Below are positions 1-64,000 of a stretch of 64,000 bases of DNA, in pieces. A model generated the notes under the pieces. The model was given only the letters and a program-made list of their open reading frames with translations, did not search any database and was not told the DNA's origin. This DNA comes from an uncultured Holophagae bacterium. Lineage in GTDB: Bacteria > Acidobacteriota > Thermoanaerobaculia > Thermoanaerobaculales > Sulfomarinibacteraceae. The stretch is taken from the NCBI GenBank assembly GCA_963844865.1, contig CAWJPY010000001.1, positions 81,415 through 145,414 on the forward strand, written 5' to 3'. Numbering within the stretch: the first letter of the stretch is position 1; every line of letters starts with the position of its first letter. The position numbers were made by a program, and so were the translations under genes.

Positions 1-152
1 GCCATCGCCGATTCCAGCTCCGTCCGGTCCCACTGCGGCTCGGGAGCCGCCGTCGCGCCGTTCTCCCCGGCACCGACCGCCGGCGTGCCGAGTAACGAGA
101 GCATCAGGACACACACCGGCAATCCCCAACGACCAAAGGTCCGTCCACTCAT
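1..152 (-). CDS. 5' end of a gene for an exported protein (signal-peptide-like N-terminus); the gene runs off the left edge of the window
   Basis: ATG at 152-150 on the minus strand, preceded by GAGGGGGA. Translation MSGRTFGRWGLPVCVLMLSLLGTPAVGAGENG... has a basic n-region and a hydrophobic core. It is too short in-window to appear in the ORF track. Confidence 0.35.
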   Translation of the reverse strand, partial: MSGRTFGRWGLPVCVLMLSLLGTPAVGAGENGATAAPEPQWDRTELESAM

Positions 153-472
153 GCAGTCTTCCCCCTCAGCTCGCTCCGCACCACCGGCTCTCGCCAGGCT
201 GGGCTCGGCGCGTACCGCGCACCACGCGCCGCCACCGAGCCGGACATCCATCGCACCCTGCAACTCGATGCTCGCGTCGGAGACGCGTGCGGAGAGCATG
301 ATCGAGCGGACCCGATCCTGCAATCGCAGGCGCCTGTGTCCGCGGCGCCGGGCCCAGTGACGGGCCATGCCCGGCGCACGGTGCCGTGCCCCGCGCACGA
401 CCTTCGCCCCCGCGGAGGAGTGGCCTGGAGGTTGTCCTCCGTGGGTCCGACGCTGCTGCCCGTTCGTGGTCC

Positions 473-1666
473 CTACCGCCGTCGGAGCACCTCGCCGCTG
501 CCGATGCCGCCGCCCACGCAACGGCTGGTGACCCCGAGGTTCGCGTCCCGCAACCGCAGCTGGTGGACCATGTCCACGACCTGTCGCGCCCCCGTGCACC
601 CCACCGGGTGACCGAGGGAGATGCCGCTGCCCCACCGGTTGGTGCGCTCGACCTCGAGCTCGGGGAGGTAGTGGAACGCCGCGGCGAGCACCGCGCCGAA
701 GGCCTCGTTGATCTCGAAGAAGTCCACTTCGGGGAGCTTGACGCCGGCGCGCTCGAGAAGCGGCGGCACGACCTTGAACGCGCCTTCGCCCATCAGCTCG
801 CGCTCGACGCCCACGTTGTGGAAGGCGACCAGCTCTGCGAGCGGTTCCAGGCCGAGCTCGGCGGCCCGCTCTTCGCTCGCCAGAAGGAGAGCCGCCGCTG
901 CATCGTTGAGGGTCGACGCATTGGCCGACGTGATGGTGCCGCCGTCGCGCTTGAAGTAGGGCTTCGCGGCCGCCAGCTGCTCGAAGGTCACCGGCCGCGG
1001 GCCCTCGTCCCTGGCCACGACCACCGGCTCGCCGCGGCGTTGCGGTACCTCCACCGGCGTCACGTACCCGTCGAACGCCCCCCGCTCCCAGGCGTCCAGG
1101 GCGGCGTGGTGGCTGCGGAAGGCCACCTGGTCCTGCGCCTCCCGGGTGACGCCGTACTTCTCCACCAGGCGTTCGGTGAGCAGGCCCATGAGCTCGCCGC
1201 CGCCGACGTGCGCGTCGGTGAGGGCGCCGAACAGCCCGTCCACCAGCGTCATATCGCCGTAGAGCTGGCTCCTGGTCCGGCCGGTGTAGAGGTAGCGCGC
1301 CACGTTGCTCATGGACTCGACCCCGCCGGCAATGCCCAGCGAGACCTCGCCCAGCAGGATGCGCCTGCTCAGGCTGTGGATCGCGGCGCCGCCCGAGGCG
1401 CAGTTCTCATGGAACGTGGTCCCCGGGGAGGTGGGCGGCACCCCCGCCAGCTCGGCCACGTTCTTGGCCAGGTTGGGGCTGCGCGGGTCCTGCATGACCC
1501 AGCCCATGCAGGTGTACTCCACCACGGCAGGGTCGACCCCAGACCTGGCGAGCAGGGCCTTGATGACGTGGGTCGCCAGCTGCTCGGCCTGGAGGCTGGC
1601 AAGCCCGCCACCGATGGCACCGATGGGCGTCCGCACCGCCCCGACGATCACGACCTTGCCTGGCAT
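473..1666 (-). CDS. acetyl-CoA acetyltransferase (thiolase)
   Basis: MPGKVVIVGAVRTPIG... N-terminus, an active-site Cys region (NENCASGG-like FHENCASGG) and the C-terminal GxGxG CVGGGIG motif. ATG at 1666 is preceded by GGGGAGG. The ORF-track start at 1714 is an upstream extension. Confidence 0.9.
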   Translation of the reverse strand: MPGKVVIVGAVRTPIGAIGGGLASLQAEQLATHVIKALLARSGVDPAVVEYTCMGWVMQDPRSPNLAKNVAELAGVPPTSPGTTFHENCASGGAAIHSLSRRILLGEVSLGIAGGVESMSNVARYLYTGRTRSQLYGDMTLVDGLFGALTDAHVGGGELMGLLTERLVEKYGVTREAQDQVAFRSHHAALDAWERGAFDGYVTPVEVPQRRGEPVVVARDEGPRPVTFEQLAAAKPYFKRDGGTITSANASTLNDAAAALLLASEERAAELGLEPLAELVAFHNVGVERELMGEGAFKVVPPLLERAGVKLPEVDFFEINEAFGAVLAAAFHYLPELEVERTNRWGSGISLGHPVGCTGARQVVDMVHQLRLRDANLGVTSRCVGGGIGSGEVLRRR

Positions 1667-1764
1667 ACACACCTCCCCAGTCTCCGACCGGCACGGGCAG
1701 CTCACGCCGAGCACTCCGTGCTCGCTTGACGCCCTCGGCCGGTCATGTTCATCACAGTGTGAAA

Positions 1765-1793
1765 GTATATAAGTATACCGGAAGGCCGGTCAA
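1765..1793 (-). promoter_or_regulatory. putative sigma-70 promoter for the thiolase gene
   Basis: On the minus strand: TTGACC, a 17-nt spacer, then TATACT, inside the only AT-rich patch of the 1667-2040 gap. It overlaps a short ACCGG..CCGGT inverted repeat. Confidence 0.3.
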
Positions 1794-2038
1794 GTTATAC
1801 GATCGGTAAGAGAGCCAATTCCGACACGCATGAGCCCCCGCTCTGGGATCGTCAGCGACGTCCTGGATCTGTCTGCGACGCCCCCGTGGATCTGACTTGG
1901 AAGATCGCCTACCAGGCGCCAGATCGCACTTCGGCAACGCCAGAGCGCGAGGGTTTCGGCGTCGTGAAAGGATGCCCCGTCGGTTCGCCGGATCCTGGCG
2001 CGGACGGGCGACGGCAGCCATGATCGCTGAAATCCCCC

Positions 2039-2246
2039 CCTCGCCAGGGCGTAGCTCTCAGCCGCCTCTCGCGGTTTGGAGCGGCCCGGCTTGCCAAGGC
2101 GAAGTCGCGGTGGGCGGGCGCAGACGAAGCCTGGTGGAGGCGGTGGGAATCGACCACGCCGAAGACAGCGGCTGCGGCTGTGGCCGAGGGGGTCCGCAGG
2201 AGGGGGTCGGACGGCCTACAGCCGCCCGCTGGTCTCGGCGGGGCGC
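2039..2246 (-). repeat. copy A of a ~210-240-nt repeat element containing a second copy of the ssrA T-arm/acceptor/CCA end (2132-2153)
   Basis: 22/22 nt identity between 2132-2153 and 2347-2368 (27/29 with a 2-nt gap). The flanks share ordered blocks with 22379-22614: GCGCCCCGCC, CCAGCGGG, GGCCGTCC, GACCCCCTCGGCCAC, CCGCTG, CGTGGTCGA, CCACCAGGCTTCGT, AAGCCGGG, CGGCTGAGA, CTACGCCCTGGC. Confidence 0.6.
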
Positions 2247-2306
2247 CGCGGCGGGAGGGGGATGGGGGGCCGCGAGCCACCCACAGTGAGATTCCCACCG
2301 TAACCG

Positions 2307-2338
2307 AAGACGAAAGAAGCCGCCCGTCTGGCGGCTTC
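2307..2338 (-). terminator. rho-independent terminator of ssrA
   Basis: On the minus strand, 9 nt after the CCA end: GAAGCCGCC-agacg-GGCGGCTTC followed by TTTCGTCTT. Confidence 0.55.
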
Positions 2339-2346
2339 GACGTCTT

Positions 2347-2696
2347 TGGTGGAGGCGGTGGGAATCGAACCCACGTCCGAGGAACTCCGGCCGGCGGTGT
2401 CTCCGTGTGCAGCCCACCGGGTGTATCTCGTCCCCCGGCCAGTCGGTGGGCACCCATGCCGGGGGACCAGCCCCTGAGTTCTCGACTACCGGGTCAGGGC
2501 TCCCCGGTGGTCCAGCCCGTCAAACGGCGCCGAGCCCTGGCCGACAGGCGGAGCCGTCGGGTCGGCGCGGCTGCTTACGCAGCCAGTGCGTAGTCGTTGT
2601 TGGCAGTTGTGTTTGCCCCACCCGTTTTACGAGCGGATGGACCTCGACACGCTGCCGACAGCCGGACATGTTCCCCGTCGAGCCCAGTACGCCCCC
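2347..2696 (-). ncRNA. ssrA: tmRNA (transfer-messenger RNA)
   Basis: On the minus strand: 5' GGGGGCGUACUGGGCUCGACGGGG acceptor/D-like start. The internal tag ORF GCC AAC AAC GAC TAC GCA CTG GCT GCG TAA encodes ANNDYALAA (2575-2604). The 3' end is CGTGGGTTCGATTCCCACCGCCTCCACCA (T-arm, acceptor, encoded CCA). Confidence 0.92.
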
Positions 2697-2928
2697 AGGT
2701 TCGACAGCACCGCGCATTCTAGCATCTCGGACGCCCCAAAGCGCTCCGAGACGCCGGTGCGCTGACGTACATTTCAACATCCGGAGGGCCGCAGACGTTC
2801 CCGATGATGCCAGCAGGAACAGTGATCCGGGACAGCGGCAGCGGCAGCGACCGGCGGCAGTCAGCAGCGTCAGCGATCATCGATCAGCAGCCGCGATCGC
2901 CGCGGCCGGAGCGGCTGTGCGCCGACCG

Positions 2929-3315
2929 TCACTGCGTGGGGTGAAGGAGGCGCCACGTCATTGCCCGAACCTGATCAAACCGGGCGAGCACGCTGCCAGC
3001 CGCCGCCGGATCGACTGCTCCTGTCGCAGCCAGGAGGCGCAGGTGGCTGTCGACCTCCTTGGCCGACGCGTACGCGATTCTCCAGAAGTGCTGGCGATCG
3101 CGACCGGAGCGACCGTGGCCTTCAGCCAAATTGGCTGCCACCGAGCTCGCCGAGCGGATCACCTGGTCGGTGATGGACTTCAGCGGAGCCGGCAGCCGCA
3201 TCACGAGCCTGATGGCGGTGCCCGCTGCGTCGAGGGCCTTGCAGTGGGCGATCAGGCCGGGGTTGGCGGGGGCGTCGAGCATGTTCACCTCCGGGTCGTT
3301 CATGCTCTCGCGCAA
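2929..3315 (-). CDS. four-helix-bundle protein (23S rRNA intervening-sequence protein family)
   Basis: Motifs typical of this family: SITDQVIRSASSVAANLAEGHGR...F..IA.GSA.E. The start is uncertain (Met at 3315, 3303 or 3282). Confidence 0.75.
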   Translation of the reverse strand: MRESMNDPEVNMLDAPANPGLIAHCKALDAAGTAIRLVMRLPAPLKSITDQVIRSASSVAANLAEGHGRSGRDRQHFWRIAYASAKEVDSHLRLLAATGAVDPAAAGSVLARFDQVRAMTWRLLHPTQ

Positions 3316-3733
3316 CAGGCCGGTGGGCAGCCCACCTCAAGGGTGCGAAGCATCGCTGCGAAGCGTGCGGAGCACCGGTCCACCGGACCGGGTCCCCTTG
3401 ACGTGGGCTGGCCACCGCCTACATTCCCGACCGAACGACCCGGAGGTGAACATGCCGCAGCGCGCTGGCCGCTGGCCGCTGTGCGCTGCCCGCGGTCGCT
3501 GCCGCTGACCGCTGCCGCTGCCGCCGCTGGCCTCACCTACGACCTCGCGCCCTGGAAGCACCAGAGAGGGTGCCAGGCAACGTCAAAGCCGCAACGGAAC
3601 ACTCGGTCTCTTCATCTCCAACGGTGCCTGGCACCCACTCTCGCCTGCCCATCGCCGCTCATGCAGCACTTGACTGAGAACCCTGCGGGTGCCATATTGA
3701 CCTCGTCCCACGCTGCAATTGAAGGGAATTTCC

Positions 3734-5293
3734 ATGCTGGCGAAGGCATACTCCGCCACGCCCTGCGGCGTGGGCGCGCTCTTTGTCACCGTCGAGGTGG
3801 ACCGCATCCGCTCCCAGCTCCCGTCGGTGACGGTGGTCGGCCTCCCCGACACCGCCGTCCGCGAGGCCCGGGAACGGATCTTCGCGGCCATCCGCCACCT
3901 CGGTCGCCGGGCCGAGCCCGCGAACGTCGTCATCAACCTGGCTCCCGCCGACGAGAAGAAGGAGGGGGCGCTCCTGGATCTGCCCATGGCGGCCGCCTTC
4001 CTGGCCGCTGCCGGCGAGATCCCGGCCAAGTCCCTGCGCCACCGTCTCCTCCTCGGCGAGCTCTCCCTGGAAGGTCGGCTGCAGCCGGTGCGCGGCGTGC
4101 TGCCCATCGTCCTCGCCGCCCGCGCGCGGGCGGTACCCGAGGTCGTGGTCCCGGCCGCCAACGCGGCCGAGGCCTCGGTGGTCGCCGACGTCCGGGTGGT
4201 GGCGGCCGCCACCCTCGGCCAGGTGGTCTCCTACTTGCGGGACGGCCACCTCCCCGAGGTGTCCGACCCCGAGCCCGGAGTCGCTCCTCCCGCCAATGGC
4301 CGGGCCCCCGACCTCGCGGACATGGTGGGCCAGGAGCAGGCGCGCCGAGCCCTGGAGATCGCGGCCGCCGGGGGGCACCACCTGCTGCTCATGGGCCCGC
4401 CGGGCAGCGGCAAGTCCATGCTGGCTCGCCGGCTGCCGGGGATCCTGCCGCCCATGTCGCCCCAGGAGGCGCTGGAGACGACCTGTGTCTACTCCGTCTC
4501 GACCCGGGTACCCCGACCCGCCGGGCTGCTGGCCCGCAGGCCGTTCCGAGCGCCCCATCACACCATCTCGTCGGCGGCCCTCATCGGCGGTGGTGCCCTC
4601 CCCCAGCCCGGGGAGGTGTCTTTGGCCCACCACGGCGTGCTCTTCCTGGACGAGCTCACCGAGTTTCGGCGGGACGTGCTGGAGGCGCTCCGCCAACCCC
4701 TGGAGGACCGCGCGGTGACGGTGGCGCGGGCCCGCTCGAGCCTCAGCTTTCCGGCCAGCTTCCAGCTCGTGGCCGCCGCCAATCCCTGCCCCTGCGGCTT
4801 CCTCGGAGATGAGCGCCGGGACTGCTCGTGCACCCCCCTCGCCGTGCACCGCTATCGCTCCCGCCTGTCCGGGCCCCTGCTCGAACGCATCGACCTCCAG
4901 GTCACCGTGCCCGCCGTACCGTGGCAGGCCCTCTCCGCCGACCGCCGGGGCGAGCCGTCCGAGGTGGTGGCCGAGCGGGTGCAGGTGGTCCGCCGCGTCC
5001 AGGAGGAACGCTTCCGCGGTCAGGGGGTGCACACCAACGGCGAGATGGGCCCGGACGAGATCAGGCGCTACGCCCCGCCCGACGCGGACGGGCGCCGCCT
5101 GCTCGAGCACGCCGCCCGCACCCTCGGTCTGTCCGCCCGCGCCTACCACCGCATCCTGCGGGTGGCGCGGACCATCGCCGACCTGGCCGGCTGCGACGGC
5201 CTGTCCGCCACGCACCTGGCCGAGGCCGTCGCCTACCGCAGCCTGGATCGGCGGGCCGACCACGGTCGCCGCGCCGTGGGCGACTGGAGCTGA
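3734..5293 (+). CDS. comM: YifB/ComM family Mg-chelatase-like ATPase
   Basis: MLAKAYSA...VEVD...VGLPD N-terminal Lon-like domain, Walker A GPPGSGKS, HGVLFLDE Walker B and a C-terminal ARAYHRILRVARTIADL helix. GAAGGGA RBS lies before ATG 3734. Confidence 0.9.
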   Translation: MLAKAYSATPCGVGALFVTVEVDRIRSQLPSVTVVGLPDTAVREARERIFAAIRHLGRRAEPANVVINLAPADEKKEGALLDLPMAAAFLAAAGEIPAKSLRHRLLLGELSLEGRLQPVRGVLPIVLAARARAVPEVVVPAANAAEASVVADVRVVAAATLGQVVSYLRDGHLPEVSDPEPGVAPPANGRAPDLADMVGQEQARRALEIAAAGGHHLLLMGPPGSGKSMLARRLPGILPPMSPQEALETTCVYSVSTRVPRPAGLLARRPFRAPHHTISSAALIGGGALPQPGEVSLAHHGVLFLDELTEFRRDVLEALRQPLEDRAVTVARARSSLSFPASFQLVAAANPCPCGFLGDERRDCSCTPLAVHRYRSRLSGPLLERIDLQVTVPAVPWQALSADRRGEPSEVVAERVQVVRRVQEERFRGQGVHTNGEMGPDEIRRYAPPDADGRRLLEHAARTLGLSARAYHRILRVARTIADLAGCDGLSATHLAEAVAYRSLDRRADHGRRAVGDWS

Positions 5294-5367
5294 GGAGAGG
5301 GTCGCGCGCGGTCCCGCCGCGCCGACCCGGCGCCCCCGTCCACGCGGCGCCTGGAAGGGAAGGACAC

Positions 5368-5805
5368 ATGCTCGCAGCATGCTTCAGCGATCTCGTCTAT
5401 CACGTGGTGGTGGTGACCTCCGAGCGCCGCCCCCTCCTCGTTCCCCCGCTTTCGAACGACCTGACCCGTCTCGTCTCGAGCATCCTGCGGGACCACGGCG
5501 GCGAGCTCATCGAGGCCGCGGCGCTGCCCGACCACCTCCACCTGCTGCTCCGCCTCGGCACCGAGCACTCCCTGGCGGCCGCCGTGGCGCTGGTCAAGAC
5601 CGCCTCGGCGGCCCGCCTGCGGCGGGCTGTGAACGGCGAGGGGTTCGCGTGGCAGCCCGGGTTCGCCGCCTTCACGGTGGGCGCCGGGGAGCTCGTCGGC
5701 GCCATCCACGGCCTGCGGGGACAGGACCGTCGCCACCGCAACCACACCCTGACCCACGAGCTGCTCGGGCTGGTCCAGCACCACCGCGTCAGGGCGCCGG
5801 GGTGA
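5368..5805 (+). CDS. IS200/IS605-type (Y1 HUH, RAYT-like) transposase-like protein, probably inactive
   Basis: YHVVVVTSERRPLL and the HUH motif HLHLLL are present. The only Tyr in the 145-aa product is at residue 11, so no C-terminal catalytic Tyr is visible. No terminal inverted repeats or a tnpB partner were seen. Confidence 0.6.
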   Translation: MLAACFSDLVYHVVVVTSERRPLLVPPLSNDLTRLVSSILRDHGGELIEAAALPDHLHLLLRLGTEHSLAAAVALVKTASAARLRRAVNGEGFAWQPGFAAFTVGAGELVGAIHGLRGQDRRHRNHTLTHELLGLVQHHRVRAPG

Positions 5806-5979
5806 GGGCTCTGGTCTCCCCTGTGAGTGGGGCGACCGCACCGCGATCTTCTCCGAGGCGCCATCCTCGGGTGGTGCGAGACGTCGCGGAGGCTGGCGCT
5901 GCTCGCCGGTTGCCGGTCCGGATCGCAGGTGCGGCATCTTACTAGTTATGGCTCCTGACCCTGGTTGCTTGTGAATTTA

Positions 5980-6007
5980 TTGACAAGCCGGGGTCGGTGA
6001 CTAGAAT
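5980..6007 (+). promoter_or_regulatory. putative sigma-70 promoter of the nuo cluster
   Basis: TTGACA (5980-5985), a 16-nt spacer, TAGAAT (6002-6007), about 30 nt upstream of nuoA. Confidence 0.5.
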
Positions 6008-6038
6008 AGTCGCGCCCGTCCGGGGAACGAGGAGGCCC

Positions 6039-6404
6039 ATGAACCCCATCGACCACTACATCCCGATCTTGGTCTTCACGTTGGTGGCGATCTCGTTCCC
6101 CGTGATCCTGCTGGTCCTGGCCAAGATCATCCGGGCGGGCTCACCGGACCCGGTCAAGGCGGAGCCCTATGAGTGCGGCGTCCGGGCGCCCACCTACGCC
6201 CACGACACGCGCTTCTCCATCCGCTACTACCTGATCGCGGTGCTGTTCGTGGTCTTCGACGTGGAGACGGTCTTCCTCTACCCCTGGGCGGTGATCTTCC
6301 GCAAGCTGGCCCTGTTCGGCTTCGTGGAGATGATGGTGTTCCTGGCGATCCTGCTGGTGGGTTACGTCTATGCCTGGCGGAGAGGAGCGCTGGAATGGGC
6401 TTGA
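6039..6404 (+). CDS. nuoA: NADH-quinone oxidoreductase subunit A
   Basis: Small 3-TM protein with PYECG and FDVE..FLYPW motifs. GGAGG lies before ATG 6039. Confidence 0.9.
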
Positions 6405-6883
6405 TCGAGGAGCGCTTCGACCGCAACATCATCACCACCACCTACGACAAGGTCTTCAACTGGGCGCGGCGGAGCTCCCTGTGGCCCATGCAGTTCGGCC
6501 TCGCGTGCTGCGCCATCGAGATGATGGCGGTGCTCGACCCCCGCTTCGACATGGCCCGCTTCGGCGCCGAGGTGTTCCGGGGGACCCCACGGCAGGCCGA
6601 CCTGATGATCGTCTCCGGCACGGTGACCGAGAAGATGGCGCCCATCGTGAAGCGCCTCTATCAGCAGATGGCCGACCCCAAGTGGGTGATCGCCATGGGA
6701 TCCTGCGCCACCTGCGGCGGCCCCTACCGGACCTACGCCGTCACCCAGGGCGTGGACCGGCTGATGCCGGTGGACGTCTACATCCCCGGCTGCCCGCCGC
6801 GACCGGAGGCGCTGCTCTACGGCCTGATGCAGCTGCAGCGCAAGATCGATCGCTCGACCATCGCACGCCGCCGGGCCTCGTGA
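6395..6883 (+). CDS. nuoB: NADH-quinone oxidoreductase subunit B
   Basis: N2-cluster motifs [17 protein letters not shown] and IPGCPPRPE. The ATG overlaps the nuoA end. Confidence 0.93.
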
Positions 6884-6890
6884 GGAGCCG

Positions 6891-7715
6891 ATGAGCGAGG
6901 ACAACAACACTCCGCGGCCGACCGACCCCACTCCGCCCGCCGAATCGAACGGCGAGGAGCAGGCCGAGTCACGCCCCCAGGACACCGGCGACCGAGCGAC
7001 GACCGACGCAGCCGCCGCCAAGCCGAAGCTGTCGGATGAGGAGAAGGCGGCCAAGGTCGCGGCCGCCAAGGCGAAGGCGGCGGCCAGGGCGGCGGAGAAG
7101 GCCAAGGAAAGCGATCAGCCGGCCGAGCCGAAACCGCCCTGGGAGGAGAAGCCGGTCCCCCCGGAGCACGCCGACGCCGGCGACGACCCTGACGTCCAGG
7201 CATTGGCCGCCGCGCTGCCGGAGGCGGTCCTGGGCGCCGACCGCTACGCGGACGAGGTCACCGTCACGGTCCCCGCGGAGCGCATCGTCGAGGTCTGCCG
7301 CCACCTCAAGGAGGAGGGCGGCTTCCACTTCCTGGTGGACGTCACCGCGGTGGACTGGCCGGAACGCGAGGACGGGCGCTTCGACGTCCTGTACTGGATG
7401 CACCGGCACTCGGACTCGCGGCGCCTCAGGCTGCGGACGGTGCTCGCAGACGGCGACGGGATCGCCTCGGTGACCGGCGTCTGGCGCACCGCCAACTGGC
7501 TGGAGCGCGAGGTCTACGACATGTTCGGGATCCTCTTCGAGGGCCACCCCGCCCTGGAGCGGATCCTCACCTGGGAAGGGTTCAACGGCCATCCCCTGCG
7601 CAAGGACTTCCCGGTCGAGGGCATCGACACCGGCGCCGCCGTCTACCCCGATGTCTACCCGCCGGGGGCCGGACCCGTGGGCGACGCCGAGGACTCCAAG
7701 GAGGCCTCCAAGTGA
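6891..7715 (+). CDS. nuoC: NADH-quinone oxidoreductase subunit C with a ~100-aa low-complexity N-terminal extension
   Basis: The C-terminal two thirds match the 30-kDa subunit (FHFLVDVTAVDW, WLEREVYDMFGILFEGHP). The N-terminus is Ala/Lys/Glu/Pro-rich (AAAKPKLSDEEKAAKVAAAKAKAAARAAEKAKE). Confidence 0.88.
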   Translation: MSEDNNTPRPTDPTPPAESNGEEQAESRPQDTGDRATTDAAAAKPKLSDEEKAAKVAAAKAKAAARAAEKAKESDQPAEPKPPWEEKPVPPEHADAGDDPDVQALAAALPEAVLGADRYADEVTVTVPAERIVEVCRHLKEEGGFHFLVDVTAVDWPEREDGRFDVLYWMHRHSDSRRLRLRTVLADGDGIASVTGVWRTANWLEREVYDMFGILFEGHPALERILTWEGFNGHPLRKDFPVEGIDTGAAVYPDVYPPGAGPVGDAEDSKEASK

Positions 7716-8836
7716 GCGACCCACGGCCGTCCTCCCTGTTCGACGTGGAGGAGATGGAGCTCAGCTTCGGCCCCCAGCACCCCGCCACCCACGGCGTGCT
7801 CCGGGTCCAGCTCCAGCTCGACGGCGAGAAGATCCTCGACGCCAAGCCCATCATCGGCTACCTCCACCGCGGCACCGAGAAGCTGTTCGAGACCATGCCG
7901 TTCCCCCAGTGCATCCCGCACACGGACCGCATGGACTACGTCGCCGCCGCCACCAACAACCAGGGCTTCTGCGTGGCCATGGAGAAGCTGCTGGGGATCA
8001 CCATCCCGCCGCGGGCGGCCTACATCCGCATGATTCTGGCCGAGCTCCAGCGCATCGCCTCGCACCTGGTGTGGTTGGCCACTCACGCCATCGACATCGG
8101 CGCCATCACGCCGTTCTTCTACACGTTCCGCGAGCGCGACGCGATCCTGGACCTGTTCGAGGACTACTGCGGCGCTCGGCTCACGCTGAACACCATGACC
8201 ATCGGCGGCGTGCCCTTCGAGCTACCCGACGGCTGGACGGACCGCGCTTCGGAGTTCATCGACGCCTTTCCCGCCCACGTGGACCAGTACGAGGAGCTGC
8301 TCACCAACAACCGGATCTGGAAGCGGCGGACGGTGGGCATCGGGGTGGTGTCCCCCGAGGACGCCATCGACTGGGGCCTGACGGGACCGCCCCTGCGCGG
8401 CTCCGGCGTCGAGTGGGACATCCGCAAGGTGTTCCCCTACGACCGCTACGACGAGGTGGACTTCATCGTCCCCACGGGGGCCAACGGCGACACCTACGAC
8501 CGCTACCTGGTGCGCATGCAGGAGCTCAGGCAGTCGGCCCGCATCGTCCGCCAGTGCCTGGACCGCCTGCCCGAGGGGCCGACGAGCGCCAAGGTGCCCA
8601 AGATCCTGCGCGCCCGCGAAGGCATGGTCTACGGCTCCGTGGAGTCGCCCAAGGGCGAGCTCGGCTACCTCATCGTGGCCACGGAGAAGGGCACCCAGCC
8701 CTACCGCTGCCACGTGCGCGCGCCGTCCTTCGTCAATTTGCAGATGCTGCCCGACATGGTGAAGGGGCACCTGATCGCCGACCTGGTCGCCGTCATCGGG
8801 ACGCTCGACATCGTGCTCGGCGAGATCGACAGGTAA
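7712..8836 (+). CDS. nuoD: NADH-quinone oxidoreductase subunit D
   Basis: FGPQHPATHGVLR, GYLHRGTEKL and the C-terminal DIVLGEIDR. The GTG start overlaps the nuoC stop. Confidence 0.93.
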   Translation: MSDPRPSSLFDVEEMELSFGPQHPATHGVLRVQLQLDGEKILDAKPIIGYLHRGTEKLFETMPFPQCIPHTDRMDYVAAATNNQGFCVAMEKLLGITIPPRAAYIRMILAELQRIASHLVWLATHAIDIGAITPFFYTFRERDAILDLFEDYCGARLTLNTMTIGGVPFELPDGWTDRASEFIDAFPAHVDQYEELLTNNRIWKRRTVGIGVVSPEDAIDWGLTGPPLRGSGVEWDIRKVFPYDRYDEVDFIVPTGANGDTYDRYLVRMQELRQSARIVRQCLDRLPEGPTSAKVPKILRAREGMVYGSVESPKGELGYLIVATEKGTQPYRCHVRAPSFVNLQMLPDMVKGHLIADLVAVIGTLDIVLGEIDR

Positions 8837-8905
8837 TGCCATGAGAGGACCTGCAATGTCGCTCGACCTCTGCCTTTCTCATGCCGCCGCCGGGGGGGTG
8901 CGCGG

Positions 8906-9952
8906 GTGAACCCCTGGATCACCTACCTCGCCATCCCGATGGCCAAGATCGTGGTCATCCTGAGCGTGCTGCTGCTGATCGTGGCCTACCTGACCTTCGC
9001 CGAGCGCAAGGTGCTGGCCTACATGCAGGCCCGCGTCGGCCCGAACCGGGTCGGCCCCCGGGGCTGGCTGCAGCCCATCGCCGACGTCCTGAAGCTGTTC
9101 GCCAAGGAGGACCTGGTCCCCGCCAAGGCCGAGCGCTTCGTGTTCCTGCTGGCGCCGATCTTGATCTTCGTCCCGGCCTTCATCGTCTGGGCGGTGATCC
9201 CCTTCGGCGAGCAGTTCACGGTCGCCGGCGTCCCCGTCGACGCCTTCATTTCGGACATCAACATCGCCATCCTGTTCGTCCTCGGGGTGTCCTCCATCGG
9301 CGTGTACGGCATCATCCTCGGCGGCTGGTCGTCCAACAACAAGTTCTCCCTCATGGGCGGCCTGCGGTCGGCGGCCCAGCTCGTCTCCTACGAGATCCCC
9401 CTCGGCTTCGCCGTGGTCTCGGTCCTGCTCATGGCCGAGTCCCTGTCCCTGGTGGACATCGTGGAGTCCCAGCGCCAGGCCGGGCTCTGGTACTTCGTCC
9501 CCGGCATCCTCGGCCTCGGCATCTACTTCATCTGCGGGGTGGCCGAGACCAACCGCAATCCCTTCGACCTCCCCGAGGCCGAGTCGGAGCTGGTGGCCGG
9601 GTTCCACACCGAGTACTCGGGCATGAAGTTCGCGCTGTTCTTCCTGTCCGAGTACATGAACATGCTGCTGGTGTCATCCCTGGCGGTGATCCTCTTCTTC
9701 GGCGGCTGGCTGCCGCCCTTCCCCAACCTCCTGGCCGGACTCTGGGCGTGGCCCGGGCTGGCCTGGATCCCGCCGTTCCTCTGGTACCTGGCCAAGGTGA
9801 TGGTCTTCATCTTCGCCTACATCTGGTTCCGCGGGACCTTCCCCCGCTACCGCTTCGACCAGCTCATGAGCGTGGGTTGGAAGTGGCTGCTGCCCCTGTC
9901 CCTGGCCAATGTGGCCCTGGTCGCGGTCGGGGTGCTCCTCGTCAAGGGATAG
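8906..9952 (+). CDS. nuoH: NADH-quinone oxidoreductase subunit H
   Basis: AERKVLAYMQARVGPNRVGP..GWLQPIADVLKL and ETNRNPFDLPEAESELVAGFHTEYSG motifs. It follows nuoD directly, with no nuoEFG between. Confidence 0.93.
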   Translation: MNPWITYLAIPMAKIVVILSVLLLIVAYLTFAERKVLAYMQARVGPNRVGPRGWLQPIADVLKLFAKEDLVPAKAERFVFLLAPILIFVPAFIVWAVIPFGEQFTVAGVPVDAFISDINIAILFVLGVSSIGVYGIILGGWSSNNKFSLMGGLRSAAQLVSYEIPLGFAVVSVLLMAESLSLVDIVESQRQAGLWYFVPGILGLGIYFICGVAETNRNPFDLPEAESELVAGFHTEYSGMKFALFFLSEYMNMLLVSSLAVILFFGGWLPPFPNLLAGLWAWPGLAWIPPFLWYLAKVMVFIFAYIWFRGTFPRYRFDQLMSVGWKWLLPLSLANVALVAVGVLLVKG

Positions 9953-9956
9953 GGTG

Positions 9957-10505
9957 ATGAAGATCAGGGACTTCCTCGCCAAGCTCACGCTCCTGGACCT
10001 GCTCCAGGGGCTCAAGGTCACGGGCAGCTACCTGTTCCGGCGCAAGGAGACGGTGCAGTACCCGGAGCACAGGCTCGAGCCCTCGGATCGCTTCCGCGGC
10101 ATGTTCGGCTACGACGAGGAGCGCTGCATCGACTGCGGACTGTGCGCCCGGGCCTGCCCCATCGACATCATCTTCATCGAGGACGAGACCCGGGTCGACC
10201 CGGAGACCAACAAGAAGAAGAAGGTCATCCTGCGCTACGACATCGACGTCAAGCGCTGCATGTTCTGCGCCCTCTGCCAGGAGGCATGCCCCACCGAGCC
10301 CCGCTCCATCTGGCTGACCTCCAAGTCCTACGAGGGCGCGACGTACGAGCGCAACCAGGGGCTGTACTTCGACAAGGAGCGCCTGCAGGGCTGGGAGGGC
10401 GTGGAGGCCTACCCGGGCGTCAAGACCCCCAGGGAGGGCGGCCTGCCGGGCGATCCCATGCGGAAGAAGCCTCACCCCGAGCTCGAAGAGAAGCCGAAGA
10501 AGTAG
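9957..10505 (+). CDS. nuoI: NADH-quinone oxidoreductase subunit I
   Basis: Two 4Fe-4S motifs (CIDCGLCARACP, CMFCALCQEACP), with a basic C-terminal tail. Confidence 0.9.
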   Translation: MKIRDFLAKLTLLDLLQGLKVTGSYLFRRKETVQYPEHRLEPSDRFRGMFGYDEERCIDCGLCARACPIDIIFIEDETRVDPETNKKKKVILRYDIDVKRCMFCALCQEACPTEPRSIWLTSKSYEGATYERNQGLYFDKERLQGWEGVEAYPGVKTPREGGLPGDPMRKKPHPELEEKPKK

Positions 10506-10568
10506 CGGGCGCCGAGGCGATCAGGAGGAACGAGTGGTGATCCGACACACCGAGCTCACGAGTCCGGA

Positions 10569-10588
10569 CCGGCCTCCCGGGAGGCCGG
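10569..10588. other. perfect 20-nt palindrome in the nuoI-nuoJ spacer
   Basis: CCGGCCTCCCGGGAGGCCGG lies within a 174-nt intra-operon gap. It could form a 10-bp hairpin in the mRNA. Confidence 0.5.
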
Positions 10589-10679
10589 CGACCCGTTGGG
10601 TCGTGGACGCTGGAGCTCTGGACCGCAGCCTGCTGCTTGACGCTCCGGGGCCCGTGGACCCGAAGAGGGAAGCCGTGTC

Positions 10680-11246
10680 ATGGACTTCATAGTCGTCCAC
10701 TTCGAGCAGATCGTGTTCTACGTGCTGGCCACCCTGACGGTGGCCGGGGCCCTCGGGGTCATCACCCTGAAGAGCCCCGTGCACGCGGCTTTGTCCCTGC
10801 TGTGGTCGTTCCTCATGGTCGCGGCCCTGTTCGTGCTCCGGCAGGCGGAGTTCCTGGCCGCGGTCCAGGTCCTGGTGTACGCCGGCGGGATCATGGTCCT
10901 GTTCCTGTTCGTCATCATGCTGGTGAACGTGAAGGGGCTGCACGCCGAGTCGGTCTTCCTGTCCCGGATCGCGCCGCTGGCCGTCATCGGAGGGGTCCTG
11001 GTGGGGGCGCTGCTGTCCATCGCCCTCCTTTTGGGCGTGGTCGCGGCAAGCCCGGCCGGCCCCGGTCTGGCCACGGTCGCCGGCGAGCACGCCGGCAACA
11101 CGCAGGCGGTCGGCACCCTCCTGTACACGAGGTACCTGGTGCCCTTCGAGGTGGTTTCGGTGGTGCTGCTGGTGGCCATGATCGGCGCCATCATCTTCGG
11201 TCGCAAGGACCCGGAGATGGAGGGCAGCGGGGAGGTCGGGCTGTGA
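10680..11246 (+). CDS. nuoJ: NADH-quinone oxidoreductase subunit J
   Basis: 5-TM protein in the nuo position, with the VLVYAGGIMVLFLFVIM motif. Confidence 0.88.
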   Translation: MDFIVVHFEQIVFYVLATLTVAGALGVITLKSPVHAALSLLWSFLMVAALFVLRQAEFLAAVQVLVYAGGIMVLFLFVIMLVNVKGLHAESVFLSRIAPLAVIGGVLVGALLSIALLLGVVAASPAGPGLATVAGEHAGNTQAVGTLLYTRYLVPFEVVSVVLLVAMIGAIIFGRKDPEMEGSGEVGL

Positions 11247-11545
11247 TCACCGCCACCCACTACCTGGGGCTGTCCCTGATCCTGTTCACCCTGGGCCTCA
11301 TCGGGGTGATGGTGCGGCGCAACTTCATCACCGTGCTCATGTCCCTGGAGCTGCTCTTCAACGCCGTGAACCTCAACCTGATCGCCTTCTCCTACCGCCT
11401 GGCCGACCTGGCGGGGCAGGTGCTGGCGATCTTCGTCATCACCATCGCCGCCGCCGAGGCGGCCATCGGCCTCGGCCTGATCATCGCCCTGGTGCGGCTC
11501 AAGAACACCGTGACCCTGGACGAGGCCGACGAGATGCGGGGCTAG
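11243..11545 (+). CDS. nuoK: NADH-quinone oxidoreductase subunit K
   Basis: 100-aa 3-TM protein LGLSLILFTLGLIGV...MSLELLFNAVNLN...AAAEAAIGL. The GTG start overlaps the nuoJ stop. Confidence 0.88.
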   Translation: MITATHYLGLSLILFTLGLIGVMVRRNFITVLMSLELLFNAVNLNLIAFSYRLADLAGQVLAIFVITIAAAEAAIGLGLIIALVRLKNTVTLDEADEMRG

Positions 11546-11548
11546 CCG

Positions 11549-13651
11549 ATGACGCCGTACGAGTTGATCTGGTTGGTTCCCCTGTTCCCCCTCGCGGGTG
11601 CGGCCTTCAACGGCTTCGTCTCCAACCGCCGAGGCTACTCCAAGACGACCGCTCACACCGTGGCCCTCCTCGGCTCGGGCCTGGCCTGGCTGTGGGGGTG
11701 GGCGGCGGTGATCTGGTGGGCCGTCGCCGAAGACCACGCCCGACCCTACGTGGTCCACCTCTTCGACTGGATCCTGGGCGGCTCGGTGCCCATCGCGGAC
11801 GGTTCCCTGGCGCCGATCCACATCGCCGCCTCCTTCCAGCTGGACCCGCTGTCGGCGGTGATGGTGGCGTTCGTGACCTTCGTGGGCTTCCTGATCCACC
11901 TCTACTCCGTGGGCTACATGCACTCGGAGTCGGACCGTGCCTACGCCCGGTACTTCGCCTACCTGAACCTGTTCATGTTCGCCATGCTGACCCTGGTGCT
12001 GGGCTCCAACCTGCCGGTCCTGTTCGTGGGCTGGGAGGGCGTGGGGCTGTGCTCGTACCTCCTCATCGGCTTCTACTTCGATAAGGAGTGGTGCGCGTCG
12101 GCCGGCAAGAAGGCGTTCATCGTCAACCGTATTGGTGACTTCGGCTTCCTGCTCGCGATCTTCGCGTGCTTTGCCACCTTCGGATCCACCGAGTTTCAGG
12201 CCATGTTCCCGGCCGCGGCGGCCCACCCCGAGCAGTACATGGGGGCGGCCACGGTGATCGCCCTGCTGCTCTTCGTGGGAGCGGTGGGCAAGTCGGCCCA
12301 GATCCCGCTGTACGTGTGGCTGCCGGACGCCATGGCCGGTCCGACCCCGGTGTCGGCCCTCATCCACGCCGCGACCATGGTCACGGCGGGGGTGTACATG
12401 GTGGCGCGGTGCAACGTGTTCTTCCGGCTCAGCCCCACGGCCATGCTGGTGGTGGCGCTCGTGGGCGGGGTGACGGCGGTGTTCGCGGCGACCATCGGTC
12501 TGGTGCAGAACGACATCAAGAAGGTGCTGGCCTACTCCACGGTGTCCCAGCTCGGGTACATGTTCCTGGGGGCGGGGGTGGGGGCCTTCGTGGCGGCCAT
12601 CTTCCACGTGGTGACCCACGCCTTCTTCAAGGCCTGCCTGTTCCTCGGCTCGGGGTCGGTGATCCACGCCTGCGGGGGCGAGCAGGACATGCGCAAGATG
12701 GGCGGGCTGAAGAAGGTGATGCCCACCACCTACTGGACGTTCCTGATGGCGACCATCGCCATCGCCGGCATCTTCCCGTTCGCGGGCTTCTTCTCCAAGG
12801 ACAAGATCCTGGCCGCCACCTTCGCCGCGGCCTACGGCGACCTCAACGGCTTCGGGACGGTGATCTCGGTGCTGTGGGTGCTGGGCCTGGGGGGCGCGTT
12901 CCTCACCGCCTTCTACATGTTCCGGCTGGTGTACATGACCTTCCACGGGGAGTTCCGGGGCTCAGACGAAGCGAAGCACCACCTGCACGAGTCGCCGTGG
13001 ACCATGACGCTGCCCCTGATCGTGCTCGGGAGCCTGTCGGTCGTCGGCGGCTTCATGGGCTTCCCCGGCGAGCTGGCGCAGCACGCCGAGCTGAACGGCA
13101 TCGAGCGCTTCCTGGAGCCCATCCTGCTGCCCATCCACCACGGGGCGGAGGCCGCGGAGCACGCCGTGCACCACGTGCCCCTGTCCCTGGAGCTGGGGCT
13201 GATCGCCCTCTCCCTGGTGGTCGCCGGCTCCGGGATCTGGGTGGCGGCGCGCTTCTACCACGGCGTCCACCCCTTCGAGCGGGCGCGCCGTCTCGCCGAC
13301 CGCTTCCCCTTCGCCTACCGGCTGCTCCTCAACAAGTACTGGGTGGACGAGCTGTATGAAGCGACGGTGGTGGCGGGCTCGGTCAAGCTGGCGGACCTCC
13401 TGTGGGAGGCCGATGCGCGGGTGGTGGACGGCGCGGTCAACGGCACCCGCCACGTGACGGTGGGATCGAGCTTTCTCTCCGGCATCTTCGACCTCAGGGT
13501 GGTGGACGGTCTGGTCAACCTCGTGGCGAGGATCTACGACGTGGCCAGCCACCGCTTCCGCCGCCTGCAGATGGGCTTCACCCAGGGCTACGCCATGGTG
13601 ATGGTCTTCGGAGCGGCCGTCCTGCTGGTCGCGTTCCTGATCACGTACTAG
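11549..13651 (+). CDS. nuoL: NADH-quinone oxidoreductase subunit L
   Basis: 700-aa antiporter-like subunit (WEGVGLCSYLLIGF, GKSAQIPLYVWLPDAMAGPTPVSALIHAATMV) with a long C-terminal lateral-helix region. Confidence 0.93.
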   Translation: MTPYELIWLVPLFPLAGAAFNGFVSNRRGYSKTTAHTVALLGSGLAWLWGWAAVIWWAVAEDHARPYVVHLFDWILGGSVPIADGSLAPIHIAASFQLDPLSAVMVAFVTFVGFLIHLYSVGYMHSESDRAYARYFAYLNLFMFAMLTLVLGSNLPVLFVGWEGVGLCSYLLIGFYFDKEWCASAGKKAFIVNRIGDFGFLLAIFACFATFGSTEFQAMFPAAAAHPEQYMGAATVIALLLFVGAVGKSAQIPLYVWLPDAMAGPTPVSALIHAATMVTAGVYMVARCNVFFRLSPTAMLVVALVGGVTAVFAATIGLVQNDIKKVLAYSTVSQLGYMFLGAGVGAFVAAIFHVVTHAFFKACLFLGSGSVIHACGGEQDMRKMGGLKKVMPTTYWTFLMATIAIAGIFPFAGFFSKDKILAATFAAAYGDLNGFGTVISVLWVLGLGGAFLTAFYMFRLVYMTFHGEFRGSDEAKHHLHESPWTMTLPLIVLGSLSVVGGFMGFPGELAQHAELNGIERFLEPILLPIHHGAEAAEHAVHHVPLSLELGLIALSLVVAGSGIWVAARFYHGVHPFERARRLADRFPFAYRLLLNKYWVDELYEATVVAGSVKLADLLWEADARVVDGAVNGTRHVTVGSSFLSGIFDLRVVDGLVNLVARIYDVASHRFRRLQMGFTQGYAMVMVFGAAVLLVAFLITY

Positions 13652-13666
13652 GGGGCAAGGGCAACA

Positions 13667-15292
13667 ATGGCATACGACGAAACCTACGGTTGGCTGCTCA
13701 ACCTGGTCTGCTACTTGCCGCTGGCCGGGGCGATCCTGACCGCGTTTGCGATCTCCAAGGACAACACCCGCGCCATCAAGTGGTTCGCCACCGTCATCAC
13801 GGGTGTGGACTTCCTGTTGGCGATCCCGCTGTGGCTGCTGTACCGGGCCGACGGGGCGGAGTTCCAGTTCGCCACCAAGGCGGCGTGGATCCCGTCGGTG
13901 GGCGTGCAGTACATCTTCGGGGTGGACGGCTTCTCGATTTTGCTCATCATGCTCACCACCCTGCTCGGCTTCATCGCGGTGTACTCCTCGTTCACCGCCA
14001 TCACCGAGCGCGAGAAGGAGTACTACATCTTCCTGCTCCTGCTCCAGACCGGGATGATGGGCGTGTTCTGCGCCCTCGACTTCATCCTCTTCTACGTCTT
14101 CTGGGAGGTCATGCTGGTCCCGATGTACTTCCTGATCGGGGTCTGGGGCGGCCCGCGCAAGCTGTATGCGGCCATCAAGTTCTTCCTCTACACCCTGGTC
14201 GGCTCGGTGCTCATGTTGTTGGGCATCCTGGCCCTGTACTTCTACCATGGGGACGGCCTCGCCGCCGTTGGGCTGCAGGGGCTCGGCCTGGGCAACACCT
14301 TCGAGATCCCCGTTCTGTACCAGATGGCGCCCCAGATCCCGGGCGGCCTCCAGTTCTGGATCTTCCTCGCCTTCTTCGTGGGCTTCGCCATCAAGGTCCC
14401 CATGTTCCCGTTCCACACCTGGCTGCCGGACGCCCACGTCGAGGCCCCCACCGCCGGGTCGGTGATCCTGGCCGGTGTCCTCCTGAAGATGGGCACCTAC
14501 GGCTTCGTCCGCCTCTCCCTGCCCCTGCTGCCTGAGGCCACCGTCAAGGCGGTGGGATGGATCGGGGTGCTGGCCATCATCGCCATCATCTACGGCGCGC
14601 TGGTGGCCATGGCCCAAAAGGACATGAAGAAGCTGGTGGCCTACTCCTCCGTCAGCCACATGGGCTTCGTGATGATCGGCATGTTCGCCCTCAACGCGGC
14701 GGGGCTCAGGGGCTCCATCCTGCAGATGATCAACCACGGCGTCTCCACCGGCGCCCTCTTCTTGCTCGTGGGCATCATCTACGAACGGCGCCACAACCGC
14801 ATGATCGCGGAGTACGGCGGCCTCGCCAAGGTCATGCCCCTGTACGCCACCTTCTTCTTGATCATCACCCTTTCGTCCATCGGCCTGCCCACCCTGAACG
14901 GCTTCGTGGGTGAGTTCACCATCCTCATCGGGGCCTTCCTCCACTCCTGGACGTGGGCGATCTTCGCGGCGAGCGGCATCGTGCTCGGAGCGGCCTACAT
15001 GCTGTGGATGTACCAGCGGGTCTTCTTCGGCGAGGTCAAGAACGACAAGAACAAGGGGCTGCCCGACCTCAACCTGCGCGAGCGCTGGACCCTGATCCCG
15101 CTCATCGTGATCGCGTTCTGGATCGGGCTCTACCCGAAGCCCTTCTTCAACCTCATGGAGCCGACCGTCAACAGGGTGCTGGCGAGGGTGGAGGTGGCTC
15201 TGCCCCGGACGCCGGCGCAACCGGCGGCCACCGCTGGAGCTGAGACTGCGCCCGAGGCCGGCCCGCACGGCCACGAGGTCGGTGGGGAGTAA
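13667..15292 (+). CDS. nuoM: NADH-quinone oxidoreductase subunit M
   Basis: Antiporter-like subunit (FFVGFAIKVPMFPFHTWLPDAHVEAPTAGSVILAGVLLKMG). Confidence 0.93.
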   Translation: MAYDETYGWLLNLVCYLPLAGAILTAFAISKDNTRAIKWFATVITGVDFLLAIPLWLLYRADGAEFQFATKAAWIPSVGVQYIFGVDGFSILLIMLTTLLGFIAVYSSFTAITEREKEYYIFLLLLQTGMMGVFCALDFILFYVFWEVMLVPMYFLIGVWGGPRKLYAAIKFFLYTLVGSVLMLLGILALYFYHGDGLAAVGLQGLGLGNTFEIPVLYQMAPQIPGGLQFWIFLAFFVGFAIKVPMFPFHTWLPDAHVEAPTAGSVILAGVLLKMGTYGFVRLSLPLLPEATVKAVGWIGVLAIIAIIYGALVAMAQKDMKKLVAYSSVSHMGFVMIGMFALNAAGLRGSILQMINHGVSTGALFLLVGIIYERRHNRMIAEYGGLAKVMPLYATFFLIITLSSIGLPTLNGFVGEFTILIGAFLHSWTWAIFAASGIVLGAAYMLWMYQRVFFGEVKNDKNKGLPDLNLRERWTLIPLIVIAFWIGLYPKPFFNLMEPTVNRVLARVEVALPRTPAQPAATAGAETAPEAGPHGHEVGGE

Positions 15293-15295
15293 GGC

Positions 15296-16741
15296 ATGAC
15301 GCCAAGCGGATTCGTGCCGTTCCTGCCAGAGATCGTGCTGGCGACGGCGGGCTTCCTGCTCCTGGTGGCGGGCATCCCCCTGGGCCGCCGCGCCACCCGG
15401 CAGCTCGCCCTGGCGGCGGTGGCCGCCCTGGCCGTCACCGTGGTTCTGGTGCTGGTGCTGGCGCGACCCGGCGTCGCCCCGCACTCCATCCTCGGCGACA
15501 TGCTGGTCATCGACCGCATGGCCGTCTTCTTCAAGATCCTGCTGGCCGCCGTGTCGGCCGTGACCGTGCTCATGGCAGCCGGCTACCTGGAGCGGTCGGG
15601 GTACGGGGGCGGAGAGTTCGTCTCCCTCATCCTGTGTGCCACCCTCGGCATGTACGTGATGGTCTCAGGCGCCAACCTGGCCAGCCTCTACGTGGGCCTC
15701 GAGCTCATGGCCCTGTCCGTGTACGTGCTCGTGGGCTACTTCAAGCTGGAGGCCCGGTCCAACGAGGGAGCGATCAAGTACTTCGTGCTCGGCGCCCTGT
15801 CCTCGGCGGTACTCCTGTACGGCATCTCCCTCGTCTACGGGGCCACCGGCACCCTGGACCTGGCCGCCATCCGCGCCCAGCTGGTCGCCCTGCCCGACAG
15901 CAACCCCACCCTGCTGCTGGGCATCGTCCTGGTGGGCTTCGGGATGCTCTTCAAGGTGGCCGCGGTGCCGTTCCACGTCTGGACCCCCGATGCCTACGAG
16001 GGCGCCCCGACGCCGGTCACCGCCTTCATGTCGGTGGGCCCGAAGGCCGCCGCCTTCGCCATGTTCCTGCGCCTGTTCGTGACCGCGTTCGCACCCGAGG
16101 TGGACTACTGGCGCATCATCCTCTGGCTGGCGGCCGCGGCGACCATGATCTACGGCAACGTCGCCGCACTCACCCAGGACAACGTCAAGCGGATGCTCGC
16201 CTACTCGTCCATCGCCCACGCCGGCTACGCCCTCTTGGGTCTGGTGGCGGCCACGCCCATGGGCACGTGGTCCGTGCTCCTGTACATGCTGGTCTACGCG
16301 TTCATGAACCTCGGCGCCTTCGGCTTCGTGATCCTCCTCGAGTCCCGGGGCTACGCCGGTGAGACCATCGCCGACTACGCGGGGCTCGCCCGGAGGCACC
16401 CCGGCGCCGCCGCCATCATGCTCTGGTTCATGCTCGCCCTCGCCGGGATCCCGCCCACCGCCGGCTTCATGGGCAAGCTCTACCTGTTCGCCGCGGCGGT
16501 GGGAGCGGGCTACGTGGGCCTCGCGGTCATCGCCGTCATCATGTCGGCGGTGAGCCTGTACTACTACTTCCGGATCGTGGTCCAGATGTACCTGCGGGAC
16601 GGCGAGGACGTGGAGCCCGCCCACATGCTCAGGGACCGCTGGGTGGAAGCGATGATCGGGGTGTGCGCCGTGGTCACGCTGGTGGTCGGGGTCTACCCCA
16701 CGCCCCTGGTCGGCTGGCTGAAGGCCCTGAGCCTGGTGTAG
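15296..16741 (+). CDS. nuoN: NADH-quinone oxidoreductase subunit N
   Basis: Antiporter-like subunit (FKVAAVPFHVWTPDAYEGAPTPVTAF), last gene of the cluster. Confidence 0.92.
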   Translation: MTPSGFVPFLPEIVLATAGFLLLVAGIPLGRRATRQLALAAVAALAVTVVLVLVLARPGVAPHSILGDMLVIDRMAVFFKILLAAVSAVTVLMAAGYLERSGYGGGEFVSLILCATLGMYVMVSGANLASLYVGLELMALSVYVLVGYFKLEARSNEGAIKYFVLGALSSAVLLYGISLVYGATGTLDLAAIRAQLVALPDSNPTLLLGIVLVGFGMLFKVAAVPFHVWTPDAYEGAPTPVTAFMSVGPKAAAFAMFLRLFVTAFAPEVDYWRIILWLAAAATMIYGNVAALTQDNVKRMLAYSSIAHAGYALLGLVAATPMGTWSVLLYMLVYAFMNLGAFGFVILLESRGYAGETIADYAGLARRHPGAAAIMLWFMLALAGIPPTAGFMGKLYLFAAAVGAGYVGLAVIAVIMSAVSLYYYFRIVVQMYLRDGEDVEPAHMLRDRWVEAMIGVCAVVTLVVGVYPTPLVGWLKALSLV

Positions 16742-16798
16742 GCGGCGTCATGGCACGCAGTCTCTCCGCGCGCGGCACGAGACGAGTAGAGTGGAGAC

Positions 16799-17077
16799 AT
16801 GGCCAAGAAGAAGGCACTCGAGGACGCGCGAACCTGGTTGAACGTGTCCATCGTCGGCATCCAGTTCCCGGTCGCCATCGCCATCGGCTACTTCTTCGGG
16901 AACTGGCTCGACCGACAGCTGCACACCGGCCCCTGGATGATGGTTGTCTTCTCCCTGTTCGGCATCGTCGCCGGCTTCGTGAACCTGTTCCGCATCACGG
17001 CCGAGGCGGCGCGGGAGGAGGAGGAGCAGGCGCGGCGGGAGGCCGAGGATCGACATGGACCCGCGGACGAACCCTGA
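16799..17077 (+). CDS. AtpZ/AtpI-like small membrane protein (putative F0F1-ATPase accessory subunit)
   Basis: 92 aa with two TM helices. It sits immediately upstream of atpI-atpB-atpE and has a charged C-terminal tail. Confidence 0.6.
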   Translation: MAKKKALEDARTWLNVSIVGIQFPVAIAIGYFFGNWLDRQLHTGPWMMVVFSLFGIVAGFVNLFRITAEAAREEEEQARREAEDRHGPADEP

Positions 17078-17444
17078 CGCGCTGTTCGTGCGCCGGGTGG
17101 CCAGAACCGCCTGGGGGTTGGTGATGGTGGGCGTCGCGGCCGAGCTGATCTTGAGACAATCCCTTTCGGGAGCGGCAAGCTTGACGCTGGCAGGTGGCGT
17201 GTCTATTATCAACTTCCGCTGGTTAGAGACGGTGCTGCAGGGGGTGGTGCAACCGGGCCAGCCGCACTTCGACCTCATTTCCCTGGCCCGCATCGTCGGC
17301 CGCTTCGTCCTCCTCGCCGGCGTATTCGCGGCCCTCCTGTGGGTCCCGCACATCGAGCCCGTGGCCATCGCGCTCGGCTTTTCGACCCTGGTGGTCGCCA
17401 TCGTCATCGAGGGCGCCCGCTGGGCTTTGGTTGGAGGAAGGTGA
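17055..17444 (+). CDS. atpI: ATP synthase protein I
   Basis: 129-aa 4-TM protein directly preceding atpB. It overlaps the preceding gene by 23 nt. Confidence 0.6.
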   Translation: MDPRTNPDALFVRRVARTAWGLVMVGVAAELILRQSLSGAASLTLAGGVSIINFRWLETVLQGVVQPGQPHFDLISLARIVGRFVLLAGVFAALLWVPHIEPVAIALGFSTLVVAIVIEGARWALVGGR

Positions 17445-18190
17445 TGGAGCATCCTCTCTCGATCCTGTACGGACCGGTCAATCATCTGTTGATGGTTCTC
17501 TTCGGCGCCTCCAGCGTCCGCTGGCGGGAGCTGATGGGGATCCACGAGGCGGGCTACTGGCTCCCCGACCACGTGATCATGTCGGCGCTGGTGGTGGTGC
17601 TGCTGGCGGCGGTCTTCATCCCCGTCAGCCGGAGCCTCTCCGTGGAGCGCCCGGGGCGCGCCCAGCAGGTCCTGGAGCTGCTCGTGGTGGGCCTCAGGGA
17701 CCTCATCGAGGACGTGGTGGGGCACGGCTTCGGACGCCAGTTCCTGCCCTTCATCGCCGGGCTGGCGGTGTTCATCTTCGTCGGCAACATCTTCGGTCTC
17801 TTCTTCTTCGTGCAGCCCCCCACCGCCAACCCGAATACCACCTTCGCCCTGTCCATCACGGCCTTCCTGTACTACAACGTCGTGGGCTTCAAGCGCAATG
17901 GGTTCCTCAACTACCTGAAGCAGTTCGTGGGCCCGGTGTGGTGGCTGTTCCTGATCATGGTGCCCATCGAGATCATCTCCCACTTCGCCCGCATCCTCTC
18001 CCTCGCCATCCGGCTCTTCGGCAACATCTTCGGCGAGCACACGGCGACCGGGATCTTCTTCTTCTTGTTCCCCTTCGTCGTTCCGTGGCCCATGATGGGC
18101 CTGGGGATCTTCGGAGCGCTCTTGCAGGCGTTCATCTTCATCATGTTGACCATGGCCTACCTCAACGGCGCGGTCGCCGCTGAGCACTGA
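17444..18190 (+). CDS. atpB: F0F1 ATP synthase subunit a
   Basis: LSLAIRLFGNIFGEH motif carrying the essential Arg. ATG 17444 is preceded by GGAGGAAGG. Confidence 0.9.
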   Translation: MEHPLSILYGPVNHLLMVLFGASSVRWRELMGIHEAGYWLPDHVIMSALVVVLLAAVFIPVSRSLSVERPGRAQQVLELLVVGLRDLIEDVVGHGFGRQFLPFIAGLAVFIFVGNIFGLFFFVQPPTANPNTTFALSITAFLYYNVVGFKRNGFLNYLKQFVGPVWWLFLIMVPIEIISHFARILSLAIRLFGNIFGEHTATGIFFFLFPFVVPWPMMGLGIFGALLQAFIFIMLTMAYLNGAVAAEH

Positions 18191-18228
18191 TGACCACGAC
18201 GTCAGAGATTGAGTCAAAGGAGGACCGT

Positions 18229-18546
18229 ATGAAGCGTTTCGCAGTCCTGGCAATCGTCCTGGTGGCCCTTGCCCTGGCCGCTCCAGCCTTCGCGCAGGAG
18301 CATGCCGGGGCCGCCGCCCCCGCCAAGAACATCTTCCAGTACATCGGCGCCTCGTTCGCCATCGGCCTCGCCGCCGCCCTGGGCTCCCTCGGGCAGGGCA
18401 AGGGCCTGTCGGCGGCCTGCGAGGCGATCGGCCGCAACCCCGGCGCGGTGGGGCCGATCCGCATCACCATGATCATCGGACTGGCCCTCATCGAGTCCCT
18501 GGTGATCTACGCCCTGGTGATCGCCTTCCTGATTCTCGCCGGCTGA
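18229..18546 (+). CDS. atpE: F0F1 ATP synthase subunit c with an N-terminal signal-peptide-like extension
   Basis: GSLGQGKG loop, AIGRNPG and the carboxylate helix IIGLALIESLVIYALVIAF. The N-terminus MKRFAVLAIVLVALALAAPAFA-QE looks like a Sec signal. AAGGAGG lies before ATG 18229. Confidence 0.88.
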   Translation: MKRFAVLAIVLVALALAAPAFAQEHAGAAAPAKNIFQYIGASFAIGLAAALGSLGQGKGLSAACEAIGRNPGAVGPIRITMIIGLALIESLVIYALVIAFLILAG

Positions 18547-18569
18547 CACCGACACCGCATCGCACGCAC

Positions 18570-18598
18570 GGGCTCCGGACTCCGGAGCCCTTTTTCTT
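18570..18598 (+). terminator. rho-independent terminator after atpE
   Basis: GGGCTCCGG-actc-CGGAGCCC followed by TTTTTCTTT. Confidence 0.75.
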
Positions 18599-19120
18599 TC
18601 CGCTCACAGTCTCGGCGCGGCACTCCCGCGCCCGCATCCGAATTCACCCCCGGGCCCGGCGGCAGGGATCGGCAGCAGTGGCAGACCATTCAGGCGGCAC
18701 AGTGGCCCCGGAGAGAGCACCCCCCCCTCGGGCGTGCCACTGGTGACACTTTCACGAGGTGGGACGGACCGATCGTGGGGGGAGCGCGGTCGTGAAGGTG
18801 TCAGCGGTGGCAGCCGCGGGGAACGCGTCGGCAGCATCGGCGCGTCGCGGCATCTCTCGCTTCGAATTCGCCCGAGGCACCGACTTTGCCCTCCCCAACT
18901 TCCGCTGGTCCGCCGCGGAACGCTGACCCCGCCGCCGCCGCTGAGCGCCACCACAGATCCCTGTCGCCGCCCCCGATCGCCGTGCTCGGCTGCGTCGTCC
19001 TGAACCCCTCAAACGCGTCGCCGCGCACTCCCTTCTCGTCTCTCCGGAGTTCCCCTATCCCTCACCTAGGGGTTTCTCCTATGAAACATTCGGAGTTTTC
19101 TGATAATTTCTCCGCCGCTA

Positions 19121-19149
19121 TTGACATGGATGTTTCAGGACTGTATCGT
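19121..19149 (+). promoter_or_regulatory. putative sigma-70 promoter of the ECF sigma gene
   Basis: TTGACA (19121-19126), a 17-nt spacer, TATCGT (19144-19149), 22 nt upstream of ATG 19171. This argues against the longer ORF-track start. Confidence 0.45.
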
Positions 19150-19170
19150 TCTTCACCGTGGAGGTTAGCC

Positions 19171-19812
19171 ATGGCGCAGATAGCGGAACCGAGAATGTGG
19201 GACTTCAGCTCGGGGCGTCTGCCCTACCGCGAACAGCTGTTCAAGAGTGCGCTCCGGATGACCCGGTCGGTGGAGGATGCCGAGGATCTGATCCAAGAGA
19301 CCTACCTCAAGGCCTACAAGTACTACGACCGCTTCGCCGAGGGGACGAACTTCAAGGCGTGGCTCTTCAAGATCATGAAGAACACCTTCATCAACTCCTA
19401 CCGCAAGAAGAAGCTGCAGCCACCCAAGGTGGACTTCGACGACGTGCAGCAGGGTCTCGAGGAGACCCTGATGGACGCCGCTCCGGACTCGTCCAGCGAC
19501 CCCGAGGGCTGGATCATGTCGTCGGAGATGGACCACGAGGTGCGTGAGGCCCTGGTGAGCCTGCCCCACGACTACAAGATGGTGGTCCTCCTCGCAGACC
19601 TCGAGGGCTTCTCCTACAAGGAGATCGCCCAGATCCTGGAGGTGCCCGTGGGCACCGTGATGTCGCGCCTGTACCGGGGACGGCGCATGCTGGAACGCAC
19701 CCTGCTCAGGTATGGGTGTCGCTACAACTACATCAGTGCTCCCCCGGAGAAGCTGCGCGACAACAAGATCGATCTCGGCGACTTCTTCGGCGGCCAGGCG
19801 GCCCATCACTGA
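19171..19812 (+). CDS. ECF-type RNA polymerase sigma factor with a ~35-aa C-terminal extension
   Basis: Region 2 (DAEDLIQETYLKAYKYYDRF...FKAWLFKIMKNTFIN) and region 4 (LADLEGFSYKEIAQILEVPVGTVMSRLYRGRRML). GGAGG lies before ATG 19171. Confidence 0.85.
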   Translation: MAQIAEPRMWDFSSGRLPYREQLFKSALRMTRSVEDAEDLIQETYLKAYKYYDRFAEGTNFKAWLFKIMKNTFINSYRKKKLQPPKVDFDDVQQGLEETLMDAAPDSSSDPEGWIMSSEMDHEVREALVSLPHDYKMVVLLADLEGFSYKEIAQILEVPVGTVMSRLYRGRRMLERTLLRYGCRYNYISAPPEKLRDNKIDLGDFFGGQAAHH

Positions 19813-19839
19813 GCCGGACCCGCAGCAGCTGAAGACCCC

Positions 19840-19867
19840 GCGGCCGGAGGGACATCCCTCCGGCCGC
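19840..19867. terminator. hairpin between convergent genes (possible bidirectional terminator)
   Basis: GCGGCCGGAGGG-acat-CCCTCCGGCCGC followed by TCTCATTT. Confidence 0.5.
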
Positions 19868-19970
19868 TCTCATTTCGGGCTCATGCGCAGCGCACTCCCC
19901 CTCCGCGCTCGCTCCCGTATCCGCGTCCGTATCCGGCGGCAGCGATCGGCGGCATGAAGCGGCGGCGTGG

Positions 19971-20723
19971 TCAGCGACTGCCGGGCGGATCCGCCGGGGG
20001 CTCACCCTGGGGAGCGACGGGCGTCGCCGGTGCGCCCGCGTTGACCTCCAGCAGCCGCCGTGGGACCAGCAGCCCCCCCGAGATGAGGAGCTTCACCCCC
20101 TCCTCCACGGTGACGTCCAGGGTCACCAGGTCGCGCTGGGGCACCACGACCAGGAATCCACTGGTGGGGTTGGGGGTGGTGGGGACGAACACCAGGGAGC
20201 ACGGCTCGGTGCAGAACGCCGTGGGTGAGGAGAACTCCCGGGTCACGAACCCCACGGACTGCATCCCCGGCCCCGGAAAGGAGAACAGCACCACCTTGCG
20301 GAACTCGGTGCTCCCGCGGACCTGGATCGCCTCCGTGATCTGGCGGGCGCCCTGGTAGATGGGGCTCAGCAGGGGCAGCCGGCCCAGCCACTGCTCGAAC
20401 ACGTTCAGCATGCGGCCACCGATGACGTTGGTCGCCAGCACCCCGAGCACGAACAACGCGGCCACGAAGATCAGGAAGCCCACACCGGGGATGGGAGCAC
20501 CGAAGAGCTCTCGCGAGATCGGCCGGAACCACCGGTCCAGCAGCTCGAAGATGAAGCGCGCGAAGAAGATGGTGATGACGAGGGGGAAGACGACCAGGAA
20601 GCCCACCACGAAGCGGCGACGGATCCACACCCCCACGCCCCGGGTGCGACCGTCGGGTACGCGCCCCAGATCGGCCAGGCGCCGGAAAAAACCGCTGGGC
20701 TGGTCCTGGCGTTCCTTCATCAC
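19971..20723 (-). CDS. DUF502-family membrane protein
   Basis: Two N-terminal TM helices and the conserved PLLSPIYQGARQI...F..VVL motif. Confidence 0.7.
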   Translation of the reverse strand: MMKERQDQPSGFFRRLADLGRVPDGRTRGVGVWIRRRFVVGFLVVFPLVITIFFARFIFELLDRWFRPISRELFGAPIPGVGFLIFVAALFVLGVLATNVIGGRMLNVFEQWLGRLPLLSPIYQGARQITEAIQVRGSTEFRKVVLFSFPGPGMQSVGFVTREFSSPTAFCTEPCSLVFVPTTPNPTSGFLVVVPQRDLVTLDVTVEEGVKLLISGGLLVPRRLLEVNAGAPATPVAPQGEPPADPPGSR

Positions 20724-20839
20724 ATGCAGATTCTATCGGAACCACGCTGCTCCGCGTGATCTGAAGACACTTTCCTGCAACGATTTCCCCTGGTGGTGCG
20801 AGGGCGATCCGCGCTATGATGGTCCGCCGGAGGAAGAAG

Positions 20840-22192
20840 GTGACTGCCGACCGTTCTCTGATGATCGTGGGCGGCCAGTGGGGCGACGAGGGCAAGGGGA
20901 AGGTCGTCGACCTCCTGTCCAGCGGCTACCCGGTGGTGGTGCGCTACAACGGCGGCCACAACGCCGGCCACACGGTGCGCTTCGCCGACCGCAAGTTCGC
21001 CCTCCACCTGGTGCCGTCTGGGATCATCCACCTCCACGTCACCTGCTACCTGGCCTCCGGGATGGTGATCCAGCCCTCGGCCCTGGTGGCGGAGATGGAC
21101 ACGTTGCTGGCGGAGGGGATCCCGCTCGAGGACAGGATGTTCCTGTCGCCGCGCGCCTCCCTGATCCTGCCCACCCATCAGGCTCTGGACGGCGCCCGGG
21201 AGAGCGCCCGCGGCCGCGACCCCATCGGCACGACCGGCCGCGGCATCGGACCGGCCTATGAAGACCAGGCGCAGCGCCGCGGCCTCCGCGCCTACCTGCT
21301 CACCGACTCCCACCGGTTGGTCGAGGTGGCCCGCACGCTCATGGAGGAGCACAACCAGGAGCTGACCGAGCTCTACGGCGCGCCCGCCGTGGACATCGAC
21401 CAGGCGGTCGCGGACCTGGAGAGCGCCGCCCAGCGGCTCGCCCCTCTCGTGCGGGAGGTCGGCCCCGAGATTCGGCGCCACACCGCCGCCGGCGACCCCA
21501 TCCTCTTCGAGGGCGCCCAGGGCGTCCTCCTGGACCTCTTCTGGGGCACCTACCCCTACGTCACGTCCTCCTCCTGCCTGCCGGGCGCCGCCGCCACCTC
21601 ATGCGGCATCTCCGCGAAGCTGCTCGGACCGGTCCTCGGGGTCATGAAGGCCTACGCGACCCGGGTCGGGGGTGGACCGTTCCCGTCGGAGATCGAGGGC
21701 GCCGAGGGCGACCGCCTGCGGGAGCGCGGAGCCGAGTACGGCACCACCACCGGGCGGCCCCGACGCTGCGGCTGGTTCGACGCGGTCGCGGCCCGCTACG
21801 CCGTCCAGGTCGCCGGCATCGACGCGCTGGCCATCACCAAGCTGGACGTGCTGGACGGTCTCGACACGCTACAAGTGGTGGTGGGCTATGAGGGCCCCGG
21901 TGGAGAGCACCTCGACACGATCCCCGCCGATCCCCGGCTCGTGAGCGCGATCGAACCCGTGTACGAGACCCTGCGCGGCTGGAAAACCGAGACTGCAGGC
22001 GTCACCGATCCGGCCGCCCTGCCGGCGCGCGCCGAGGCCTACCTGCGCTTCTTGGAGAAGCAGGTGGGCGTCCCCGTGGTGGTGGTGTCCACCGGACCGT
22101 GCCGCGATGAGACCCTGATCCGGGGGGACAGCCGCCTCGCCCAGCGCCTGGCCACCGTCATCGGCGGCGACCGCAACGTCCTGACTGCTTGA
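20840..22192 (+). CDS. purA: adenylosuccinate synthase
   Basis: GGQWGDEGKGKVVD P-loop, GTTGRGIGPAY and GTTTGRPRRCGWFD motifs. GTG 20840 after GGAGGA is preferred over ATG 20816, but the start is uncertain. Confidence 0.92.
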   Translation: MTADRSLMIVGGQWGDEGKGKVVDLLSSGYPVVVRYNGGHNAGHTVRFADRKFALHLVPSGIIHLHVTCYLASGMVIQPSALVAEMDTLLAEGIPLEDRMFLSPRASLILPTHQALDGARESARGRDPIGTTGRGIGPAYEDQAQRRGLRAYLLTDSHRLVEVARTLMEEHNQELTELYGAPAVDIDQAVADLESAAQRLAPLVREVGPEIRRHTAAGDPILFEGAQGVLLDLFWGTYPYVTSSSCLPGAAATSCGISAKLLGPVLGVMKAYATRVGGGPFPSEIEGAEGDRLRERGAEYGTTTGRPRRCGWFDAVAARYAVQVAGIDALAITKLDVLDGLDTLQVVVGYEGPGGEHLDTIPADPRLVSAIEPVYETLRGWKTETAGVTDPAALPARAEAYLRFLEKQVGVPVVVVSTGPCRDETLIRGDSRLAQRLATVIGGDRNVLTA

Positions 22193-22229
22193 ACCACGCA
22201 CTCCAGGGCGCTACCCTGGCCACTCCTCT

Positions 22230-22302
22230 GGGCCGTTAGCTCAGCTGGTAGAGCATCGGACTTTTAATCCGGTGGTCCCGGGTTCGAGTCCCGGACGGCC
22301 CA
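22230..22302 (+). tRNA. tRNA-Lys: tRNA-Lys (anticodon UUU)
   Basis: The cloverleaf was folded by hand: GGGCCGT/ACGGCCC acceptor, GCTC/GAGC D-stem, TCGGA-CTTTTAA-TCCGG anticodon arm, CCGGG-TTCGAGT-CCCGG T-arm, discriminator A. CCA is not encoded (CTC follows). Confidence 0.93.
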
Positions 22303-22378
22303 CTCACCCTGGAAGCACCTCTCACCGGAACGGCCTCGATATCGTTCGCGCCGTCCGCCCCGCACCCAACCTCACGGC

Positions 22379-22614
22379 GCGCCCCGCCCCGGCCAGCGGG
22401 TGGCCGTATGGCCGTCCCTCCCCCTCTCCGCCAGGCCTGCGACCCCCTCGGCCACGGCCACACACCGCTGCCCGAGCCGTGGTCGAGTCCCGGACGGCCC
22501 ACCAGGCTTCGTTCTCAGCCGTAGGATGAGAACGAAGCCTGCCACGGCGTAGCCGCAGGCGAAGCCGGGTCGCCCCGGGTCTCGAGACTCGGCTGAGAAC
22601 TACGCCCTGGCAGG
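22379..22614 (+). repeat. copy B of the repeat element, containing a second copy of the tRNA-Lys T-arm/acceptor end plus CCA (22483-22505)
   Basis: TCGAGTCCCGGACGGCCCAC at 22483-22502 is identical to tRNA positions 22284-22303 (24/26 when extended 5'). The flanks are homologous to 2039-2246 on the minus strand. The downstream part folds into a 12-bp hairpin (22505-22539) and a 16-bp long-range stem (22536-22551 with 22600-22615). Confidence 0.6.
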
Positions 22615-22789
22615 CGTTACGACGCGGGCGCTGATCACACCTGGAGACGCAACTCACAGCCTTATTTGTGAAACATCGTCTCATGATTTACGAGTGCTCC
22701 ACCACGGCGGGAAACGGCTATGATGGTGAGCGGACCAAGCATCGCGCGCAGTGGAGAGAGGCTGATCTTCCCGAGCCCGAGGGGGGCAC

Positions 22790-23788
22790 ATGGCGACACG
22801 CATGCCGAGCTCGACAGGGGTCGATCAACGTGAGCGGCCCGGCGAGCTCTGCGACACCTGCACGCTGTTTCCCGACTGCGCCCGTCGCCGCCAGCAGCAG
22901 ACTCCGGTACTCGAATGTGAGCTCTACCAGGAGGGCGACTGGAGTGTCGACCTGGTGGCGGCGCTGGTCGACCGCAACGCCGGGCAGCGGGGCGGGCTGA
23001 TCTCGACCCTGGAGGGCATCCAGGCCAAGTACGGCTACCTGCCCGAGGGTGCGCTGCGGGTGGTCGCGGAGCGCACCGGCCGGTCCCTGGTCGACATCTA
23101 CGGCGTGGCGACCTTCTACCGCGCCTTCAGCCTCGAGCCCCGCGGCAAGCACCTGTGCTCGGTCTGCGTCGGCACGGCGTGTCACGTCCGCGGCGCCCCG
23201 CTCGTCCATGACGAGTTCGAGCGCCAGCTCGAGGTGGAGGCCGGTCACACCACCTCAGACGGCGAGTTCACGCTCGAGACCGTCAACTGCCTGGGCGCCT
23301 GCGCCCTCGGGCCGATGGTGGTGATGGACGGGCACTACTTCTCGAACGTCGATCGGCGAAAGGTCGCAGATGTGATCTCGAAGACCCGGGTCGGCCTCGA
23401 CTTCGTGACGCCCGCCGGCGACGCCCGCGTATTTCCGGTGGAGGTCTACTGCGCCCGCTGCAATCACAGCCTGATGGACCCCGACCACCCCATCGAGGGC
23501 CAGCCGTCGGTGCGGGTCACCATCTCGTTCGGCCGCCGCCACGGTTGGCTGCGGCTCTCCTCCCTGTACGGCAGCTACACCATCGAGTCGGAGCACGACA
23601 TCCCGCCGGACACGGTGGCCAACTTCTTCTGTCCCCACTGCCACGGGGAGCTCGCCGGGGCCACCGACTGCCCGATGTGCGGGGCGCCCATGGTGCCGCT
23701 GATCGTGCGCGGCGGCGGCATGGTCCAGATCTGCTCGCGGCGCGGCTGCCACAGCCACATGCTCGACCTCAACGGCGTCAACCTGTGA
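22790..23788 (+). CDS. NuoE/HoxE/HydC-like [2Fe-2S] subunit with extra Cys-rich N- and C-terminal regions
   Basis: The central region LISTLEGIQAKYGYLP...VATFYRAF...HLCSVCVGTACHVRGA...VNCLGACALGP is the thioredoxin-like 2Fe-2S fold of NuoE. The C-terminal ~125 aa carry CxxC x3 plus CxxxxCH. The start is uncertain (a GTG near 22947 would give a canonical-length N-terminus). Confidence 0.8.
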   Translation: MATRMPSSTGVDQRERPGELCDTCTLFPDCARRRQQQTPVLECELYQEGDWSVDLVAALVDRNAGQRGGLISTLEGIQAKYGYLPEGALRVVAERTGRSLVDIYGVATFYRAFSLEPRGKHLCSVCVGTACHVRGAPLVHDEFERQLEVEAGHTTSDGEFTLETVNCLGACALGPMVVMDGHYFSNVDRRKVADVISKTRVGLDFVTPAGDARVFPVEVYCARCNHSLMDPDHPIEGQPSVRVTISFGRRHGWLRLSSLYGSYTIESEHDIPPDTVANFFCPHCHGELAGATDCPMCGAPMVPLIVRGGGMVQICSRRGCHSHMLDLNGVNL

Positions 23789-23804
23789 CGGTGACGGAGG
23801 CCTG

Positions 23805-26800
23805 ATGGAGAAGCTGCAGTCCATCGAGGAGTTCCACGGCCTCGGCGAGCGCCTGCGCGTCGACAGCCGGGCTGCTGTGGGGCCCACCATCGTCATTCCA
23901 GCCGGAACCTGCGGCCAGGCGAGCGGAGCCAACGACCTGATCCGGGTCACCAAACGGACGCTGCTCGAACGCGGCCTGGGGGATCGGGTGGCGCTCCGGA
24001 TCACCGGCTGCCACGGCTACTGCCAGGCGGAGCCGTCGGTGCTCGTGGAGCCGCACCGGACCTTCTACCCGAAGGTCGACATCGACGGCATGGTGCGCAT
24101 CGTCGAGGCGACGGCGGCAGGTGGGATCGTGGAGGACCTGCTGTTCTCAGACCCCGCGACCGGCCGCCGCATCGAGCGCCAGGACGACGTCCCGTTCTTC
24201 GTCCGTCAGCAGCGGCTGCTGCTGCGTCGCAACGAGGCGGTGGACCCGATCAGGATCTTCAACGCCATCGAGCGCGGCGGCTACGCGGCGTTCGTCGGCC
24301 TGCTGGAGTCCGGCCGCGCCGAGGATGTCCTCGACGCCCTGCGCCGATCCGGCCTGCGGGGCCGCGGCGGCGCCGGGTTCCCGACCTGGCGCAAGTGGCA
24401 GATGCTCGCCGAACGCCCCTCGGACCGCGGCAAGTTCCTGGTGTGCAACGCCGACGAGGGCGACCCCGGCGCCTACATGGACCGCAGCCTGCTCGAGGGC
24501 AACCCCCACTCGATCCTCGAGGGCATGCTGATCGGGGCCTTCACCACCGGCGCCACCGAGGGCGTGATCTACGTGCGCGCCGAGTACCCCCTCGCCATCA
24601 AACACCTGACCATCGCGCTCCGCCAGGCCCGCGAGCTGGGCCTGCTCGGCGACGACATCCTCGGCGCTGGCTTCGCTTTCGAGGTGGCGCTGGTGCGCGG
24701 CGCCGGCGCCTTCGTGTGCGGCGAGGAGACGGCGCTGATCGCGTCGATCGAGGGCCGCATGGGCGAGCCCCGACAGCGGCCGCCGTTCCCGGTCGAGCGC
24801 GGCATCGACGGCCGCCCGACGGTGATCAACAACGTCGAGACCTGGGCCAACATGCCGCTGATCGTCGGCGAGGGGGCGGAGGCGTACGCCGCCGCGAGCG
24901 GCGGCGCGGGAGGCGGTACCAAGATCTTCAGCCTGGTGGGAAAGGTCGCCAACACCGGTCTGGTGGAGGTGCCCATGGGCACCCCCATCGCCGACATCGT
25001 GTACGGGATCGGGGGCGGCTCGTCCTCGGGCAAGCGGATCAAGGCAGTGCAGACGGGAGGTCCTTCCGGCGGCTGCATCCCGGCCGCCCGCTTCGACCTG
25101 CCCATCGACTACGACAGCCTGGCGAGCGCCGGCTCGATCATGGGCTCCGGGGGCATGATCGTGATGGACGACGACACCTGCATGGTGGACGTCGCCAGGT
25201 ACTTCATGAGCTTCCTGCGCGAGGAGTCCTGCGGCAAGTGCTTCACCTGCCGCAAGGGCACCCAGCGCATGCAAGAGATCCTCTCCGACATCAGCGAGGG
25301 GCGGGGAACCCTTGCGCAGATCGACCTGCTCGAGGAGCTGGCGCAGGTGGTCCGCGACACCTCCATGTGCGGCCTCGGCCAGTCCGCGGCCAACCCGGTG
25401 CTGACCACCCTGCGCAGCTTCCACGACGAGTACCGCCGCCACGTTGTGGACCGCCGCTGCGACGCCTTCGTGTGCACCGAGCTGGTCGGAGCGCCCTGCC
25501 AGGCGGCGTGCCCGGTCGGCACCGAGGCGTGGCGCTACGTGGCGCACATCGCGCGCGGCGAGGTGGAGGAGGCCTACCGGGTGATCCGCGAGGCCAACCC
25601 CTTCCCGTCGGTGTGCGCGCGCGCCTGCGACCACCCGTGCGAGGAGCGCTGCCGGGCCGGCACCAGCGGCGGCGACGCGGTGGCCATCCGCGCCCTGAAG
25701 CGCTTCGTCACCGACCGCGTCGAGCCCTCCGCCTACCGTCCGGCGCGGCGTCCCTGGGCGGACGGCTCACCGCCGCGCATCGCGGTGATCGGCGCCGGGC
25801 CGGCGGGGCTCACGGCGGCCCACATGCTGTCCCTCGCCGGTGGTCGCGTCACCGTCTTCGAGGCGGACACCGAACCGGGCGGCATGCTCTATTGCGCCAT
25901 CCCTTCCTACCGGCTGCCCCGCGAGGTGGTCGAGCGCGAGATCGAGGCGCTGCTCGACGACACCGTCGAGGTCCGCTGCGGCGTCGCGCTGGGCCGCGAC
26001 GTCACCATCGACGGCCTCCTTGCAGACGGCTACGACGCGGTGCTCCTGGCCATGGGCGCCCACAAGAGCCGCGCGCTCGACCTCGACGGCGAGGACGCCC
26101 GGGGCGTCTTCCCCGCCATCGAGTTCCTGAAGGCGTTCAACCTCCGTGGGGAGCAGCTCGCCCGGGGACGGGTGGTGGTGGTCGGGGGCGGCAACTCGGC
26201 CATCGACGCCGCGCGGACGGCGATCCGCCAGCGCGACGTGGAAAGCGTCACCATCCTCTACCGTCGCACCCGCGCCGAGATGCCGGCCTTCGCCGAGGAG
26301 ATCGACGCCGCGCTCGAGGAGGGGATCGTCCTCGAGACGCTGGCGGCGCCGGCGGGCATCGACACCACCGACGGAGCACTGTCGCGCCTGGAGTGCCTCC
26401 GCAACACCCTCGGCGACGCCGACGCGAGCGGCCGCCGGCGCCCGGTACCGGTCCCCGGCAGCGAGTTCTCACTCGACCTCGACACCCTGATCGTCGCCAT
26501 CAGCGAGGACTCGGGCGTCGATGCCGTCACCCCGGCGCGCGGTGGAGGCATCGAGATCACCGCCCGCAACACCGTCAAGGTCGACCCCGAGACGCTGCAG
26601 ACCAGCCGGGAGGGGGTGTTCGCCGCCGGCGACGTGGTCAGCGGGCCCAACACCATCGTGGACGCCGTGGCGGCCGGCAAACGGGCGGCGGCGATGATCG
26701 AGCGCTTCCTCCTCGGGCGCCCGCTCCAGATACCGGCCACGGGTTCGGTCCCGACCGTCTACGTGGAACCTCCGGCGGCGGGCGACGCCACCGCCCCCGA

Positions 26801-26975
26801 GACGGACCGGGTCGAGACCCCCCGCGCGTCGGTGGCCTGGCGGCGGCGCAACTTCGCCGAGGTGGAGGTGACCTTGTCGCCGGAGGAAGCGCGGCGCGAG
26901 GCCGGCCGCTGCCTCCGCTGCGATCTCGAGTTCACGAAACCGGCGGAGCACGCGCTGGCGAAGGTGGGAGGGTAG
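23805..26975 (+). CDS. NuoF/HydB-like FMN/NADH subunit fused to a GltD-like FAD/NAD(P)H oxidoreductase
   Basis: The N-terminal 2Fe-2S-like domain is followed by GLRGRGGAGFPT, CGEETALIASIEG and ESCGKCFTCRKG..MCGLG (NuoF core). Then come the GltD-type FeS region (CQAACPV..., CARACDHPCEERC), VIGAGPAGLTAA and VVGGGNSAIDAA dinucleotide folds, and the C-terminal CLRCD. Confidence 0.88.
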   Translation: MEKLQSIEEFHGLGERLRVDSRAAVGPTIVIPAGTCGQASGANDLIRVTKRTLLERGLGDRVALRITGCHGYCQAEPSVLVEPHRTFYPKVDIDGMVRIVEATAAGGIVEDLLFSDPATGRRIERQDDVPFFVRQQRLLLRRNEAVDPIRIFNAIERGGYAAFVGLLESGRAEDVLDALRRSGLRGRGGAGFPTWRKWQMLAERPSDRGKFLVCNADEGDPGAYMDRSLLEGNPHSILEGMLIGAFTTGATEGVIYVRAEYPLAIKHLTIALRQARELGLLGDDILGAGFAFEVALVRGAGAFVCGEETALIASIEGRMGEPRQRPPFPVERGIDGRPTVINNVETWANMPLIVGEGAEAYAAASGGAGGGTKIFSLVGKVANTGLVEVPMGTPIADIVYGIGGGSSSGKRIKAVQTGGPSGGCIPAARFDLPIDYDSLASAGSIMGSGGMIVMDDDTCMVDVARYFMSFLREESCGKCFTCRKGTQRMQEILSDISEGRGTLAQIDLLEELAQVVRDTSMCGLGQSAANPVLTTLRSFHDEYRRHVVDRRCDAFVCTELVGAPCQAACPVGTEAWRYVAHIARGEVEEAYRVIREANPFPSVCARACDHPCEERCRAGTSGGDAVAIRALKRFVTDRVEPSAYRPARRPWADGSPPRIAVIGAGPAGLTAAHMLSLAGGRVTVFEADTEPGGMLYCAIPSYRLPREVVEREIEALLDDTVEVRCGVALGRDVTIDGLLADGYDAVLLAMGAHKSRALDLDGEDARGVFPAIEFLKAFNLRGEQLARGRVVVVGGGNSAIDAARTAIRQRDVESVTILYRRTRAEMPAFAEEIDAALEEGIVLETLAAPAGIDTTDGALSRLECLRNTLGDADASGRRRPVPVPGSEFSLDLDTLIVAISEDSGVDAVTPARGGGIEITARNTVKVDPETLQTSREGVFAAGDVVSGPNTIVDAVAAGKRAAAMIERFLLGRPLQIPATGSVPTVYVEPPAAGDATAPETDRVETPRASVAWRRRNFAEVEVTLSPEEARREAGRCLRCDLEFTKPAEHALAKVGG

Positions 26976-26978
26976 CCG

Positions 26979-27656
26979 ATGGTCACGCTCACCATCAACG
27001 GCCTCGAGGTGTCCGTCGAGCGGGGCTCGACGATCCTGGAGGCGGCGCAGTTCCTCGGCTTCCCGATCCCGACCCTGTGCCACATGGAGGGCCTGTCGCC
27101 CTACGGCGCCTGCCGCCTGTGCGTGGTCGAGGTCGGCAACGGCTCCCGTACCCAGCTCGTCACGTCCTGCACCCACCCGGTGGTCGAGGGCATCACGGTC
27201 CGCACCGCCTCGGAGCGCGTGGTGCGGGCGCGGCGGATGATCGTCGAGCTGCTGCTGGCGTCGTGCCCGCAGTCGAAGACGATCCAGGACCTGGCGTCGG
27301 CGCTCGACGTCCGCCAGCAGCGCTTCCGGCAGGAGCACGAGGACTGCATCCTGTGCGGCCGCTGCGTCCGCATGTGCGCCGAACAAATGGCCGGCTCGGC
27401 GATCGGCTTCCGCGGCCGCGGACCGACCCGCAGCATCGGCACACCGTTCGACGCCGCCTCCGAGAAGTGCCGGCTCTGCGGCGGCTGCATGTACGTCTGT
27501 CCCGCGTGCGAGCTGCGCTGCACCTACACCGAGCCGGAGAAGGCCATCTGCGGCGGCTGCGCCAACCTGGCGCCGCCGTGCGTGGACAAGCCCCGGTTCG
27601 ACGACATGATGTGCTTCCTGGACCCGTGCGTGGCCTGCGAGATCAAACCCGACTGA
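26979..27656 (+). CDS. NuoG/HydA N-terminal-like [2Fe-2S]/[4Fe-4S] ferredoxin subunit (no catalytic domain)
   Basis: TINGLEVSVERGSTILEAA...PTLCH...GACRLCVVEV (plant-type 2Fe-2S as in NuoG), followed by CILCGRCVRMC and CRLCGGCMYVCP cluster motifs. Confidence 0.82.
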   Translation: MVTLTINGLEVSVERGSTILEAAQFLGFPIPTLCHMEGLSPYGACRLCVVEVGNGSRTQLVTSCTHPVVEGITVRTASERVVRARRMIVELLLASCPQSKTIQDLASALDVRQQRFRQEHEDCILCGRCVRMCAEQMAGSAIGFRGRGPTRSIGTPFDAASEKCRLCGGCMYVCPACELRCTYTEPEKAICGGCANLAPPCVDKPRFDDMMCFLDPCVACEIKPD

Positions 27657-27676
27657 GTGCGGGGGGAGGAGAGAAG

Positions 27677-29266
27677 ATGTCTCTGTCGAGAATCAACGCG
27701 ACGGCGGCGACGCTGACCAAGAATCGGACCGAGGGCTCGGTGGTCCCCACCTCCGGGATGTGCGTCACCTGCGTCGACGGCTGCATCGGCATGTGCGAGA
27801 TCGGCAAGTCCGCCTACCGCGGCCACGAGGTGATCTACCCGCAGCCGTTCGGCGTCATCACCACCGCCGGCGAGAAGCTCTACCCCGTGGACTACTCGCA
27901 CTTCAACATCATGGGCACGGCGGTCGGCGCCCACGGCATCGAGGCCGACAGCGACCGGGCGGTGTTCCCGGCGGTGGACCTGGAGGTGCGCTTCGGCCAC
28001 GACGACGGTCTCAAGTTCCGGCGGCCGTGGATCATCCCCGGCATCGGCTCCACCGACGTGGCGCGCAACAACTGGGAGGGCATCGCCATCGGCTCGGCGC
28101 TCGCCGGGACCGGGCTGACCATCGGCGAGAACGTGGTCGGCATGGACATGGAGGCGGTCATCAAGGACGGTCGCGTCACCGACACCTCAGACCTCAAGCG
28201 CCGCGTCAAGCTCTACAAGGACCACCAGATCGACGGCTACGGCGCGATCATCGTCCAGGCCAACGTGGAGGACACGCGGCTGGGCACGCAGGAGTACGCG
28301 ATCCAGGAGCTCGGTGTGGAGTGCGTCGAGCTCAAGTGGGGTCAGGGCGCCAAGAACATCGGCGGCGAGGTCAAGATCAAGGACCTCGCCAAGGCCCAGG
28401 AGCTGTACCGCCGCGGGTACATCGTGCTGCCGGACCCGACCGACGAGCGCGTCGTCCAGGCCTTCCACCGCGGGACGTTCCGCGAGTTCGAGCGCCACTC
28501 ACGGGTCGGCATGGTCGAGGAGGAGGCGTTCGCCCAGAGGGTCGAGGAGCTGCGCTCAGCCGGCGCCCGCTACGTCTTCCTGAAGACCGGGGCCTACCGT
28601 CCGGCGGACCTGGCGCGGGCGGTGGCCTGGTCGTCGAAGTACGGGATCGACCTGCTGACCGTGGACGGAGCGGGAGGTGGAACGGGCATGAGCCCGTGGC
28701 ACATGATGAACGAGTGGGGGGTCCCGCCGGTGGAGCTCCACTCCCTGCTCTACCAGTACGCCGACCGGCTCTTCAGCGAGGGCCGCCCGCTGCCCGCGAT
28801 CGCGCTGGCCGGCGGCTTCGTCTTCGAGGACCAGATCTTCAAGGGGCTCGCCCTCGGTGCGCCGTACGTCAAGCTCGTGGGCATGGCGCGGGCGCCCATC
28901 GCGGCCGCCATGGTCGGCAAGACCATCGGCCGCACCATCGACGAGGGCCAGATCCCGGTCTACGTGGAGCGCTTCGGCCGCAGCCGCGACGAGATCTTCG
29001 TCACCGCCGCCGAGCTCCGCGTCCTGGTCGGCGACGAGGCGTTCGAGAAGCTCCCGACCGGCGCCATCGGGCTCTACACCTACTTCGAGCGGCTCGCCCA
29101 GGGGCTGCGGCAGCTCATGTGCGGGGCACGCAAGTTCACGCTCGAGCACATGTCGCGGGACGATCTCGCGTGCCTGACCCGCGAGGCCGCCGACATCAGC
29201 GGCATCCGCTACCTGCTGGACGTGGACCGCGAGGAGGTGGACACGATTCTCGACGGCCGCCACTGA
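27677..29266 (+). CDS. glutamate-synthase-related FMN-binding (GltS FMN domain) protein with an N-terminal Cys cluster
   Basis: LKWGQGAKNIGGEVK, TVDGAGGGTGMSP and LAGGFVFEDQIFKGLALGAPYVKLVGMAR match the GltB FMN/TIM-barrel domain. The N-terminus has CVTCVDGCIGMC. No amidotransferase or GXGXG domains are present. ATG 27677 follows GGAGGAGAG. Confidence 0.82.
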   Translation: MSLSRINATAATLTKNRTEGSVVPTSGMCVTCVDGCIGMCEIGKSAYRGHEVIYPQPFGVITTAGEKLYPVDYSHFNIMGTAVGAHGIEADSDRAVFPAVDLEVRFGHDDGLKFRRPWIIPGIGSTDVARNNWEGIAIGSALAGTGLTIGENVVGMDMEAVIKDGRVTDTSDLKRRVKLYKDHQIDGYGAIIVQANVEDTRLGTQEYAIQELGVECVELKWGQGAKNIGGEVKIKDLAKAQELYRRGYIVLPDPTDERVVQAFHRGTFREFERHSRVGMVEEEAFAQRVEELRSAGARYVFLKTGAYRPADLARAVAWSSKYGIDLLTVDGAGGGTGMSPWHMMNEWGVPPVELHSLLYQYADRLFSEGRPLPAIALAGGFVFEDQIFKGLALGAPYVKLVGMARAPIAAAMVGKTIGRTIDEGQIPVYVERFGRSRDEIFVTAAELRVLVGDEAFEKLPTGAIGLYTYFERLAQGLRQLMCGARKFTLEHMSRDDLACLTREAADISGIRYLLDVDREEVDTILDGRH

Positions 29267-29283
29267 GCGGCGGAGGAGGCACC

Positions 29284-29616
29284 ATGAAGCTCGCGATGCC
29301 GGTTGCCAAGGGTCGCCTGGCGTCGTCCCTCGAGGTCGCCGAGTCCTTCGACATCGTCGAGGTGGACCTCGTGGCGCGAAGCGCGTCGAACGCCTGGCGC
29401 TCGGACCCGGCGCACCGCAGCGGCGCGGAGCTCGCCGAGTGGCTCCTCGGCGAGGGCGTCGACCTCGTGATCGCCGGGAACATCGGGTCGTGGGAGCGCG
29501 GCTGGCTCGAGGGACGCGGGCTGCGAGTCCTCGCCGGGGTGCCCCGGGAAGCGCCTCGCGAGCTCGTCAGGGCGTACCTCGAGGACGAGCTCGAGCAGGC
29601 GACGACCACAGCCTAG
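29284..29616 (+). CDS. NifX/NifB-C-terminal/NafY-like (dinitrogenase FeMo-cofactor-binding fold) small protein
   Basis: MKLAMPVAKGRLAS...FDIVEV...LVIAGNIGSWERGWLEGRGLRVL matches the pattern of this family. GGAGGAGG RBS is present. It is the last gene of the operon. Confidence 0.6.
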   Translation: MKLAMPVAKGRLASSLEVAESFDIVEVDLVARSASNAWRSDPAHRSGAELAEWLLGEGVDLVIAGNIGSWERGWLEGRGLRVLAGVPREAPRELVRAYLEDELEQATTTA

Positions 29617-29875
29617 CCCGGACCGAGAGCCGTTCCTCGAGTCCGGAGGTGTGATTCGAGGTCCATCCGAGACGCCATGGGACGGGGCCTCGCCGGCGGC
29701 CGCCCCTCGTCGGCGGCGTTCGGCTGCAGCGATCAAACCCCGGAGATGGGCGGCGGTCGTCGACGGCGTGCTACGCTCGCGCAATGCCAGAGGGTACCTC
29801 TGGCCGACCTGCCTGGTCCCGACAACGTCCTCCCTGCGCGGAACGGCGTCGGGGTCGGGAATTGGAGACTCGCCC

Positions 29876-32800
29876 ATGCGCAACCACCCGCTTCGCCATG
29901 CCCTCCTTCTGCTCGCCCTCTCACTGCTCGTCGGCGGCCCACTCACCGCAGGCGAGAAGCGCGAGCCCGTGGGGCCCTCCGCAAACCTCACCTACCGGCT
30001 GATCGGGCCCGCGGCGGGCGGCCGCGTATCCCGGGTCGCCGGGGTGCCCGGCGACGGGCGCACGTTCTGGGTCGCGTCCGCAGCGGGCGGCGTGTGGAGG
30101 TCGAGCGACGATGGCCACCAGTGGGATCCGGTGTTCGACGGGCAGCCGGTGTCGTCCATCGGCTCCGTCGCTGTCGCCCCGTCCGATCCCAACGTCGTCT
30201 GGGTGGGCTCCGGCGAGGCCAACATCCGCGGCAACGTAGGAGAGGGCGACGGGATCTACCGTTCCACCGATGGCGGCGAGACGTGGTCGCACTCATGGAC
30301 CGCGGAGGGGCAGATCGGGACCATCGCCGTGCACCCGCGCGACGCGGACGTCGCATTCGCCGCCGTCCTGGGCAGCCCGTTCGGCCCTCAGACCCGAGCG
30401 CGGGGTGTACCGGACGACCGACGGCGGGGCGACCTGGCAGCGGGTGCTGTTCGTCGATCGCGACACCGGCGCCTCGGACGTCTGCTTCGACCCCTCGAAC
30501 CCGCACATCCTGTTCGCCGGGACGTGGCAGGCGCGGCGCACGCCCTGGAGCTTCACCAGCGGCGGTCCGGGCAGCGGCTTGTACGTGTCCCGCGACGGCG
30601 GCGGCACCTGGAAGCGCCTGCAGGGGGATGCGGCTGCCGGAGGGGATCTGGGGCAAGGTCGGGGTGCGGGTGGCGCCGACCGACGGCCGGCGCGTGTACG
30701 CGCTCATCGAGGCCGACAAGGGCGGGCTCTTCCGCTCCGACGACGGCGGCAGCACCTGGGCGCTGGTCAACCCGTCGCGCGGCCTGCGCCAGCGCGCCTG
30801 GTACTACACCACGCCTGACCGTCGAACCCCGCAACCCGGACGTCGTCTGGTTCCCCGAGGTCGACCTGCTCAAGACCATCGACGGCGGCGACACCATGCG
30901 CTCCGTGAAGGGCGGCGGATGGGACTACCACGACCTGTGGATCGACCCCTCGGAACCGACACGGATCATCGTCGGCAGCGACGCCGGCGTGTCCCTGACC
31001 TCCGACGGCGGTGAGACCTGGCGTGCGACCGGCGCTGCCCATCTCGCAGCTCTACCACGTGGCCGCGGACACACGGGTGCCCTACCGGGTCCTGGGCAGT
31101 CTCCAGGACCTGGGCACCGCGTCCGGCCCCAGCCTGGCCCTCGACGCGGAGAAGCATCCTGCTCTCGGACTGGCACGCCGTTGGCGGCGGCGAGGCCGGG
31201 TGGGTCGTGCCCGATCCCGAGGACCCGGACGTCGTGTACGCCGGCGAGTACCTGGGGCTCATCTCCCGCTACGACGCGGCGCACCCGCCGCCGCGCAGCG
31301 TGGGCATCTACCCGGACGACGGGGATGGTCACGGCGCCGGAGACCTGCGGTACCGCTTCCAGTGGACGGCGCCCATCGTCGTCTCGCCCCACGACCCGGA
31401 GGTCGTCTACCACGCCGCCAACGTGCTCTTCCGCACCCGCGACGGCGGCCAGACCTGGCAGGCGATCAGCCCGGACCTGACCCGCAACGACCCGGTCAAG
31501 CAGCGCTGGTCCGGGGGCCCCATCACCGGCGACAACACGGGCGTGGAGTTCTACGACACCATCTTCGCGGTCGCCGAGTCCCCGGTGCAGGCGGGGGTGA
31601 TCTGGGCCGGAAGCGACGACGGCCTCGTCCACGTCACCCGGGACGACGGCGCCAGCTGGACCGACGTCACCGCCGCCCGGCCTGCCCGGAGTGGGGCACC
31701 GTGGCCTGCATCGAGCCGTCGCCCTTCGAACGCCGGCACGGCGTACGTGGTGGTCGACGCCCATCGCCTGGACGACGAGACGCCCTATCTGTGGAAGACC
31801 ACCGACTACGGCGCGAGCTGGGAGCGTCTGGGCGACAAGCTGGATCGCGAGGTCTACCTGCATGTCGTGCGCGAGGACGCGAGCTCCCCGGCCTGCTCTA
31901 CCTGGGCACCGAGCGGGGCGTGATGGTCTCCCACGATGGGGGCGAGAGCTGGCAGTCGCTGCAGCTCAACATGCCCACCGTGGCCATCGCCGATCTGGTC
32001 GTCGCCGGCGACGACCTGGTGGTGGGCACCATCGGCCGGTCGGCGTGGATCCTCGACGACCTGACGCCGGTCAGGGAGCTCTCGGAGTCGATGCGGAGCG
32101 AGCCGGTGCACCTCTTCCCGGTGCGGCCGGCGATCCGCTGGCACCGCGCCTCGGCGTACGACGGGCGCCTGGGCTCGCGGGACGGGGCCGGGGACAATCC
32201 GCCCACCGGCGCGACCTTCACATACTGGCTGGCCGCCAAGCCCGCGCAACCGATCACGGCGGAGGTCCTGGACGGCGACGGCACCGTGATCCGCACGCTT
32301 CGCAGCGAGCTGGAACCGCCCTACACCACACCCGACCACCCGGACTGGGACCCGGAGGAGGAGCGCGAGCCGGAGCTCGAGACCAAGGCGGGCCTGAACC
32401 GCGCGACGTGGGACCTCGCGTATGAGAAGTCGCGCTGGGTCGCCGGTGCGCGCAACGAGACAGGCGGCGCCGTGCCGGGTCCCGTCGCGCTGCCGGGCGA
32501 GTACACGCTGCGCCTCAACGTCGCCGGCGAGGCGTACACCCAGCCACTGCGGATCGAACCGGATCCGGAGTCCACGGCGTCGCGCACCGACCTGGAGGCG
32601 CAGCTCGCGTTCGGGCTCGAGCTGCGGGACCGGATGTCCGAGATCACCGACCTGGTGATGCGGATCCGCGACGTCCGAGACCAGCTCGCCGGGTACGAGG
32701 GGCGGCTGGCGGGACGCCCGGACGCCGGCGACCTCGCCGCGCAGGCGAAGCGCATCTCGGCGGGGCTGACCGAGGTCGAGGGCGCGCTCATCGCGCGGCG

Positions 32801-33077
32801 TGCGGAGGTGGACTACGACATCCTGGCCGGCCGCGACGGCGGAACCAAGCTCGCCTCGCGGCTGGGCTGGTTGGCCGCCGGCTCCCTCGACCACGAGGGC
32901 CCGCCGACCCAGGGCATGCGCGAGGTGGCCTTCGATATCGCCCGCGGGGTCGCGGAGCAGAAGAAGGCGCTGGAGCGCTGGATCGGGCAGGACCTGGCCG
33001 CCTTCAACGCCGCGGCGGCCCGGCTCGGGCTGCCGCACGTCGTCTCCGATGCCACAAGCGAGGCTCAGTCGAAGTAG
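29876..33077 (+). pseudogene. BNR/sortilin (VPS10)-like repeat glycosidase-like exported protein, disrupted by about 8 frameshifts
   Basis: Signal peptide MRNHPLRHALLLLALSLLVGG, then repeated S.DGG.TW motifs. The conserved sequence continues across all three forward frames, with switches near 30385, 30625, 30815, 31025, 31140, 31680, 31730 and 31885. The last 1.2 kb is a single frame. Confidence 0.8.
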
Positions 33078-33370
33078 TCGACCTTGCAGCCGCAGCCGTC
33101 CCACATCCGCTCGTAGATCTCCAGGCGGCTGTCCAGGAGGTGGTTCGCCTGCTCCCTGGTCGACGTCCGACGCACCAGGATCTTTCCGTCCGGCGTCTCC
33201 TCTTGGACGACGGTCATTCCCCGCACGTCCAGGATGCGGATCATGCCGGCCACCAGGGTGTCGTCCTCGCGGATGGCCACGGCTGCGGCGAGCAGGGCAT
33301 CCAGGGTCTCGCGGTCGATGACGGTGTAGGCCTCACGGCCCAGGTCGCCGATCAGCGTGTCCAGATCCAC
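33065..33370 (-). CDS. small protein of unknown function, paralog 1 (C-terminal YERMWDGCGCKVDYF motif)
   Basis: About 50% identical to the 39326-39676 product over ~95 aa. GTG 33370 after GGAGGA aligns with the paralog's Met. The upstream part of ORF 33065-33595 is Arg-rich and not coding-like. Confidence 0.6.
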   Translation of the reverse strand: MDLDTLIGDLGREAYTVIDRETLDALLAAAVAIREDDTLVAGMIRILDVRGMTVVQEETPDGKILVRRTSTREQANHLLDSRLEIYERMWDGCGCKVDYFD

Positions 33371-33679
33371 GGGTCCTCCATTCCCGGCGAACGCGTTCAC
33401 ACGCCGTCGCCCTCTCAACACGACTTCGAGGTGCCGGCATTTCGGTGAGCCGCATCCCTGGCGCACCACAGCCACGTGACAACGCGAGGTCCGGTCGCGC
33501 CTGGCGGTGATGCTCGTGCAGGTCGGTGGGCCCGTCTCCTCCCCGCGGATCGACGATCCAGCCCCCCCACCCCCGAGCCCTCGCGACGACTCCACCTGTG
33601 TGGTTGACGCCGAGCCGCGGGAAATGGCGTGTCGAGGCGGGCCGTCCGTGGATTTCCGAGAGTCGCCACCCCATCGCCC

Positions 33680-33708
33680 TTGCCATTTTTGAACATATGA
33701 TCTAAATT
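33680..33708 (+). promoter_or_regulatory. putative sigma-70 promoter giving a near-leaderless DUF134 transcript
   Basis: TTGCCA, a 17-nt spacer, TAAATT. The -10 element ends 8 nt before ATG 33717, and there is no SD sequence before that ATG. Confidence 0.4.
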
Positions 33709-33716
33709 ACTCCTCG

Positions 33717-34103
33717 ATGGGCAGACCCGAGAAGCTCAGGACTGTGGGTTGCCGCGCCGGGGTGCGCGGTTTCAAACCCGTGGGACGGCCGGTGGTGGAG
33801 CTCGAGGTGGAGGTGCTGCGCCTCGACGAGCTCGAGGCGCTGCGCCTGGCGGACCTGGAAGGTCTTTACCAGGAGGCTGCCGCGGAGAGGATGGGGGTCT
33901 CCCGTCCCACCTTCGCCCGCATCCTCCAGCGGGCCAGGGCGACCGTCGCCAGGGCCCTGCTGGAGGAGCGGTTCCTGGCCGTGGGCGAGGGCCCAGTGGT
34001 CCGCTCACCGGACGGGACGCTGCCCTGCCCGATCCACGGTGGACGCCGGCGGCGCGGCCGCGGCTGCCGCTGCCGGCGCGGTCAGGGCCGGACCGAGACC
34101 TGA
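33717..34103 (+). CDS. DUF134 (UPF0251) putative DNA-binding protein with a Cys/Arg-rich tail
   Basis: MGRPEKLRTVGC...FKPVGRP N-terminus and the sigma-70 region-4-like HTH (EAAERMGVSRPTFARILQRAR). The tail is CPIHGGRRRRGRGCRCRRG. Confidence 0.75.
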   Translation: MGRPEKLRTVGCRAGVRGFKPVGRPVVELEVEVLRLDELEALRLADLEGLYQEAAAERMGVSRPTFARILQRARATVARALLEERFLAVGEGPVVRSPDGTLPCPIHGGRRRRGRGCRCRRGQGRTET

Positions 34104-34138
34104 GGACGTCGACGACGGGACAGAGAGGAGAACAGGGA

Positions 34139-34546
34139 ATGATGACGATCGCGGTTCCGATGATCGGTGAGAGGTTCAGCGAGCACTTCGGGGGCGCCCA
34201 GTCGTTCGCGCTGTATGACGTGGACGAGGAAGGACGGACGTTCGACGGACGGCGAGTCCTGGCCACGCCTGCCCATGAACGGGGGGTCTTCCCCGCTTGG
34301 CTGCGGGAGATCGGCGCCACGGTGGTGCTGGCCAGCGGCATGGGACCGCGGGCCAGCGGCATGCTCGCCCAGTACGGCATCGAGGTCGTGCTCGGGGTAC
34401 AGGGAGACGACCCCGATCAGGTCGTACGCGACTTCCTGGCCGGGACCCTGCAGGCAACCGGCGAGCCCTGCCACGACCAGAGCTTCCACGACTGCTCGCA
34501 CCACGAACGACGTGGCGGCGGCGGGTGCGGCGGTCACCACAACTGA
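34139..34546 (+). CDS. NifX/NafY-like cofactor-binding-fold protein with a Cys/His-rich tail
   Basis: IAVPM...SEHFGGAQSFALYDV...VLASGMGPRASGMLAQYGIEVV. The tail is CHDQSFHDCSHHERRGGGGCGGHH. Confidence 0.7.
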   Translation: MMTIAVPMIGERFSEHFGGAQSFALYDVDEEGRTFDGRRVLATPAHERGVFPAWLREIGATVVLASGMGPRASGMLAQYGIEVVLGVQGDDPDQVVRDFLAGTLQATGEPCHDQSFHDCSHHERRGGGGCGGHHN

Positions 34547-34556
34547 GGAGGATTGG

Positions 34557-34955
34557 ATGGCACAGGACAGAAGCAGTGCCCAGAGCACGGGAATCAGGGG
34601 CCGCACCCCCGGCGGGCGTGGCAGTGGGGGCGGACGAGGCATGGGAGGAGGTGGACGAGGCATGGGAGGAGGTGGACGAGGCATGGGAGGAGGTGGGGGA
34701 AGAGGAGCCGGCGGAGGCGGAGGAATGGGTGGTGGCGGCGGCAGGGGAATGGGCCCGGGCGGGGGCGGCATGGGCGGGGGCGGCTTCTGCGTCTGCGCCA
34801 AGTGCGGCCAGCGATTCCCTCATCGCCCAGGTGTGCCGTGTCTGGAGGAGCGCTGCCCCGATTGCGGCGTCGCACTGGTGCGGGAGGGCTCGGCACATCA
34901 CCGCGAGATCGAGGCGCGCCGGAGCCGCAGAGGTGGTGACAACGACGCGGGCTGA
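34557..34955 (+). CDS. Gly/Arg-rich low-complexity protein with a C-terminal zinc-ribbon-like Cys motif
   Basis: About 70 aa of GGRGMGGG-type repeats, then FCVCAKCGQRFPHRPGVPCLEERCPDCG. GGAGGA lies before ATG 34557. Confidence 0.6.
   Translation: MAQDRSSAQSTGIRGRTPGGRGSGGGRGMGGGGRGMGGGGRGMGGGGGRGAGGGGGMGGGGGRGMGPGGGGMGGGGFCVCAKCGQRFPHRPGVPCLEERCPDCGVALVREGSAHHREIEARRSRRGGDNDAG
34632..34694 (+). repeat. perfect in-frame 21-bp tandem repeat x3
   Basis: GGACGAGGCATGGGAGGAGGT occurs three times, encoding GRGMGGG x3. Confidence 0.9.
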
Positions 34956-34996
34956 TGCCTGACTCAGGGCGAGACAGCCCGGAGAGGAGCACGGAG

Positions 34997-35299
34997 ATGC
35001 CGTTTGGAGATGGAACTGGACCGTTGGGAGCGGGCCCCGGAACGGGATGGGGTGCAGGCTGGTGTCGCGGCCCTCGGGGTGGCCGTGGCGGCCACGGCTG
35101 GCGGAACGTCTACCACGCCACCGGCATGCCCGGGTGGATGCGCGGCGGCTGGTCGGGGGCGAGGGGAGCCTATCCCACGGCGCCCCACGGCGGCGAGCGC
35201 GACCTGCTCGAGCGCCAGGTCGAGGCCGTGGAGGCGGAGCTGCGATGGATGAGGCAGCGGCTCGAGGAACTCGGCCACGAGGACGGAAAGTCGCAGTAG
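34997..35299 (+). CDS. DUF5320-like protein (Gly-rich N-terminus plus coiled coil)
   Basis: MPFGDGTGPLGAGPGTGWGAGWC... start and the C-terminal heptad-like LLERQVEAVEAELRWMRQRLEEL. Confidence 0.6.
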   Translation: MPFGDGTGPLGAGPGTGWGAGWCRGPRGGRGGHGWRNVYHATGMPGWMRGGWSGARGAYPTAPHGGERDLLERQVEAVEAELRWMRQRLEELGHEDGKSQ

Positions 35300-35349
35300 C
35301 CGCAAGACGACAGACGCGCCCGCGGCGGGCACAGGACAAGGAGAGGCAC

Positions 35350-35712
35350 ATGAAGGTCGTAGTTACCTCGAGTGGGAAGAGTCTGGATGCAGCGGTGGAC
35401 CCACGCTTCGGGCGGGCGCCGCAGTTCATATGCGTCGACACGGCAACCGGCGAGACCACGGTGGTCGACAACACGGCCGGTGTGAGCGCGGCCCAGGGCG
35501 CCGGCGTGCAGGCCGCCGAGACGGTGGCACGGCTCGGCGCCGACTGCCTTCTCACCGGGCACTGCGGACCGAAGGCGTTCCGAGCTCTGGAGGCCGCCAA
35601 CATCCCCGTGTACGTGGGCGCGTCCGGAACCGTCGCCGACGCACTTCAGCAGCTCGAGAAGGGCCGGCTCGAGCGTGCCACAAAGCCGGACGTGGGGGGT
35701 CACTGGGCGTGA
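35350..35712 (+). CDS. NifX/NafY-like cofactor-binding-fold protein
   Basis: MKVVVTSSGKSLDAAVDPRFGRAPQFICVD...LTGHCGPKAFRALEAANIPVY is the canonical pattern of this family. Confidence 0.75.
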   Translation: MKVVVTSSGKSLDAAVDPRFGRAPQFICVDTATGETTVVDNTAGVSAAQGAGVQAAETVARLGADCLLTGHCGPKAFRALEAANIPVYVGASGTVADALQQLEKGRLERATKPDVGGHWA

Positions 35713-36593
35713 TCGTAACCATCGCTTCCGGCAAGGGCGGTACCGGCAAGACCACGCTCGCCGTCAACCTGGCCCTCAGCTTCGGCCGCCCGGTGCAGCT
35801 TCTGGACTGCGACGTGGAGGCGCCGAACGACCACCTCTTTCTGCGGCCCCGGATCACTGCCAGCAACCCGGCCGGAATCCCGGTGCCCCGCATCGACCCC
35901 GAGGTCTGCTCTGCGTGCGGAGACTGCGCCGCCCTCTGCCAGTTCAACGCCCTGGCGGTGCTCCAAGACAGGGTCCTGGTCTTCGACGAGCTGTGCCATG
36001 GCTGCGGGGGCTGTCTGCTGGTCTGCCCGGAAGGGGCCGTCACCGAGGTCCTGCGGCCGATCGGCGTGGTGGAGCGAGGTCACGCGGGAGCGGTGCGGGT
36101 GGTGCAGGGCCGTCTCGACGTGGGGGAGCCGCAGTCACCACCCCTCATCCGGGAGGTGATCAGGCACGCGGACCGCGACGGCGTCGTGCTCATCGACGCA
36201 CCGCCCGGCACCTCCTGCCCCATGATCAACGCCGTCCGCGGCAGCGACCTGGTGCTCCTGGTGACCGAGCCGACCCCATTCGGCCTCAACGACCTGACCC
36301 TCGCGGTCGAAGCGGTCCGCGCATTGGGCCTGCCGTGCGCCGTGATTCTCAACCGCTCCGATTGCGGCGACCGCCGGGTCCATGAGTACTGCGCGGCCGA
36401 GGACATCGAGATCCTCCTGGAGATCCCCGATGACCGACGGATCGCCGAAGCGTCGACGCGAGGGGAATGCGCGGTGGACGCCGTACCGGAGCTGCGACCG
36501 GTGTTCGAGCGTCTCGCGCGCCGGATCGAGGAGGTCGTGGCCGATGCGCAGCCCATGGCCATGGAAGGAGTTCGATTCCGTGCCGACATATGA
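35709..36593 (+). CDS. MinD/ParA-type P-loop ATPase with inserted 2x[4Fe-4S] ferredoxin domain (COG1149-like), copy 1
   Basis: Deviant Walker A SGKGGTGKTT, ferredoxin insert CSACGDCAALC...CHGCGGCLLVCP, and Walker B VLIDAPPG. The GTG start overlaps the preceding stop. Confidence 0.8.
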   Translation: MIVTIASGKGGTGKTTLAVNLALSFGRPVQLLDCDVEAPNDHLFLRPRITASNPAGIPVPRIDPEVCSACGDCAALCQFNALAVLQDRVLVFDELCHGCGGCLLVCPEGAVTEVLRPIGVVERGHAGAVRVVQGRLDVGEPQSPPLIREVIRHADRDGVVLIDAPPGTSCPMINAVRGSDLVLLVTEPTPFGLNDLTLAVEAVRALGLPCAVILNRSDCGDRRVHEYCAAEDIEILLEIPDDRRIAEASTRGECAVDAVPELRPVFERLARRIEEVVADAQPMAMEGVRFRADI

Positions 36594-36846
36594 ATATGTG
36601 TGCGATGAGTGCGGACACCGCTTCGAGCGCTTTCAGCTCATGAGTGCGCCGCCAGCAAAGGTCTGTCCGTCCTGCGGGGGCCCGGTGCGCCGTCTGATCG
36701 GGAGCGGCTCCGGCTTCCTGATCCGGGGTCGGCAGCATGCCCGCTCGACGGCTGCGGGGGCCGGTCGTTGCGGTCACGAGGCGCCTTGCTGCGGCCGCGA
36801 GGAGCGCTGTGAGCGGCCACCTTGCGGTGAGCAGCGCGATGCCTGA
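36580..36846 (+). CDS. FmdB-family zinc-ribbon protein
   Basis: PTYEYVCDECGHRFE...CPSCGG is the CxxC..CxxC signature. GTG start after GGAAGGAG. Confidence 0.7.
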   Translation: MPTYEYVCDECGHRFERFQLMSAPPAKVCPSCGGPVRRLIGSGSGFLIRGRQHARSTAAGAGRCGHEAPCCGREERCERPPCGEQRDA

Positions 36847-37806
36847 CAGTAGGATGCGATCCCTGCCTCTCGCGCCGAGCCGAGGTGACCAGGCCCCGGT
36901 GAGGGAGCTGGTGGTGGTCAGCGGCAAGGGGGGAACGGGCAAGACGAGCCTGCTCGCCTCGTTCGCCGCCCTCGCGCGCGACGCCGTGCTCGCCGACTGC
37001 GACGTGGACGCCGCCGACCTCCATCTCGTGCTCGGCCCCCGGGTCGAGGAACGCCACGTCTTTTCGAGCGGTCACGATGCCGTGATCCGGGAGCGGGACT
37101 GTACCGGTTGCGGCGACTGTGTCGAGCTCTGTCGTTTCGACGCCATCGCTTGGGCGGACGGAGCTCCGTCGCCGGTCGTCGACCCGATCGCCTGCGAGGG
37201 CTGCGGGGTGTGCGTCCACCTCTGTCCCGCCAGGGCCATCGACTTCGAGTCCCGACGCTGCGGCGAGTGGTTCATCTCCGAAACCCGTTGGGGCCCCATG
37301 GTGCACGCCCGCCTCGGCATCGCCGCCGAGAACTCGGGCAAGCTGGTGACCACGGTACGGAACGAGGCCAGAAGAGTGGCCGCCGCCAGCGACCGCGACC
37401 TCATCCTCGTCGATGGGCCGCCGGGCATCGGCTGCCCCGTCATCGCGAGCATCACCGGCGCCTCGGCGGTGCTGGCGGTGGCCGAGCCCTCCGTCTCCGG
37501 CGAGCACGACGTGGACCGGGTGCTCCAGCTCGCGGACCACTTCAAGGTCCCGACCGCGGTCTGCGTCAACCGCTGGGACCTCAACCCGGAGGTTGCTGAC
37601 CGCATCGAGCACAGGGCGCGCGAGCGGGGCGGGATCATCGCCGGCAGGGTCCGCTATGACCCTTCGGTCACGGTTGCCCAGGTCAGGGGAATCAGCGTCC
37701 TCGAGCTGGGGGAGGGGCTGCGAACGACATTCGGGGGGTCTTCGAGACCGTCGTCGCGTCGTGCAGCGCACTGCACGGAGCCGGGACCAGACCCGAGGGC
37801 GCCTGA
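36839..37806 (+). CDS. MinD/ParA-type ATPase with inserted ferredoxin domain, copy 2 (apparent -1 frameshift near 37717)
   Basis: SGKGGTGKTS, CTGCGDCVELC...CEGCGVCVHLCP and LVDGPPG motifs. After ...VLELGEG the family-like, high-GC3 continuation AANDIRGVFETVVASCSALHGAGTRPEGA* is in the -1 frame and stops at 37806. The in-frame continuation to 38122 has poor codon bias and overlaps the convergent gene. Confidence 0.65.
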
Positions 37807-38010
37807 CGCTACCGCTGCACAACGCACCAGAAGGGTCCTTTCGAGTGGGCAGTGTGCCGCACAACGCGGGACGCAGACGCGTCCGACGTGCGCAGCCAGT
37901 GCCCTACTTCCAGCGCTACCTGGATGCAATGCACAAGCTGCAGGCGATCGTGATGAACCTGGCCCTGGAGAGCGAGCCAGGACACAGGGCCGGAGCGTCC
38001 GTGCGAGAGC

Positions 38011-39294
38011 TCAACCTCCGAAGCCGCCGGCCGGCGCCGGACGCGATGAGCGGACCGCCTCCAGGACCTCGGGAAGCCCCGCCGCCAGCCGCTCGATGGC
38101 GGCCAGCGGCATGCCCGCATAGCCGAACCTAATGCAGCCGGGCGCGCCGAACGCACTCCCCGGGATGGCGCTGAAGCGCCCCATGTCGATGGCGGTATCG
38201 ATGACGGCCTGGTCGTTCTCGATCCCCTCCGGAAGGCGAGCCAGCAGGGAGATACCTCCCCGCGGCACGCCGTGTCGCGACACCACGGCGAAGCCGAGCG
38301 AGCGCAGCGCATCGACCATCGCGTCCCGGCGACGCCGCAGCTCCTCCTTGACGGCTCCCAGGATGGAGGGGCTCCGTCCGACCTCGAGATCGGCGACGTC
38401 GGACGCCAGCATGTCGATCGTGAGGCGTTGGCCGAGGACGTTCGGGGACGACGAGGTGGAGCGGATCAGTCGCGGCATCCACTCGCCGCTGAAGGTCGCG
38501 TCGGCGCTCAGCACGTAGCCGGTGCGGGCGCCGGGGATGAGGTACTCCTTGGAGGCGGCGCCGATCACGAGGGTGCGCTCCGGCGCGAAGGCGAGCAGGG
38601 TGCGGGGCTCATCGTCGTACCGGATCCAGTTGTACACCTCGTCCGCCACCAGGATCAGGTCGTGCTCCCGCGCCAGGTCGGCCAGCGCCGCCAGCTCGTC
38701 GTCTGAGAGCACGTCCCCGGTGGGGTTGGCGGGGAAGTTCACGAGCAAGGTGCGGATGTCCGAACCATGGACGGCCGCGGCCAGGCCCGCCCCGTCGAAG
38801 CTGCCGTCCTCTTGAAAGAAGTCCAAGACCTCGACGCTGCCGCCCGCGTGGGCGATGATGTTGCGGTAGTTCCCCCAGAAGAACCTCTGCACGCCGACCC
38901 TGCGACCGGGAGCCAGCAAGCGCATCAGGATCGCGATCCCCTCCGTGGCCCCGGAGACAATGGCCACGTGCTGGGGCCCGAGACCCCCTTCAGGCAGGCC
39001 TTCCTTCTTCTCGAGGCCGTACGCCAAGGTCCAGAACCGTCCCGCCAGGCGACGCAGGTCGGGCAAGCCCGAGGACGGGCCATAGTAGACCTCCCGCTGC
39101 GGCATCACGCCCACCACCTGGCCCTGATCGCCGCGCACGAACCCCGGGTGCGCCGCAGCAGCGGCCGCAGCCCTGGCCGCGATCTGCGGGATCACCGGCG
39201 CCGAGGTGACGGTCTGCCGCATGGCGGGCGGCATGGCCTTCCACATCGCGGCGAGCATCGGCCGTTCAGCGATTGCTGTCTCCGGAGCGCTCAT
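38011..39294 (-). CDS. class I/II PLP-dependent aminotransferase
   Basis: NFPANPTG, the ASKEYLIPGARTGY (Lys) motif and C-terminal CIRFGY. Confidence 0.8.
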   Translation of the reverse strand: MSAPETAIAERPMLAAMWKAMPPAMRQTVTSAPVIPQIAARAAAAAAAHPGFVRGDQGQVVGVMPQREVYYGPSSGLPDLRRLAGRFWTLAYGLEKKEGLPEGGLGPQHVAIVSGATEGIAILMRLLAPGRRVGVQRFFWGNYRNIIAHAGGSVEVLDFFQEDGSFDGAGLAAAVHGSDIRTLLVNFPANPTGDVLSDDELAALADLAREHDLILVADEVYNWIRYDDEPRTLLAFAPERTLVIGAASKEYLIPGARTGYVLSADATFSGEWMPRLIRSTSSSPNVLGQRLTIDMLASDVADLEVGRSPSILGAVKEELRRRRDAMVDALRSLGFAVVSRHGVPRGGISLLARLPEGIENDQAVIDTAIDMGRFSAIPGSAFGAPGCIRFGYAGMPLAAIERLAAGLPEVLEAVRSSRPAPAGGFGG

Positions 39295-39325
39295 GGGTCA
39301 CCTCCACGGTGCGATGGTCTCACCC

Positions 39326-39676
39326 CTACAGGCTCGCATCCCGCTCTGGGCCGGGGCCTTCCCGGTCTTGACCACCGAAGTAGTCGATCCTGCAGCCGCA
39401 CCTGTCCCACATGCGCTCGTAGCTGGCCAGCCGGTGCTCGACGAGACGCTCTGCGTCCTCCTGGGACGGAACCCGGCGCACCAGCACCTCTCCGCCCGGG
39501 GTCTCCTCCTGGACGATCGTCAGCCCGTCGATCGTGAGGATGCGGATCCAGCCCGTGATGCAGGTGTCGTCCCGGCGCACGAGCTCGGCTGCTGCGAGCA
39601 ACTCGCCCAGCGTGCTGCGGTCGATCGCCGTCAGAGCGTGCCGGCTCAGGTCGGTGACCAGTCTCTCGAGGCTCAA
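39326..39676 (-). CDS. small protein of unknown function, paralog 2 (YERMWDRCGCRIDYF motif)
   Basis: It aligns with the 33065-33370 product: IDR.TL..LLAAA...R.DDT...G.IRIL...G.T.VQEETP.G..LVRR......A..L...RL..YERMWD.CGC..DYF. Confidence 0.65.
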   Translation of the reverse strand: MSLERLVTDLSRHALTAIDRSTLGELLAAAELVRRDDTCITGWIRILTIDGLTIVQEETPGGEVLVRRVPSQEDAERLVEHRLASYERMWDRCGCRIDYFGGQDREGPGPERDASL

Positions 39677-39793
39677 CGTGTCCTCCCATGCTCTGGCGCG
39701 GGGTCGCCCCTCGTCACGGCCACCCCGGCGCGCTCTCCCCGCGACCGGGGCGGGACCCGGATCTCATCGCCGCCCACCTCGGCGGCAAACCCG

Positions 39794-40231
39794 TCAATCG
39801 TACCTCCGGCGGGTATCCTCGTCGGTGACGACCGAGCGAATCATGTCCTGCCATTCAGCGGACTCCCAGGTCCCGAGCGCCTGATGGGTGGCGTAGTAGC
39901 TCTGTGGAATGGGATGGGTGCCGAGCACCACCTTCATGGCGTACCGCTCCTCGATGAACCTGCGGAAGTCGTCGAGGTACGGGCACGGGGGATAACCCAC
40001 GAGCAGCCCGGTGGCGAGGTGCATGACCTCGACCCCGTTGCTCTTCATTTCGGCCGGAGCGTACTCAACATTGCCTCCCGGGCAGCCGTCGCAGGTCGTG
40101 TACCCCGCCAGCTCCACGTCCTCGTCCCGGTAGGCCGCGAACGCCCCCTCGCGCGCCTTGAGCGCCCGCAGGCACTTCCCTCCGGCGCACCTGCGCCAGC
40201 GGTCACAGATGATGATGCCGAGCTTCTTCAT
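39794..40231 (-). CDS. CGGC-domain protein
   Basis: MKKLGIIICD...CAGGKC...YTTCDGCPGG pattern. ATG 40231 after GGAAAGGAA. Confidence 0.7.
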   Translation of the reverse strand: MKKLGIIICDRWRRCAGGKCLRALKAREGAFAAYRDEDVELAGYTTCDGCPGGNVEYAPAEMKSNGVEVMHLATGLLVGYPPCPYLDDFRRFIEERYAMKVVLGTHPIPQSYYATHQALGTWESAEWQDMIRSVVTDEDTRRRYD

Positions 40232-40254
40232 GTCGGGTTCCTTTCCAATGATGG

Positions 40255-41151
40255 TCACACAACGCTCGTGTCGGTGGTCCCCCCAGCCGGTGTCGGGGCT
40301 CCCAGGTGGCCCTCCCTACCCATGATCGCGACGATGGCGTTGGCGATCACTGCCATCGCCGGGCTCGGCGTGTCATCGGCGGCAAGCAGCCTTCCAGCGT
40401 CGCCGCGGGTCACGATCTGCGGGTCGATCGGGACTCTGCCGAGAAATCGCACCCCCGTAGCCTCGGCCAGCCTCTCACCGCCCCCCGCCTTGAAGAGGTC
40501 GATGTGGTGGCCGCACGTCGGACAGATCAGGCCGCTCATGTTCTCGAGAATGCCTTCCACCGGCAGCGACACCTCACGGCAGAAGCTGAGCGATCGTCGG
40601 ACGTCGGCCACCGCCAGGTCCTGCGGCGTCGTGACAAGCACGGCCGACACCCTGGGTCGGACGAGCTCTGCCACGGCGAGGGGCTCGTCGCCGGTCCCGG
40701 GCGGGGCGTCGATGATGAGAAAATCGAGGGCCCCCCACTCCACCTGCTGCAGGAACTGGCGAATGATCATGTACTTACGGGGCCCCCTCCAGACCACTGC
40801 ATCGTTGTCGCTGGGCAAGAGAAAGCCGATGGACATCACCTTGATCCCGGCGGCCGCAGTCACCGGGAGGAGGCGCTCGTCATCGCCGATGACCTGCTGG
40901 CCTTCCAGGCCCATGAGCTTCGGGATGCTCGGCCCGTGAATGTCGACGTCCAGCAGCCCCACGGCCTTGCCCGCAGCCGCCAGAGCAAGGGCGAGGCCGG
41001 CGGCCACCGTGCTCTTGCCGACTCCCCCCTTGCCGGAGAGCACGAGAATCTTGCGGTCGATCCGCTCCATCCGCTCCCGAAGGGCCTGGTCGGCAACCTC
41101 TCTGGCGGCCCGATCCGTGTTGGAATGCGCCTGACCCGGCTTTCCCGCCAT
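40255..41151 (-). CDS. Mrp/NBP35 (ApbC-like) Fe-S cluster carrier ATPase
   Basis: SGKGGVGKST, FLIIDAPPGTGDE and the CPTCGHHIDLF (CxxC) motif. ATG 41151 after GGAAGAAGG; an alternative ATG is at 41244. Confidence 0.85.
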   Translation of the reverse strand: MAGKPGQAHSNTDRAAREVADQALRERMERIDRKILVLSGKGGVGKSTVAAGLALALAAAGKAVGLLDVDIHGPSIPKLMGLEGQQVIGDDERLLPVTAAAGIKVMSIGFLLPSDNDAVVWRGPRKYMIIRQFLQQVEWGALDFLIIDAPPGTGDEPLAVAELVRPRVSAVLVTTPQDLAVADVRRSLSFCREVSLPVEGILENMSGLICPTCGHHIDLFKAGGGERLAEATGVRFLGRVPIDPQIVTRGDAGRLLAADDTPSPAMAVIANAIVAIMGREGHLGAPTPAGGTTDTSVV

Positions 41152-41282
41152 GTGCGACCTTCTTCCTGACCTTGTCACCTCTCCCCAGCCCCACCAGAGC
41201 GGCACGAGGACGCGAGCGGCGATCCGTTCCTCCTCGGGCGCCATGTCTCTGACGCCAGGGTTTCGCCTTCCAGTGCAAGGCA

Positions 41283-41298
41283 TGCAACCGAGCTGCCA
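41283..41298 (-). promoter_or_regulatory. putative sigma-54 promoter upstream of the mrp-CGGC-paralog2-aminotransferase operon
   Basis: The minus strand reads TGGCAG-CTCGG-TTGCA, with GG and GC exactly 12 nt apart as in the TGGCAC-N5-TTGCW consensus. The predicted TSS is near 41272. Confidence 0.5.
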
Positions 41299-41653
41299 AC
41301 CCCGCGGAGAGCATGAGACGGTGAGGAGCAACGGCGGGACATGAGGCCCGAGCAAGGACCCGGAAGCTCTCGATGCTTCGATGAGCCGCCTCCGGGACCT
41401 CCAGACCTGGGAAGCAAGACTCGCATTTTGCTCATGACCGGTTCGAGATGCGCGAGCGAAATGCACGCCGACGGGAGGACCGCTCCAGGTGGCATCCTCT
41501 CTCGAGCGGGCTGCACACCCCGTCCGACTCGGCCGAACCTCGTTTCGACGATCGCGGCACTGATCTTGCTCTCACTGGATCAGGCGTACGACCACGAGGC
41601 GACCGAGCTTGCTCGGCCGAGACCGTGAGAGATGACGACGAGGAGGTGTGAGG

Positions 41654-43591
41654 ATGACCAGCACACCATTTTCTGAGCTGAGGGTCGGTCCGGTGGAGCT
41701 GCCCAACCGGTTGGCCATGGCGCCGGTCAAGACCGCATTCGGCATGCCGGGGGGCCTGGTGTGCCCTCAGCACGTGTCCTACTACCGGAGGCGGGCGGAG
41801 GGCGGCGCCGGACTGATCATCGTCGAGCCGCTGTTCGTGGACCCTCGGGGGCGGGAGCACCCCAAGCAGCTCGGCGCGCACACCGACGACGTGGTCGTCG
41901 GCCTGCATGCAGTGGTGGAGGCGATCCACGCGCACGGCACGATCGCCTTCGCTCACCTCAACCATGCCGGCCGCGCCGCCAACCCGAAGGCGATCGGAGG
42001 GCCGTCGGAGGCTCCGTCGGCGGTACCCTGCCCGTCCACCGGCGCGACGCCGGAGCCGATGGATGCCGCGAGGATCCTCTCCGTCCTCGAGTCCTATGGT
42101 GACGCCGCGCGCAGGTCGAGGGAGGCCGGGTTCGACGGTGTCGAGCTGCAGCTCGGGCTCGGTTACCTGCCGGCGCAGTTCATGTCGCCCAGGACGAACC
42201 ACCGCGGGGATGAGTACGGCGGTGTGGGAGACAGCCGCTGGCGCTTCGTCGAGGAGCTGGTCCGCATCGTCCGGCAGGCCGTCGGGTCCCACATGGCCCT
42301 GACCGCCCGCATCTCCGCCGACGAGAGGTGCGAGGGCGGGCTGGGGCTCGACGACGCCGTGCAGCTGGTGGAGCGCCTCGCCGCGTGGGGCTTCCACGGG
42401 GTGCACGTGGTGACCGGATCGGCGTGCGACAGCCCGCCCTGGTACTACCAGCACATGGCCCTTCCTCCGGGCGTCAACGAGGAGCTCGCCGCCCGGATCC
42501 GCGGCTCTGCATCGATCCCGGTGATGGTGGCCGGCAGGCTCGGCGTGCCCGCGCGCATCCGCGACATCCTCGGAAAGGGCATGGCGGATGTGGTCGCCCT
42601 GGGCCGGCCGCTCGTGGCCGATCCGGATCTGCCCCGCAAGATGCGGGAGGGCCGCGACGAGGACATCATGTCGTGCGGGGCGTGCCTCCAGGGATGCCTG
42701 GCCAAGGTCAAGGGGGGCGGGCCCATCGGCTGCATCGTCAACCCCGAGATCGGCCACGAGGCCGAGTGGCCCCTGCCGGCCGCGGCCGTCGGCGAGCGCC
42801 TCGTGGTGATCGGTGGAGGTCCGGCGGGAATGGAGGCGGCGCTGACGGCGCAGCTGGCGGGGTACAGCGTCACCCTCCTCGAGCGGCGCGGATCGCTCGG
42901 CGGACAGTTCACGCTCGCCCCGCTGACCACCGGCAAGGAGGCCATGGAGCGGCCGCTGCGGTCCCTGATCACCGCGGTGGAGCGATCCGGCGTGGAGATC
43001 CGCACCGGGGTGGAAGCAGCGGCAGCGGAGGTTCTCGAGCTCGGTCCTTCCCACGTCATCGTCGGCACCGGCTCGCGTCCGATGATCCCGCCCATCCCCG
43101 GTCTCGACGACCCGCTCACGGCCGAGGAGGTGCTCACCGGTGTCCGCGAGCCGGGCCACCGCGTGCTCATCCTGGGCGGCGGTCTGGTGGGAATCGAGAT
43201 GGCGGAGCACCTGGCCCGGGCCGGCCACGAGGTGGTGGTCGTCGAACTCCTCGACGACGTCGCCCGGGACATGGAGGCGATCACCCGCAAGATGACGCTG
43301 AAACGGCTGGAGTCTCTGCCGGTGGAGATCTTCACGTCCACGCGGCTCGTCCGCTCCTCGGACGGCGAAGCGTTCACACGTAGCGCAGGTGGCGGTGACG
43401 AGAGATCCATCGGTCGCTTCGACTCCCTGCTGGTCGCGATCGGCCACCGCTCGCACGATCCTCTGTCCGAGGAGCTCCGATCGGCCGGCGTCACCGTGAC
43501 GGTCATCGGCGATGCTCATGAGCCCCGACAGATCTTCGATGCTGTCCACGCCGGCCGCGATGCGGTGGACGCCCTCCTGCGGGGAGCGTGA
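41654..43591 (+). CDS. FadH-like NADH:flavin oxidoreductase (OYE domain, 4Fe-4S, FAD/NAD(P) domain)
   Basis: N-terminal OYE TIM barrel (MAPVKT...HLNHAGR), CGACLQGC cluster motif and VIGGGPAGMEAA plus ILGGGLVGIEMA dinucleotide folds. AGGAGG lies before ATG 41654. Confidence 0.82.
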   Translation: MTSTPFSELRVGPVELPNRLAMAPVKTAFGMPGGLVCPQHVSYYRRRAEGGAGLIIVEPLFVDPRGREHPKQLGAHTDDVVVGLHAVVEAIHAHGTIAFAHLNHAGRAANPKAIGGPSEAPSAVPCPSTGATPEPMDAARILSVLESYGDAARRSREAGFDGVELQLGLGYLPAQFMSPRTNHRGDEYGGVGDSRWRFVEELVRIVRQAVGSHMALTARISADERCEGGLGLDDAVQLVERLAAWGFHGVHVVTGSACDSPPWYYQHMALPPGVNEELAARIRGSASIPVMVAGRLGVPARIRDILGKGMADVVALGRPLVADPDLPRKMREGRDEDIMSCGACLQGCLAKVKGGGPIGCIVNPEIGHEAEWPLPAAAVGERLVVIGGGPAGMEAALTAQLAGYSVTLLERRGSLGGQFTLAPLTTGKEAMERPLRSLITAVERSGVEIRTGVEAAAAEVLELGPSHVIVGTGSRPMIPPIPGLDDPLTAEEVLTGVREPGHRVLILGGGLVGIEMAEHLARAGHEVVVVELLDDVARDMEAITRKMTLKRLESLPVEIFTSTRLVRSSDGEAFTRSAGGGDERSIGRFDSLLVAIGHRSHDPLSEELRSAGVTVTVIGDAHEPRQIFDAVHAGRDAVDALLRGA

Positions 43592-43783
43592 GGGCAGATC
43601 GCAGTGCCGAGGAATGCGGTGCGCCCGCGGGGCCACGAACACCCGTGCTGCTGTATCCTGCAGAGATGGTGGTCCCGTAACCTCGCAAAACGCATCTCCG
43701 CCGCACCACCGGCGTGGCCATAGTCGGGCAACCGCGAGGGAACAGGACTTGCAGAGTGGCCCAACGAACGCCGGGAGGCGACC

Positions 43784-44149
43784 ATGGCACACATGATCCT
43801 GGTGGTGGATGACGAGGACGATGTGCGGACCTTCCTCAGCGGCGTCCTGGAGCGAGCGGGGTATCGGACGGCGGTGGCCGCTGACGGTGAGGAGGCCTTC
43901 GACCTCGTCGAGCAGGAGAGGCCGGCGGTGATCATCCTCGACCTCCAGATGCCCAATCAGACCGGGACCCAGTTCTACCGCAGGCTCCACAACCACCACG
44001 AGCTGGCGGACATCCCGGTGATCGTGGTCAGCGGAATCGCGGGACGTCACCTGGCGGTGCGGGAGCCGTTCGCCGTCTTCGACAAGCCGATCGACCCGGA
44101 CGAGTTCATCGCCGCGGTCGAGAGGGCCGCCGGCGAGGTCGTGGCGTAG
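43784..44149 (+). CDS. single-domain response regulator (CheY-like receiver)
   Basis: ILVVDDEDD...IILDLQMP...VSG...KP receiver signature. Confidence 0.85.
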   Translation: MAHMILVVDDEDDVRTFLSGVLERAGYRTAVAADGEEAFDLVEQERPAVIILDLQMPNQTGTQFYRRLHNHHELADIPVIVVSGIAGRHLAVREPFAVFDKPIDPDEFIAAVERAAGEVVA

Positions 44150-44181
44150 CCGGACCCGGAAGGTCTCGCGACCCCGAGTCT

Positions 44182-44721
44182 CTATGAAGCTCCTCGCTCC
44201 TTCTCGAGGGCTTCCTGGATTCTCTTGAGGGTCGCGATATCGGCATCGCCGAGGCGGGTGGAGATGTCCGATCGGAGGCGATCCGGTTCGTCCATCCCTG
44301 CCTCCTGATCGAGGGGGGCGAGACCGAGGATCTTCCTGACGTTGTTGAGGAACCTCTCCGGACTGACCGGCTTCTCGAGATAGGTGAGGGGGCCGGCCAT
44401 GATCTTGCTCGAGAAGATCTCGTCGAAGTCGTCCTTGCCCAGGTCGTCTCTCGCGTGGGCCGTGACGATCATGATCGGGATCCTGGCCCAGTCCCGATTC
44501 TTGCGCAGCTCGTACAAGAACCTGATCCCGGACTTACCGGGCATGACCAAGTCGAGGGAGATGAAGTCCGGCCTCCTCTCCTTGACCGCCTGCAGCGCCT
44601 CGTTGCCGTCCGAGGCGGTCATCACGTTGAAGCCGGCGCGCTCGAGGATGCCGGAGAAGTACGCGATGACGTCGGGCTCGTCGTCCACGATCAGGATCGT
44701 CTTGTCCTCGGGACGGGTCAT
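44182..44721 (-). CDS. response regulator (receiver plus ~50-aa C-terminal tail)
   Basis: ILIVDDEPD...SLDLVMPGKSG...TAH...KP. The ATG overlaps the kinase stop (ATGA). Confidence 0.85.
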   Translation of the reverse strand: MTRPEDKTILIVDDEPDVIAYFSGILERAGFNVMTASDGNEALQAVKERRPDFISLDLVMPGKSGIRFLYELRKNRDWARIPIMIVTAHARDDLGKDDFDEIFSSKIMAGPLTYLEKPVSPERFLNNVRKILGLAPLDQEAGMDEPDRLRSDISTRLGDADIATLKRIQEALEKERGAS

Positions 44722-46529
44722 TGCTCTCTCCCTCCTTGCTTGGGGCGATCACCGTGCGCGGTCAGCGCGGGGAGACGGTGACGCGGAAAGAGGAGGCGAA
44801 CCGTCGAGCCAACGCCGGGCGTCGACTCGATGTCTACGTTGCCTCCGTGCTCGGTGACCGTCTTCTTGGTCACCAGCAGACCGAGGCCGGTGCCGGCGGT
44901 TCCCTTGGTCGTGAAGAAGCTGGTGAACACCTTGCGCGTGATCTCGGCGTCCATGCCGCAGCCGTTGTCCTCGACCTCGAACTCGAGACACCCGCGTCGA
45001 TCTCGGGTTCGAACCACGACTCGGCCTCCATCGCGGTCGCTCACGAGGCAGGCGTCGATCGCGTTCGAGATCAGGTTGGCCAGGCAACGGTGAATGCCGT
45101 CGGCGTCCAGGTTCGCGGCCCGGATCCCCTCCTGGAGCTCGCTGGAGATCACCACGCCCTTCTCGCGCGCCGCCTCCTCGAACAGAGCCACCACGTCCTT
45201 CACGAGGGCATTCGGATCGGTGGGTGCGACCTTCGCCTCGCGGCCCTTCGCGAAGCTCAGAAACTCGCGTACGAAGGTCGTGATCTTGTGGAAGTTCCGA
45301 TCGAGCATCTCCCAGCCCTGCTGGAGCTTGTCTCGCCGGTCCTCCTCGATCCCCCAGCGCACCAGGAACATCCCACCCTCCAGCCCGGTCAGGATGTTCT
45401 TGACCCCGTGGGCGAGCCCGGCCACGGTCTGGCCGACGGCCGCCAGCCGCTCCGCATCCAGCTTCTCCCGCTCGAGCCTCTTGACGTCCCGCAGGTCCTG
45501 CAGGAAGCCCGCGGTGCCGAGCGTCCGGTCACCGCGACGGACCACCACGCCGGCAAAGCGAACGGGAATCTCGACGTTCCCGGCTCGTATCGTGGTCTCG
45601 CGCAGGATCGAGCTGCTTCCCCCGTCACCCAGCACAGCCAGGAACTCCGCCGGGTAGACGCGCTCCAGCTCGGTACTCCCCCGCATCTCATCCGCGGTGA
45701 CGCCGAGCAGGGCCTCGGCCGCAGGGTTGAGCACGGTGATTCGCCTCTCGGCATCGGTGGCGACGATGGCGTCGAACGACTGATCGATGGTGCTGGCCAA
45801 GAACTGCCGCTCCCGCTCCAGCGCCGCCTCGAGGACCTCGACGTCGGTGACATCGTGCAGGATCTCGATGATGTACTCGATCGGCTCTCCCTTGCGGGCC
45901 AGGGGCGCGGTGGTCACTACGTAGGACGCCTGCTGTCCGTCCTTCCGACGTGCGACGGAGCGGGCGCTGTGGACCCCTCCGTCCTCGAGGCTGCGCAGCG
46001 CGGGGCAGCCCGGGCAGCGCTCATCGGTGTTCTTGTACGCCTCGTGGCAGAGCTTGCCCACCTGGTCGCCAAACGTCGTGCGCAGCAGCTCGTTGGTGCG
46101 TACGATGCGCAGCCGGCGATCGAGCACGGCGACGTAGCATGGAACCCGCTCGAACAGGATCTGGTGCTCGCGCTCGAGGTGCTTGCTCTGGGTGACGTCG
46201 GTGGCCATGGTGAGGACGTAGGCCACACGGCCGTCCTCCCCGGGCACCGGAACGCAGTGGACGACGTAGTGCCCGTGCCGGCCCGCCTTGTCGACCCAGA
46301 CCTCGGTCGTGGTGCGGCTCCGTCCGTCCGCGAAGACCCGAGCTGCCTCACACCCTTCGCAGCGGGTGCTGCAGCCGCGGAGAACGTCGTAGCATCGCCG
46401 GTTCTCCCACTCCCCGAAGACACTGGCGAGCCGCCGGTTGGCCTTGACGATGCGGTACTCACGGTCGAGCACGCCGAGGATCTGCGGGACCTCCTCGAAG
46501 AGGTGCGACTGGATCCAGGAGTCGATCAT
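44718..46529 (-). CDS. cytoplasmic sensor histidine kinase with three PAS domains (two Cys-rich)
   Basis: H-box LAHGVKNIL; N, G1 and G2 boxes (LISNAIDA, DNGCGM, GTGLGL). No TM segments. ATG 46529 overlaps the upstream RR stop; the ORF-track start at 46775 is an extension. Confidence 0.88.
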   Translation of the reverse strand: MIDSWIQSHLFEEVPQILGVLDREYRIVKANRRLASVFGEWENRRCYDVLRGCSTRCEGCEAARVFADGRSRTTTEVWVDKAGRHGHYVVHCVPVPGEDGRVAYVLTMATDVTQSKHLEREHQILFERVPCYVAVLDRRLRIVRTNELLRTTFGDQVGKLCHEAYKNTDERCPGCPALRSLEDGGVHSARSVARRKDGQQASYVVTTAPLARKGEPIEYIIEILHDVTDVEVLEAALERERQFLASTIDQSFDAIVATDAERRITVLNPAAEALLGVTADEMRGSTELERVYPAEFLAVLGDGGSSSILRETTIRAGNVEIPVRFAGVVVRRGDRTLGTAGFLQDLRDVKRLEREKLDAERLAAVGQTVAGLAHGVKNILTGLEGGMFLVRWGIEEDRRDKLQQGWEMLDRNFHKITTFVREFLSFAKGREAKVAPTDPNALVKDVVALFEEAAREKGVVISSELQEGIRAANLDADGIHRCLANLISNAIDACLVSDRDGGRVVVRTRDRRGCLEFEVEDNGCGMDAEITRKVFTSFFTTKGTAGTGLGLLVTKKTVTEHGGNVDIESTPGVGSTVRLLFPRHRLPALTAHGDRPKQGGREQ

Positions 46530-46954
46530 GTCGTTGCCCTCCGCGAGCGCGCCGCCATCTCCACGGTTGCCACGAAGGCGTCGGCGTTGGGAGGCTTCTC
46601 GATGTACTCGTACGGACCGGCGACCGGCTCGTCGATCGGTTCGTCCGGCGGGAAGGTGATGTGCGGCTTGAGGGCGCTGATGAAGACCACCGGCGTCTGG
46701 TCGATCTCCTCGTCGGCGCGGATTCTCCGTAGCAGGGCGGTTCCGCTCTCCTCGGGCATCACGATGTCGATGCACGCGACGTCCGGGTGCACCCGCTTGA
46801 TCAGCTCGAACCCTTCAGCGGCGCTGGCCGCGGTGTAGGCCCGGTGGCCGCGCCTCTCCAGCACCGCCGCCAGATAGGCCGCCACGTCGGGTTCGTCGTC
46901 GATGATGATCACCGACAGGGGGCCTGCGCCGCTCTCATCTCGCTTCCCCTTCAT
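46526..46954 (-). CDS. single-domain response regulator
   Basis: VIIIDDEPD...CIDIVMPEESG...KP. ATG 46954 overlaps the stop of the NrfD-cytochrome gene (ATGA). Confidence 0.8.
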   Translation of the reverse strand: MKGKRDESGAGPLSVIIIDDEPDVAAYLAAVLERRGHRAYTAASAAEGFELIKRVHPDVACIDIVMPEESGTALLRRIRADEEIDQTPVVFISALKPHITFPPDEPIDEPVAGPYEYIEKPPNADAFVATVEMAARSRRATT

Positions 46955-48837
46955 CCGCCACCTCGGGTGGCCAGCTCGTGGCTCTGCCGCTGGCGAGCGA
47001 GAGTCGCCATCTGGACCTTGCCGGCTTCGTGATGGCACGTGGCGCAGTCACCGTGGTGCGGCCGCTCCAGCTCCGCGGCGCGCTCCTTGTGGCATGGGAT
47101 GCACAGATTGTGCATGGCGTCCATGTATCCGGCGGCCGCCCGATAGCGCTCCGGATCCTCGGGCTCGATCCTCGACTTTTCACGGTTGATGGCGAGCTCG
47201 TGGCGGTGGCAGCCTTCGGCCGTGCAGCCCACCGTCGTCTCCGCACACCTCGGTCCCGCCTGGGGCGGGTGACAGACCACACACGGTTTGCGGTGCTCAC
47301 GCTCCTCGATCGTGCGGACGTGACCATCGTGGTCGAAGATGCTCGTGGGCGACCACATGTCCCGGTGACAGCTCCAGCACGGTGTGTCCTCGTCGAGCGG
47401 CAGCGCCATGTGGTGACAGACCGGGCACGACTCCTCGCCCCCCAGCTTGTCCTCGTGCTTGCGGTGAGGGAAGCGGACAACCTCGCCGGCCCGGTCACCG
47501 TCGATCAGGAGAACGTCACGGCCGCGCGGCCGACTGACCGCCTCGGGGACGGCGGAGGCGCCGAACAGGGCGGCCCGGGGCAGCAGCCCGAAGGCGACCG
47601 CCGCGCCGAAGACGAAGGCCAGCGAGTAGCGCTTGAAGCCGCCGAGCACGGAGCCGTCCCGAAACACGCCGGAGACTCTGTCCCGCTCTGGAGGTGAGAA
47701 CCTCGTGTCCCGGTCATCGAGCTCGGGTTCGGGCTGCCACACCTCATAGTGCTCCACGAGAAACATCCAGATCAGCACGGCGATCCCCGGGACGAGGCCC
47801 AGGCTCATCAGCAGCTCCAGGGCCGACGGGAAGTAGGTCGTTCCGGTGGGGGCGATCGTCGCCAGCCCGGCAACGCTCACCCGGTTGAGGACGAACCCGA
47901 CCACCACAGCGAGCGCCACCAACCCGAGCAGGGTCCGGTTCTCCCGGACCCGGCGCCACTGCAGCAGCAGCGACGGCACCAGGAGCAGCGGCACCATCTC
48001 GAACCAGAACAGGGCGCCGCTCCAGCTCCGCTCGATCAGGTAGGCAACGTCTCCCCGGACAACGAGATCGACCAGGCGGATCGCCATGAACAGCCACACC
48101 ACCAGGGCCAGGAAGCGGCCGAGGTGCTGCAGCTGGCGGTCGTTGACTTTCCTGCGATACAGGAAGTTCGCGATGTACGACTCGACGATGACCGCCGCCA
48201 GGCCCATGGCCACGCAGGAGACGAAGAACTGGACGTTGATGATCGGCGTGTAGAACAGGGGGTGCAGCCGATGCGGCATGATGGCGAACAGGGTGCCCAG
48301 GGACGACTGGTGGAGCACCGACAGCGCGATGCCGAACACCACCAGGGGGATGGCCACGCGTCTGAGAAAGCCCAAGCAGAGATCGCACAGCCGGGACTGC
48401 TCGCGGTGCTTCTCGAGGACCACCGGTGCAAACTCCAGCGCCAGCACCGTGAGGTAGAGCATGACGCACCAGGCGACCTCGAAGAGCGGTGAGTGGAGGT
48501 TCCAGAAGACCACGGGCCGCCAGATGTTCCACGGGATCCCGAGGTCGACGATGAGGCTGACCACGAAGAAGGTGTAGCCGAGGAAGCCGAGCAGCACCGC
48601 CCGCCGGGCCAGCAGATGGTACGGCTCCAGCCTGAAGATGTAGACCACCGCCGCGATCGTGAAGCCACCGGCGGCGAACGCGACGCCAGCCAGCTTGAGC
48701 CCGATCCACAGCCCCCACGGCGTCACATCGCTGAGATTGGTGGTGGCGCCGAGGCCGGTGGCAAAACGGGCGGCGAGCGCCACCAGCGCAGCGCCGACGA
48801 CCGCCCACAGGATCGTCTTGACCACCCGGACTCTCAT
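46951..48837 (-). CDS. NrfD/PsrC/DsrP-like quinone-interacting membrane subunit fused to a C-terminal multiheme cytochrome c domain
   Basis: About 10 TM helices of the NrfD type (GLWIGLKLAGVAFAAGGF...), one further TM, then a ~190-aa domain with CPVCH, CWSCH, CVVCH, CTAEGCH (CX4CH), CIPCH and CATCH. ATG 48837 overlaps the upstream stop. Confidence 0.8.
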   Translation of the reverse strand: MRVRVVKTILWAVVGAALVALAARFATGLGATTNLSDVTPWGLWIGLKLAGVAFAAGGFTIAAVVYIFRLEPYHLLARRAVLLGFLGYTFFVVSLIVDLGIPWNIWRPVVFWNLHSPLFEVAWCVMLYLTVLALEFAPVVLEKHREQSRLCDLCLGFLRRVAIPLVVFGIALSVLHQSSLGTLFAIMPHRLHPLFYTPIINVQFFVSCVAMGLAAVIVESYIANFLYRRKVNDRQLQHLGRFLALVVWLFMAIRLVDLVVRGDVAYLIERSWSGALFWFEMVPLLLVPSLLLQWRRVRENRTLLGLVALAVVVGFVLNRVSVAGLATIAPTGTTYFPSALELLMSLGLVPGIAVLIWMFLVEHYEVWQPEPELDDRDTRFSPPERDRVSGVFRDGSVLGGFKRYSLAFVFGAAVAFGLLPRAALFGASAVPEAVSRPRGRDVLLIDGDRAGEVVRFPHRKHEDKLGGEESCPVCHHMALPLDEDTPCWSCHRDMWSPTSIFDHDGHVRTIEEREHRKPCVVCHPPQAGPRCAETTVGCTAEGCHRHELAINREKSRIEPEDPERYRAAAGYMDAMHNLCIPCHKERAAELERPHHGDCATCHHEAGKVQMATLARQRQSHELATRGGG

Positions 48838-49658
48838 GCCTCCCCCCCATCCTCCGGCTCGGAGCGCTGTGAAGAGCTCGGTGGCACCTTTCCTCTCCCC
48901 TCCTCCTCCATGACCCGATCGCGGCGCCTGAGGAAAAGATAGGTCCCGGCCATCACGGCGCACGCGCTGACGAAGGTAGCGGGCACCGTCGACAGGATGC
49001 GCTCGGTGGCGTGGGGATAGGGCTCGTCGCCCAGCGAGCCATACCGGGGGCCGAAGACGTCGTCCAGATTGACCTCGGAGAGGTAGAGGACCGAGGTGCC
49101 GCCGACCTGGTGCTCGCCCCAGATCCGGTTGGAGAAGTAGACCCCAGGGTTGTCGGCGATGCGTCGCCGCGCCTCATCGAGGGCCTCCTCGCGGCTCGTG
49201 AAGAACACCGTGGCCTCCTCCGGGCAGGCCTTGGTACAGGCAGGCTGATCGATGTCGCCCCGGCGCATGGCCTCGTAGCACATGGTGCACTTGCTGATGT
49301 AGGGGAAGTTCTTCTCCCACATGTAGCGGGGGATCTCGTACGGGCAGGCCATCATGCAGTAGCGACAGCCCATGCAGATCTCGCGATCGTAGACCACGGG
49401 GCCGTCCGCGGTCTTGTGCAGGGCGCCGACCGGGCAGACGGCGGCGCAGGCCGGCTCCAGGCAGTGTCGGCACTGCAGGCGTACGTAGTGATCACCCGGT
49501 TCGTGCACAACCGAGGTGTAGCGGGCGCCGTTGAGCCCGTCGGGCTCCCGCCACCGGTAGCGCATGTCCGATGAGAGGTGGTTGATCTCGACGCACGCGT
49601 CCACGCAGCGCTCACAACCGGTGCACCTGGTGGTGTCGGTGAGGATGGCGAAGCTCAT
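48834..49658 (-). CDS. 4x[4Fe-4S] ferredoxin subunit (DmsB/HmcB/DsrO-like) with a C-terminal TM anchor and no recognisable signal peptide
   Basis: CTGCERCVDAC, CRHCLEPACAAVCP, CMGCRYCMMACP and CTMC...CTKACP cluster motifs. TM helix VPATFVSACAVMAGTYLFL. The protein starts MSFAILTDTTRC with no RR motif. ATG 49658 follows GGAGGG. Confidence 0.82.
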   Translation of the reverse strand: MSFAILTDTTRCTGCERCVDACVEINHLSSDMRYRWREPDGLNGARYTSVVHEPGDHYVRLQCRHCLEPACAAVCPVGALHKTADGPVVYDREICMGCRYCMMACPYEIPRYMWEKNFPYISKCTMCYEAMRRGDIDQPACTKACPEEATVFFTSREEALDEARRRIADNPGVYFSNRIWGEHQVGGTSVLYLSEVNLDDVFGPRYGSLGDEPYPHATERILSTVPATFVSACAVMAGTYLFLRRRDRVMEEEGRGKVPPSSSQRSEPEDGGEA

Positions 49659-50356
49659 ATGGGCTGACCCTCCTTGCCGACCTGGCGAGCAACCGCCTCG
49701 GGGTAGCTGTCGGGGAAGCGCCACGCCAGCTCGGACGGCAACCTGGTCAACGGCAGCAACGCCATGTGGGCGAGCTTGGTGAAGGGAATGACCAGGAAGC
49801 AGACGCCGCCGCTCAGGACGTGCACGAGCATGGTGGGGTCGTAGGGAAACGGGTTGACGCCGGGGTGGGCGGCCAGAAATCCGGACAGGAACGGGACCGT
49901 CAGCAACGCGGGCAGGGTCCAGTCCTGGGCCCTGCTGATGACCCTGGATGCACGTCCGGCCAACCGCGAGAGCAGCAGCGCCAACGCAGCCCCCACCGTC
50001 ACCAGGGACAGCACGTCCGCGACGCCCCCGGGCAACGCCCACCACGAGAGGCCGAGGTTGGCGTCGATCAGCTGAATGTGAGCCCACAGGAGGATCGGCG
50101 TGAGGATCACTCCGATGTGGAACAGGACCGAAAGTCCCGAGAAGAGCCGGTGTTGGCGCAGGTGGCGCAGGGGAACGATCCAGTCCACAGTCTGGGCGGC
50201 GACGCGGCCCCAGGAGACGTCCTTGTGCTCGGTGAGCCGACGGGCTCGGGCGACACTCCACAGTGTCACGATCACGCTGCGCGCCAGCCCCAGCACCATG
50301 ACGGCGAACGTGAAACGGAAGAACGGGCCACGCGCGAATGCCAGCCACTCATCCAT
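49655..50356 (-). CDS. NarI/DsrM/HmcE-like membrane cytochrome b subunit
   Basis: 5-6 TM helices with conserved His (FHIGVILTPILLWAH, MLVHVLSG) in the position typical for DsrM next to DsrK. ATG 50356 after GGAGGGAGAGAAGGAG. Confidence 0.7.
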   Translation of the reverse strand: MDEWLAFARGPFFRFTFAVMVLGLARSVIVTLWSVARARRLTEHKDVSWGRVAAQTVDWIVPLRHLRQHRLFSGLSVLFHIGVILTPILLWAHIQLIDANLGLSWWALPGGVADVLSLVTVGAALALLLSRLAGRASRVISRAQDWTLPALLTVPFLSGFLAAHPGVNPFPYDPTMLVHVLSGGVCFLVIPFTKLAHMALLPLTRLPSELAWRFPDSYPEAVARQVGKEGQPI

Positions 50357-50375
50357 TGCTCCTTCTCTCCCTCCC

Positions 50376-51833
50376 TCAGATGGCGGTCGGATCCTCGACG
50401 CGACGCTCGGCGGCGGGCCTCGCACCAGGGATCTCGATCGCCTTCAGGATCAGGTCGTGGAGACCCACGACCTCGACCTCCCCCAGCTCGTGATCCTCGA
50501 CGAGCTCGCGGAGCTGCTTCTTGCAGTTGGCGCAGGGGGCAACCACGTACCGGGCGCCGGAGGCACGGATCTGGTCCGCCTTGCGCTTGCCGCCGACGCC
50601 GGTGCGGAAGCTGCGAATCTCATCGATGGAAACGGTGCCCCCGCCGCCGCCGCAGCAGTAGTTGTCGCTGCCGCAAGGGTCCATCTCGACGTAGTTCGCG
50701 CAGAACGAGCGCAGGATCTCGCGCGGCTGATCGATGATCCACCCCTTGCGGGCCACGTTGCAGGGGTCGTGATAGGTCACCACGTCGGTGACGATGTCCG
50801 GGTTGAGGGTCAGCCTGCCCTCCTCCAGCATCCGGTGCGTCCACTCGACGCAGCTCACCACCTCCGGTGGATCCGCCCCGCCGAACACCGGAACGTAGTC
50901 CTTGGCCGAACGAGAGGCGTGGCCGCACTCGCCGACCATGATCTTGGAGCACCGCAGACGTCGGACCTCCGCGGTGAGCTGCCGGATGATGCGGCGCAGG
51001 TAACGGTCGTTGATGAACAACCCGTAGTTGATGCCGTCGAAGTCGCCGGAACCGATGGTCCACGAGCAGCCCGTCGCATAGAACACCGCCGCGTTGCCCA
51101 TCAGGGTGTCGGCCTCCAGCAGGAAGTCGCTGACCGCCGGCACGAAGAGATACTCTGCCTCCCCGACGTCGATCGGAAACCTGACCTGGTCGAAGCCGAG
51201 CTGCTCCTCCAGCTCCTCCTCGAGGAACTCGCAGGTGTCGGCCATGGCCGCCACGGGGATCGCAGAGGTGTTGTGGGTCCTGCCCTCCAGCTGCTCACGC
51301 ACCGCCACCACCAGCGCCTTGGGCGCCAGCCCGATCTCCGACAGGATGTGGCGCATCAGGTGGGTCATCAGGCCGTGGTCGATGCCCAGCGGACACTCCA
51401 TGGTGCAGCGGCGGCACGCGGTGCATCGGTAGACCGACTCCGCCATCTCGTCGAGGTATGAGTCGGTGAGCTCCCACGCCGTGCCGAGACGGGCGCGGAG
51501 CATGCCGGAGACGGTGAAGTATCGGCGGTAGATCCTGAGAATGAGCTCGGTTCGATAGCAGGGAATGTCCCGAGGGTCCCCACTGGTGTCGTACACCGGG
51601 CAGACGTCGGCACAGCGGGAGCACTTGGTGGTGACGCGCGAGTACAGATCGAGCCAGTATCCGTAGGCGCTGTGACGGACGACGGCCGCCATCACCGAGA
51701 GGAACCGCCGGACCCGGTTGCGCTCATCGTAGGGTTCGACGTAGAACGAGTATCGTCCGGCGCCCTCGACCCCGGCACCACTACGCGGACTCGATTCCGG
51801 GTCAACATCGATCGCCGCCTCGTGCACCATCAC
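50376..51833 (-). CDS. HdrD/DsrK/HmcF-like Fe-S protein with two CCG domains
   Basis: CSRCADVCPV and CTACRRCTMECPLG ferredoxin motifs, plus CCG-type motifs (HDPCNVAR, CCGGGGG, PCANCKKQL). Confidence 0.85.
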   Translation of the reverse strand: MMVHEAAIDVDPESSPRSGAGVEGAGRYSFYVEPYDERNRVRRFLSVMAAVVRHSAYGYWLDLYSRVTTKCSRCADVCPVYDTSGDPRDIPCYRTELILRIYRRYFTVSGMLRARLGTAWELTDSYLDEMAESVYRCTACRRCTMECPLGIDHGLMTHLMRHILSEIGLAPKALVVAVREQLEGRTHNTSAIPVAAMADTCEFLEEELEEQLGFDQVRFPIDVGEAEYLFVPAVSDFLLEADTLMGNAAVFYATGCSWTIGSGDFDGINYGLFINDRYLRRIIRQLTAEVRRLRCSKIMVGECGHASRSAKDYVPVFGGADPPEVVSCVEWTHRMLEEGRLTLNPDIVTDVVTYHDPCNVARKGWIIDQPREILRSFCANYVEMDPCGSDNYCCGGGGGTVSIDEIRSFRTGVGGKRKADQIRASGARYVVAPCANCKKQLRELVEDHELGEVEVVGLHDLILKAIEIPGARPAAERRVEDPTAI

Positions 51834-52511
51834 CCTCCTCGCCAGGACCCACAGAGGTCCTGTCCTTCATGACCCGAGCAAGATCTGAACCAGCTCCGCG
51901 AGGTGCGCCCGAGGTCCGTCGGCGGGGACCGTAGCAAGCTCGAGCGTCGCCGTGACCGGGTCGACCGCCCCGGGCGAGCAGAGGGCGCGACGGCAGCGTC
52001 CGTGGACAGGGCCGAAACGGAAACCTCCGTGCGACATGAGCCTCCGAGGGCGTCACGACGCGTCCTCGCAGCGCGAGGCCGGTCTCGGCGAGGGCAGCGC
52101 TCTCATCCACGACGCGGACGTTCGCGACGGACATACCACTGCGGATCCGGGACGAGGATCCCACCCCGGCAAGTGCTGCAAAGTGCATTGTTACAGCTCG
52201 ACGATCTTCACAGGATGCTCGCGTGGGACTGGACCAGGCGACCTGCTGGAACACCAGCGAAGCATGCCCGGCCCGCCGCCCAAGACCTCCTGCCGGCGCC
52301 CTTCTCCGGCGGCTCGCCGGAAGGTCTGCCACCCCTTCTCGCGTCTCCCCCCTGATCCTCCGACCGAGGTGGAAGGCACCTTGCTTGAACGCGTCTGTGT
52401 GGTGTCTGAGGCGGAGGCAGAGCAACCGATGCTGAGTGTCCAGGCGACCCGGTCCCGCGCGACGCCGGTGGAGGGTGACGCGCTCGGCCCGACACACCTC
52501 GGGGGAACGAC

Positions 52512-52910
52512 ATGAAGGCACTGCTGGTCCTCTCTGAGCGTGAGCCGCTCCTGATCGTCACCCCGCGCGCGGCCATCCGTGATGGCCGCCTGGCGGCTGA
52601 CCTTGCCGGCAGAGGGTTGCCGAGGTTCATCGCGTACGACCTGCCGCTGGAGAAGGTGCGCGAGAGATATGGCCCGTCGTTCTCAGTCATCGAGCGGGCG
52701 GTCATGACGGGCCGGCGGTCCCGCGTGCTCGACTTCGACGGCGCGAGGACCTTCCGCCACCTCTCCATCTCCGACCTCGGCTCATCGTTCGTCTGCGACC
52801 GCGATGAGCGTCAAGCTTCGGATGTTCCGCGGCGGGGGGCCTCCCCCCTCTGGGAAAGCGAGCGTCCGCCGAGCACCAGAACCGGGTGCCGAGACGATCG
52901 ACCGTGGTGA
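52512..52910 (+). CDS. hypothetical small cytoplasmic protein
   Basis: Strong GC3 bias over roughly the first 95 codons (MKALLVLSEREPLLIVTP...FIAYDLPLEKVRERYG...VLDFDGARTFRHLSISDLG), GGGGGA before the ATG. The 3' tail overlaps the convergent rSAM gene and loses codon bias. Confidence 0.5.
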   Translation: MKALLVLSEREPLLIVTPRAAIRDGRLAADLAGRGLPRFIAYDLPLEKVRERYGPSFSVIERAVMTGRRSRVLDFDGARTFRHLSISDLGSSFVCDRDERQASDVPRRGASPLWESERPPSTRTGCRDDRPW

Positions 52911-53796
52911 CCTCATCACTGGCGGCGAGCTCGGCGAGCGCCTCCTGGGCCCACGGCTGCGACCAGCCTTCCAGGGCGGACAGCACCTCATCCTGGCGCA
53001 GGGGATGGCGCCGAATGATCCCGACCAAGTGATCGGCGGACTCGGCGACCAACCTGAGGGCTCGCCCCCCGGCACCGGCCACGACCACCGGTGAAACTCC
53101 ACCCAGGATCGACACAGCTCGGTCGAGCTGCGAGCGCTCCGGGGGCCACACCCACGCCTCCGCGGGCGGCCGCGTGGGAACGTTGATCTGGACCTCGTCG
53201 GGCTGGATGCGACGCAACGCTTCGGCCAGGTCCGTGAGCGCTTCCTCGCTGTCATTGAGCCCGCGCACGAGCATGACCTCCAGCCACAGCCGTCCCTCGT
53301 ACTGCCGGCGGAAGGCGGACAGCCCGCCGATGATCTGCTCGACACGGAGCGAGCGGTGGGGGCGGTTGATGGTGTCGAAGAGCGGGTCGCTGGCGGCGTC
53401 CAGGCTCGGCAGGACGGCGTCCGCCCCCGCCAACTCTCGATGCATCTCCCCCCGGTGCAGGAGGGAGCCGTTGGTGATGACCGCGATCGGCAGGTCGCTG
53501 ATCGTCCGCAGCCTCCGGATCATCCAGCCCAGGCGAGAGTGGAGGGTGGTCTCCCCCGAGCCCACGAACGTGAGCCAATCCACGGATCCCGGCCGAAGGC
53601 GCGCGAGCGTCTCCTCGACCTCGGACACGATTTCTTCTGCGGGGACGTACTCCTTGCGGCCCACGACCAGAGGATGAGTCCGGCCCAGCTGGCAGTACAC
53701 GCAGCTGAGGTCGCAGGTTTTCAGAGGAAGGGGGTCGATCCCGAGAGAGCGACCCAGCCGCCGTGAGGGTACCGGTCCGAAGACATACTTCACCAC
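52702..53796 (-). CDS. radical SAM protein (COG0731-like)
   Basis: FGPVPSRRLGRSLGIDP...CDLSCVYCQLG CxxxCxxC motif and the GSGETTL SAM-binding motif. The last ~55 codons are Arg-rich and low in GC3. Confidence 0.8.
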   Translation of the reverse strand: MVKYVFGPVPSRRLGRSLGIDPLPLKTCDLSCVYCQLGRTHPLVVGRKEYVPAEEIVSEVEETLARLRPGSVDWLTFVGSGETTLHSRLGWMIRRLRTISDLPIAVITNGSLLHRGEMHRELAGADAVLPSLDAASDPLFDTINRPHRSLRVEQIIGGLSAFRRQYEGRLWLEVMLVRGLNDSEEALTDLAEALRRIQPDEVQINVPTRPPAEAWVWPPERSQLDRAVSILGGVSPVVVAGAGGRALRLVAESADHLVGIIRRHPLRQDEVLSALEGWSQPWAQEALAELAASDEVTTVDRLGTRFWCSADARFPRGGRPPAAEHPKLDAHRGRRRTMSRGRRWRGGGRSSRRRSRARGTAGPS

Positions 53797-54251
53797 GCCT
53801 CCTTCGTCAGCGCGGGCTTGAGATCCAGGACCGGCGTCCCGTCGAAGGCGTCCATTCCCCGCACCCGCACCACGTTGCCGGCGACCTCGACGATGTCGAC
53901 CACCGTGACCCCGATCGGGTTCGGGCGGCGTGGGCTGCGGAGCGAGAACACGCCGCGCTTGGGACGACCGGCGTCGCCTCGCGGGTGCTGGAGCAGCTCG
54001 AACGTCCCGGCACGATGGAACGCGAAGACCACCATCATCCGCTGGCCTGACTCGAGCCCTGCCAAACCCTCCGCCAGGGACGGATCGAGGACGATGCGAG
54101 CCTCCCCTCGCTCGTTGTGCGGCCCGGCAGGCCCCGGCGACGATTCGCGCTCCACGCGGCCGATGGGGCGCATCGCGGGAAGCGCGGGCGTACGGTCGAT
54201 CTCCTCGAGCTCGAGCAGGTCTTCGTCCGTCCAGTAGAACGATGCAGCCAC
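53790..54251 (-). CDS. TrmO/TsaA (YaeB, UPF0066)-family SAM-dependent methyltransferase-like protein
   Basis: MRPIGRVE..., RSPRRPNPIGVTVVDIVEV and GMDAFDGTPVLDLKP motifs. GTG 54251 after GGGGAGGAGAGG; an alternative ATG is at 54173. Confidence 0.78.
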   Translation of the reverse strand: MAASFYWTDEDLLELEEIDRTPALPAMRPIGRVERESSPGPAGPHNERGEARIVLDPSLAEGLAGLESGQRMMVVFAFHRAGTFELLQHPRGDAGRPKRGVFSLRSPRRPNPIGVTVVDIVEVAGNVVRVRGMDAFDGTPVLDLKPALTKEAW

Positions 54252-54299
54252 CTTGTCACCTCTCCTCCCCAGCCCATCATGGACACCACGCGGTCCGGC

Positions 54300-54749
54300 T
54301 CACGTGATTGGCGTCTTGGGCTGACCCGGCTCGTCGTGTCCACCCGCCTCAGGAGGCTCCTTATCATGAGCGCCGCGGTCGCCTCCTGCCTCTCCGGCCG
54401 CAGCCTCCTGCCGCCTTGGGCGCCGAGTGGAGGCGGGCGTGAGGAACCGTTCCTCCGCCAGCGTCCCGTTCACATAGGCTTGCACGACCTCATCCACGGG
54501 CCCGCAGACCTCGCGCACGACCTCGATCCCGACGGCCCGCAGCGCGGTCTCCAGGGTGCGGGACAAGGCCGAGCAGAGAACCACGTCCACGGCGAGGATG
54601 GACAAGGTGGCGGGCCGAGCTCTGCTGCCCAGCCGGTGCTCCGAACGTCCGGTGACAGCCCCGTTCTCCACGGTAAAGATGTCCACCCGACTCGCCACGT
54701 CGAACACCGGCGAGACCCGATCCTTCCAGACGGGGACGGCGAGTCTCAT
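54300..54749 (-). CDS. NifX/NafY-like cofactor-binding-fold protein with a long acidic/Pro-rich tail
   Basis: MRLAVPVWKDRVSPVFDVA...VVLCSALSRTLETALRAVGIEVV is the pattern of the NifX-like subfamily often found next to sigma-54 activators. Confidence 0.65.
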   Translation of the reverse strand: MRLAVPVWKDRVSPVFDVASRVDIFTVENGAVTGRSEHRLGSRARPATLSILAVDVVLCSALSRTLETALRAVGIEVVREVCGPVDEVVQAYVNGTLAEERFLTPASTRRPRRQEAAAGEAGGDRGAHDKEPPEAGGHDEPGQPKTPIT

Positions 54750-54762
54750 CTCGATCATCACC

Positions 54763-54778
54763 AGCAATGTTCCTGCCA
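54763..54778 (-). promoter_or_regulatory. putative sigma-54 promoter of the NifX-like/TrmO/rSAM operon
   Basis: The minus strand reads TGGCAG-GAACA-TTGCT (GG/GC spacing as in the consensus), located between the sigma-54 activator stop and the NifX-like ATG. The predicted TSS is 3-4 nt before ATG 54749, so the transcript would be near-leaderless. Confidence 0.45.
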
Positions 54779-54894
54779 GGTTCGACGGCCGGTAGGGAGG
54801 AAGAGAGCTGCGATCCGCATGACAAGCCGGCGCCGACGGCTCTCGTACTGCAGCTTTCTGCCGGCGGTCGCCGCGCCGGCCGCGCTTCCTTCCG

Positions 54895-56268
54895 CTAATG
54901 CCCCCGCTTGGAGCGGGTGCTGCGGCCGTCGCTCGCCGGCGGTGTGACCCCGAGTGCTTTCATCTTGCGAGCCAGCGTCGTGGGGTGGATCCCCAGCTCC
55001 TTTGCCACCGCCTTGCGGTTGCCCTCGTGGCGCCTGAGGGCGTCGCTGATGTGAAACGCCACCAGGGAGTCCAGGGACGCTCCCGGCCTCAGGTCGGGTG
55101 GTGACGCATACGCACTCTCGAGCAGCTCCCTGGGCATGTGCTGACTCTCGACGAGTCCGCCCTGGCACAGGACGAAGGCGTGTTCGATGATGTTCTCGAG
55201 CTCCCGCGCGTTGCCGGGAAAATCATATCCCATGAGCATGCTCAGGACATCGTCCGAGACTCCGACGATGTCCTTGTTCTGAATGCGGTTGAAGCGAGCG
55301 ATGAAGTGCTCGATCAGGAGCGGGATGTCCTCCCTACGGTCGCGCAGAGTCGGGAGATCCAGTCGAAACACGTTGATCCGGTAGTAGAGGTCCTCACGGA
55401 ACTTGCCCTCGCGCACCAACTTCTCGAGGTCCTGGTGGGTGGCGGTGATCACCCGGACGTCCGCCTGTACCGGCTCCACTGACCCGAGGGGTTCGTACAC
55501 GCGCTCCTGGAGCACCCGCAGCAAGCGCACCTGCATCGCCGGTGAAATGTCCCCGATCTCGTCGAGAAGGATGGTGCCGCCCTCGGCGAGGGCGAAACGT
55601 CCCGGCTTGTCCTTGCGAGCGTCGGTGAAAGCTCCCGCTCTGTACCCGAACAGCTCCGATTCGAGCAGGGTGTCGGGCAGGGCACCACAGTTTATCGCCA
55701 CGAAGCGCTTGCCTCTGCGCGACGACAGATCGTGAATGGCTCGTGCGAAGAGCTCCTTGCCGGTGCCGCTCTCGCCGTGGATCACGATCGTGCTGTCGCT
55801 GTCCGCGATGATCGGGAGCAGGTCGAAGAGCGATCGCATCGCCGCACTCCGCCCGATGATGTCCGCGAACCGGTAGCGACCCTCGAGCTCACGCCGCAGC
55901 TCCTCGACCTGGGTGAGATCGCGGAACGTCTCCACGCCTCCCACGATGTTCCCGGCGTCGTCTCTCAGGATGGCGGTCGATATGCTGACCGGAACCTCCC
56001 GTCCTTCGGCGTCGATGATGTAGATGGCCTTGTTGACCACGGGGCGTTTGGATGCGAGCGTCTGTCTCAGGGCGCACTCGGTCTCGCAGATGCTGGCCCT
56101 GAACACGTCGCAGCACTCTCGTCCCATCGCCTCCTGCTGAGAGATGCCGGTGATCCTGGAGGCCGAGGCGTTGAACGACGTGATCCGCCACTCCGTATCG
56201 ACGGTGAAGACACCGTCGGTGACGCTGTCCAGGATCGTCTGCGCGGCCTCCGGATTCGGATGATGCAC
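54895..56268 (-). CDS. sigma-54-dependent transcriptional activator (Cys-rich PAS, AAA+, Fis HTH)
   Basis: GESGTGKE Walker A, the GAFTDA (GAFTGA-type) sigma-54 contact loop, ESELFGY and the C-terminal HTH AKELGIHPTTLARKMK. GTG 56268 after GAGGTGG; the ORF-track start 56283 is also GTG. Confidence 0.9.
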   Translation of the reverse strand: MHHPNPEAAQTILDSVTDGVFTVDTEWRITSFNASASRITGISQQEAMGRECCDVFRASICETECALRQTLASKRPVVNKAIYIIDAEGREVPVSISTAILRDDAGNIVGGVETFRDLTQVEELRRELEGRYRFADIIGRSAAMRSLFDLLPIIADSDSTIVIHGESGTGKELFARAIHDLSSRRGKRFVAINCGALPDTLLESELFGYRAGAFTDARKDKPGRFALAEGGTILLDEIGDISPAMQVRLLRVLQERVYEPLGSVEPVQADVRVITATHQDLEKLVREGKFREDLYYRINVFRLDLPTLRDRREDIPLLIEHFIARFNRIQNKDIVGVSDDVLSMLMGYDFPGNARELENIIEHAFVLCQGGLVESQHMPRELLESAYASPPDLRPGASLDSLVAFHISDALRRHEGNRKAVAKELGIHPTTLARKMKALGVTPPASDGRSTRSKRGH

Positions 56269-56474
56269 GATAGCCCACCTCACGCGTGCGCACTGCGACC
56301 GTTGATCTCTCCTTGCGATCGGCCCCGGCGCGGTCGCAGCCTCGTCTACGCTCTATGATCAGATCTCGGCCGATCGATGTCAAAGGCGGCACACGACGAC
56401 CGTCCGGCCTCGGGTAGCTGCAGTGTTGAAGGACCCGTTTGGCGAGCCGGCGTCCTTTCCTCATAATGCGGCCG

Positions 56475-57698
56475 ATGTCTGAGGATCAGGCTGCGGGCAG
56501 CCGCGAGGCAGGCTCGCCGGGGTGGGCCGGTCTACCGCGGGGCGTGTGGGCACTGGGTCTGGTGAGCCTGCTCATGGACACCTCGTCGGAGGCGATCCAC
56601 AGCCTCCTGCCTGTGTTCCTGGTGTCGACGCTGGGGGCGAGCGCGCTCTCCGTGGGACTGGTGGAGGGCGTTGCCGAGGCCACCGCCCTCATCACCCGCA
56701 CCTTCTCGGGCGCGCTGTCGGACCGGCTGGGCAAGCGCAAAGCGCTGGCGGTGGCAGGCTACGGCCTGGCCGCGGCCAGCAAGCCCCTGTTCGCCATCGC
56801 CGGCAGCGTCGGCGCCGTGCTCGGTGCGCGCTTCGTGGACCGCATCGGCAAGGGAGTGCGGGGAGCGCCCCGCGACGCCCTGGTGGCGGACATCACACCC
56901 GATCACATGCGGGGCGCGGCCTTCGGCCTGCGCCAATCCATGGACACGGTGGGCGCCGTGCTCGGACCAGGTCTGGCCATGGCGCTCATGGCCACCTTCG
57001 CATCGAGCTTCCGGACCGTGTTCTGGCTGGCCACGATCCCGGCCGCAACCTCCGTCATCGTCCTGGTGGCGGGCGTGGAGGAACCTGCGCACGAGCTCCA
57101 GCCCGCTCCCCGGTTCCCCCTCCGCCGGCGGGAGCTCACGAGCCTGCCCCGCGCCTACTGGCTGGTGGCGGGTGTGGCGGCGGTGTTCACCCTCGCTCGT
57201 TTCAGCGAGGCGTTCATCCTCCTCCAGGCGGACGAGGTCGGTCTCAGCCAGCGCCTGATCCCGCTCATGCTCCTGGTCCTCAACGTGGCCTACGCGGCCA
57301 CCGCCTACCCGGTGGGACGGCTCTCCGACCGGGTCGGTCGTTGGCAGCTGCTGGCCGCGGGCCTGGTGGCGCTCATCGTCGCCGACCTGGTCCTCGCCCT
57401 CGCCGGCCGCCCGCTGGTGGTGGCCGTCGGAGCGGCCCTCTGGGGCCTGCACATGGGCCTCACCCAGGGCCTGTTGGCGGCGCTGGTGGCCGACACCGCG
57501 GGGGCACGGCTGCGCGGCACAGCCTACGGAGTGTTCAGCCTCCTGGGCGGCGTGGCCATGCTCATCGCCAGCGTGGTCGCCGGGGAGCTGTGGCAGACCT
57601 TCGGTCCGGGGGCCACCTTTCTGACCGGCGCCGCCATCACCTCCCTCGCATTGGTGGGGTTCATGTGGCTGCGCGCTCGGGTCGAGCCGACAGGCTGA
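56475..57698 (+). CDS. MFS transporter
   Basis: 12 predicted TM helices and a D-R-x-G-K/R-R-like loop (SDRLGKRKAL). The start is uncertain (56439 TTG, 56466 or 56475 ATG). Confidence 0.75.
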   Translation: MSEDQAAGSREAGSPGWAGLPRGVWALGLVSLLMDTSSEAIHSLLPVFLVSTLGASALSVGLVEGVAEATALITRTFSGALSDRLGKRKALAVAGYGLAAASKPLFAIAGSVGAVLGARFVDRIGKGVRGAPRDALVADITPDHMRGAAFGLRQSMDTVGAVLGPGLAMALMATFASSFRTVFWLATIPAATSVIVLVAGVEEPAHELQPAPRFPLRRRELTSLPRAYWLVAGVAAVFTLARFSEAFILLQADEVGLSQRLIPLMLLVLNVAYAATAYPVGRLSDRVGRWQLLAAGLVALIVADLVLALAGRPLVVAVGAALWGLHMGLTQGLLAALVADTAGARLRGTAYGVFSLLGGVAMLIASVVAGELWQTFGPGATFLTGAAITSLALVGFMWLRARVEPTG

Positions 57699-57791
57699 GG
57701 GTTCGCCGATTATGAGAACGGCCCCGCCTGTGCGGGACCGCTCCCGTGGTTCGCGGAACGGCCCATGCCGCCCCGCGTGCGACGACCGGCG

Positions 57792-58304
57792 TCACCAACC
57801 CTTGGCGCTCTTGTTGTGGTTCGACTGCGACGAGCCCCAGGACCCTTGCCCGGCCTCGTTCGCCGTTACGTGCCGCATGTTGGTCATCTGCCCCTCCGGT
57901 GGTGCCTGCACCAGCTGCCAGCCGCTGTCGCTGCCGGCGAACCAGATCTGCGCCAGGTGCTCTCTGTTGCCCTGCTGGCCGAACACGAGCATGTCCTTCT
58001 TGGGGGCCTTGGCGGTGGTCACGGCGGTGACGTTGAAGGTGTCGAGGACCTGGCCCGTGGCGTCCTTGATCTGCCACTGGGTCGTGTCCGCCGGCGTCAC
58101 CGGGTCGAGCTCGTACTTGCCCGCGTGCATGCCGTTGTCCCCGATCTCGAAGCTGAACGGGACCTTGGCCTGCAACTGCCTGACCACAGGGGTCTGGGTA
58201 TACGCCTGGTTGGTCGCGCTGGTGTTGGCTGAGGCGACTCCCCCCACACCGAGCATGGCGAGCGCGCCGACCAGGACCAACGTCTTCTGGTATAGCTGAT
58301 TCAT
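57792..58304 (-). CDS. secreted hypothetical protein
   Basis: Signal peptide MNQLYQKTLVLVGALAMLGVGGVASA. AAAGGAGAG lies before ATG 58304. The upstream part of ORF 57792-58622 is not coding-like. Confidence 0.6.
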   Translation of the reverse strand: MNQLYQKTLVLVGALAMLGVGGVASANTSATNQAYTQTPVVRQLQAKVPFSFEIGDNGMHAGKYELDPVTPADTTQWQIKDATGQVLDTFNVTAVTTAKAPKKDMLVFGQQGNREHLAQIWFAGSDSGWQLVQAPPEGQMTNMRHVTANEAGQGSWGSSQSNHNKSAKGW

Positions 58305-58509
58305 GGTGCTCTCCTTTCGTTCGCTTCCAGGGCGGCGAGGACGTCGGCTGGGCGCCGGCTTCCTCGATTGCCCCTCGCTCAGAATATAAGACGGGGTCTC
58401 TTTCCCAACAACCGCACAATCATGCGGGAGGGCAGGGGGACCGGAGATCGCCTCGCGCCTGTGGCACAATCCTCCCCGGTCCGATCGACCTGACGACGGA
58501 GGGAGCACC

Positions 58510-59292
58510 ATGCATGAGCGGCTCGCGCTGGCACAGGCGGTCGCCAGGGAAGCCGGAGAGATCCTGCGGCGGTCACTGTCCGATCTGGAGGTGGAGACCA
58601 AGGGGGCGACCGAGCTGGTCACCCGCGTCGACTACGCCTCCCAGGAGCTCATCTTCGGCCGCATCCACGAGCGCTACCGGGACGACGCCTTCCTCGGCGA
58701 GGAGGGCGATGGTCAGGCCGGGACCGACGCCCCCCGTCTGTGGGTGGTGGATCCCCTGGACGGCACCAACAACTACGTCCACGGCATCCCCCAGTTCTGC
58801 GTCTCCATCGCCTACGCCGAGGAGGGAGGAGTGCGCGCAGGTGTCGTGTACGACCCCACCCGGGACGAGATGTTCGCCGCCGCCTCGGGGGGCGGGGCGT
58901 TCCTGAACGGCCGGCCCATCCGGGTCAGCGAGCGCGAGCGCCTCGATGACATCATCGTAGCCACCGGTTTCTACTACGACCGGGACGAGCTCATGGAGCG
59001 CACCCTGGAAGCCATGGGCCGCCTCTTCCGCCACAACGTCCACGGCATCCGACGCTTCGGCAGCGCCGCCCTGGACCTGTGCTGGCTGGCCTGCGGCCGC
59101 TTCGACGCCTACTTCGAGTACCGGCTGTCACCCTGGGACTTCGCCGCCGCCAGTCTGGTGGCCCGGGAAGCAGGGGGCCGCCTCAGCGATCGCTCCGGCG
59201 CGCCCCTCACCCTCGCCAGCTCCAGCATGCTGGCCGCCAACCCGCTCGTGTACGACGCCTTCGCCGCGGTGGTCCGACTGCAGAGCCCGTGA
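58510..59292 (+). CDS. inositol monophosphatase family protein (SuhB-like)
   Basis: LGEEG, WVVDPLDGTNNYVHG and WDFAAA motifs. Confidence 0.88.
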   Translation: MHERLALAQAVAREAGEILRRSLSDLEVETKGATELVTRVDYASQELIFGRIHERYRDDAFLGEEGDGQAGTDAPRLWVVDPLDGTNNYVHGIPQFCVSIAYAEEGGVRAGVVYDPTRDEMFAAASGGGAFLNGRPIRVSERERLDDIIVATGFYYDRDELMERTLEAMGRLFRHNVHGIRRFGSAALDLCWLACGRFDAYFEYRLSPWDFAAASLVAREAGGRLSDRSGAPLTLASSSMLAANPLVYDAFAAVVRLQSP

Positions 59293-59302
59293 CGCGGGTG
59301 GC

Positions 59303-59782
59303 CTAACCGCCGCTCGCCGAGCGGCGCGCAACGGCCCACGCCCTCCACAGGACCCGGGAGGCCACGAGGAGACCAGTGCCCACCAGCACATAGAGGAGAC
59401 CGACGATGTGGCGCGCCACCACGCCGGTCCGCAGGAGGCGCCCGGCGGCCATCATGACCGCCACCAACGCCCAGGTCCGGGCCGACAGGAACCCGCCGAT
59501 GCAGCGACCGTCACCGCGGGTGCGGATGCGCTCGGCGATGCGCCGACCCGCTCGGTCCAGCACCAGCCTGGCCTTGACCACGCCTCCCACCGCCGCGGCG
59601 AGCAACAACCACGGGGTGAGGCCGGTCCGCACCTGGTGGGCCCACAGCGCCCCGAAGGCGAGCAGCGCGACGCCCACCGCCGACCACATGAGGGCTGCCG
59701 CCAGCAGGTGCACCCGTGCCGGCGCCCCCGGCTTCATGGTCTCGATCCACGGCCTCGCCATCCGCAACCCCTCCCCTGCCAT
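59303..59782 (-). CDS. hypothetical 4-TM membrane protein
   Basis: Hydrophobic segments with good codon bias. The start is uncertain (59782, 59761 or 59737). Confidence 0.5.
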   Translation of the reverse strand: MAGEGLRMARPWIETMKPGAPARVHLLAAALMWSAVGVALLAFGALWAHQVRTGLTPWLLLAAAVGGVVKARLVLDRAGRRIAERIRTRGDGRCIGGFLSARTWALVAVMMAAGRLLRTGVVARHIVGLLYVLVGTGLLVASRVLWRAWAVARRSASGG

Positions 59783-59890
59783 CCTACGCCCATCACCTTC
59801 GGAGCCTCACGCGGCGCGTTCGCTCGGTGTCGGCCCCCCGGGCTCCGGGCTTGACAGGTCCGCCCCGAGCCGCCACCGTGGCCCACGACG

Positions 59891-60766
59891 ATGAGGGTGA
59901 CCCGCCTCCTGCCGGCCCACGGCTGGTTGGGCGTCGGCCTGGTGGCCGTGTCCTGGCCGTTGAACTGGCTCCTCCCCGGCATGCGCACCAACTGGCTGTT
60001 CTTCCCGCTCTGGCTGGGCTACTGCCTGACCGTGGACGGTCTCGTCCTGGTGCGGCGGGGCAGCTCGTTGTGGTCTCGTCACCGCCTGGCCTACGTGGGT
60101 CTCTTCGTCACGTCGGTGCCGGCCTGGTGGTTGTTCGAGGCCATCAATGAGCGCACCCAGAACTGGGTCTACCTTTCCCATCCCGTGGGCCGGGTGGAGT
60201 ACGCGCTGCTCGCATCGCTCAGCTTCTCGACCGTCATCCCGGCGCTGTTCGGCACCGCCGAGCTCGCGGCGAGCTGGCGTTGGCTGCGGCGCCTGCCGCG
60301 GGGGCCGCGTCTGCCCGGCACGAGGCCGGTCACCATCGCCTTCTTCGCCGGCGGCTGGGTGATGCTGGCCCTCCTCCTGGCCTGGCCGCGCATTTTCTTT
60401 CCCTTCGTCTGGCTGTCCCTGTACTTCATCCTGGAGCCGGTCAACGTGTGGCTCGGCAACCACTCCCTGTTCGACCACACCGCCCGTCGTGACTGGCGGC
60501 CCGTCGTGGCGCTGTGGGTGGCGGGGCTCGTCTGCGGCTTCTTCTGGGAGATGTGGAACTCCCACTCCTACCCCAAGTGGACCTATCACGTGCCGGGAGT
60601 GGGGCACCCGAAGCTGTTCGAGATGCCGCTGCTGGGGTACGGCGGCTATCTCCCGTTCACCATGGAGCTGCACGCCCTCTACCACCTGGTCGGACGCCTG
60701 GCGGGCTGGTCGGGCGCGCAGCGCTACCTCCATCTCGCCGGGGACGGGGCGACGGATCGGGTCTGA
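59891..60766 (+). CDS. hypothetical polytopic membrane protein
   Basis: Trp-rich TM segments (WLFEAINERTQNWVY, FFWEMWNSHSYPKWTY). I do not recognise the family. Confidence 0.55.
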   Translation: MRVTRLLPAHGWLGVGLVAVSWPLNWLLPGMRTNWLFFPLWLGYCLTVDGLVLVRRGSSLWSRHRLAYVGLFVTSVPAWWLFEAINERTQNWVYLSHPVGRVEYALLASLSFSTVIPALFGTAELAASWRWLRRLPRGPRLPGTRPVTIAFFAGGWVMLALLLAWPRIFFPFVWLSLYFILEPVNVWLGNHSLFDHTARRDWRPVVALWVAGLVCGFFWEMWNSHSYPKWTYHVPGVGHPKLFEMPLLGYGGYLPFTMELHALYHLVGRLAGWSGAQRYLHLAGDGATDRV

Positions 60767-60824
60767 ACCCGGCACCCACGCCGGGCTGTGCGCCGGTATA
60801 CTCTGCCCTGCGGGAGAGCACGTC

Positions 60825-61934
60825 ATGGCCGCTTCGCGTACCTTCATCGGGGTCCTCCTCCTCGGCATCGGGTTCGCCGCCGGGGCGACCTTCAGTGCCC
60901 GGGAAGGCACCCACCAGGTCCCGGAGGAGGCCACCCGCCCTCGTTCCGTCACCCCGCGACCGGCGCTCACATCGGAGGAGCGCAGCGTCACGTCGCTGTT
61001 CGAGGAGTCCTCACCGTCGGTGGTCTACGTCACGTCGTTGGCGGTGCGGCGCGACCTCTTCAGCCTCAACGTGATGGAGATCCCACGGGGCACCGGCTCC
61101 GGCTTCGTGTGGGACAACTACGGCCACGTGGTGACCAACTTCCACGTCATCCAGGACGGAGACGCCTTCGAGGTCACGCTCGCGGACCGCAGCTCGTGGC
61201 CGGCCACCCCCATCGGAAGGGCACCGGAGAAGGACCTCGCCGTGCTGCGGGTGGACGCCCCGCCAGAGCTGCTGAAGCCCATCACCGTGGGCAGCTCCTC
61301 GGACCTCAAGGTCGGTCAGACGGTGCTCGCCATCGGCAACCCCTTCGGCTTCGACCAGACCCTCACCACGGGGGTGATCTCGGCCCTCGGTCGCGAGATC
61401 GAGTCCCTGGCCCGGGTCCCCATCTCGGACGTCATCCAGACCGATGCCGCCATCAACCCCGGCAACTCGGGGGGGCCGCTCCTGGACAGCGCGGGACGCC
61501 TCATCGGCGTCAACACCGCCATCTACAGCCCCTCAGGCAGCTATGCCGGCATCGGCTTCGCCATTCCGGTCGACACCGTGAACTGGGTCGTGCCCGACCT
61601 CATCGCCTTCGGCCAGATCCGTCGGCCCAGCCTCGGCGTGCAGCTCGCCTCCGACAGCATCAACCGCCGCCTGGGCGTGAAGGGCGTGCTGGTGCTCGGA
61701 GTGGCGCCCCACAGCGGCGCCGAGGAAGCGGGCATCCGGCCGTCCCGTCGGGACCGCCGCGGCCGGGTCGTCCTCGGCGACATCATCACCGCCATCGATG
61801 CCGAGCCGGTGCGCTCCACCGACGAGCTGCGGCTGCGGCTCGAGAAGCGCCGGCCGGGGGACGTCGTCACGGTGACGGTGTACCGCAACGGCGACACCGA
61901 GGACCTGAAGATCCGCCTCGGCGAGCCCACCTGA
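60825..61934 (+). CDS. HtrA/DegP-family serine protease with one PDZ domain
   Basis: TNFHVI (His), DLAVL (Asp) and GNSGGPL (Ser) catalytic triad motifs, N-terminal TM/signal segment and C-terminal PDZ. Confidence 0.9.
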   Translation: MAASRTFIGVLLLGIGFAAGATFSAREGTHQVPEEATRPRSVTPRPALTSEERSVTSLFEESSPSVVYVTSLAVRRDLFSLNVMEIPRGTGSGFVWDNYGHVVTNFHVIQDGDAFEVTLADRSSWPATPIGRAPEKDLAVLRVDAPPELLKPITVGSSSDLKVGQTVLAIGNPFGFDQTLTTGVISALGREIESLARVPISDVIQTDAAINPGNSGGPLLDSAGRLIGVNTAIYSPSGSYAGIGFAIPVDTVNWVVPDLIAFGQIRRPSLGVQLASDSINRRLGVKGVLVLGVAPHSGAEEAGIRPSRRDRRGRVVLGDIITAIDAEPVRSTDELRLRLEKRRPGDVVTVTVYRNGDTEDLKIRLGEPT

Positions 61935-62063
61935 GCGCGACGGAGGAGACCGGCGGCTGCGACCGGGGGCCGTCGTCGGTGGCCGGGGCAGCGATCAGCG
62001 GCCGCGTTCGGTGTCGCTGGTCGTTGCTCCTGTCGCTGACGCGGTCGCCGTGCCTGCCGATGT

Positions 62064-62915
62064 TCAGGGATCGAGCTCGAAGAAGGCTCGGATGTGGGGG
62101 GCCACCCGCTCCGGGCAGGTGAGGTGCACGTGATGGCCGCCGTGCACCTCCACCACCTCGGCCTGGGGGATGCTGGCCAGGCGACCGATGAGGACCTCCG
62201 GCGGAAAGGGCCATCCCTGATCGGCGCGTACCGCCAGCACCGGGCACTGGATGACGGCCAGGAAGGCCAGCACCTGCTCCTCGGTGAGCCGCACCAGAGA
62301 GCTGGTCTTCAACCGCGGGTCGTGGGTGAAGCGCACGCCTCCGTCCAGGACCTCCGCCCCCCGCTCCACCAGCAGGCGCGCACCCTCCTCGGTGAGGTCG
62401 GAGCCCTTGCGGCGGGCGGCGATCGCCCGCGCGAGATCCGGGAAGAACCGGTTGGAGGTGCCCTCCAGGGCCGCCTCCGAGGCCAGGGCCGCGGCCACCT
62501 GACGGGGCGCCTCCGCCGCGGGGGTGGTCATGGGGCCGACCCCCTCCAGGAGCACCAGGCGCCGGATCCGTTCCGGCTCCACCGCGGGGACGAGGGCGGC
62601 GATGCCCGCTCCCATGGAGTGCCCGAGGAGCGAGAACTCGTTCCAGCCCAGGGCTCCGGCCGCCTGCAGCACCACCGGCACCCAGTCCACGACGTGGTGG
62701 AAGCAGCCCGCCGGGCGATGGTCGGAGCGTCCGTGCCCCGGGAGGTCGAGGGCCACCAGGTGCAGCTCGCCGAGCAGCGGCGCCAGGCGCGCGAAGCTGG
62801 CCGCGTTGTCCAGCCACCCGTGGAGGGCCAGGACGGGCGGCCCGTCCCGCCTCCCCCACTCCAGCGCCGCCAGCTCGAGATGCGGCAGCTTCAGCCGGCG
62901 CTCACGGCCGCTCAT
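62064..62915 (-). CDS. alpha/beta-fold hydrolase
   Basis: HGWLDN, nucleophile elbow GHSMGA and C-terminal GGHHVH. Confidence 0.8.
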   Translation of the reverse strand: MSGRERRLKLPHLELAALEWGRRDGPPVLALHGWLDNAASFARLAPLLGELHLVALDLPGHGRSDHRPAGCFHHVVDWVPVVLQAAGALGWNEFSLLGHSMGAGIAALVPAVEPERIRRLVLLEGVGPMTTPAAEAPRQVAAALASEAALEGTSNRFFPDLARAIAARRKGSDLTEEGARLLVERGAEVLDGGVRFTHDPRLKTSSLVRLTEEQVLAFLAVIQCPVLAVRADQGWPFPPEVLIGRLASIPQAEVVEVHGGHHVHLTCPERVAPHIRAFFELDP

Positions 62916-63663
62916 CTCAGGTCACGGTAGAGGCGCAGCGCGAACGAGCCCGCTGCGGTCTGGCGGAGATCATCCACCACCGCCAGGAACGGCGAGGGGA
63001 GGTCGGCGAGGGACGGCAGGTGCGAGCCAAACCCGCGCGGCAGCAATATGGGCGCCGCGAGGGCCGCGAAGCTCAGGTCGGCGGCGGTGAAGCAGTCTCC
63101 CACCAGGAAGGCCCGGCCGTCGTCGATCCGGTCGCCGATGAGAGCGAACACCTCCTGCACGACCGCCAGCGAGCGTGCCGCCGACTCCGGGCTGATGCGC
63201 AAGCCGCGGCGCAGCAGGGTCCGCATGAGGGGCAGTGCGACCGTGAACACGAACCGATCGCGACGGGACACCCCGTCCAACGCAGTCTCCAGGAGCACAC
63301 GGCGGTGCGGCAGCAGATGAAAGTACGCCAGGCGCCGCACATGTGGGCCCAGGCGGGCGCTGCAGAGCTCCTCCAGCTCCTCCACCTGGTCGCGCAGCGC
63401 GGCGACCTCGGGATAGAGCTGTGAGCTCTCGGGATGACGTACGTCCAGGAAGTGCAGGATGTCGGTGGAGTCTGCGAAGGTCCCGAGATCGGTGACGAGC
63501 ACCGGCACCTACGACTGCCGCCGGCGCCGCGGCTCGCGCGGAAGTGCAGGATGGGTGGATGCCGCTCCTCCCGGTACCGTGCCCCGCAGCGATCCAGAGC
63601 CCAGCGTGCCTTTTCACAGTAGTGCGAGGGAGGGATGGTGATCAGTCGGTAGCCACCGTCCAT
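62912..63663 (-). pseudogene. glutathione S-transferase-like gene with a frameshift near 63510
   Basis: The N-terminal thioredoxin-like part MDGGYRLITIPPSHYCEKARWALD... (ATG 63663) is in one frame. The continuation VPVLVTDLGTFADSTDIL... and the helical C-domain are in another, with an in-frame TAG just before VPVL. Confidence 0.6.
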
Positions 63664-63816
63664 GGGGGGAGCGTACTCGCCTCGCCACCCCCTGTCGAGA
63701 GAGGATGCCAGGCGCCCCCTCCGGCCGACCCGACACGCTCGAACCTGGCGCCCCGAACCTCCGTGTGCCACCGGTATCGGTGCTGCTGTTGACGACCTGC
63801 TCCGGACCGCGAGCCT

Positions 63817-63862
63817 CAAAAGGCAGCCCCTCCCGCCGGGAGGTGATCAAGCGGGAGGGGCT
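63817..63862 (-). terminator. rho-independent terminator downstream of ftsZ
   Basis: On the minus strand: AGCCCCTCCCGC...GCGGGAGGGGCT (12-bp stem) followed by GCCTTTTGAGG. Confidence 0.6.
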
Positions 63863-63904
63863 TCTGATCGGGCCCGCCGTACGTGTCCTCGTCAGGCCGG
63901 CCTC

Positions 63905-64000
63905 TCAGTCCATCTGCTTGCGAAGGATCGCCGGGATCTCGTAGTCGTCGGTCTGGTTGATGCCGTACTCGGAGTTGGGTCCACCGGGCACGAAGAAGCG
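63905..64000 (-). CDS. ftsZ: 3' end of the cell-division GTPase FtsZ gene (partial; continues beyond the window)
   Basis: The minus-strand translation ends ...FFVPGGPNSEYGINQTDDYEIPAILRKQMD*, the conserved FtsZ C-terminal peptide (D-x-x-[D/E]-IP-A-[F/I]-LR-[K/R]-Q). Confidence 0.7.
   Translation of the reverse strand, partial: RFFVPGGPNSEYGINQTDDYEIPAILRKQMD

What the first reader, a model, noticed from the sequence alone, without database searches (positions are those of the whole stretch)
33065..41298. An 8-kb orphan metallocluster-handling gene cluster made almost entirely of uncharacterised families
Thirteen adjacent genes are built from families that bind or traffic Fe-S or other metal cofactors. 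As a set they have no assigned pathway.

Genes:
- DUF134 HTH protein with a Cys/Arg tail.
- Two NifX/NafY-fold proteins, one with a CHD..CSHH..CGGHH tail.
- A Gly/Arg-rich zinc-ribbon protein.
- DUF5320.
- Two MinD-type ATPases, each interrupted by a 2x[4Fe-4S] ferredoxin domain.
- An FmdB zinc ribbon.
- A PLP aminotransferase.
- A CGGC-domain protein.
- Mrp/NBP35.
- Two paralogous CGC-motif proteins.

Organisation: the plus-strand genes overlap or abut (35709/35712, 36580/36593, 36839/36846), which suggests translational coupling. The minus-strand half has a near-consensus sigma-54 promoter.

Established knowledge: the NifX fold binds FeMo-co precursors, Mrp/NBP35 scaffolds 4Fe-4S clusters, and SIMIBI ATPases insert metal centres.

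Inference: the cluster may be a dedicated ATP-driven assembly or delivery line for a complex Fe-S(-like) cofactor in an organism with no nitrogenase genes nearby. It could serve the neighbouring redox complexes. The function and client of this combination are, to my knowledge, undescribed.
Basis: partly seen in the sequence, partly recalled or inferred. Interest (0 to 1): 0.75.

Follow-up and report, generated by a model that had tools for sequence, protein, structure and literature searches.

The report
Orange-protein (ORP) metal-cluster gene cluster

Summary
The 13 ORFs exist as described, and 10 of them match the stated Pfam families. The set is not "orphan". Its core matches the Desulfovibrio ORP system:
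- an orange-protein homologue, 46% identical to D. gigas ORP (its best PDB hit);
- two paralogous MinD-type ATPases with 2x[4Fe-4S] inserts (Orp3/Orp4-like);
- an Mrp that best matches NCBIfam "MrpORP", here split from its NifX-like domain;
- sigma-54 promoters;
- 13 kb away, a PAS-sigma-54 activator carrying OrpR's C-x-D-x6-C-x3-C and GAFTDA signatures.

In 80 loci from many anaerobic bacterial and archaeal phyla, the ATPase pair, ORP, other NifX-like proteins, DUF5320, Mrp, the FmdB ribbon, the Gly/Arg zinc ribbon and DUF134 cluster tightly. The aminotransferase and the CGC proteins do not; they are lineage-specific additions. Elsewhere, gene fusions join ORP or NifX to Gly/Arg-rich linkers plus DUF5320 or the zinc ribbon, giving an IssA-like architecture.

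The system extends beyond the given coordinates: an OYE-type flavoenzyme gene, a third NifX gene with TrmO-like and radical-SAM genes, and the activator. The second ATPase gene carries an apparent 1-nt frameshift.

Verdict: new member of a known kind. The physiological role is unresolved, and interest is moderate.

The parts
33065..33370 (-). CGC-motif protein 1 (about 101 aa; invariant YERMWDGCGC at the C-terminus). A lineage-specific accessory gene, divergent from DUF134.
   Evidence: GTG start after GGAGG. The family has only 23 clusters in 5.8 billion proteins; alignment. No Pfam or NCBIfam match. Found at the same position in L001 and L002.
33680..33708 (+). Sigma-70-like promoter, TTGCCA-17-TAAATT, immediately upstream of the DUF134 start.
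   Evidence: 2 sites found against 0.3 expected in this region; sequence. Consensus match only.
33717..34103 (+). DUF134 helix-turn-helix protein with a Cys/Arg-rich tail; first gene of the plus-strand operon and a probable local regulator.
   Evidence: Pfam DUF134, 2e-18. Present in 27% of full loci. Rarely occurs together with the sigma-54 activator: 2 of 80 loci.
34142..34546 (+). NifX-like protein 1. It corresponds to the 'Di-Nase' C-terminal domain of MrpORP, encoded here as a separate gene, with a Cys/His tail.
   Evidence: Pfam Nitro_FeMo-Co. NCBIfam MrpORP model positions 265-365, 88 bits. Best PDB hit is TM1290.
34557..34955 (+). Gly/Arg-rich protein with a C-terminal CxCxxCG...H...PC...CPxCG knuckle. 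It is the candidate counterpart of the small Orp5/Dde_3197 [2Fe-2S] protein.
   Evidence: Conserved family lying just upstream of the first ATPase in 27 of 80 loci. The Orp5 equivalence rests on position only (PMC6345978, ref. 23) and was not tested.
34955..35299 (+). DUF5320: a Gly/Arg/Trp-rich N-terminal part plus a coiled coil. The start is more likely 34997, which gives MPFGDGTGP.
   Evidence: Pfam DUF5320, 2e-13. Present in 61% of full loci. Composition. Fused to ORP in 11 loci.
35350..35712 (+). Orange protein (ORP/Orp8) homologue; a single-domain NifX/MTH1175-fold protein.
   Evidence: Best PDB hit is 2WFB, D. gigas ORP, E=2.3e-24. 46% identity over 114 aa. Present in 88% of full loci.
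35709..36593 (+). MinD-type ATPase 1 with a 2x[4Fe-4S] ferredoxin insert (Orp3/Orp4-like, 'MF1').
   Evidence: Pfam CbiA, ParA and Fer4. More than 8000 homologues. 47% identical to the MF1 proteins that sit next to D. gigas-type ORPs.
36580..36846 (+). FmdB-type zinc ribbon with a Cys-rich tail.
   Evidence: Pfam Zn_ribbon_8 and TIGR02605. Present in 46% of full loci.
36839..37806 (+). MinD-type ATPase 2 with a 2x[4Fe-4S] insert ('MF2'). An apparent 1-nt frameshift lies in the G-run at about 37708-37716. The start could also be 36854 or about 36899.
   Evidence: Pfam. Paired with MF1 in 98% of full loci. 50-54% identical to MF2 of L084 and L086. Frameshift shown.
38011..39294 (-). Class I/II PLP aminotransferase. 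Not part of the conserved ORP neighbourhood; a lineage-specific companion of the CGC and CGGC genes.
   Evidence: Pfam. No NCBIfam model reaches its cut-off. Present in 5% of loci and not enriched. Colinear OYE-CGC-AT-x-CGGC arrangement in L087.
39326..39676 (-). CGC-motif protein 2, a paralogue of CGC1.
   Evidence: AlphaFold model with pLDDT 83. No PDB fold match.
39794..40258 (-). CGGC-domain protein.
   Evidence: Pfam CGGC, 3.7e-26. Found in about 10% of loci, all on the anchor strand. Also present in L001, L003 and L087.
40255..41151 (-). Mrp/NBP35-type ATPase corresponding to the P-loop domain of MrpORP (Orp9). It has GKGGVGKS and CPTC motifs.
   Evidence: NCBIfam NF041136 MrpORP, 358 bits over model positions 1-249, against 217 bits for ApbC. 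Pfam ParA, 309 bits.
41283..41298 (-). Sigma-54 promoter-like site TGGCAGctcggTTGCA upstream of the Mrp-CGGC-CGC2-AT operon.
   Evidence: One mismatch to TGGCAC-N5-TTGCW.
41555..41570 (+). Second sigma-54-like site, CGGCACtgatcTTGCT, divergent from the first and about 80 nt upstream of the OYE gene.
   Evidence: One mismatch.
41648..43591 (+). OYE/FadH-type Fe-S flavoenzyme (Oxidored_FMN plus Pyr_redox_2); a probable co-regulated neighbour.
   Evidence: Pfam and NCBIfam (below cut-offs). Recurs near the cluster in L003, L087 and 17 of the 83 fetched loci. Not enriched within 5 kb of the anchor.
52702..53796 (-). Radical-SAM protein (CxxxCxxC motif; weak MoaA-like match).
   Evidence: Pfam Radical_SAM. 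NCBIfam matches far below cut-offs. A radical-SAM gene follows the activator and NifX gene in L001 and is paired with a TrmO_N gene in L087.
53790..54251 (-). TrmO/TsaA-like protein.
   Evidence: Pfam TrmO_N. TIGR00104, 96 bits against a cut-off of 93.
54300..54749 (-). NifX-like protein 3. This is the type that is the first gene after the sigma-54 promoter in activator-containing loci.
   Evidence: Pfam Nitro_FeMo-Co, 2.6e-7. Similar NifX proteins in L052, L020 and L029. Position conserved in L001.
54763..54778 (-). Third sigma-54 promoter-like site, TGGCAGgaacaTTGCT. It is conserved in relative L001 as CTGGCAGGGAGATTGCTGG.
54895..56283 (-). OrpR-like enhancer-binding protein: a PAS domain with C57-x-D59-x6-C66-x3-C70, an AAA+ domain with GAFTDA, and HTH_8.
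   Evidence: Pfam and sequence. The OrpR signature is C52, D/E54, C61, C65 (PMC8359166); GAFTDA is the DVU2106 motif (PMC4641369). The same flanking genes (MFS, Inositol_P) occur in L001, where the activator abuts the cluster.

Best explanation
The locus encodes an ORP (orange protein) system, the anaerobe-specific complex first described in Desulfovibrio vulgaris.

Shown here by homology and gene context:
- an orange-protein homologue (NifX/MTH1175 fold);
- a conserved pair of paralogous deviant-Walker-A ATPases, each carrying a 2x[4Fe-4S] ferredoxin insert (Orp3/Orp4-like);
- an MrpORP-type Fe-S carrier, here split into a P-loop gene and a separate NifX-like gene;
- small Gly/Arg-rich partner proteins (DUF5320 and a Cys4 knuckle protein);
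- a DUF134 helix-turn-helix protein;
- sigma-54 promoters, and an OrpR-type activator whose PAS domain keeps the Cys triad that binds a redox-sensing [4Fe-4S] cluster in Desulfovibrio.

Taken from published work on the Desulfovibrio homologues:
- Orp3, Orp4 and Orp8 co-purify.
- MrpORP loads [4Fe-4S] clusters onto them.
- ORP holds a linear Mo-Cu-sulfide cluster without covalent bonds.
- The operons are transcribed only at very low redox potential.

My inference for this locus:
- Under strongly reducing conditions OrpR switches on the Mrp operon, the OYE gene and the NifX3-TrmO-like-radical SAM operon. The DUF134-led operon runs from its own sigma-70-type promoter.
- Mrp matures the two ATPases.
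- The ATPase heterodimer uses ATP-driven dimerisation and its ferredoxin inserts to assemble, reduce or hand over an anionic inorganic metal-sulfide species.
- That species is carried non-covalently by the NifX-fold proteins and shielded by the cationic Gly/Arg-rich partners.

The client and the physiological purpose remain unknown.
For: 1. ORP identity. The best PDB hit of the second NifX-like protein is 2WFB, D. gigas ORP (E=2.3e-24), at 46% identity. Proteins 68-74% identical to D. gigas ORP sit in the same arrangement, DUF134-ORP-MF1-MF2-NifX-Zn_ribbon_8. The window's MF1 and MF2 are their orthologues: 47% and 50-54% identity, against 31-34% for cross-pairs.

2. MrpORP. NCBIfam NF041136 gives 358 bits for the Mrp over model positions 1-249, against 217 bits for ApbC. 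NifX1 adds 88 bits over positions 265-365. The fused two-domain form occurs in 12 related loci.

3. Regulation. Three sigma-54-like sites with one mismatch each lie at the right distance from gene starts. One is conserved in L001. The activator has OrpR's C-x-D-x6-C-x3-C and GAFTDA motifs (PMC8359166; PMC4641369). In activator-containing loci, near-consensus sigma-54 sites lie right before the first NifX gene, at 0.29 per kb on the gene strand against 0.11-0.14 per kb for the opposite strand and for loci without the activator.

4. Co-inheritance. The survey used 80 loci from Desulfobacterota, Planctomycetota, Dehalococcoidia, Acidobacteriota, Ignavibacteria, Firmicutes, Bathyarchaeota, Thorarchaeota and methanogens. 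In the 41 loci with at least 4 kb on both sides: MF2 98%, ORP-like 88%, other NifX 78%, DUF5320 61%, Mrp 54%, FmdB ribbon 46%, activator 39%, DUF134 27%, Gly/Arg knuckle protein 24%. Density near the anchor is about 5-20 times the density in the distal flanks, and 93-100% of the core-family hits are on the anchor strand.

5. Gene fusions. ORP plus a GMGRG-rich linker plus the DUF5320 coiled coil occurs in 11 loci. ORP or NifX plus a Gly/Arg-rich stretch plus the Cys4 knuckle occurs in 4 loci.

6. Published biochemistry of the Desulfovibrio complex: PMC6345978, PMC8359166, PMC3897727.
Against: - I could not fetch the D. vulgaris orp locus, so Orp3, Orp4, Orp5, Orp7 and OrpR were compared only by architecture, signatures and published descriptions.
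- Organisation differs from Desulfovibrio. The two halves converge instead of diverging around orpR, and the activator is 13 kb away.
- The plus-strand operon has no sigma-54 site, only a sigma-70-like one.
- The Desulfovibrio OrpR binding palindrome GGGCGYRTTTTGCGCCC is absent from the promoter regions. There is one match, inside a nuo gene, which is chance level. I found no shared upstream motif.
- Sigma-54-like matches are not enriched in the window overall.
- MF2 carries an apparent frameshift in its last ~32 codons.
- The mechanism is inferred. Even in Desulfovibrio the role is stated to be unclear (PMC8359166).
Confidence: 0.78

Rival explanations
1. The system is a split, IssA-like store and dispenser of inorganic iron-sulfur (thioferrate-type) or other metal-sulfide polymer. 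NifX-fold proteins nucleate the anionic chain. The Gly/Arg(/Trp)-rich DUF5320 and knuckle proteins bind it electrostatically, as the IssA tail does. The ferredoxin-ATPases and Mrp mobilise it into [4Fe-4S] clusters. This refines the mechanism; it does not propose a different identity.
For: - IssA is an IPR003731 (NifX-like) domain plus a cationic Gly/aromatic-rich tail that binds thioferrate. MTH1175 is placed in the IssA clade (PMC5524996).
- The window's ORP-like protein matches MTH1175 (1EO1) at 1.8e-14.
- The DUF5320 N-terminal part is 35% Gly, 9% Arg/Lys and 12% aromatic, with pI 11.3. The knuckle protein's N-terminal part is 59% Gly with pI 12.0.
- Fusions of ORP or NifX with Gly/Arg-rich stretches recreate the IssA layout in 15 loci.
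Against: - None of the window's three NifX-like proteins meets the published IssA-clade criteria. Their pI values are 5.3-6.1 against a required pI of at least 9.
- The resemblance of the tails is compositional only; I did not have the IssA tail sequence.
- Native D. gigas ORP carries a Mo-Cu-sulfide cluster, not thioferrate, and MrpORP's authors state its cluster differs from IssA's (PMC6345978).
Confidence: 0.15
2. The complex is primarily a MinD/ParA-like positioning or cell-division system. This is the hypothesis favoured in the Desulfovibrio literature. The metal centres would then serve redox sensing rather than cofactor trafficking.
For: - Inactivating OrpR causes morphological defects in D. 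vulgaris, attributed to loss of the Orp proteins (PMC8359166).
- MrpORP localises to the cell pole, and Orp3/Orp4 are reported to have a MinD-like C-terminal amphipathic helix (PMC6345978).
- MF1 gives weak NCBIfam matches to archaeal and bacterial MinD models.
Against: - No MinC, MinE or FtsZ partners occur in the window or in the conserved neighbourhood. All conserved partners are metal-cluster families: NifX-fold proteins, Mrp and Cys-rich ribbons.
- The MinD model scores are far below cut-off: 72 bits against 202.
- The authors themselves call the role unclear (PMC8359166).
Confidence: 0.12
3. One reading: a previously undescribed, self-contained 13-gene assembly line for a complex cofactor that serves the neighbouring NuoEF-GltD and Hdr-like complexes.
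For: - The families are correctly identified.
- An Hdr-like CCG protein also lies near the relative locus L087.
- The window's HdrD-like, NrfD and Fer4_11 genes sit between the cluster and its activator.
Against: - The core has been described since 2011 (PMC6345978, PMC8359166).
- The aminotransferase and CGC genes are not co-inherited with it.
- The unit extends outside the given coordinates.
- In close relative L001 the activator abuts the cluster with no Hdr-like genes between them, so that block looks like an insertion.
- The Nuo and GltD genes are separated from the cluster by a large sortilin-like (pseudo)gene.
Confidence: 0.04
4. The genes are leftover or divergent nitrogenase FeMo-cofactor biosynthesis genes, as the Pfam name 'dinitrogenase iron-molybdenum cofactor' suggests.
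For: Three Nitro_FeMo-Co domains are present, and a radical-SAM gene lies in the same operon as one of them. That resembles a split NifB.
Against: - No nifHDK/EN family was found among the window ORFs I scanned.
- The radical-SAM protein matches MoaA-type models only weakly, and no NifB model appears among its matches.
- The same cluster occurs across lineages such as Dehalococcoidia, Planctomycetota and Bathyarchaeota, which are not generally regarded as nitrogen fixers (my own knowledge, not checked here).
- The best match is ORP, not NifX or NafY.
Confidence: 0.02

Closest known systems
ORP (orange protein) complex and orp operons of Desulfovibrio vulgaris Hildenborough (Orp3/4/5, Orp7/8/9, OrpR; DVU2103-DVU2109)
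   Same: - ORP homologue.
- Two paralogous MinD-like ATPases with two [4Fe-4S] motifs each.
- Mrp-type Fe-S carrier and additional NifX-like proteins.
- A small Cys-rich protein just upstream of the ATPase pair.
- Sigma-54 promoters.
- A PAS-AAA+-HTH activator with the Cys triad and GAFTDA motifs.
   Different: - MrpORP is split into two genes on opposite strands.
- The two halves converge instead of diverging around the activator, which lies 13 kb away.
- The ATPase operon starts with DUF134 and has a sigma-70-like rather than a sigma-54 promoter.
- DUF5320, the FmdB ribbon, CGGC, CGC proteins, the aminotransferase, OYE, and the TrmO-like and radical-SAM genes are not among the Orp components (Orp3-5, Orp7-9, OrpR) described in the papers I read.
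- The Desulfovibrio OrpR palindrome is not present.
Orange protein of Megalodesulfovibrio (Desulfovibrio) gigas, PDB 2WFB
   Same: 46% identity over 114 residues, the same length (120 aa), and a single NifX/MTH1175-fold domain.
   Different: Whether the window protein binds a [S2MoS2CuS2MoS2]3- cluster is unknown. It has three Cys residues.
MrpORP (Orp9/Dde3202), NCBIfam NF041136
   Same: The P-loop domain is the best NCBIfam match (358 bits) and has the deviant Walker A and CxxC motifs. NifX1 matches the Di-Nase domain (88 bits).
   Different: The two domains are separate polypeptides, so neither reaches the 450-bit cut-off. NifX1 lacks the CxHFGHCE cysteines (it reads SEHFGGAQ) and ends with CHD...CSHH...CGGHH instead of CDH.
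IssA, the thioferrate iron-sulfur storage protein of Pyrococcus furiosus
   Same: A NifX-like (IPR003731) domain works with a cationic Gly-rich, aromatic-containing segment. ORP fusions with Gly/Arg-rich tails occur in related loci.
   Different: In the window the cationic segments are on separate proteins. The NifX-like proteins are acidic (pI 5.3-6.1) and fail the published IssA-clade criteria. There is no evidence for thioferrate.
NifH/NifEN-NifX/NafY logic of nitrogenase cofactor assembly, and other SIMIBI metallochaperones (CooC, Nbp35/Cfd1, ApbC)
   Same: A deviant-Walker-A dimeric ATPase works with NifX-fold carriers of non-covalently bound metal-sulfur clusters.
   Different: There are no nitrogenase or NifEN scaffolds. 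The ATPases carry an internal two-cluster ferredoxin domain rather than a subunit-bridging cluster.

Membership tests
ORP complex / orp gene cluster (Desulfovibrio type) | A single-domain orange protein (Orp8) homologue. | tested here: met
   Best PDB hit is 2WFB at E=2.3e-24. 46% identity. 47-50% identity to L084 and L086 ORPs, which are themselves 68-74% identical to D. gigas ORP.
ORP complex / orp gene cluster (Desulfovibrio type) | Two adjacent paralogous MinD-like ATPases, each with two [4Fe-4S] ferredoxin motifs (Orp3/Orp4). | tested here: met
   Pfam CbiA/ParA plus two Fer4 motifs in both proteins. Invariant GKGGTGKT and two CxxCxxCxxxC motifs. The pair is kept in 98% of full loci. No direct comparison with DVU2103/2104 was possible.
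ORP complex / orp gene cluster (Desulfovibrio type) | An MrpORP-type Fe-S carrier: P-loop domain plus Di-Nase domain. | tested here: inconclusive
   NF041136 is the best model for the Mrp (358 bits, model positions 1-249) and for NifX1 (88 bits, positions 265-365). The domains are on separate genes, and neither reaches the 450-bit cut-off.
ORP complex / orp gene cluster (Desulfovibrio type) | A small Cys-rich [2Fe-2S] protein (Orp5/Dde_3197) encoded before the ATPase genes. | not testable with these tools
   No reference sequence was available. The Gly/Arg-rich Cys4 knuckle protein occupies that position in 27 of 80 loci. In the window, DUF5320 and ORP lie between it and MF1.
ORP complex / orp gene cluster (Desulfovibrio type) | Sigma-54-dependent promoters in front of the operons. 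| tested here: inconclusive
   One-mismatch sites lie before the Mrp operon, the OYE gene and the NifX3 operon, and one is conserved in L001. None lies before the DUF134-to-MF2 operon, which has a sigma-70-like site. These are sequence matches only.
ORP complex / orp gene cluster (Desulfovibrio type) | A cognate OrpR activator: a PAS domain with three conserved Cys (C-x8-C-x3-C) plus an acidic residue, and an AAA+ domain with GAFTDA. | tested here: met
   C57, D59, C66 and C70 are present, as is GAFTDA, matching PMC8359166 and PMC4641369. Domain architecture.
ORP complex / orp gene cluster (Desulfovibrio type) | The OrpR-binding palindrome GGGCGYRTTTTGCGCCC upstream of the promoters. | tested here: not met
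   The only match in the window is at 14059, inside a nuo gene, which is chance level. No shared upstream motif was found. Binding sites may simply differ between phyla.
ORP complex / orp gene cluster (Desulfovibrio type) | Two divergent operons flanking orpR. | tested here: not met
   The two halves converge at about 37.8-38.0 kb. The activator lies at 54.9-56.3 kb. In relative L001 the activator is adjacent to the cluster.
ORP complex / orp gene cluster (Desulfovibrio type) | The proteins form a physical complex, and ORP binds a Mo-Cu-sulfide cluster. | not testable with these tools
   This needs purification and spectroscopy.
IssA (thioferrate storage) clade | An IPR003731 domain protein with pI of at least 9, fewer than 5 Cys, and at least 20% Gly in the last 40 residues. 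| tested here: not met
   NifX1: pI 5.3, 3 Cys, 20% Gly. ORP: pI 6.1, 12% Gly. NifX3: pI 5.9, 18% Gly. Criteria taken from the supplement of PMC5524996.
NifX/NafY/NifB (nitrogenase cofactor maturation) | A NifX-fold protein encoded alongside nitrogenase or NifEN/NifB genes. | tested here: not met
   The fold is present, but no nif structural or scaffold family was found among the scanned window ORFs. The radical-SAM protein shows no NifB-model match.
Mrp/NBP35/ApbC Fe-S carriers | [quoted passage not shown] | tested here: met
   GKGGVGKS and CPTC are present in the 40255-41151(-) product. ApbC model gives 217 bits, below its 348-bit cut-off.

The most novel reading that the evidence does not exclude
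The ORP system, including this locus, is a modular metal-sulfide store and dispenser that works like IssA.
- Acidic NifX-fold proteins (ORP, NifX1, NifX3) nucleate an anionic inorganic Fe-S or Mo/Cu-S chain.
- Cationic Gly/Arg-rich proteins that share the MPRGDGTGP module (DUF5320 and the Cys4 knuckle protein) wrap it.
- The ferredoxin-bearing ATPase pair, together with Mrp, loads and unloads it in response to ATP and redox state.

If so, this would be a widespread, previously unrecognised way for anaerobes to handle Fe, S or Mo directly from sulfide.

In this lineage the CGC proteins, the aminotransferase, CGGC, and the radical-SAM and TrmO-like genes would add a further, unknown chemical step.
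Probability: 0.15. Interest if true: 0.8.

Novelty: new member of a known kind. Interest (0 to 1): 0.4.

Why it matters
The ORP system is one of the most widely conserved gene clusters of anaerobic bacteria and archaea that still lacks a physiological role.

This locus adds nothing fundamentally new to that. The comparative picture built around it does sharpen the question:
- The conserved core is the ATPase pair plus ORP/NifX-fold proteins plus Gly/Arg-rich small proteins plus Mrp.
- Regulation is by either an OrpR-type redox sensor or DUF134.
- Recurrent fusions point to direct contact between NifX-fold domains and cationic Gly/Arg-rich segments.

That gives a concrete, testable link to IssA-type iron-sulfur storage. 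For annotation, these genes should be labelled ORP-system components rather than "nitrogenase cofactor biosynthesis" or "MinD".

Tried and rejected
- An exact look-up of the window's CGGC protein in public assemblies found nothing. Cluster-member look-ups gave no organism names. The only hints are Acidobacteriota labels on a 63%-identical ATPase and on a CGC homologue.
- The founding paper (Fievet 2011, PMC3133258) is not held. Comparison with DVU2103-2109 is therefore indirect.
- The Desulfovibrio OrpR palindrome gave only a chance match. A 12-mer comparison of the regions upstream of the sigma-54 sites found nothing shared. Two inverted repeats in the divergent region, at 41355-41400 and 41423-41464, were not followed up.
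- A repeated TGCACAAC(G/C)C motif downstream of MF2 is conserved in L001 and has one similar copy at 41510. It is only marginally above chance and remains unexplained.
- An Rfam scan found no riboswitch (for example Moco) near the cluster.
- A fold search with the CGC model gave no significant match: best E=0.05, TM no higher than 0.39.
- The IssA tail sequence was not in the paper's supplement, so tail homology to DUF5320 could not be tested.
- Mutual exclusion of DUF134 and the activator is suggestive only: both occur together in 2 loci, against about 4.7 expected by my estimate from the counts. I did not test it statistically, and many contigs are truncated.

Full report
**1. Checking the observation**

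The window is about 70% G+C, so spurious ORFs are common.

Pfam confirms ten of them:
- DUF134.
- Two Nitro_FeMo-Co (NifX-like) proteins.
- DUF5320.
- Two CbiA/ParA P-loop proteins, each interrupted by two 4Fe-4S ferredoxin motifs.
- An FmdB/Zn_ribbon_8 protein.
- A class I/II aminotransferase.
- A CGGC protein.
- A ParA/NUBPL (Mrp) protein.

The Gly/Arg-rich zinc ribbon and the two CGC-motif paralogues match no Pfam or NCBIfam family. The reported gene overlaps are real.

The sigma-54-like site TGGCAGctcggTTGCA lies at 41283-41298 on the minus strand, about 130 nt upstream of the Mrp start. On its own it is not statistically remarkable: 14 matches at up to 2 mismatches in the window, against 20 expected.

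One correction concerns the second ATPase ORF, which runs to 38122. Aligned with the close relative L001, the window lacks one base in a G-run near 37708-37716. In the other frame the protein ends at 37806 with a C-terminus colinear with L001's.

**2. What it is**

Literature searches led to the ORP (orange protein) system of Desulfovibrio. According to PMC6345978 and PMC8359166:
- The D. vulgaris ORP complex contains Orp3 and Orp4 (paralogous ATPases, each with two [4Fe-4S] ferredoxin motifs), Orp5 (homologous to a small [2Fe-2S] protein), Orp8 (the orange protein, a NifX-like protein that holds a Mo-Cu-sulfide cluster non-covalently) and Orp9 (MrpORP, an Mrp/NBP35 P-loop domain fused to a NifX-like "Di-Nase" domain).
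- The genes form two divergent sigma-54 operons activated by OrpR. [quoted passage not shown]
- The genes are expressed only at very low redox potential.
- Their role "is however still unclear".

Sequence tests on the window fit this description:
- The second NifX-like protein has D. gigas ORP (PDB 2WFB) as its best solved-structure match, at E=2.3e-24 and 46% identity.
- The Mrp protein's best NCBIfam model is NF041136, "iron-sulfur cluster carrier protein MrpORP". It scores 358 bits over model positions 1-249, against 217 bits for ApbC. The first NifX-like protein matches positions 265-365 of the same model with 88 bits. MrpORP is therefore split into two genes here.
- Proteins 68-74% identical to D. 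gigas ORP lie in DUF134-ORP-ATPase-ATPase-NifX-Zn_ribbon_8 arrangements.
- The window's two ATPases are orthologous one-to-one to the ATPases in those loci: 47% and 50-54% identity, against 31-34% for cross-pairs.

**3. Regulator and extent**

A 462-aa PAS/Sigma54_activat/HTH_8 protein is encoded at 54895-56283(-). Its PAS domain reads C57-C-D59-x6-C66-x3-C70. That has the same spacing as OrpR's C52, D/E54, C61 and C65. Its AAA+ loop is GAFTDA, the variant listed for DVU2106 (PMC8359166; PMC4641369).

Directly downstream lies a third one-mismatch sigma-54 site (54763-54778). It is followed by:
- a third NifX-like gene (54300-54749);
- a TrmO/TsaA-like gene (53790-54251);
- a radical-SAM gene (52702-53796).

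This promoter and the NifX start are conserved in L001. A further site, CGGCACtgatcTTGCT at 41555-41570(+), faces the Mrp promoter and precedes an OYE/FadH-type flavoenzyme gene.

In L001 the activator abuts the cluster, and the same MFS and inositol-monophosphatase genes follow it as in the window. The 13 kb between cluster and activator in the window therefore looks like inserted or rearranged material. It contains the Mrp operon, the OYE gene, two-component genes and an HdrD/NrfD/Fer4_11 membrane complex.

The DUF134-to-MF2 operon has only a sigma-70-like promoter, TTGCCA-17-TAAATT. The Desulfovibrio OrpR palindrome is absent, and I found no shared upstream motif.

**4. Co-inheritance**

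A scan of one genome per species, anchored on the ferredoxin-ATPase, returned 80 loci. They come from Desulfobacterota, Planctomycetota, Dehalococcoidia, Acidobacteriota, Ignavibacteria, Armatimonadota, Firmicutes, Bathyarchaeota, Thorarchaeota, Methanothrix and Methanocellaceae.

I translated all six frames and searched them with iterated profiles built from the window proteins. Presence within about 5 kb of the anchor, in the 41 loci with at least 4 kb on both sides:

| Family | Loci |
|---|---|
| Second ATPase (MF2) | 98% |
| ORP-like protein | 88% |
| Another NifX-like protein | 78% |
| DUF5320 | 61% |
| Mrp | 54% |
| FmdB ribbon | 46% |
| Sigma-54 activator | 39% |
| DUF134 | 27% |
| Gly/Arg knuckle protein | 24% |
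| OYE | 12% |
| CGGC | 10% |
| Aminotransferase | 5% |
| CGC proteins | 0% |

For the core families, density near the anchor is about 5-20 times that in the distal flanks, and 93-100% of hits are on the anchor strand. The aminotransferase and OYE show no such enrichment within 5 kb.

In activator-containing loci, near-consensus sigma-54 sites lie immediately before the first NifX gene. DUF134 and the activator rarely occur together: 2 of 80 loci. This suggests they are alternative regulators, though many contigs are truncated and I did not test the pattern statistically.

**5. The small proteins and the fusions**

The Gly/Arg-rich zinc ribbon belongs to a well-conserved family. Its pattern is MPRGDGTGP...GRG...G(P)GG-CxCPxCG-x5-H-x3-G-x-PC-x5-CPxCG, and the gene usually lies directly upstream of the first ATPase. 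It shares the MPRGDGTGP/Gly-Arg module with DUF5320, which adds one conserved Cys, Gly/Arg/aromatic repeats and a C-terminal coiled coil.

By position it is the likely counterpart of Orp5/Dde_3197. I could not test this.

Three kinds of fusion occur in the 80 loci:
- Mrp plus the Di-Nase domain, in 12 loci. This is the canonical two-domain MrpORP.
- ORP plus a GMGRG-rich linker plus the DUF5320 coiled coil, in 11 loci.
- ORP or NifX plus a Gly/Arg-rich stretch plus the Cys4 knuckle, in 4 loci.

The last two give a NifX domain followed by a cationic Gly-rich tail. That is the architecture of IssA, the thioferrate iron-sulfur storage protein of Pyrococcus (PMC5524996). The window's own NifX-like proteins are acidic and fail the published IssA-clade criteria. 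Any IssA-like behaviour would therefore have to work in trans.

**6. Lineage-specific parts**

The CGC family has only 23 sequence clusters among 5.8 billion proteins, and one is labelled Acidobacteriota. All members end in YERMWDGCGC. A confident AlphaFold model (pLDDT 83) has no significant PDB neighbour.

In another relative (L087) the genes OYE, CGC, aminotransferase, a 71-aa ORF and CGGC are colinear. TrmO_N and radical-SAM genes lie nearby. These genes therefore form a lineage-specific module attached to the ORP system, not part of its universal core.

**7. Mechanism**

*Shown.* Homology to the ORP components, conserved synteny and fusions, an OrpR-type sensor, and sigma-54 sites.

*From the literature on homologues.* Orp3, Orp4 and Orp8 co-purify. 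MrpORP transfers [4Fe-4S] clusters to them. ORP binds an anionic linear Mo-Cu-sulfide cluster non-covalently. Expression requires a very low redox potential. MrpORP localises to the cell pole, and loss of OrpR causes morphological defects.

*Inferred for this locus.* At low potential the activator turns on the Mrp, OYE and NifX3 operons. Mrp matures the ATPase pair. The ATPase heterodimer uses ATP-dependent dimerisation, as in other deviant-Walker-A (SIMIBI-class) ATPases, together with its ferredoxin inserts. With these it builds, reduces or passes on an inorganic metal-sulfide species. That species is carried by NifX-fold proteins and shielded by Gly/Arg-rich partners.

These are weighed in the rival-explanations section.

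**8. Novelty and verdict**

The core is a known system, so the claim of an undescribed combination fails. This locus is a new member with a rearranged layout: a split MrpORP, a remote activator, a DUF134-led operon and a lineage-specific add-on module.

The wider association with DUF5320, DUF134, the FmdB ribbon and the knuckle protein, and the ORP-Gly/Arg fusions, are not discussed in the papers I could read. They give a testable mechanistic lead.

Interest is moderate (0.4). A specialist would not be surprised by the locus. The unresolved function of a pan-anaerobe system keeps it worth following.

Noticed in passing
window 37700-37806 (G-run at about 37708-37716): There is an apparent 1-nt deletion in the second ferredoxin-ATPase gene relative to close relative L001. 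It shifts the last ~32 codons, so the listed ORF runs on to 38122 and overlaps the aminotransferase gene. It could be an assembly error or a real frameshift.
   Followed up: yes
window 29876-33074 (+): The sortilin/BNR-repeat gene next to the cluster is broken into at least six frame changes relative to the intact 1064-aa ORF of L001 (78-91% identity per segment). It is either a pseudogene or a stretch with many indel errors.
   Followed up: partly
window 37756-37767(-), 37814-37825(+), 37856-37867(+), 41510-41521(+): The motif GC(T/C)GCACAAC(G/C)C occurs repeatedly just downstream of the second ATPase gene. Two copies are conserved in L001, and one similar copy lies in the divergent sigma-54 promoter region. 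The count is 5 matches against 2 expected. A GGACGC-AGAC-GCGTCC hairpin follows at about 37869-37884. Function unknown.
   Followed up: partly
window 41355-41400 and 41423-41464: Two inverted repeats, each with a 20-nt spacer (AGGACCCGGAAGC/GCCTCCGGGACCT and GCATTTTGCTC/GAGCGAAATGC), lie between the two divergent sigma-54-like promoters. They are candidate activator or IHF-type sites.
   Followed up: no
window 46951-51833 (-): A membrane redox module lies between the cluster and its activator. It comprises an HdrD/DsrK-like CCG plus Fer4 protein, a protein with a weak match to nitrate-reductase gamma, a Fer4_11 protein, and a fusion of NrfD with a class III cytochrome c. A weak sigma-54-like site (2 mismatches) lies at 51877-51892(-).
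   Followed up: no
window 43784-46954: A cluster of three stand-alone response-regulator receiver genes and a multi-PAS histidine kinase lies directly after the OYE gene.
   Followed up: no
window 22790-27656 (+): This stretch encodes a NuoE-like protein, a 1056-aa fusion of NuoF (FMN and 4Fe-4S domains) with a GltD-like Pyr_redox_2 module, and a NuoG-N-terminal-like 2Fe-2S/4Fe-4S protein. Together they look like an NADH-linked, possibly electron-bifurcating, flavoenzyme set. I have no evidence linking it to the ORP genes.
   Followed up: no
window 2347-2696 (-), 22230-22303 (+), 5997-18546 (+): Housekeeping features: a tmRNA gene (tag ANNDYALAA), a tRNA-Lys(UUU) gene, a nuo operon that lacks NuoEFG within it (30-kDa, 49-kDa, NuoH and three antiporter-like subunits), and an ATP synthase a-subunit gene.
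   Followed up: no
L084 8414-8752 (+): In the locus that carries the closest relative of D. gigas ORP, a 112-aa protein made almost entirely of GQGRGQG repeats sits between DUF134 and ORP. It is another Gly/Arg-rich partner with no family assignment.
   Followed up: no
L001 8518-9626 and L003 17113-17583: cNMP-binding (Crp/Fnr-type) genes recur next to the cluster in close relatives but are absent from the window. They may represent a further regulatory input in this lineage.
   Followed up: no

What the first reader, a model, noticed from the sequence alone, without database searches (positions are those of the whole stretch)
44182..51833. A Hmc/Dsr-type transmembrane redox complex is co-operonic with a response regulator - kinase - response regulator module
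Seven minus-strand genes are linked by 4-nt ATGA overlaps or gaps of 20 nt or less, in this order:
- HdrD/DsrK-like CCG protein;
- NarI/DsrM-like cytochrome b;
- 4-cluster ferredoxin;
- NrfD-like protein fused to a multiheme cytochrome;
- receiver;
- soluble triple-PAS histidine kinase;
- receiver.

The first four correspond to the DsrK, M, O and P+J (or HmcF, E, B, C+A) modules. No dsrAB, dsrC, hydrogenase or other obvious redox partner is nearby. Translational coupling of a respiratory-type complex to a signalling module suggests one of two things. The complex may feed a redox signal to the kinase, or the two-component proteins may tune its own expression. Both are inference.
Basis: partly seen in the sequence, partly recalled or inferred. 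Interest (0 to 1): 0.6.

Follow-up and report, generated by a model that had tools for sequence, protein, structure and literature searches.

The report
Hmc-like redox complex with dedicated sensor
This is a real seven-gene operon, conserved across many bacterial phyla, that joins an uncharacterised relative of the sulfate-reducer Hmc membrane electron-transfer complex to its own iron-sulfur-type redox-sensing kinase and receiver proteins, which probably switch the complex itself rather than its genes.

Summary
Seven minus-strand genes (51830..44182) are joined by five ATGA overlaps and one 19-nt gap, and no internal promoter or terminator is predicted.

- **The complex.** The first four genes encode an Hmc-family complex: an HdrD-like CCG protein, a di-haem cytochrome b, a four-cluster FeS protein that never carries a signal peptide, and a 10-helix NrfD fused to a six-haem cytochrome c.
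- **Conservation.** At least 590 species genomes have a relative of the NrfD-cytochrome fusion. In the 80 best loci, the three core genes lie upstream in 59/65 and the kinase module lies directly downstream in 35/57.
- **Kinase-complex link.** In a 201-genome sample of the window's own phylum, 14 of 15 kinase relatives sit beside the complex (Fisher p = 3.5e-17).
- **The sensor.** The kinase's first two PAS domains carry an invariant Cys triad plus an acidic residue. These align with the [4Fe-4S] site of the redox sensor OrpR. An OrpR-type sigma-54 activator lies upstream.
- **The receivers.** None has a DNA-binding domain. In about 30 of 50 carrier genomes, a paralogous cassette fuses an A-like CCG protein to a G-like receiver, next to an F-like kinase.

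I conclude that the kinase senses cytoplasmic redox and that the receivers act on the HdrD-like subunit. This last step is inferred. Precedents are the D. vulgaris hmc-rrf1/rrf2 operon and the Geobacter cbcBA operon.

The parts
50376..51830 (-). A: HdrD/DsrK/HmcF-like cytoplasmic CCG iron-sulfur protein (484 aa), with two ferredoxin-type Cys motifs and one complete CCG domain
   Evidence: Pfam CCG 49 bits plus Fer4_8. NCBIfam DsrK 276, HmcF 214 and TmcB 199 bits, all below cut-off. C70/73/77/91, C136/139/142/146 and C302/357/392/393/433/436 are conserved in 60-65 of 65 orthologues. No TM segment.
49655..50356 (-). B: NarI/HmcE/TmcC-like di-haem cytochrome b (233 aa)
   Evidence: NCBIfam TmcC 131 and HmcE 114 bits. 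Four His (H80, H93, H179, H197) are conserved in 70-74 of 74 orthologues. Start lies 19 nt after the stop of A.
48834..49658 (-). C: four-[4Fe-4S] HmcB/HybA-like ferredoxin with a C-terminal TM helix and no signal peptide (274 aa)
   Evidence: NCBIfam HmcB 221 bits, aligned from profile position 36. 16 Cys conserved in 78-79 of 79 orthologues. Median 30 nt between the cytochrome b stop and the first Cys codon in 74 orthologues; 71 of 74 lie within 27-39 nt, which leaves no room for a signal peptide, and the other three at 48, 51 and 107 nt were not inspected. ATGA overlap with B.
46951..48837 (-). D: 10-helix NrfD/HmcC/HybB-like quinone subunit, an 11th TM helix and a periplasmic six-haem cytochrome c3-like domain (628 aa)
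   Evidence: Pfam NrfD plus Cytochrom_CIII. HmcC 253 and HybB 249 bits. Six invariant haem motifs and conserved distal His in 15 diverse orthologues. Positive-inside analysis gives N-in, with the haem domain outside.
46526..46954 (-). E: stand-alone receiver (142 aa)
   Evidence: Pfam Response_reg 62 bits, no other domain. ATGA overlaps with D and F. A short receiver is found either before the kinase or after G in relatives.
44718..46529 (-). F: soluble histidine kinase (603 aa): two tandem OrpR-type Cys-rich PAS domains, a third PAS, DHp and an ATPase domain
   Evidence: Pfam PAS_4 x3 and HATPase_c. C46/C57/C60 conserved in 31/36 (the other 5 are gaps), C131 in 32/36, C161 and C172 in 34/36, C175 in 35/36, and H374 invariant in 36/36 orthologues. 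hhalign to the OrpR-like activator PAS gives 97-98% probability with the Cys columns aligned; PAS1 vs PAS2 E = 9e-47. No TM segment.
44182..44721 (-). G: receiver with a ~50-aa C-terminal helical tail (179 aa); always follows the kinase
   Evidence: Pfam Response_reg 81 bits. Receiver signature residues conserved in 43 aligned sequences (window G plus 42 orthologues), tail weakly conserved. Best match in the whole genome to the receiver fused to CCG proteins elsewhere (72 bits).
43784..44149 (+). R: convergent stand-alone receiver of the 'DVU0259 family' (121 aa)
   Evidence: NCBIfam NF045717 125.7 bits. 64-84% identical to more than 100 metagenome proteins. A 67%-identical orthologue sits inside a canonical 16-haem Hmc operon next to dsrAB (L095).
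51877..51892 (-). Weak sigma-54-like -24/-12 element TGGTTCAGATCTTGCT, 46 nt upstream of the start of A
   Evidence: 9 of 12 consensus positions, GG and GC at canonical spacing. In relatives, sites with >=10/12 occur within 1.5 kb upstream in 17/55 loci against 3.6% expected.
54895..56283 (-). OrpR-type sigma-54 enhancer-binding protein (Cys-rich PAS - AAA+ - HTH), the likely transcriptional activator of the neighbourhood
   Evidence: Pfam Sigma54_activat 227 bits, PAS, HTH_8. C57-x-D59...C66-x3-C70 equals OrpR C52/D54/C61/C65. The three Cys are invariant in 31/31 activators next to related loci. Such an activator lies within 6.5 kb upstream in 24/54 loci.

Best explanation
**Composition (shown).** The operon encodes an uncharacterised, widespread branch of the Hmc/Tmc/DsrMKJOP family of transmembrane electron-transfer complexes. 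On the outside are a six-haem cytochrome c domain and, by homology, the four-cluster FeS protein, both on a 10-helix NrfD quinone subunit. On the inside are a di-haem cytochrome b and an HdrD-like CCG reductase. The complex would link periplasmic carriers and the menaquinone pool to an unknown cytoplasmic redox couple. That couple is not DsrC in this organism.

**Transcription (inferred).** Transcription is probably sigma-54 dependent and driven by the neighbouring OrpR-type activator, so the operon would be switched on at low redox potential.

**Signalling (inferred).** The last three genes are a dedicated module made only when the complex is made. The soluble kinase F reads cytoplasmic redox potential through two OrpR-type Fe-S PAS domains. 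It phosphorylates the stand-alone receivers G and E, and possibly R. G then binds the HdrD-like subunit A and gates electron flow through the complex post-translationally, not through DNA binding.

**Status of each step.** Shown: gene content, cofactor motifs, conservation of the linkage, Cys-triad homology to OrpR, and the existence of A::G fusion proteins. Inferred: cluster binding, phosphotransfer partners, the receiver's target and the direction of electron flow.
For: - Domain and cofactor assignments.
- Translational coupling with no internal signals.
- Synteny across phyla: A-B-C-D in 59/65 loci, kinase module in 35/57, activator in 24/54.
- The kinase family is essentially confined to this complex: 14 of 15 occurrences are adjacent to D in a 201-genome sample, p = 3.5e-17.
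- Tight junctions are kept in L001, L002 and a JGI contig.
- The Cys triad plus Asp/Glu is conserved in both PAS domains of all non-gapped orthologues and aligns with the activator's OrpR motif. OrpR binds a redox-sensitive [4Fe-4S] cluster through C52/C61/C65 (PMC8359166).
- The receivers have no output domain.
- Rosetta-stone evidence: single ORFs of 580-600 aa join an A-like protein (32% identity over A residues 70-475) to a G-like receiver (37-42%) with an intact phospho-acceptor Asp. They are followed in L099 and L100 by an F-like kinase carrying C-x-E-x8-C-x2-C; in L101 the downstream kinase ORF is truncated and no motif was found.
- Such fusions are present in about 30 of 50 genomes that carry the module.
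- The own genome has no fusion, and G is its best receiver match to the fused domain.
- The same regulatory set (DVU0259-type receiver, Cys-PAS kinase, OrpR-type activators) accompanies a canonical 16-haem Hmc operon (L095).
- Sigma-54 sites are enriched upstream in relatives.
- Precedents: rrf1/rrf2 regulate hmc (PMC10924467). The Geobacter cbcBA operon has a sigma-54 promoter and an in-operon response regulator and is induced at low potential (10.1101/2021.04.15.440034).
Against: - There is no expression, phosphotransfer or binding data.
- The fusion proteins belong to a paralogous cassette, not to this operon, so transferring the A-G interaction is an inference.
- About 14 of 20 genomes whose complex lacks an adjacent kinase have no orthologous kinase at all, and 4 of 18 D carriers in the phylum sample lack it. 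The module is therefore dispensable for the complex.
- The window's own sigma-54 site is weak (9/12). A 678-nt gap separates the operon from the strong sigma-54 promoter at 54763-54778.
- The PAS Cys spacing (C-x10-C-x2-C) differs from OrpR (C-x8-C-x3-C). Zn or disulfide chemistry cannot be excluded.
- The FeS subunit has no export signal in any orthologue, so even the topology of the complex is not settled.
- In D. vulgaris, rrf1/rrf2 deletion changed hmc expression, which favours a transcriptional role for such receivers.
Confidence: 0.45

Rival explanations
1. Indirect autoregulation, as for Rrf1/Rrf2 of the D. vulgaris hmc operon. The kinase senses redox, and the phosphorylated stand-alone receivers modulate a DNA-binding partner (for example the OrpR-type activator, sigma-54 or an Rrf2-type protein). 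This would tune transcription of the operon.
For: - rrf1 and rrf2 are described as regulators of hmc expression (Keon 1997, cited in PMC10924467).
- An OrpR-type activator and sigma-54 sites accompany the operon family.
- The Geobacter cbcBA operon contains a response regulator and is controlled by a sigma-54 activator.
- A DVU0259-type receiver lies in a canonical Hmc operon.
Against: - No receiver here has an output domain.
- The activator has a PAS input, not a receiver.
- No Rrf2-type gene is in the module.
- The covalent fusion of a G-like receiver to A-like reductases points to an enzyme as the target, not a transcription factor.
Confidence: 0.2
2. The complex is the sensory input. Electrons arriving from the periplasm or quinone pool pass through cytochrome b to the HdrD-like subunit. 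That subunit reduces or oxidises the Fe-S or thiol sites of the kinase's PAS domains. The seven proteins would then form a transmembrane redox sensor whose receivers signal to other cell systems.
For: - The cytoplasmic partner of Hmc and Tmc is unknown (PMC4215793).
- This genome lacks a DsrC with redox-active cysteines.
- The kinase is almost never found away from the complex.
- Translational coupling would give fixed stoichiometry.
Against: - The homologous OrpR PAS domain senses redox potential on its own (PMC8359166).
- Many complexes exist without the kinase.
- Canonical Hmc and Tmc have respiratory phenotypes (PMC4215793).
- No evidence for contact between A and F was obtained.
Confidence: 0.15
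3. Co-expression only. The kinase and receivers are a general redox-responsive signalling unit (for example for behaviour or metabolism). It shares the promoter of an anaerobically induced operon and has no physical or regulatory link to the complex.
For: - The module is absent from a substantial minority of loci, and its gene order varies: receiver-kinase-receiver in 12 loci and kinase-receiver-receiver in 12.
- Stand-alone receivers commonly have distant targets.
Against: - 14 of 15 kinase relatives in a phylum-wide sample lie beside the complex (p = 3.5e-17).
- The linkage persists at 40-47% protein identity across phyla.
- Receiver fusions to the CCG protein exist.
Confidence: 0.1

Closest known systems
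Hmc complex (HmcABCDEF) with rrf1/rrf2 of Desulfovibrio vulgaris Hildenborough
   Same: - It has the same four module types in one operon: a CCG protein (HmcF), a NarI-like cytochrome b (HmcE), a tail-anchored four-cluster FeS protein (HmcB) and an NrfD-type subunit (HmcC), plus c-type haems outside.
- A response-regulator gene lies at the end of the operon.
- C and D score best against HmcB and HmcC.
- A canonical Hmc operon in L095 carries a 67%-identical orthologue of receiver R, a Cys-PAS kinase and OrpR-type activators.
   Different: - There are six haems fused to the NrfD subunit instead of a separate 16-haem HmcA.
- There is no HmcD gene.
- The FeS subunit has no signal peptide, whereas HmcB in L095 has a twin-arginine signal.
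- The gene order is F-E-B-C::A.
- All scores fall far below the NCBIfam equivalog cut-offs.
- The host has no dsrAB.
- A full kinase with two or three receivers replaces rrf1 plus rrf2.
OrpR (DVU2106), the sigma-54 activator with a [4Fe-4S] redox-sensing PAS domain
   Same: - The upstream activator has the exact C-x-D...C-x3-C pattern.
- The kinase's PAS1 and PAS2 align to it with the Cys triad and the acidic residue in register.
   Different: - In the kinase the motif is C-x-[DE]-x8-C-x2-C. It is duplicated in tandem and drives a histidine kinase rather than an AAA+ domain.
- Cluster binding is untested.
- In D. vulgaris the OrpR regulon is only the orp operons (PMC8359166).
Geobacter sulfurreducens cbcBA operon with BccR
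   Same: It encodes an inner-membrane b/c-type cytochrome quinone oxidoreductase behind a sigma-54 promoter. A response-regulator gene sits inside the operon and an adjacent sigma-54 activator is present. It is induced as redox potential falls.
   Different: - The proteins are unrelated (no NrfD, FeS or CCG subunits).
- BccR has a receiver input, whereas the activator here has a PAS input.
- There is no in-operon kinase.
Tmc (TmcABCD) and DsrMKJOP complexes of sulfate reducers
   Same: - A and B are the TmcB/TmcC and DsrK/DsrM pair.
- The receivers hit the NCBIfam 'DVU0259 family'. From memory, DVU0258-0260 (kinase and receivers) lie next to tmc in D. vulgaris; I did not verify this here.
   Different: - Tmc has no NrfD or FeS subunits.
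- Dsr has a separate tri-haem DsrJ, and DsrO has a Tat signal. It works with DsrC and DsrAB, which this genome lacks.
CCG::receiver fusion cassette (A-like reductase fused to a receiver, followed by a Cys-PAS kinase) in uncultured bacteria
   Same: It uses the same three protein families as A, G and F, and it occurs in the same genomes: about 30 of 50 carriers, and immediately beside the module in L081.
   Different: - The receiver is covalently attached.
- No NrfD, FeS or cytochrome c subunits were seen in the parts examined.
- It is itself uncharacterised.

Membership tests
Hmc complex (HmcABCDEF) | CCG protein, NarI-like cytochrome b, four-cluster FeS protein and NrfD-type subunit encoded together | tested here: met
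   Cofactor ligands are conserved in 60-79 orthologues.
Hmc complex (HmcABCDEF) | Subunits reach the NCBIfam equivalog cut-offs for HmcF, HmcE, HmcB and HmcC | tested here: not met
   214/750, 114/275, 221/420 and 253/550 bits.
Hmc complex (HmcABCDEF) | Separate periplasmic 16-haem cytochrome HmcA | tested here: not met
   Six haem motifs, fused to the C-terminus of the NrfD subunit through an 11th TM helix.
Hmc complex (HmcABCDEF) | FeS subunit HmcB exported by its own signal peptide | tested here: not met
   The protein starts 11 residues before the first Cys. The window-like short gap recurs across 74 orthologues: median 30 nt, 71 of 74 within 27-39 nt, and three outliers at 48, 51 and 107 nt not inspected. 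HmcB in L095 has MSMSRRGFLG....
Hmc complex (HmcABCDEF) | Small hydrophobic subunit HmcD (PF28260) | tested here: not met
   The junctions C-D and D-E are 4-nt overlaps, which leave no room for a gene. PF28260 is present in the canonical operon of L095.
DsrMKJOP | DsrK and DsrO equivalogs, a separate tri-haem DsrJ, and dsrAB plus dsrC with C-terminal Cys in the genome | tested here: not met
   DsrK 276/400 and DsrO 95/200 bits. No dsrA in the 93%-complete genome. The only DsrC/TusE-like protein ends ...KLAGLRFS without the Cys pair.
Tmc (TmcABCD) | TmcB and TmcC equivalogs with a separate type II cytochrome c3 and no NrfD or FeS subunits | tested here: not met
   TmcB 199/735 and TmcC 131/240 bits. 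NrfD and FeS subunits are present.
OrpR-type Fe-S PAS sensor | Three conserved Cys plus an acidic residue two positions after the first Cys, at the OrpR positions of the PAS fold | tested here: met
   The activator has the exact spacing, invariant in 31/31. Kinase PAS1 and PAS2 have variant spacing, are conserved in all non-gapped orthologues, and their columns align by hhalign.
OrpR-type Fe-S PAS sensor | Binds a redox-sensitive [4Fe-4S] cluster | not testable with these tools
   This needs anaerobic purification with UV-visible and EPR spectroscopy.
Two-component system | Kinase with a phospho-His and an ATPase domain; receivers with an acidic pocket, phospho-Asp, Thr/Ser and Lys | tested here: met
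   H374 is invariant in 36/36 and HATPase_c scores 89 bits. Receiver signature residues are conserved. Pfam HisKA itself was not detected.
Two-component system | Response regulator with a DNA-binding output domain (classical transcriptional control) | tested here: not met
   E, G and R match only Response_reg. G has an extra ~50-aa helical tail with no family match.
Sigma-54-dependent operon | -24/-12 element upstream and a cognate enhancer-binding protein nearby | tested here: inconclusive
   The window site matches 9/12 positions and an activator lies 3 kb upstream. In relatives, sites with >=10/12 occur in 17/55 loci against 3.6% expected.

The most novel reading that the evidence does not exclude
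The seven proteins form a self-contained 'redox-stat'. The HdrD-like subunit exchanges electrons with the kinase's tandem Fe-S PAS domains, so the kinase reads the flux through its own complex. The phosphorylated stand-alone receiver G then docks on the HdrD-like subunit as a dissociable regulatory subunit and opens or closes the electron path. This would be direct control of a respiratory membrane complex by two-component phosphorylation, without transcription. It would also name a physiological partner for the long-orphan cytoplasmic face of Hmc/Tmc-type complexes.
Probability: 0.12. Interest if true: 0.85.

Novelty: new variant of a known kind. Interest (0 to 1): 0.6.

Why it matters
Hmc, Tmc and DsrMKJOP are central to anaerobic respiration, but the cytoplasmic partner of Hmc and Tmc is still unknown. 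Their study has been confined to sulfate reducers.

This locus belongs to a compact, fused branch of that family. Relatives of its NrfD-cytochrome fusion are encoded in at least 590 species-level genomes of Acidobacteriota, Zixibacteria, Ignavibacteria, Planctomycetota, Gemmatimonadota, Myxococcota and others. At least some carriers, including this genome, lack dsrAB. I found no paper describing this branch.

Three features suggest that bacteria may switch a respiratory membrane complex directly by two-component phosphorylation:
- The kinase is found almost only beside the complex and has tandem OrpR-type Fe-S PAS domains.
- The receivers have no output domain.
- The same receiver type is covalently fused to the HdrD-like reductase in sister cassettes.

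Such a mode of control is rare and has not been shown for this enzyme family. The proteins are soluble or small enough that the idea can be tested with standard biochemistry.

Tried and rejected
- **Desulfovibrio tmc neighbourhood.** Literature searches for DVU0258/0259/0260 and rrf1 gave nothing useful. The D. vulgaris regulome papers do not mention hmc or tmc. My recollection that DVU0258-0260 flank tmc therefore remains unverified. The rrf1/rrf2 link is supported only through PMC10924467.
- **Homologue search with receiver R.** The search returned no named Desulfovibrio protein. It did lead to the canonical Hmc operon in L095.
- **DsrC as the substrate of the CCG subunit.** Rejected for this genome: there is no dsrA, and the DsrC-like protein has no C-terminal cysteines.
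- **An upstream start giving the FeS subunit a signal peptide.** Rejected. The upstream in-frame stretch lies inside the cytochrome b gene. The only extra start would add 22 non-hydrophobic residues. The short N-terminus recurs across the 74 orthologues examined (71 of 74 within 27-39 nt).
- **A Tat-like 'RVRRFLS' near the N-terminus of A.** Considered and rejected, because no hydrophobic segment follows it.
- **A strict TGGCAC-N5-TTGC search.** It found nothing in the window. Only a relaxed pattern finds the site before A.
- **The NrfD review (PMC8076601).** It does not describe a cytochrome-fused NrfD with a CCG partner.
- **Structure prediction.** Not run, because the tools return no coordinates or multimer models that could test Cys geometry or A-G docking.

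Full report
**Observation.** The window is GC-rich (about 67%). Between 44182 and 51833 the minus strand carries seven consecutive genes. Start-codon and Shine-Dalgarno inspection gives:
- A 51830..50376
- B 50356..49655
- C 49658..48834
- D 48837..46951
- E 46954..46526
- F 46529..44718
- G 44721..44182

A and B are 19 nt apart. Every other junction is an ATGA stop/start overlap. A consensus scan of 43500-53000 found no sigma-70-like promoter and only two terminator-like hairpins, no more than in shuffled sequence. The only refinements are the ATG start of A and the number of haems.

**What the proteins are.**
- A has two ferredoxin-type Cys motifs and a complete CCG domain (C357...C392C393...C433xxC436), conserved in 60-65 of 65 orthologues. 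It has no membrane segment. Its best NCBIfam matches are DsrK, HmcF and TmcB.
- B is a NarI-like cytochrome b with four conserved His: H80, H93, H179 and H197.
- C has 16 conserved Cys, giving four [4Fe-4S] clusters, and a C-terminal TM helix. It matches HmcB and HybA from profile position 36-39 onward, so it lacks their signal peptide.
- D is a 10-helix NrfD protein (HmcC and HybB score about equally), followed by an 11th helix and a cytochrome domain. That domain has six haem-binding motifs and six conserved distal His. Positive-inside analysis puts the N-terminus inside and the haem domain outside.
- E, G and a third, convergent gene R (43784..44149) are receiver domains with no output domain.
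- F is a soluble kinase with three PAS domains.

All family scores are well below the NCBIfam equivalog cut-offs. This is a relative of Hmc, Tmc and Dsr, not a member of any of them.

**Conservation.**
- The NrfD-cytochrome fusion has thousands of relatives in metagenomes. At least 590 species-level genomes encode one.
- Three look-ups at 66%, 47% and 44% identity showed the whole order CCG - cytochrome b - FeS - NrfD::cytochrome followed by the kinase module. The module reads receiver-kinase-receiver at 66% and 44% identity and kinase-receiver-receiver at 47%. Junctions are equally tight, and a PAS-sigma-54 activator lies upstream.
- In the 80 best genome loci (Acidobacteriota, Zixibacteria, Ignavibacteria, Planctomycetota, Gemmatimonadota, Myxococcota, Calditrichota and others), A-B-C precede D in 59/65 loci. 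A kinase with receivers follows directly on the same strand in 35/57. An activator lies within 6.5 kb upstream in 24/54.
- The constant unit is the kinase followed by a G-type receiver of 165-178 aa. A short second receiver sits either before the kinase or after G.
- In an even sample of 201 genomes of the window's own phylum, 18 carry a D fusion and 15 carry a relative of the kinase. In 14 genomes the two are adjacent. Fisher's exact p is 3.5e-17.
- The module is dispensable. Of 20 genomes whose complex lacks a neighbouring kinase, only about four to six have one elsewhere.

**The sensor.**
- An alignment of 36 kinases shows C46, C57 and C60 (with H87 and H91) conserved in PAS1. C131, C161, C172 and C175 (with H187) are conserved in PAS2.
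- Both domains have the pattern C-x-[DE]-x8-C-x2-C. They are tandem duplicates (hhalign E = 9e-47).
- The activator upstream (54895..56283) has C57-x-D59...C66-x3-C70. This is exactly the pattern of D. vulgaris OrpR (C52, D/E54, C61, C65). [quoted passage not shown]
- Profile-profile alignment puts the kinase's Cys triads and acidic residues in the same columns as the activator's (97-98% probability). The three Cys are invariant in 31 activators from related loci.
- The general PAS similarity is not specific, because PAS3 aligns equally well. The specific evidence is the register of the ligands.
- I infer that F is an Fe-S redox sensor. This is not shown.

**Transcription.**
- A relaxed -24/-12 pattern finds TGGTTCAGATCTTGCT at 51892..51877, 46 nt before A. 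It matches only 9 of 12 consensus positions.
- In relatives, sites with at least 10/12 matches lie within 1.5 kb upstream on the same strand in 17/55 loci, against 3.6% expected. Sites with at least 11/12 lie in 8/55, against 0.4% expected.
- A better site (54763-54778) precedes the NifX-like/TrmO-like/radical-SAM genes between the activator and this operon (earlier notes).
- Sigma-54 control by the OrpR-type activator is therefore likely for the family. It is unproven for this copy.

**What the receivers do.**
- They cannot bind DNA themselves, and the activator has no receiver domain.
- A lead from earlier notes of this scan was tested here. In L081 the seven-gene module is followed, convergently, by an ORF that carries both a CCG domain and a receiver domain (Pfam 40.5 and 73.6 bits) and then by a PAS kinase.
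- Full-length versions (580-600 aa) align over their first 460 residues with A (32% identity) and over their last 120 with G (37-42%). They keep the phospho-acceptor Asp. In L099 and L100 they are followed by an F-like kinase with the same C-x-E-x8-C-x2-C motif. In L101 the downstream kinase ORF is truncated at 194 aa and no motif was found.
- Such fusions occur in about 30 of 50 genomes that carry the module.
- The window's genome has no fusion. Its best match to the fused receiver is G, and its second-best is R.
- By the usual logic of domain fusions, G is likely to work on A. The kinase would then gate the HdrD-like subunit post-translationally. This is my best explanation, at about 45%.
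- The rivals are indirect transcriptional control as with Rrf1/Rrf2, the complex acting as input to the kinase, and mere co-expression.

**Relation to known systems.**
- The closest known system is the Hmc complex. In D. vulgaris its operon ends with rrf1 (a response regulator) and rrf2, described as regulators of hmc expression (PMC10924467).
- Receiver R belongs to NCBIfam's 'DVU0259 family' and is 64-84% identical to many metagenome proteins.
- A 67%-identical orthologue lies inside a canonical operon (L095). That operon has a 16-haem HmcA, an HmcB with a twin-arginine signal, HmcC, HmcD, HmcE and HmcF. It sits next to dsrAB, together with a Cys-PAS kinase and two OrpR-type activators.
- The regulatory set is therefore shared by the canonical and the fused branches.
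- The Geobacter cbcBA operon is a functional analogue: sigma-54 promoter, in-operon response regulator and induction at low potential.
- The cytoplasmic partner of Hmc and Tmc is unknown (PMC4215793).
- This genome has no dsrA. Its DsrC/TusE-like protein lacks the redox-active C-terminal cysteines. It has a [NiFe] hydrogenase elsewhere.
- I found no paper that describes the fused branch or links HmcF, TmcB or DsrK to receiver domains.

**Unresolved.**
- The FeS subunit has no signal peptide: 71 of 74 orthologues have only 27-39 nt between the cytochrome b stop and the first Cys codon, and the three outliers were not inspected. Yet its tail anchor (followed by RRRDR) and the orientation of the NrfD subunit both predict a periplasmic location. 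Known signal-less homologues are exported with a Tat partner (PMC10924467). No such partner is encoded here.

**Verdict.** This is a new variant of a known kind, with a testable and unusual regulatory hypothesis.

Noticed in passing
window 48834-49658 and 74 orthologues in L001-L082: The HmcB/HybA-like FeS subunit lacks an N-terminal signal peptide: 71 of 74 orthologues have only 27-39 nt between the cytochrome b stop and the first Cys codon, with three outliers at 48, 51 and 107 nt not inspected. Its C-terminal anchor and the N-in topology of the NrfD partner predict a periplasmic location, yet no Tat-signal partner is encoded in the operon. Either it hitchhikes on a protein encoded elsewhere, or this branch has a cytoplasm-facing FeS subunit.
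   Followed up: partly
L081 16142-17149 (-); L099 1498-3297 (-); L100 1480-3543 (-); L101 700-2487 (+): HmcF-like CCG reductases are fused at the C-terminus to a phospho-competent receiver domain. In L099 and L100 they are followed by a Cys-PAS kinase. The fusions are up to 79% identical to the L081 query (identities 48-79% across the carrier genomes) and present in about 30 of 50 genomes that carry the Hmc-like module.
   Followed up: partly
window 43784-44149 (+); L095 10001-10366: The stand-alone receiver R is unusually conserved: 64-84% identity to more than 100 metagenome proteins, far higher than the complex subunits. An orthologue sits inside a canonical 16-haem Hmc operon beside dsrAB, with a HEAT-repeat protein, a second receiver, a Cys-PAS kinase and two OrpR-type activators.
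   Followed up: partly
G000 contig C12 235353-235628 (locus L083 1480-1788): A DsrC/TusE-family protein of 102 aa lacks both C-terminal cysteines (it ends ...KLAGLRFS). It lies directly after an APS-kinase-like gene.
   Followed up: partly
window 51834-52701: This long stretch contains no convincing gene and lies between the radical-SAM gene and the operon. Its only recognisable signal is the weak sigma-54-like site at 51877-51892. No terminator-like hairpin was found there.
   Followed up: partly
window 44718-46529 (kinase F): Pfam detects no HisKA/DHp family in the kinase. The phospho-His box reads AGLAHGVKNILTGL (H374, invariant in 36 orthologues), a divergent AtoS/NtrB-like H-box.
   Followed up: no
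window 41648-43591 (+): A 647-aa fusion of an Old-Yellow-Enzyme-like FMN oxidoreductase with a pyridine-nucleotide-disulfide oxidoreductase lies directly upstream of receiver R on the plus strand. The two may be co-transcribed.
   Followed up: no
genomes G163 and G185 (same family as the window's organism): Neither of the two same-family genomes sampled has the kinase. G163 has a D fusion at 40% identity, and G185 has only an NrfD-only relative. The module is therefore patchy even among close relatives.
   Followed up: no
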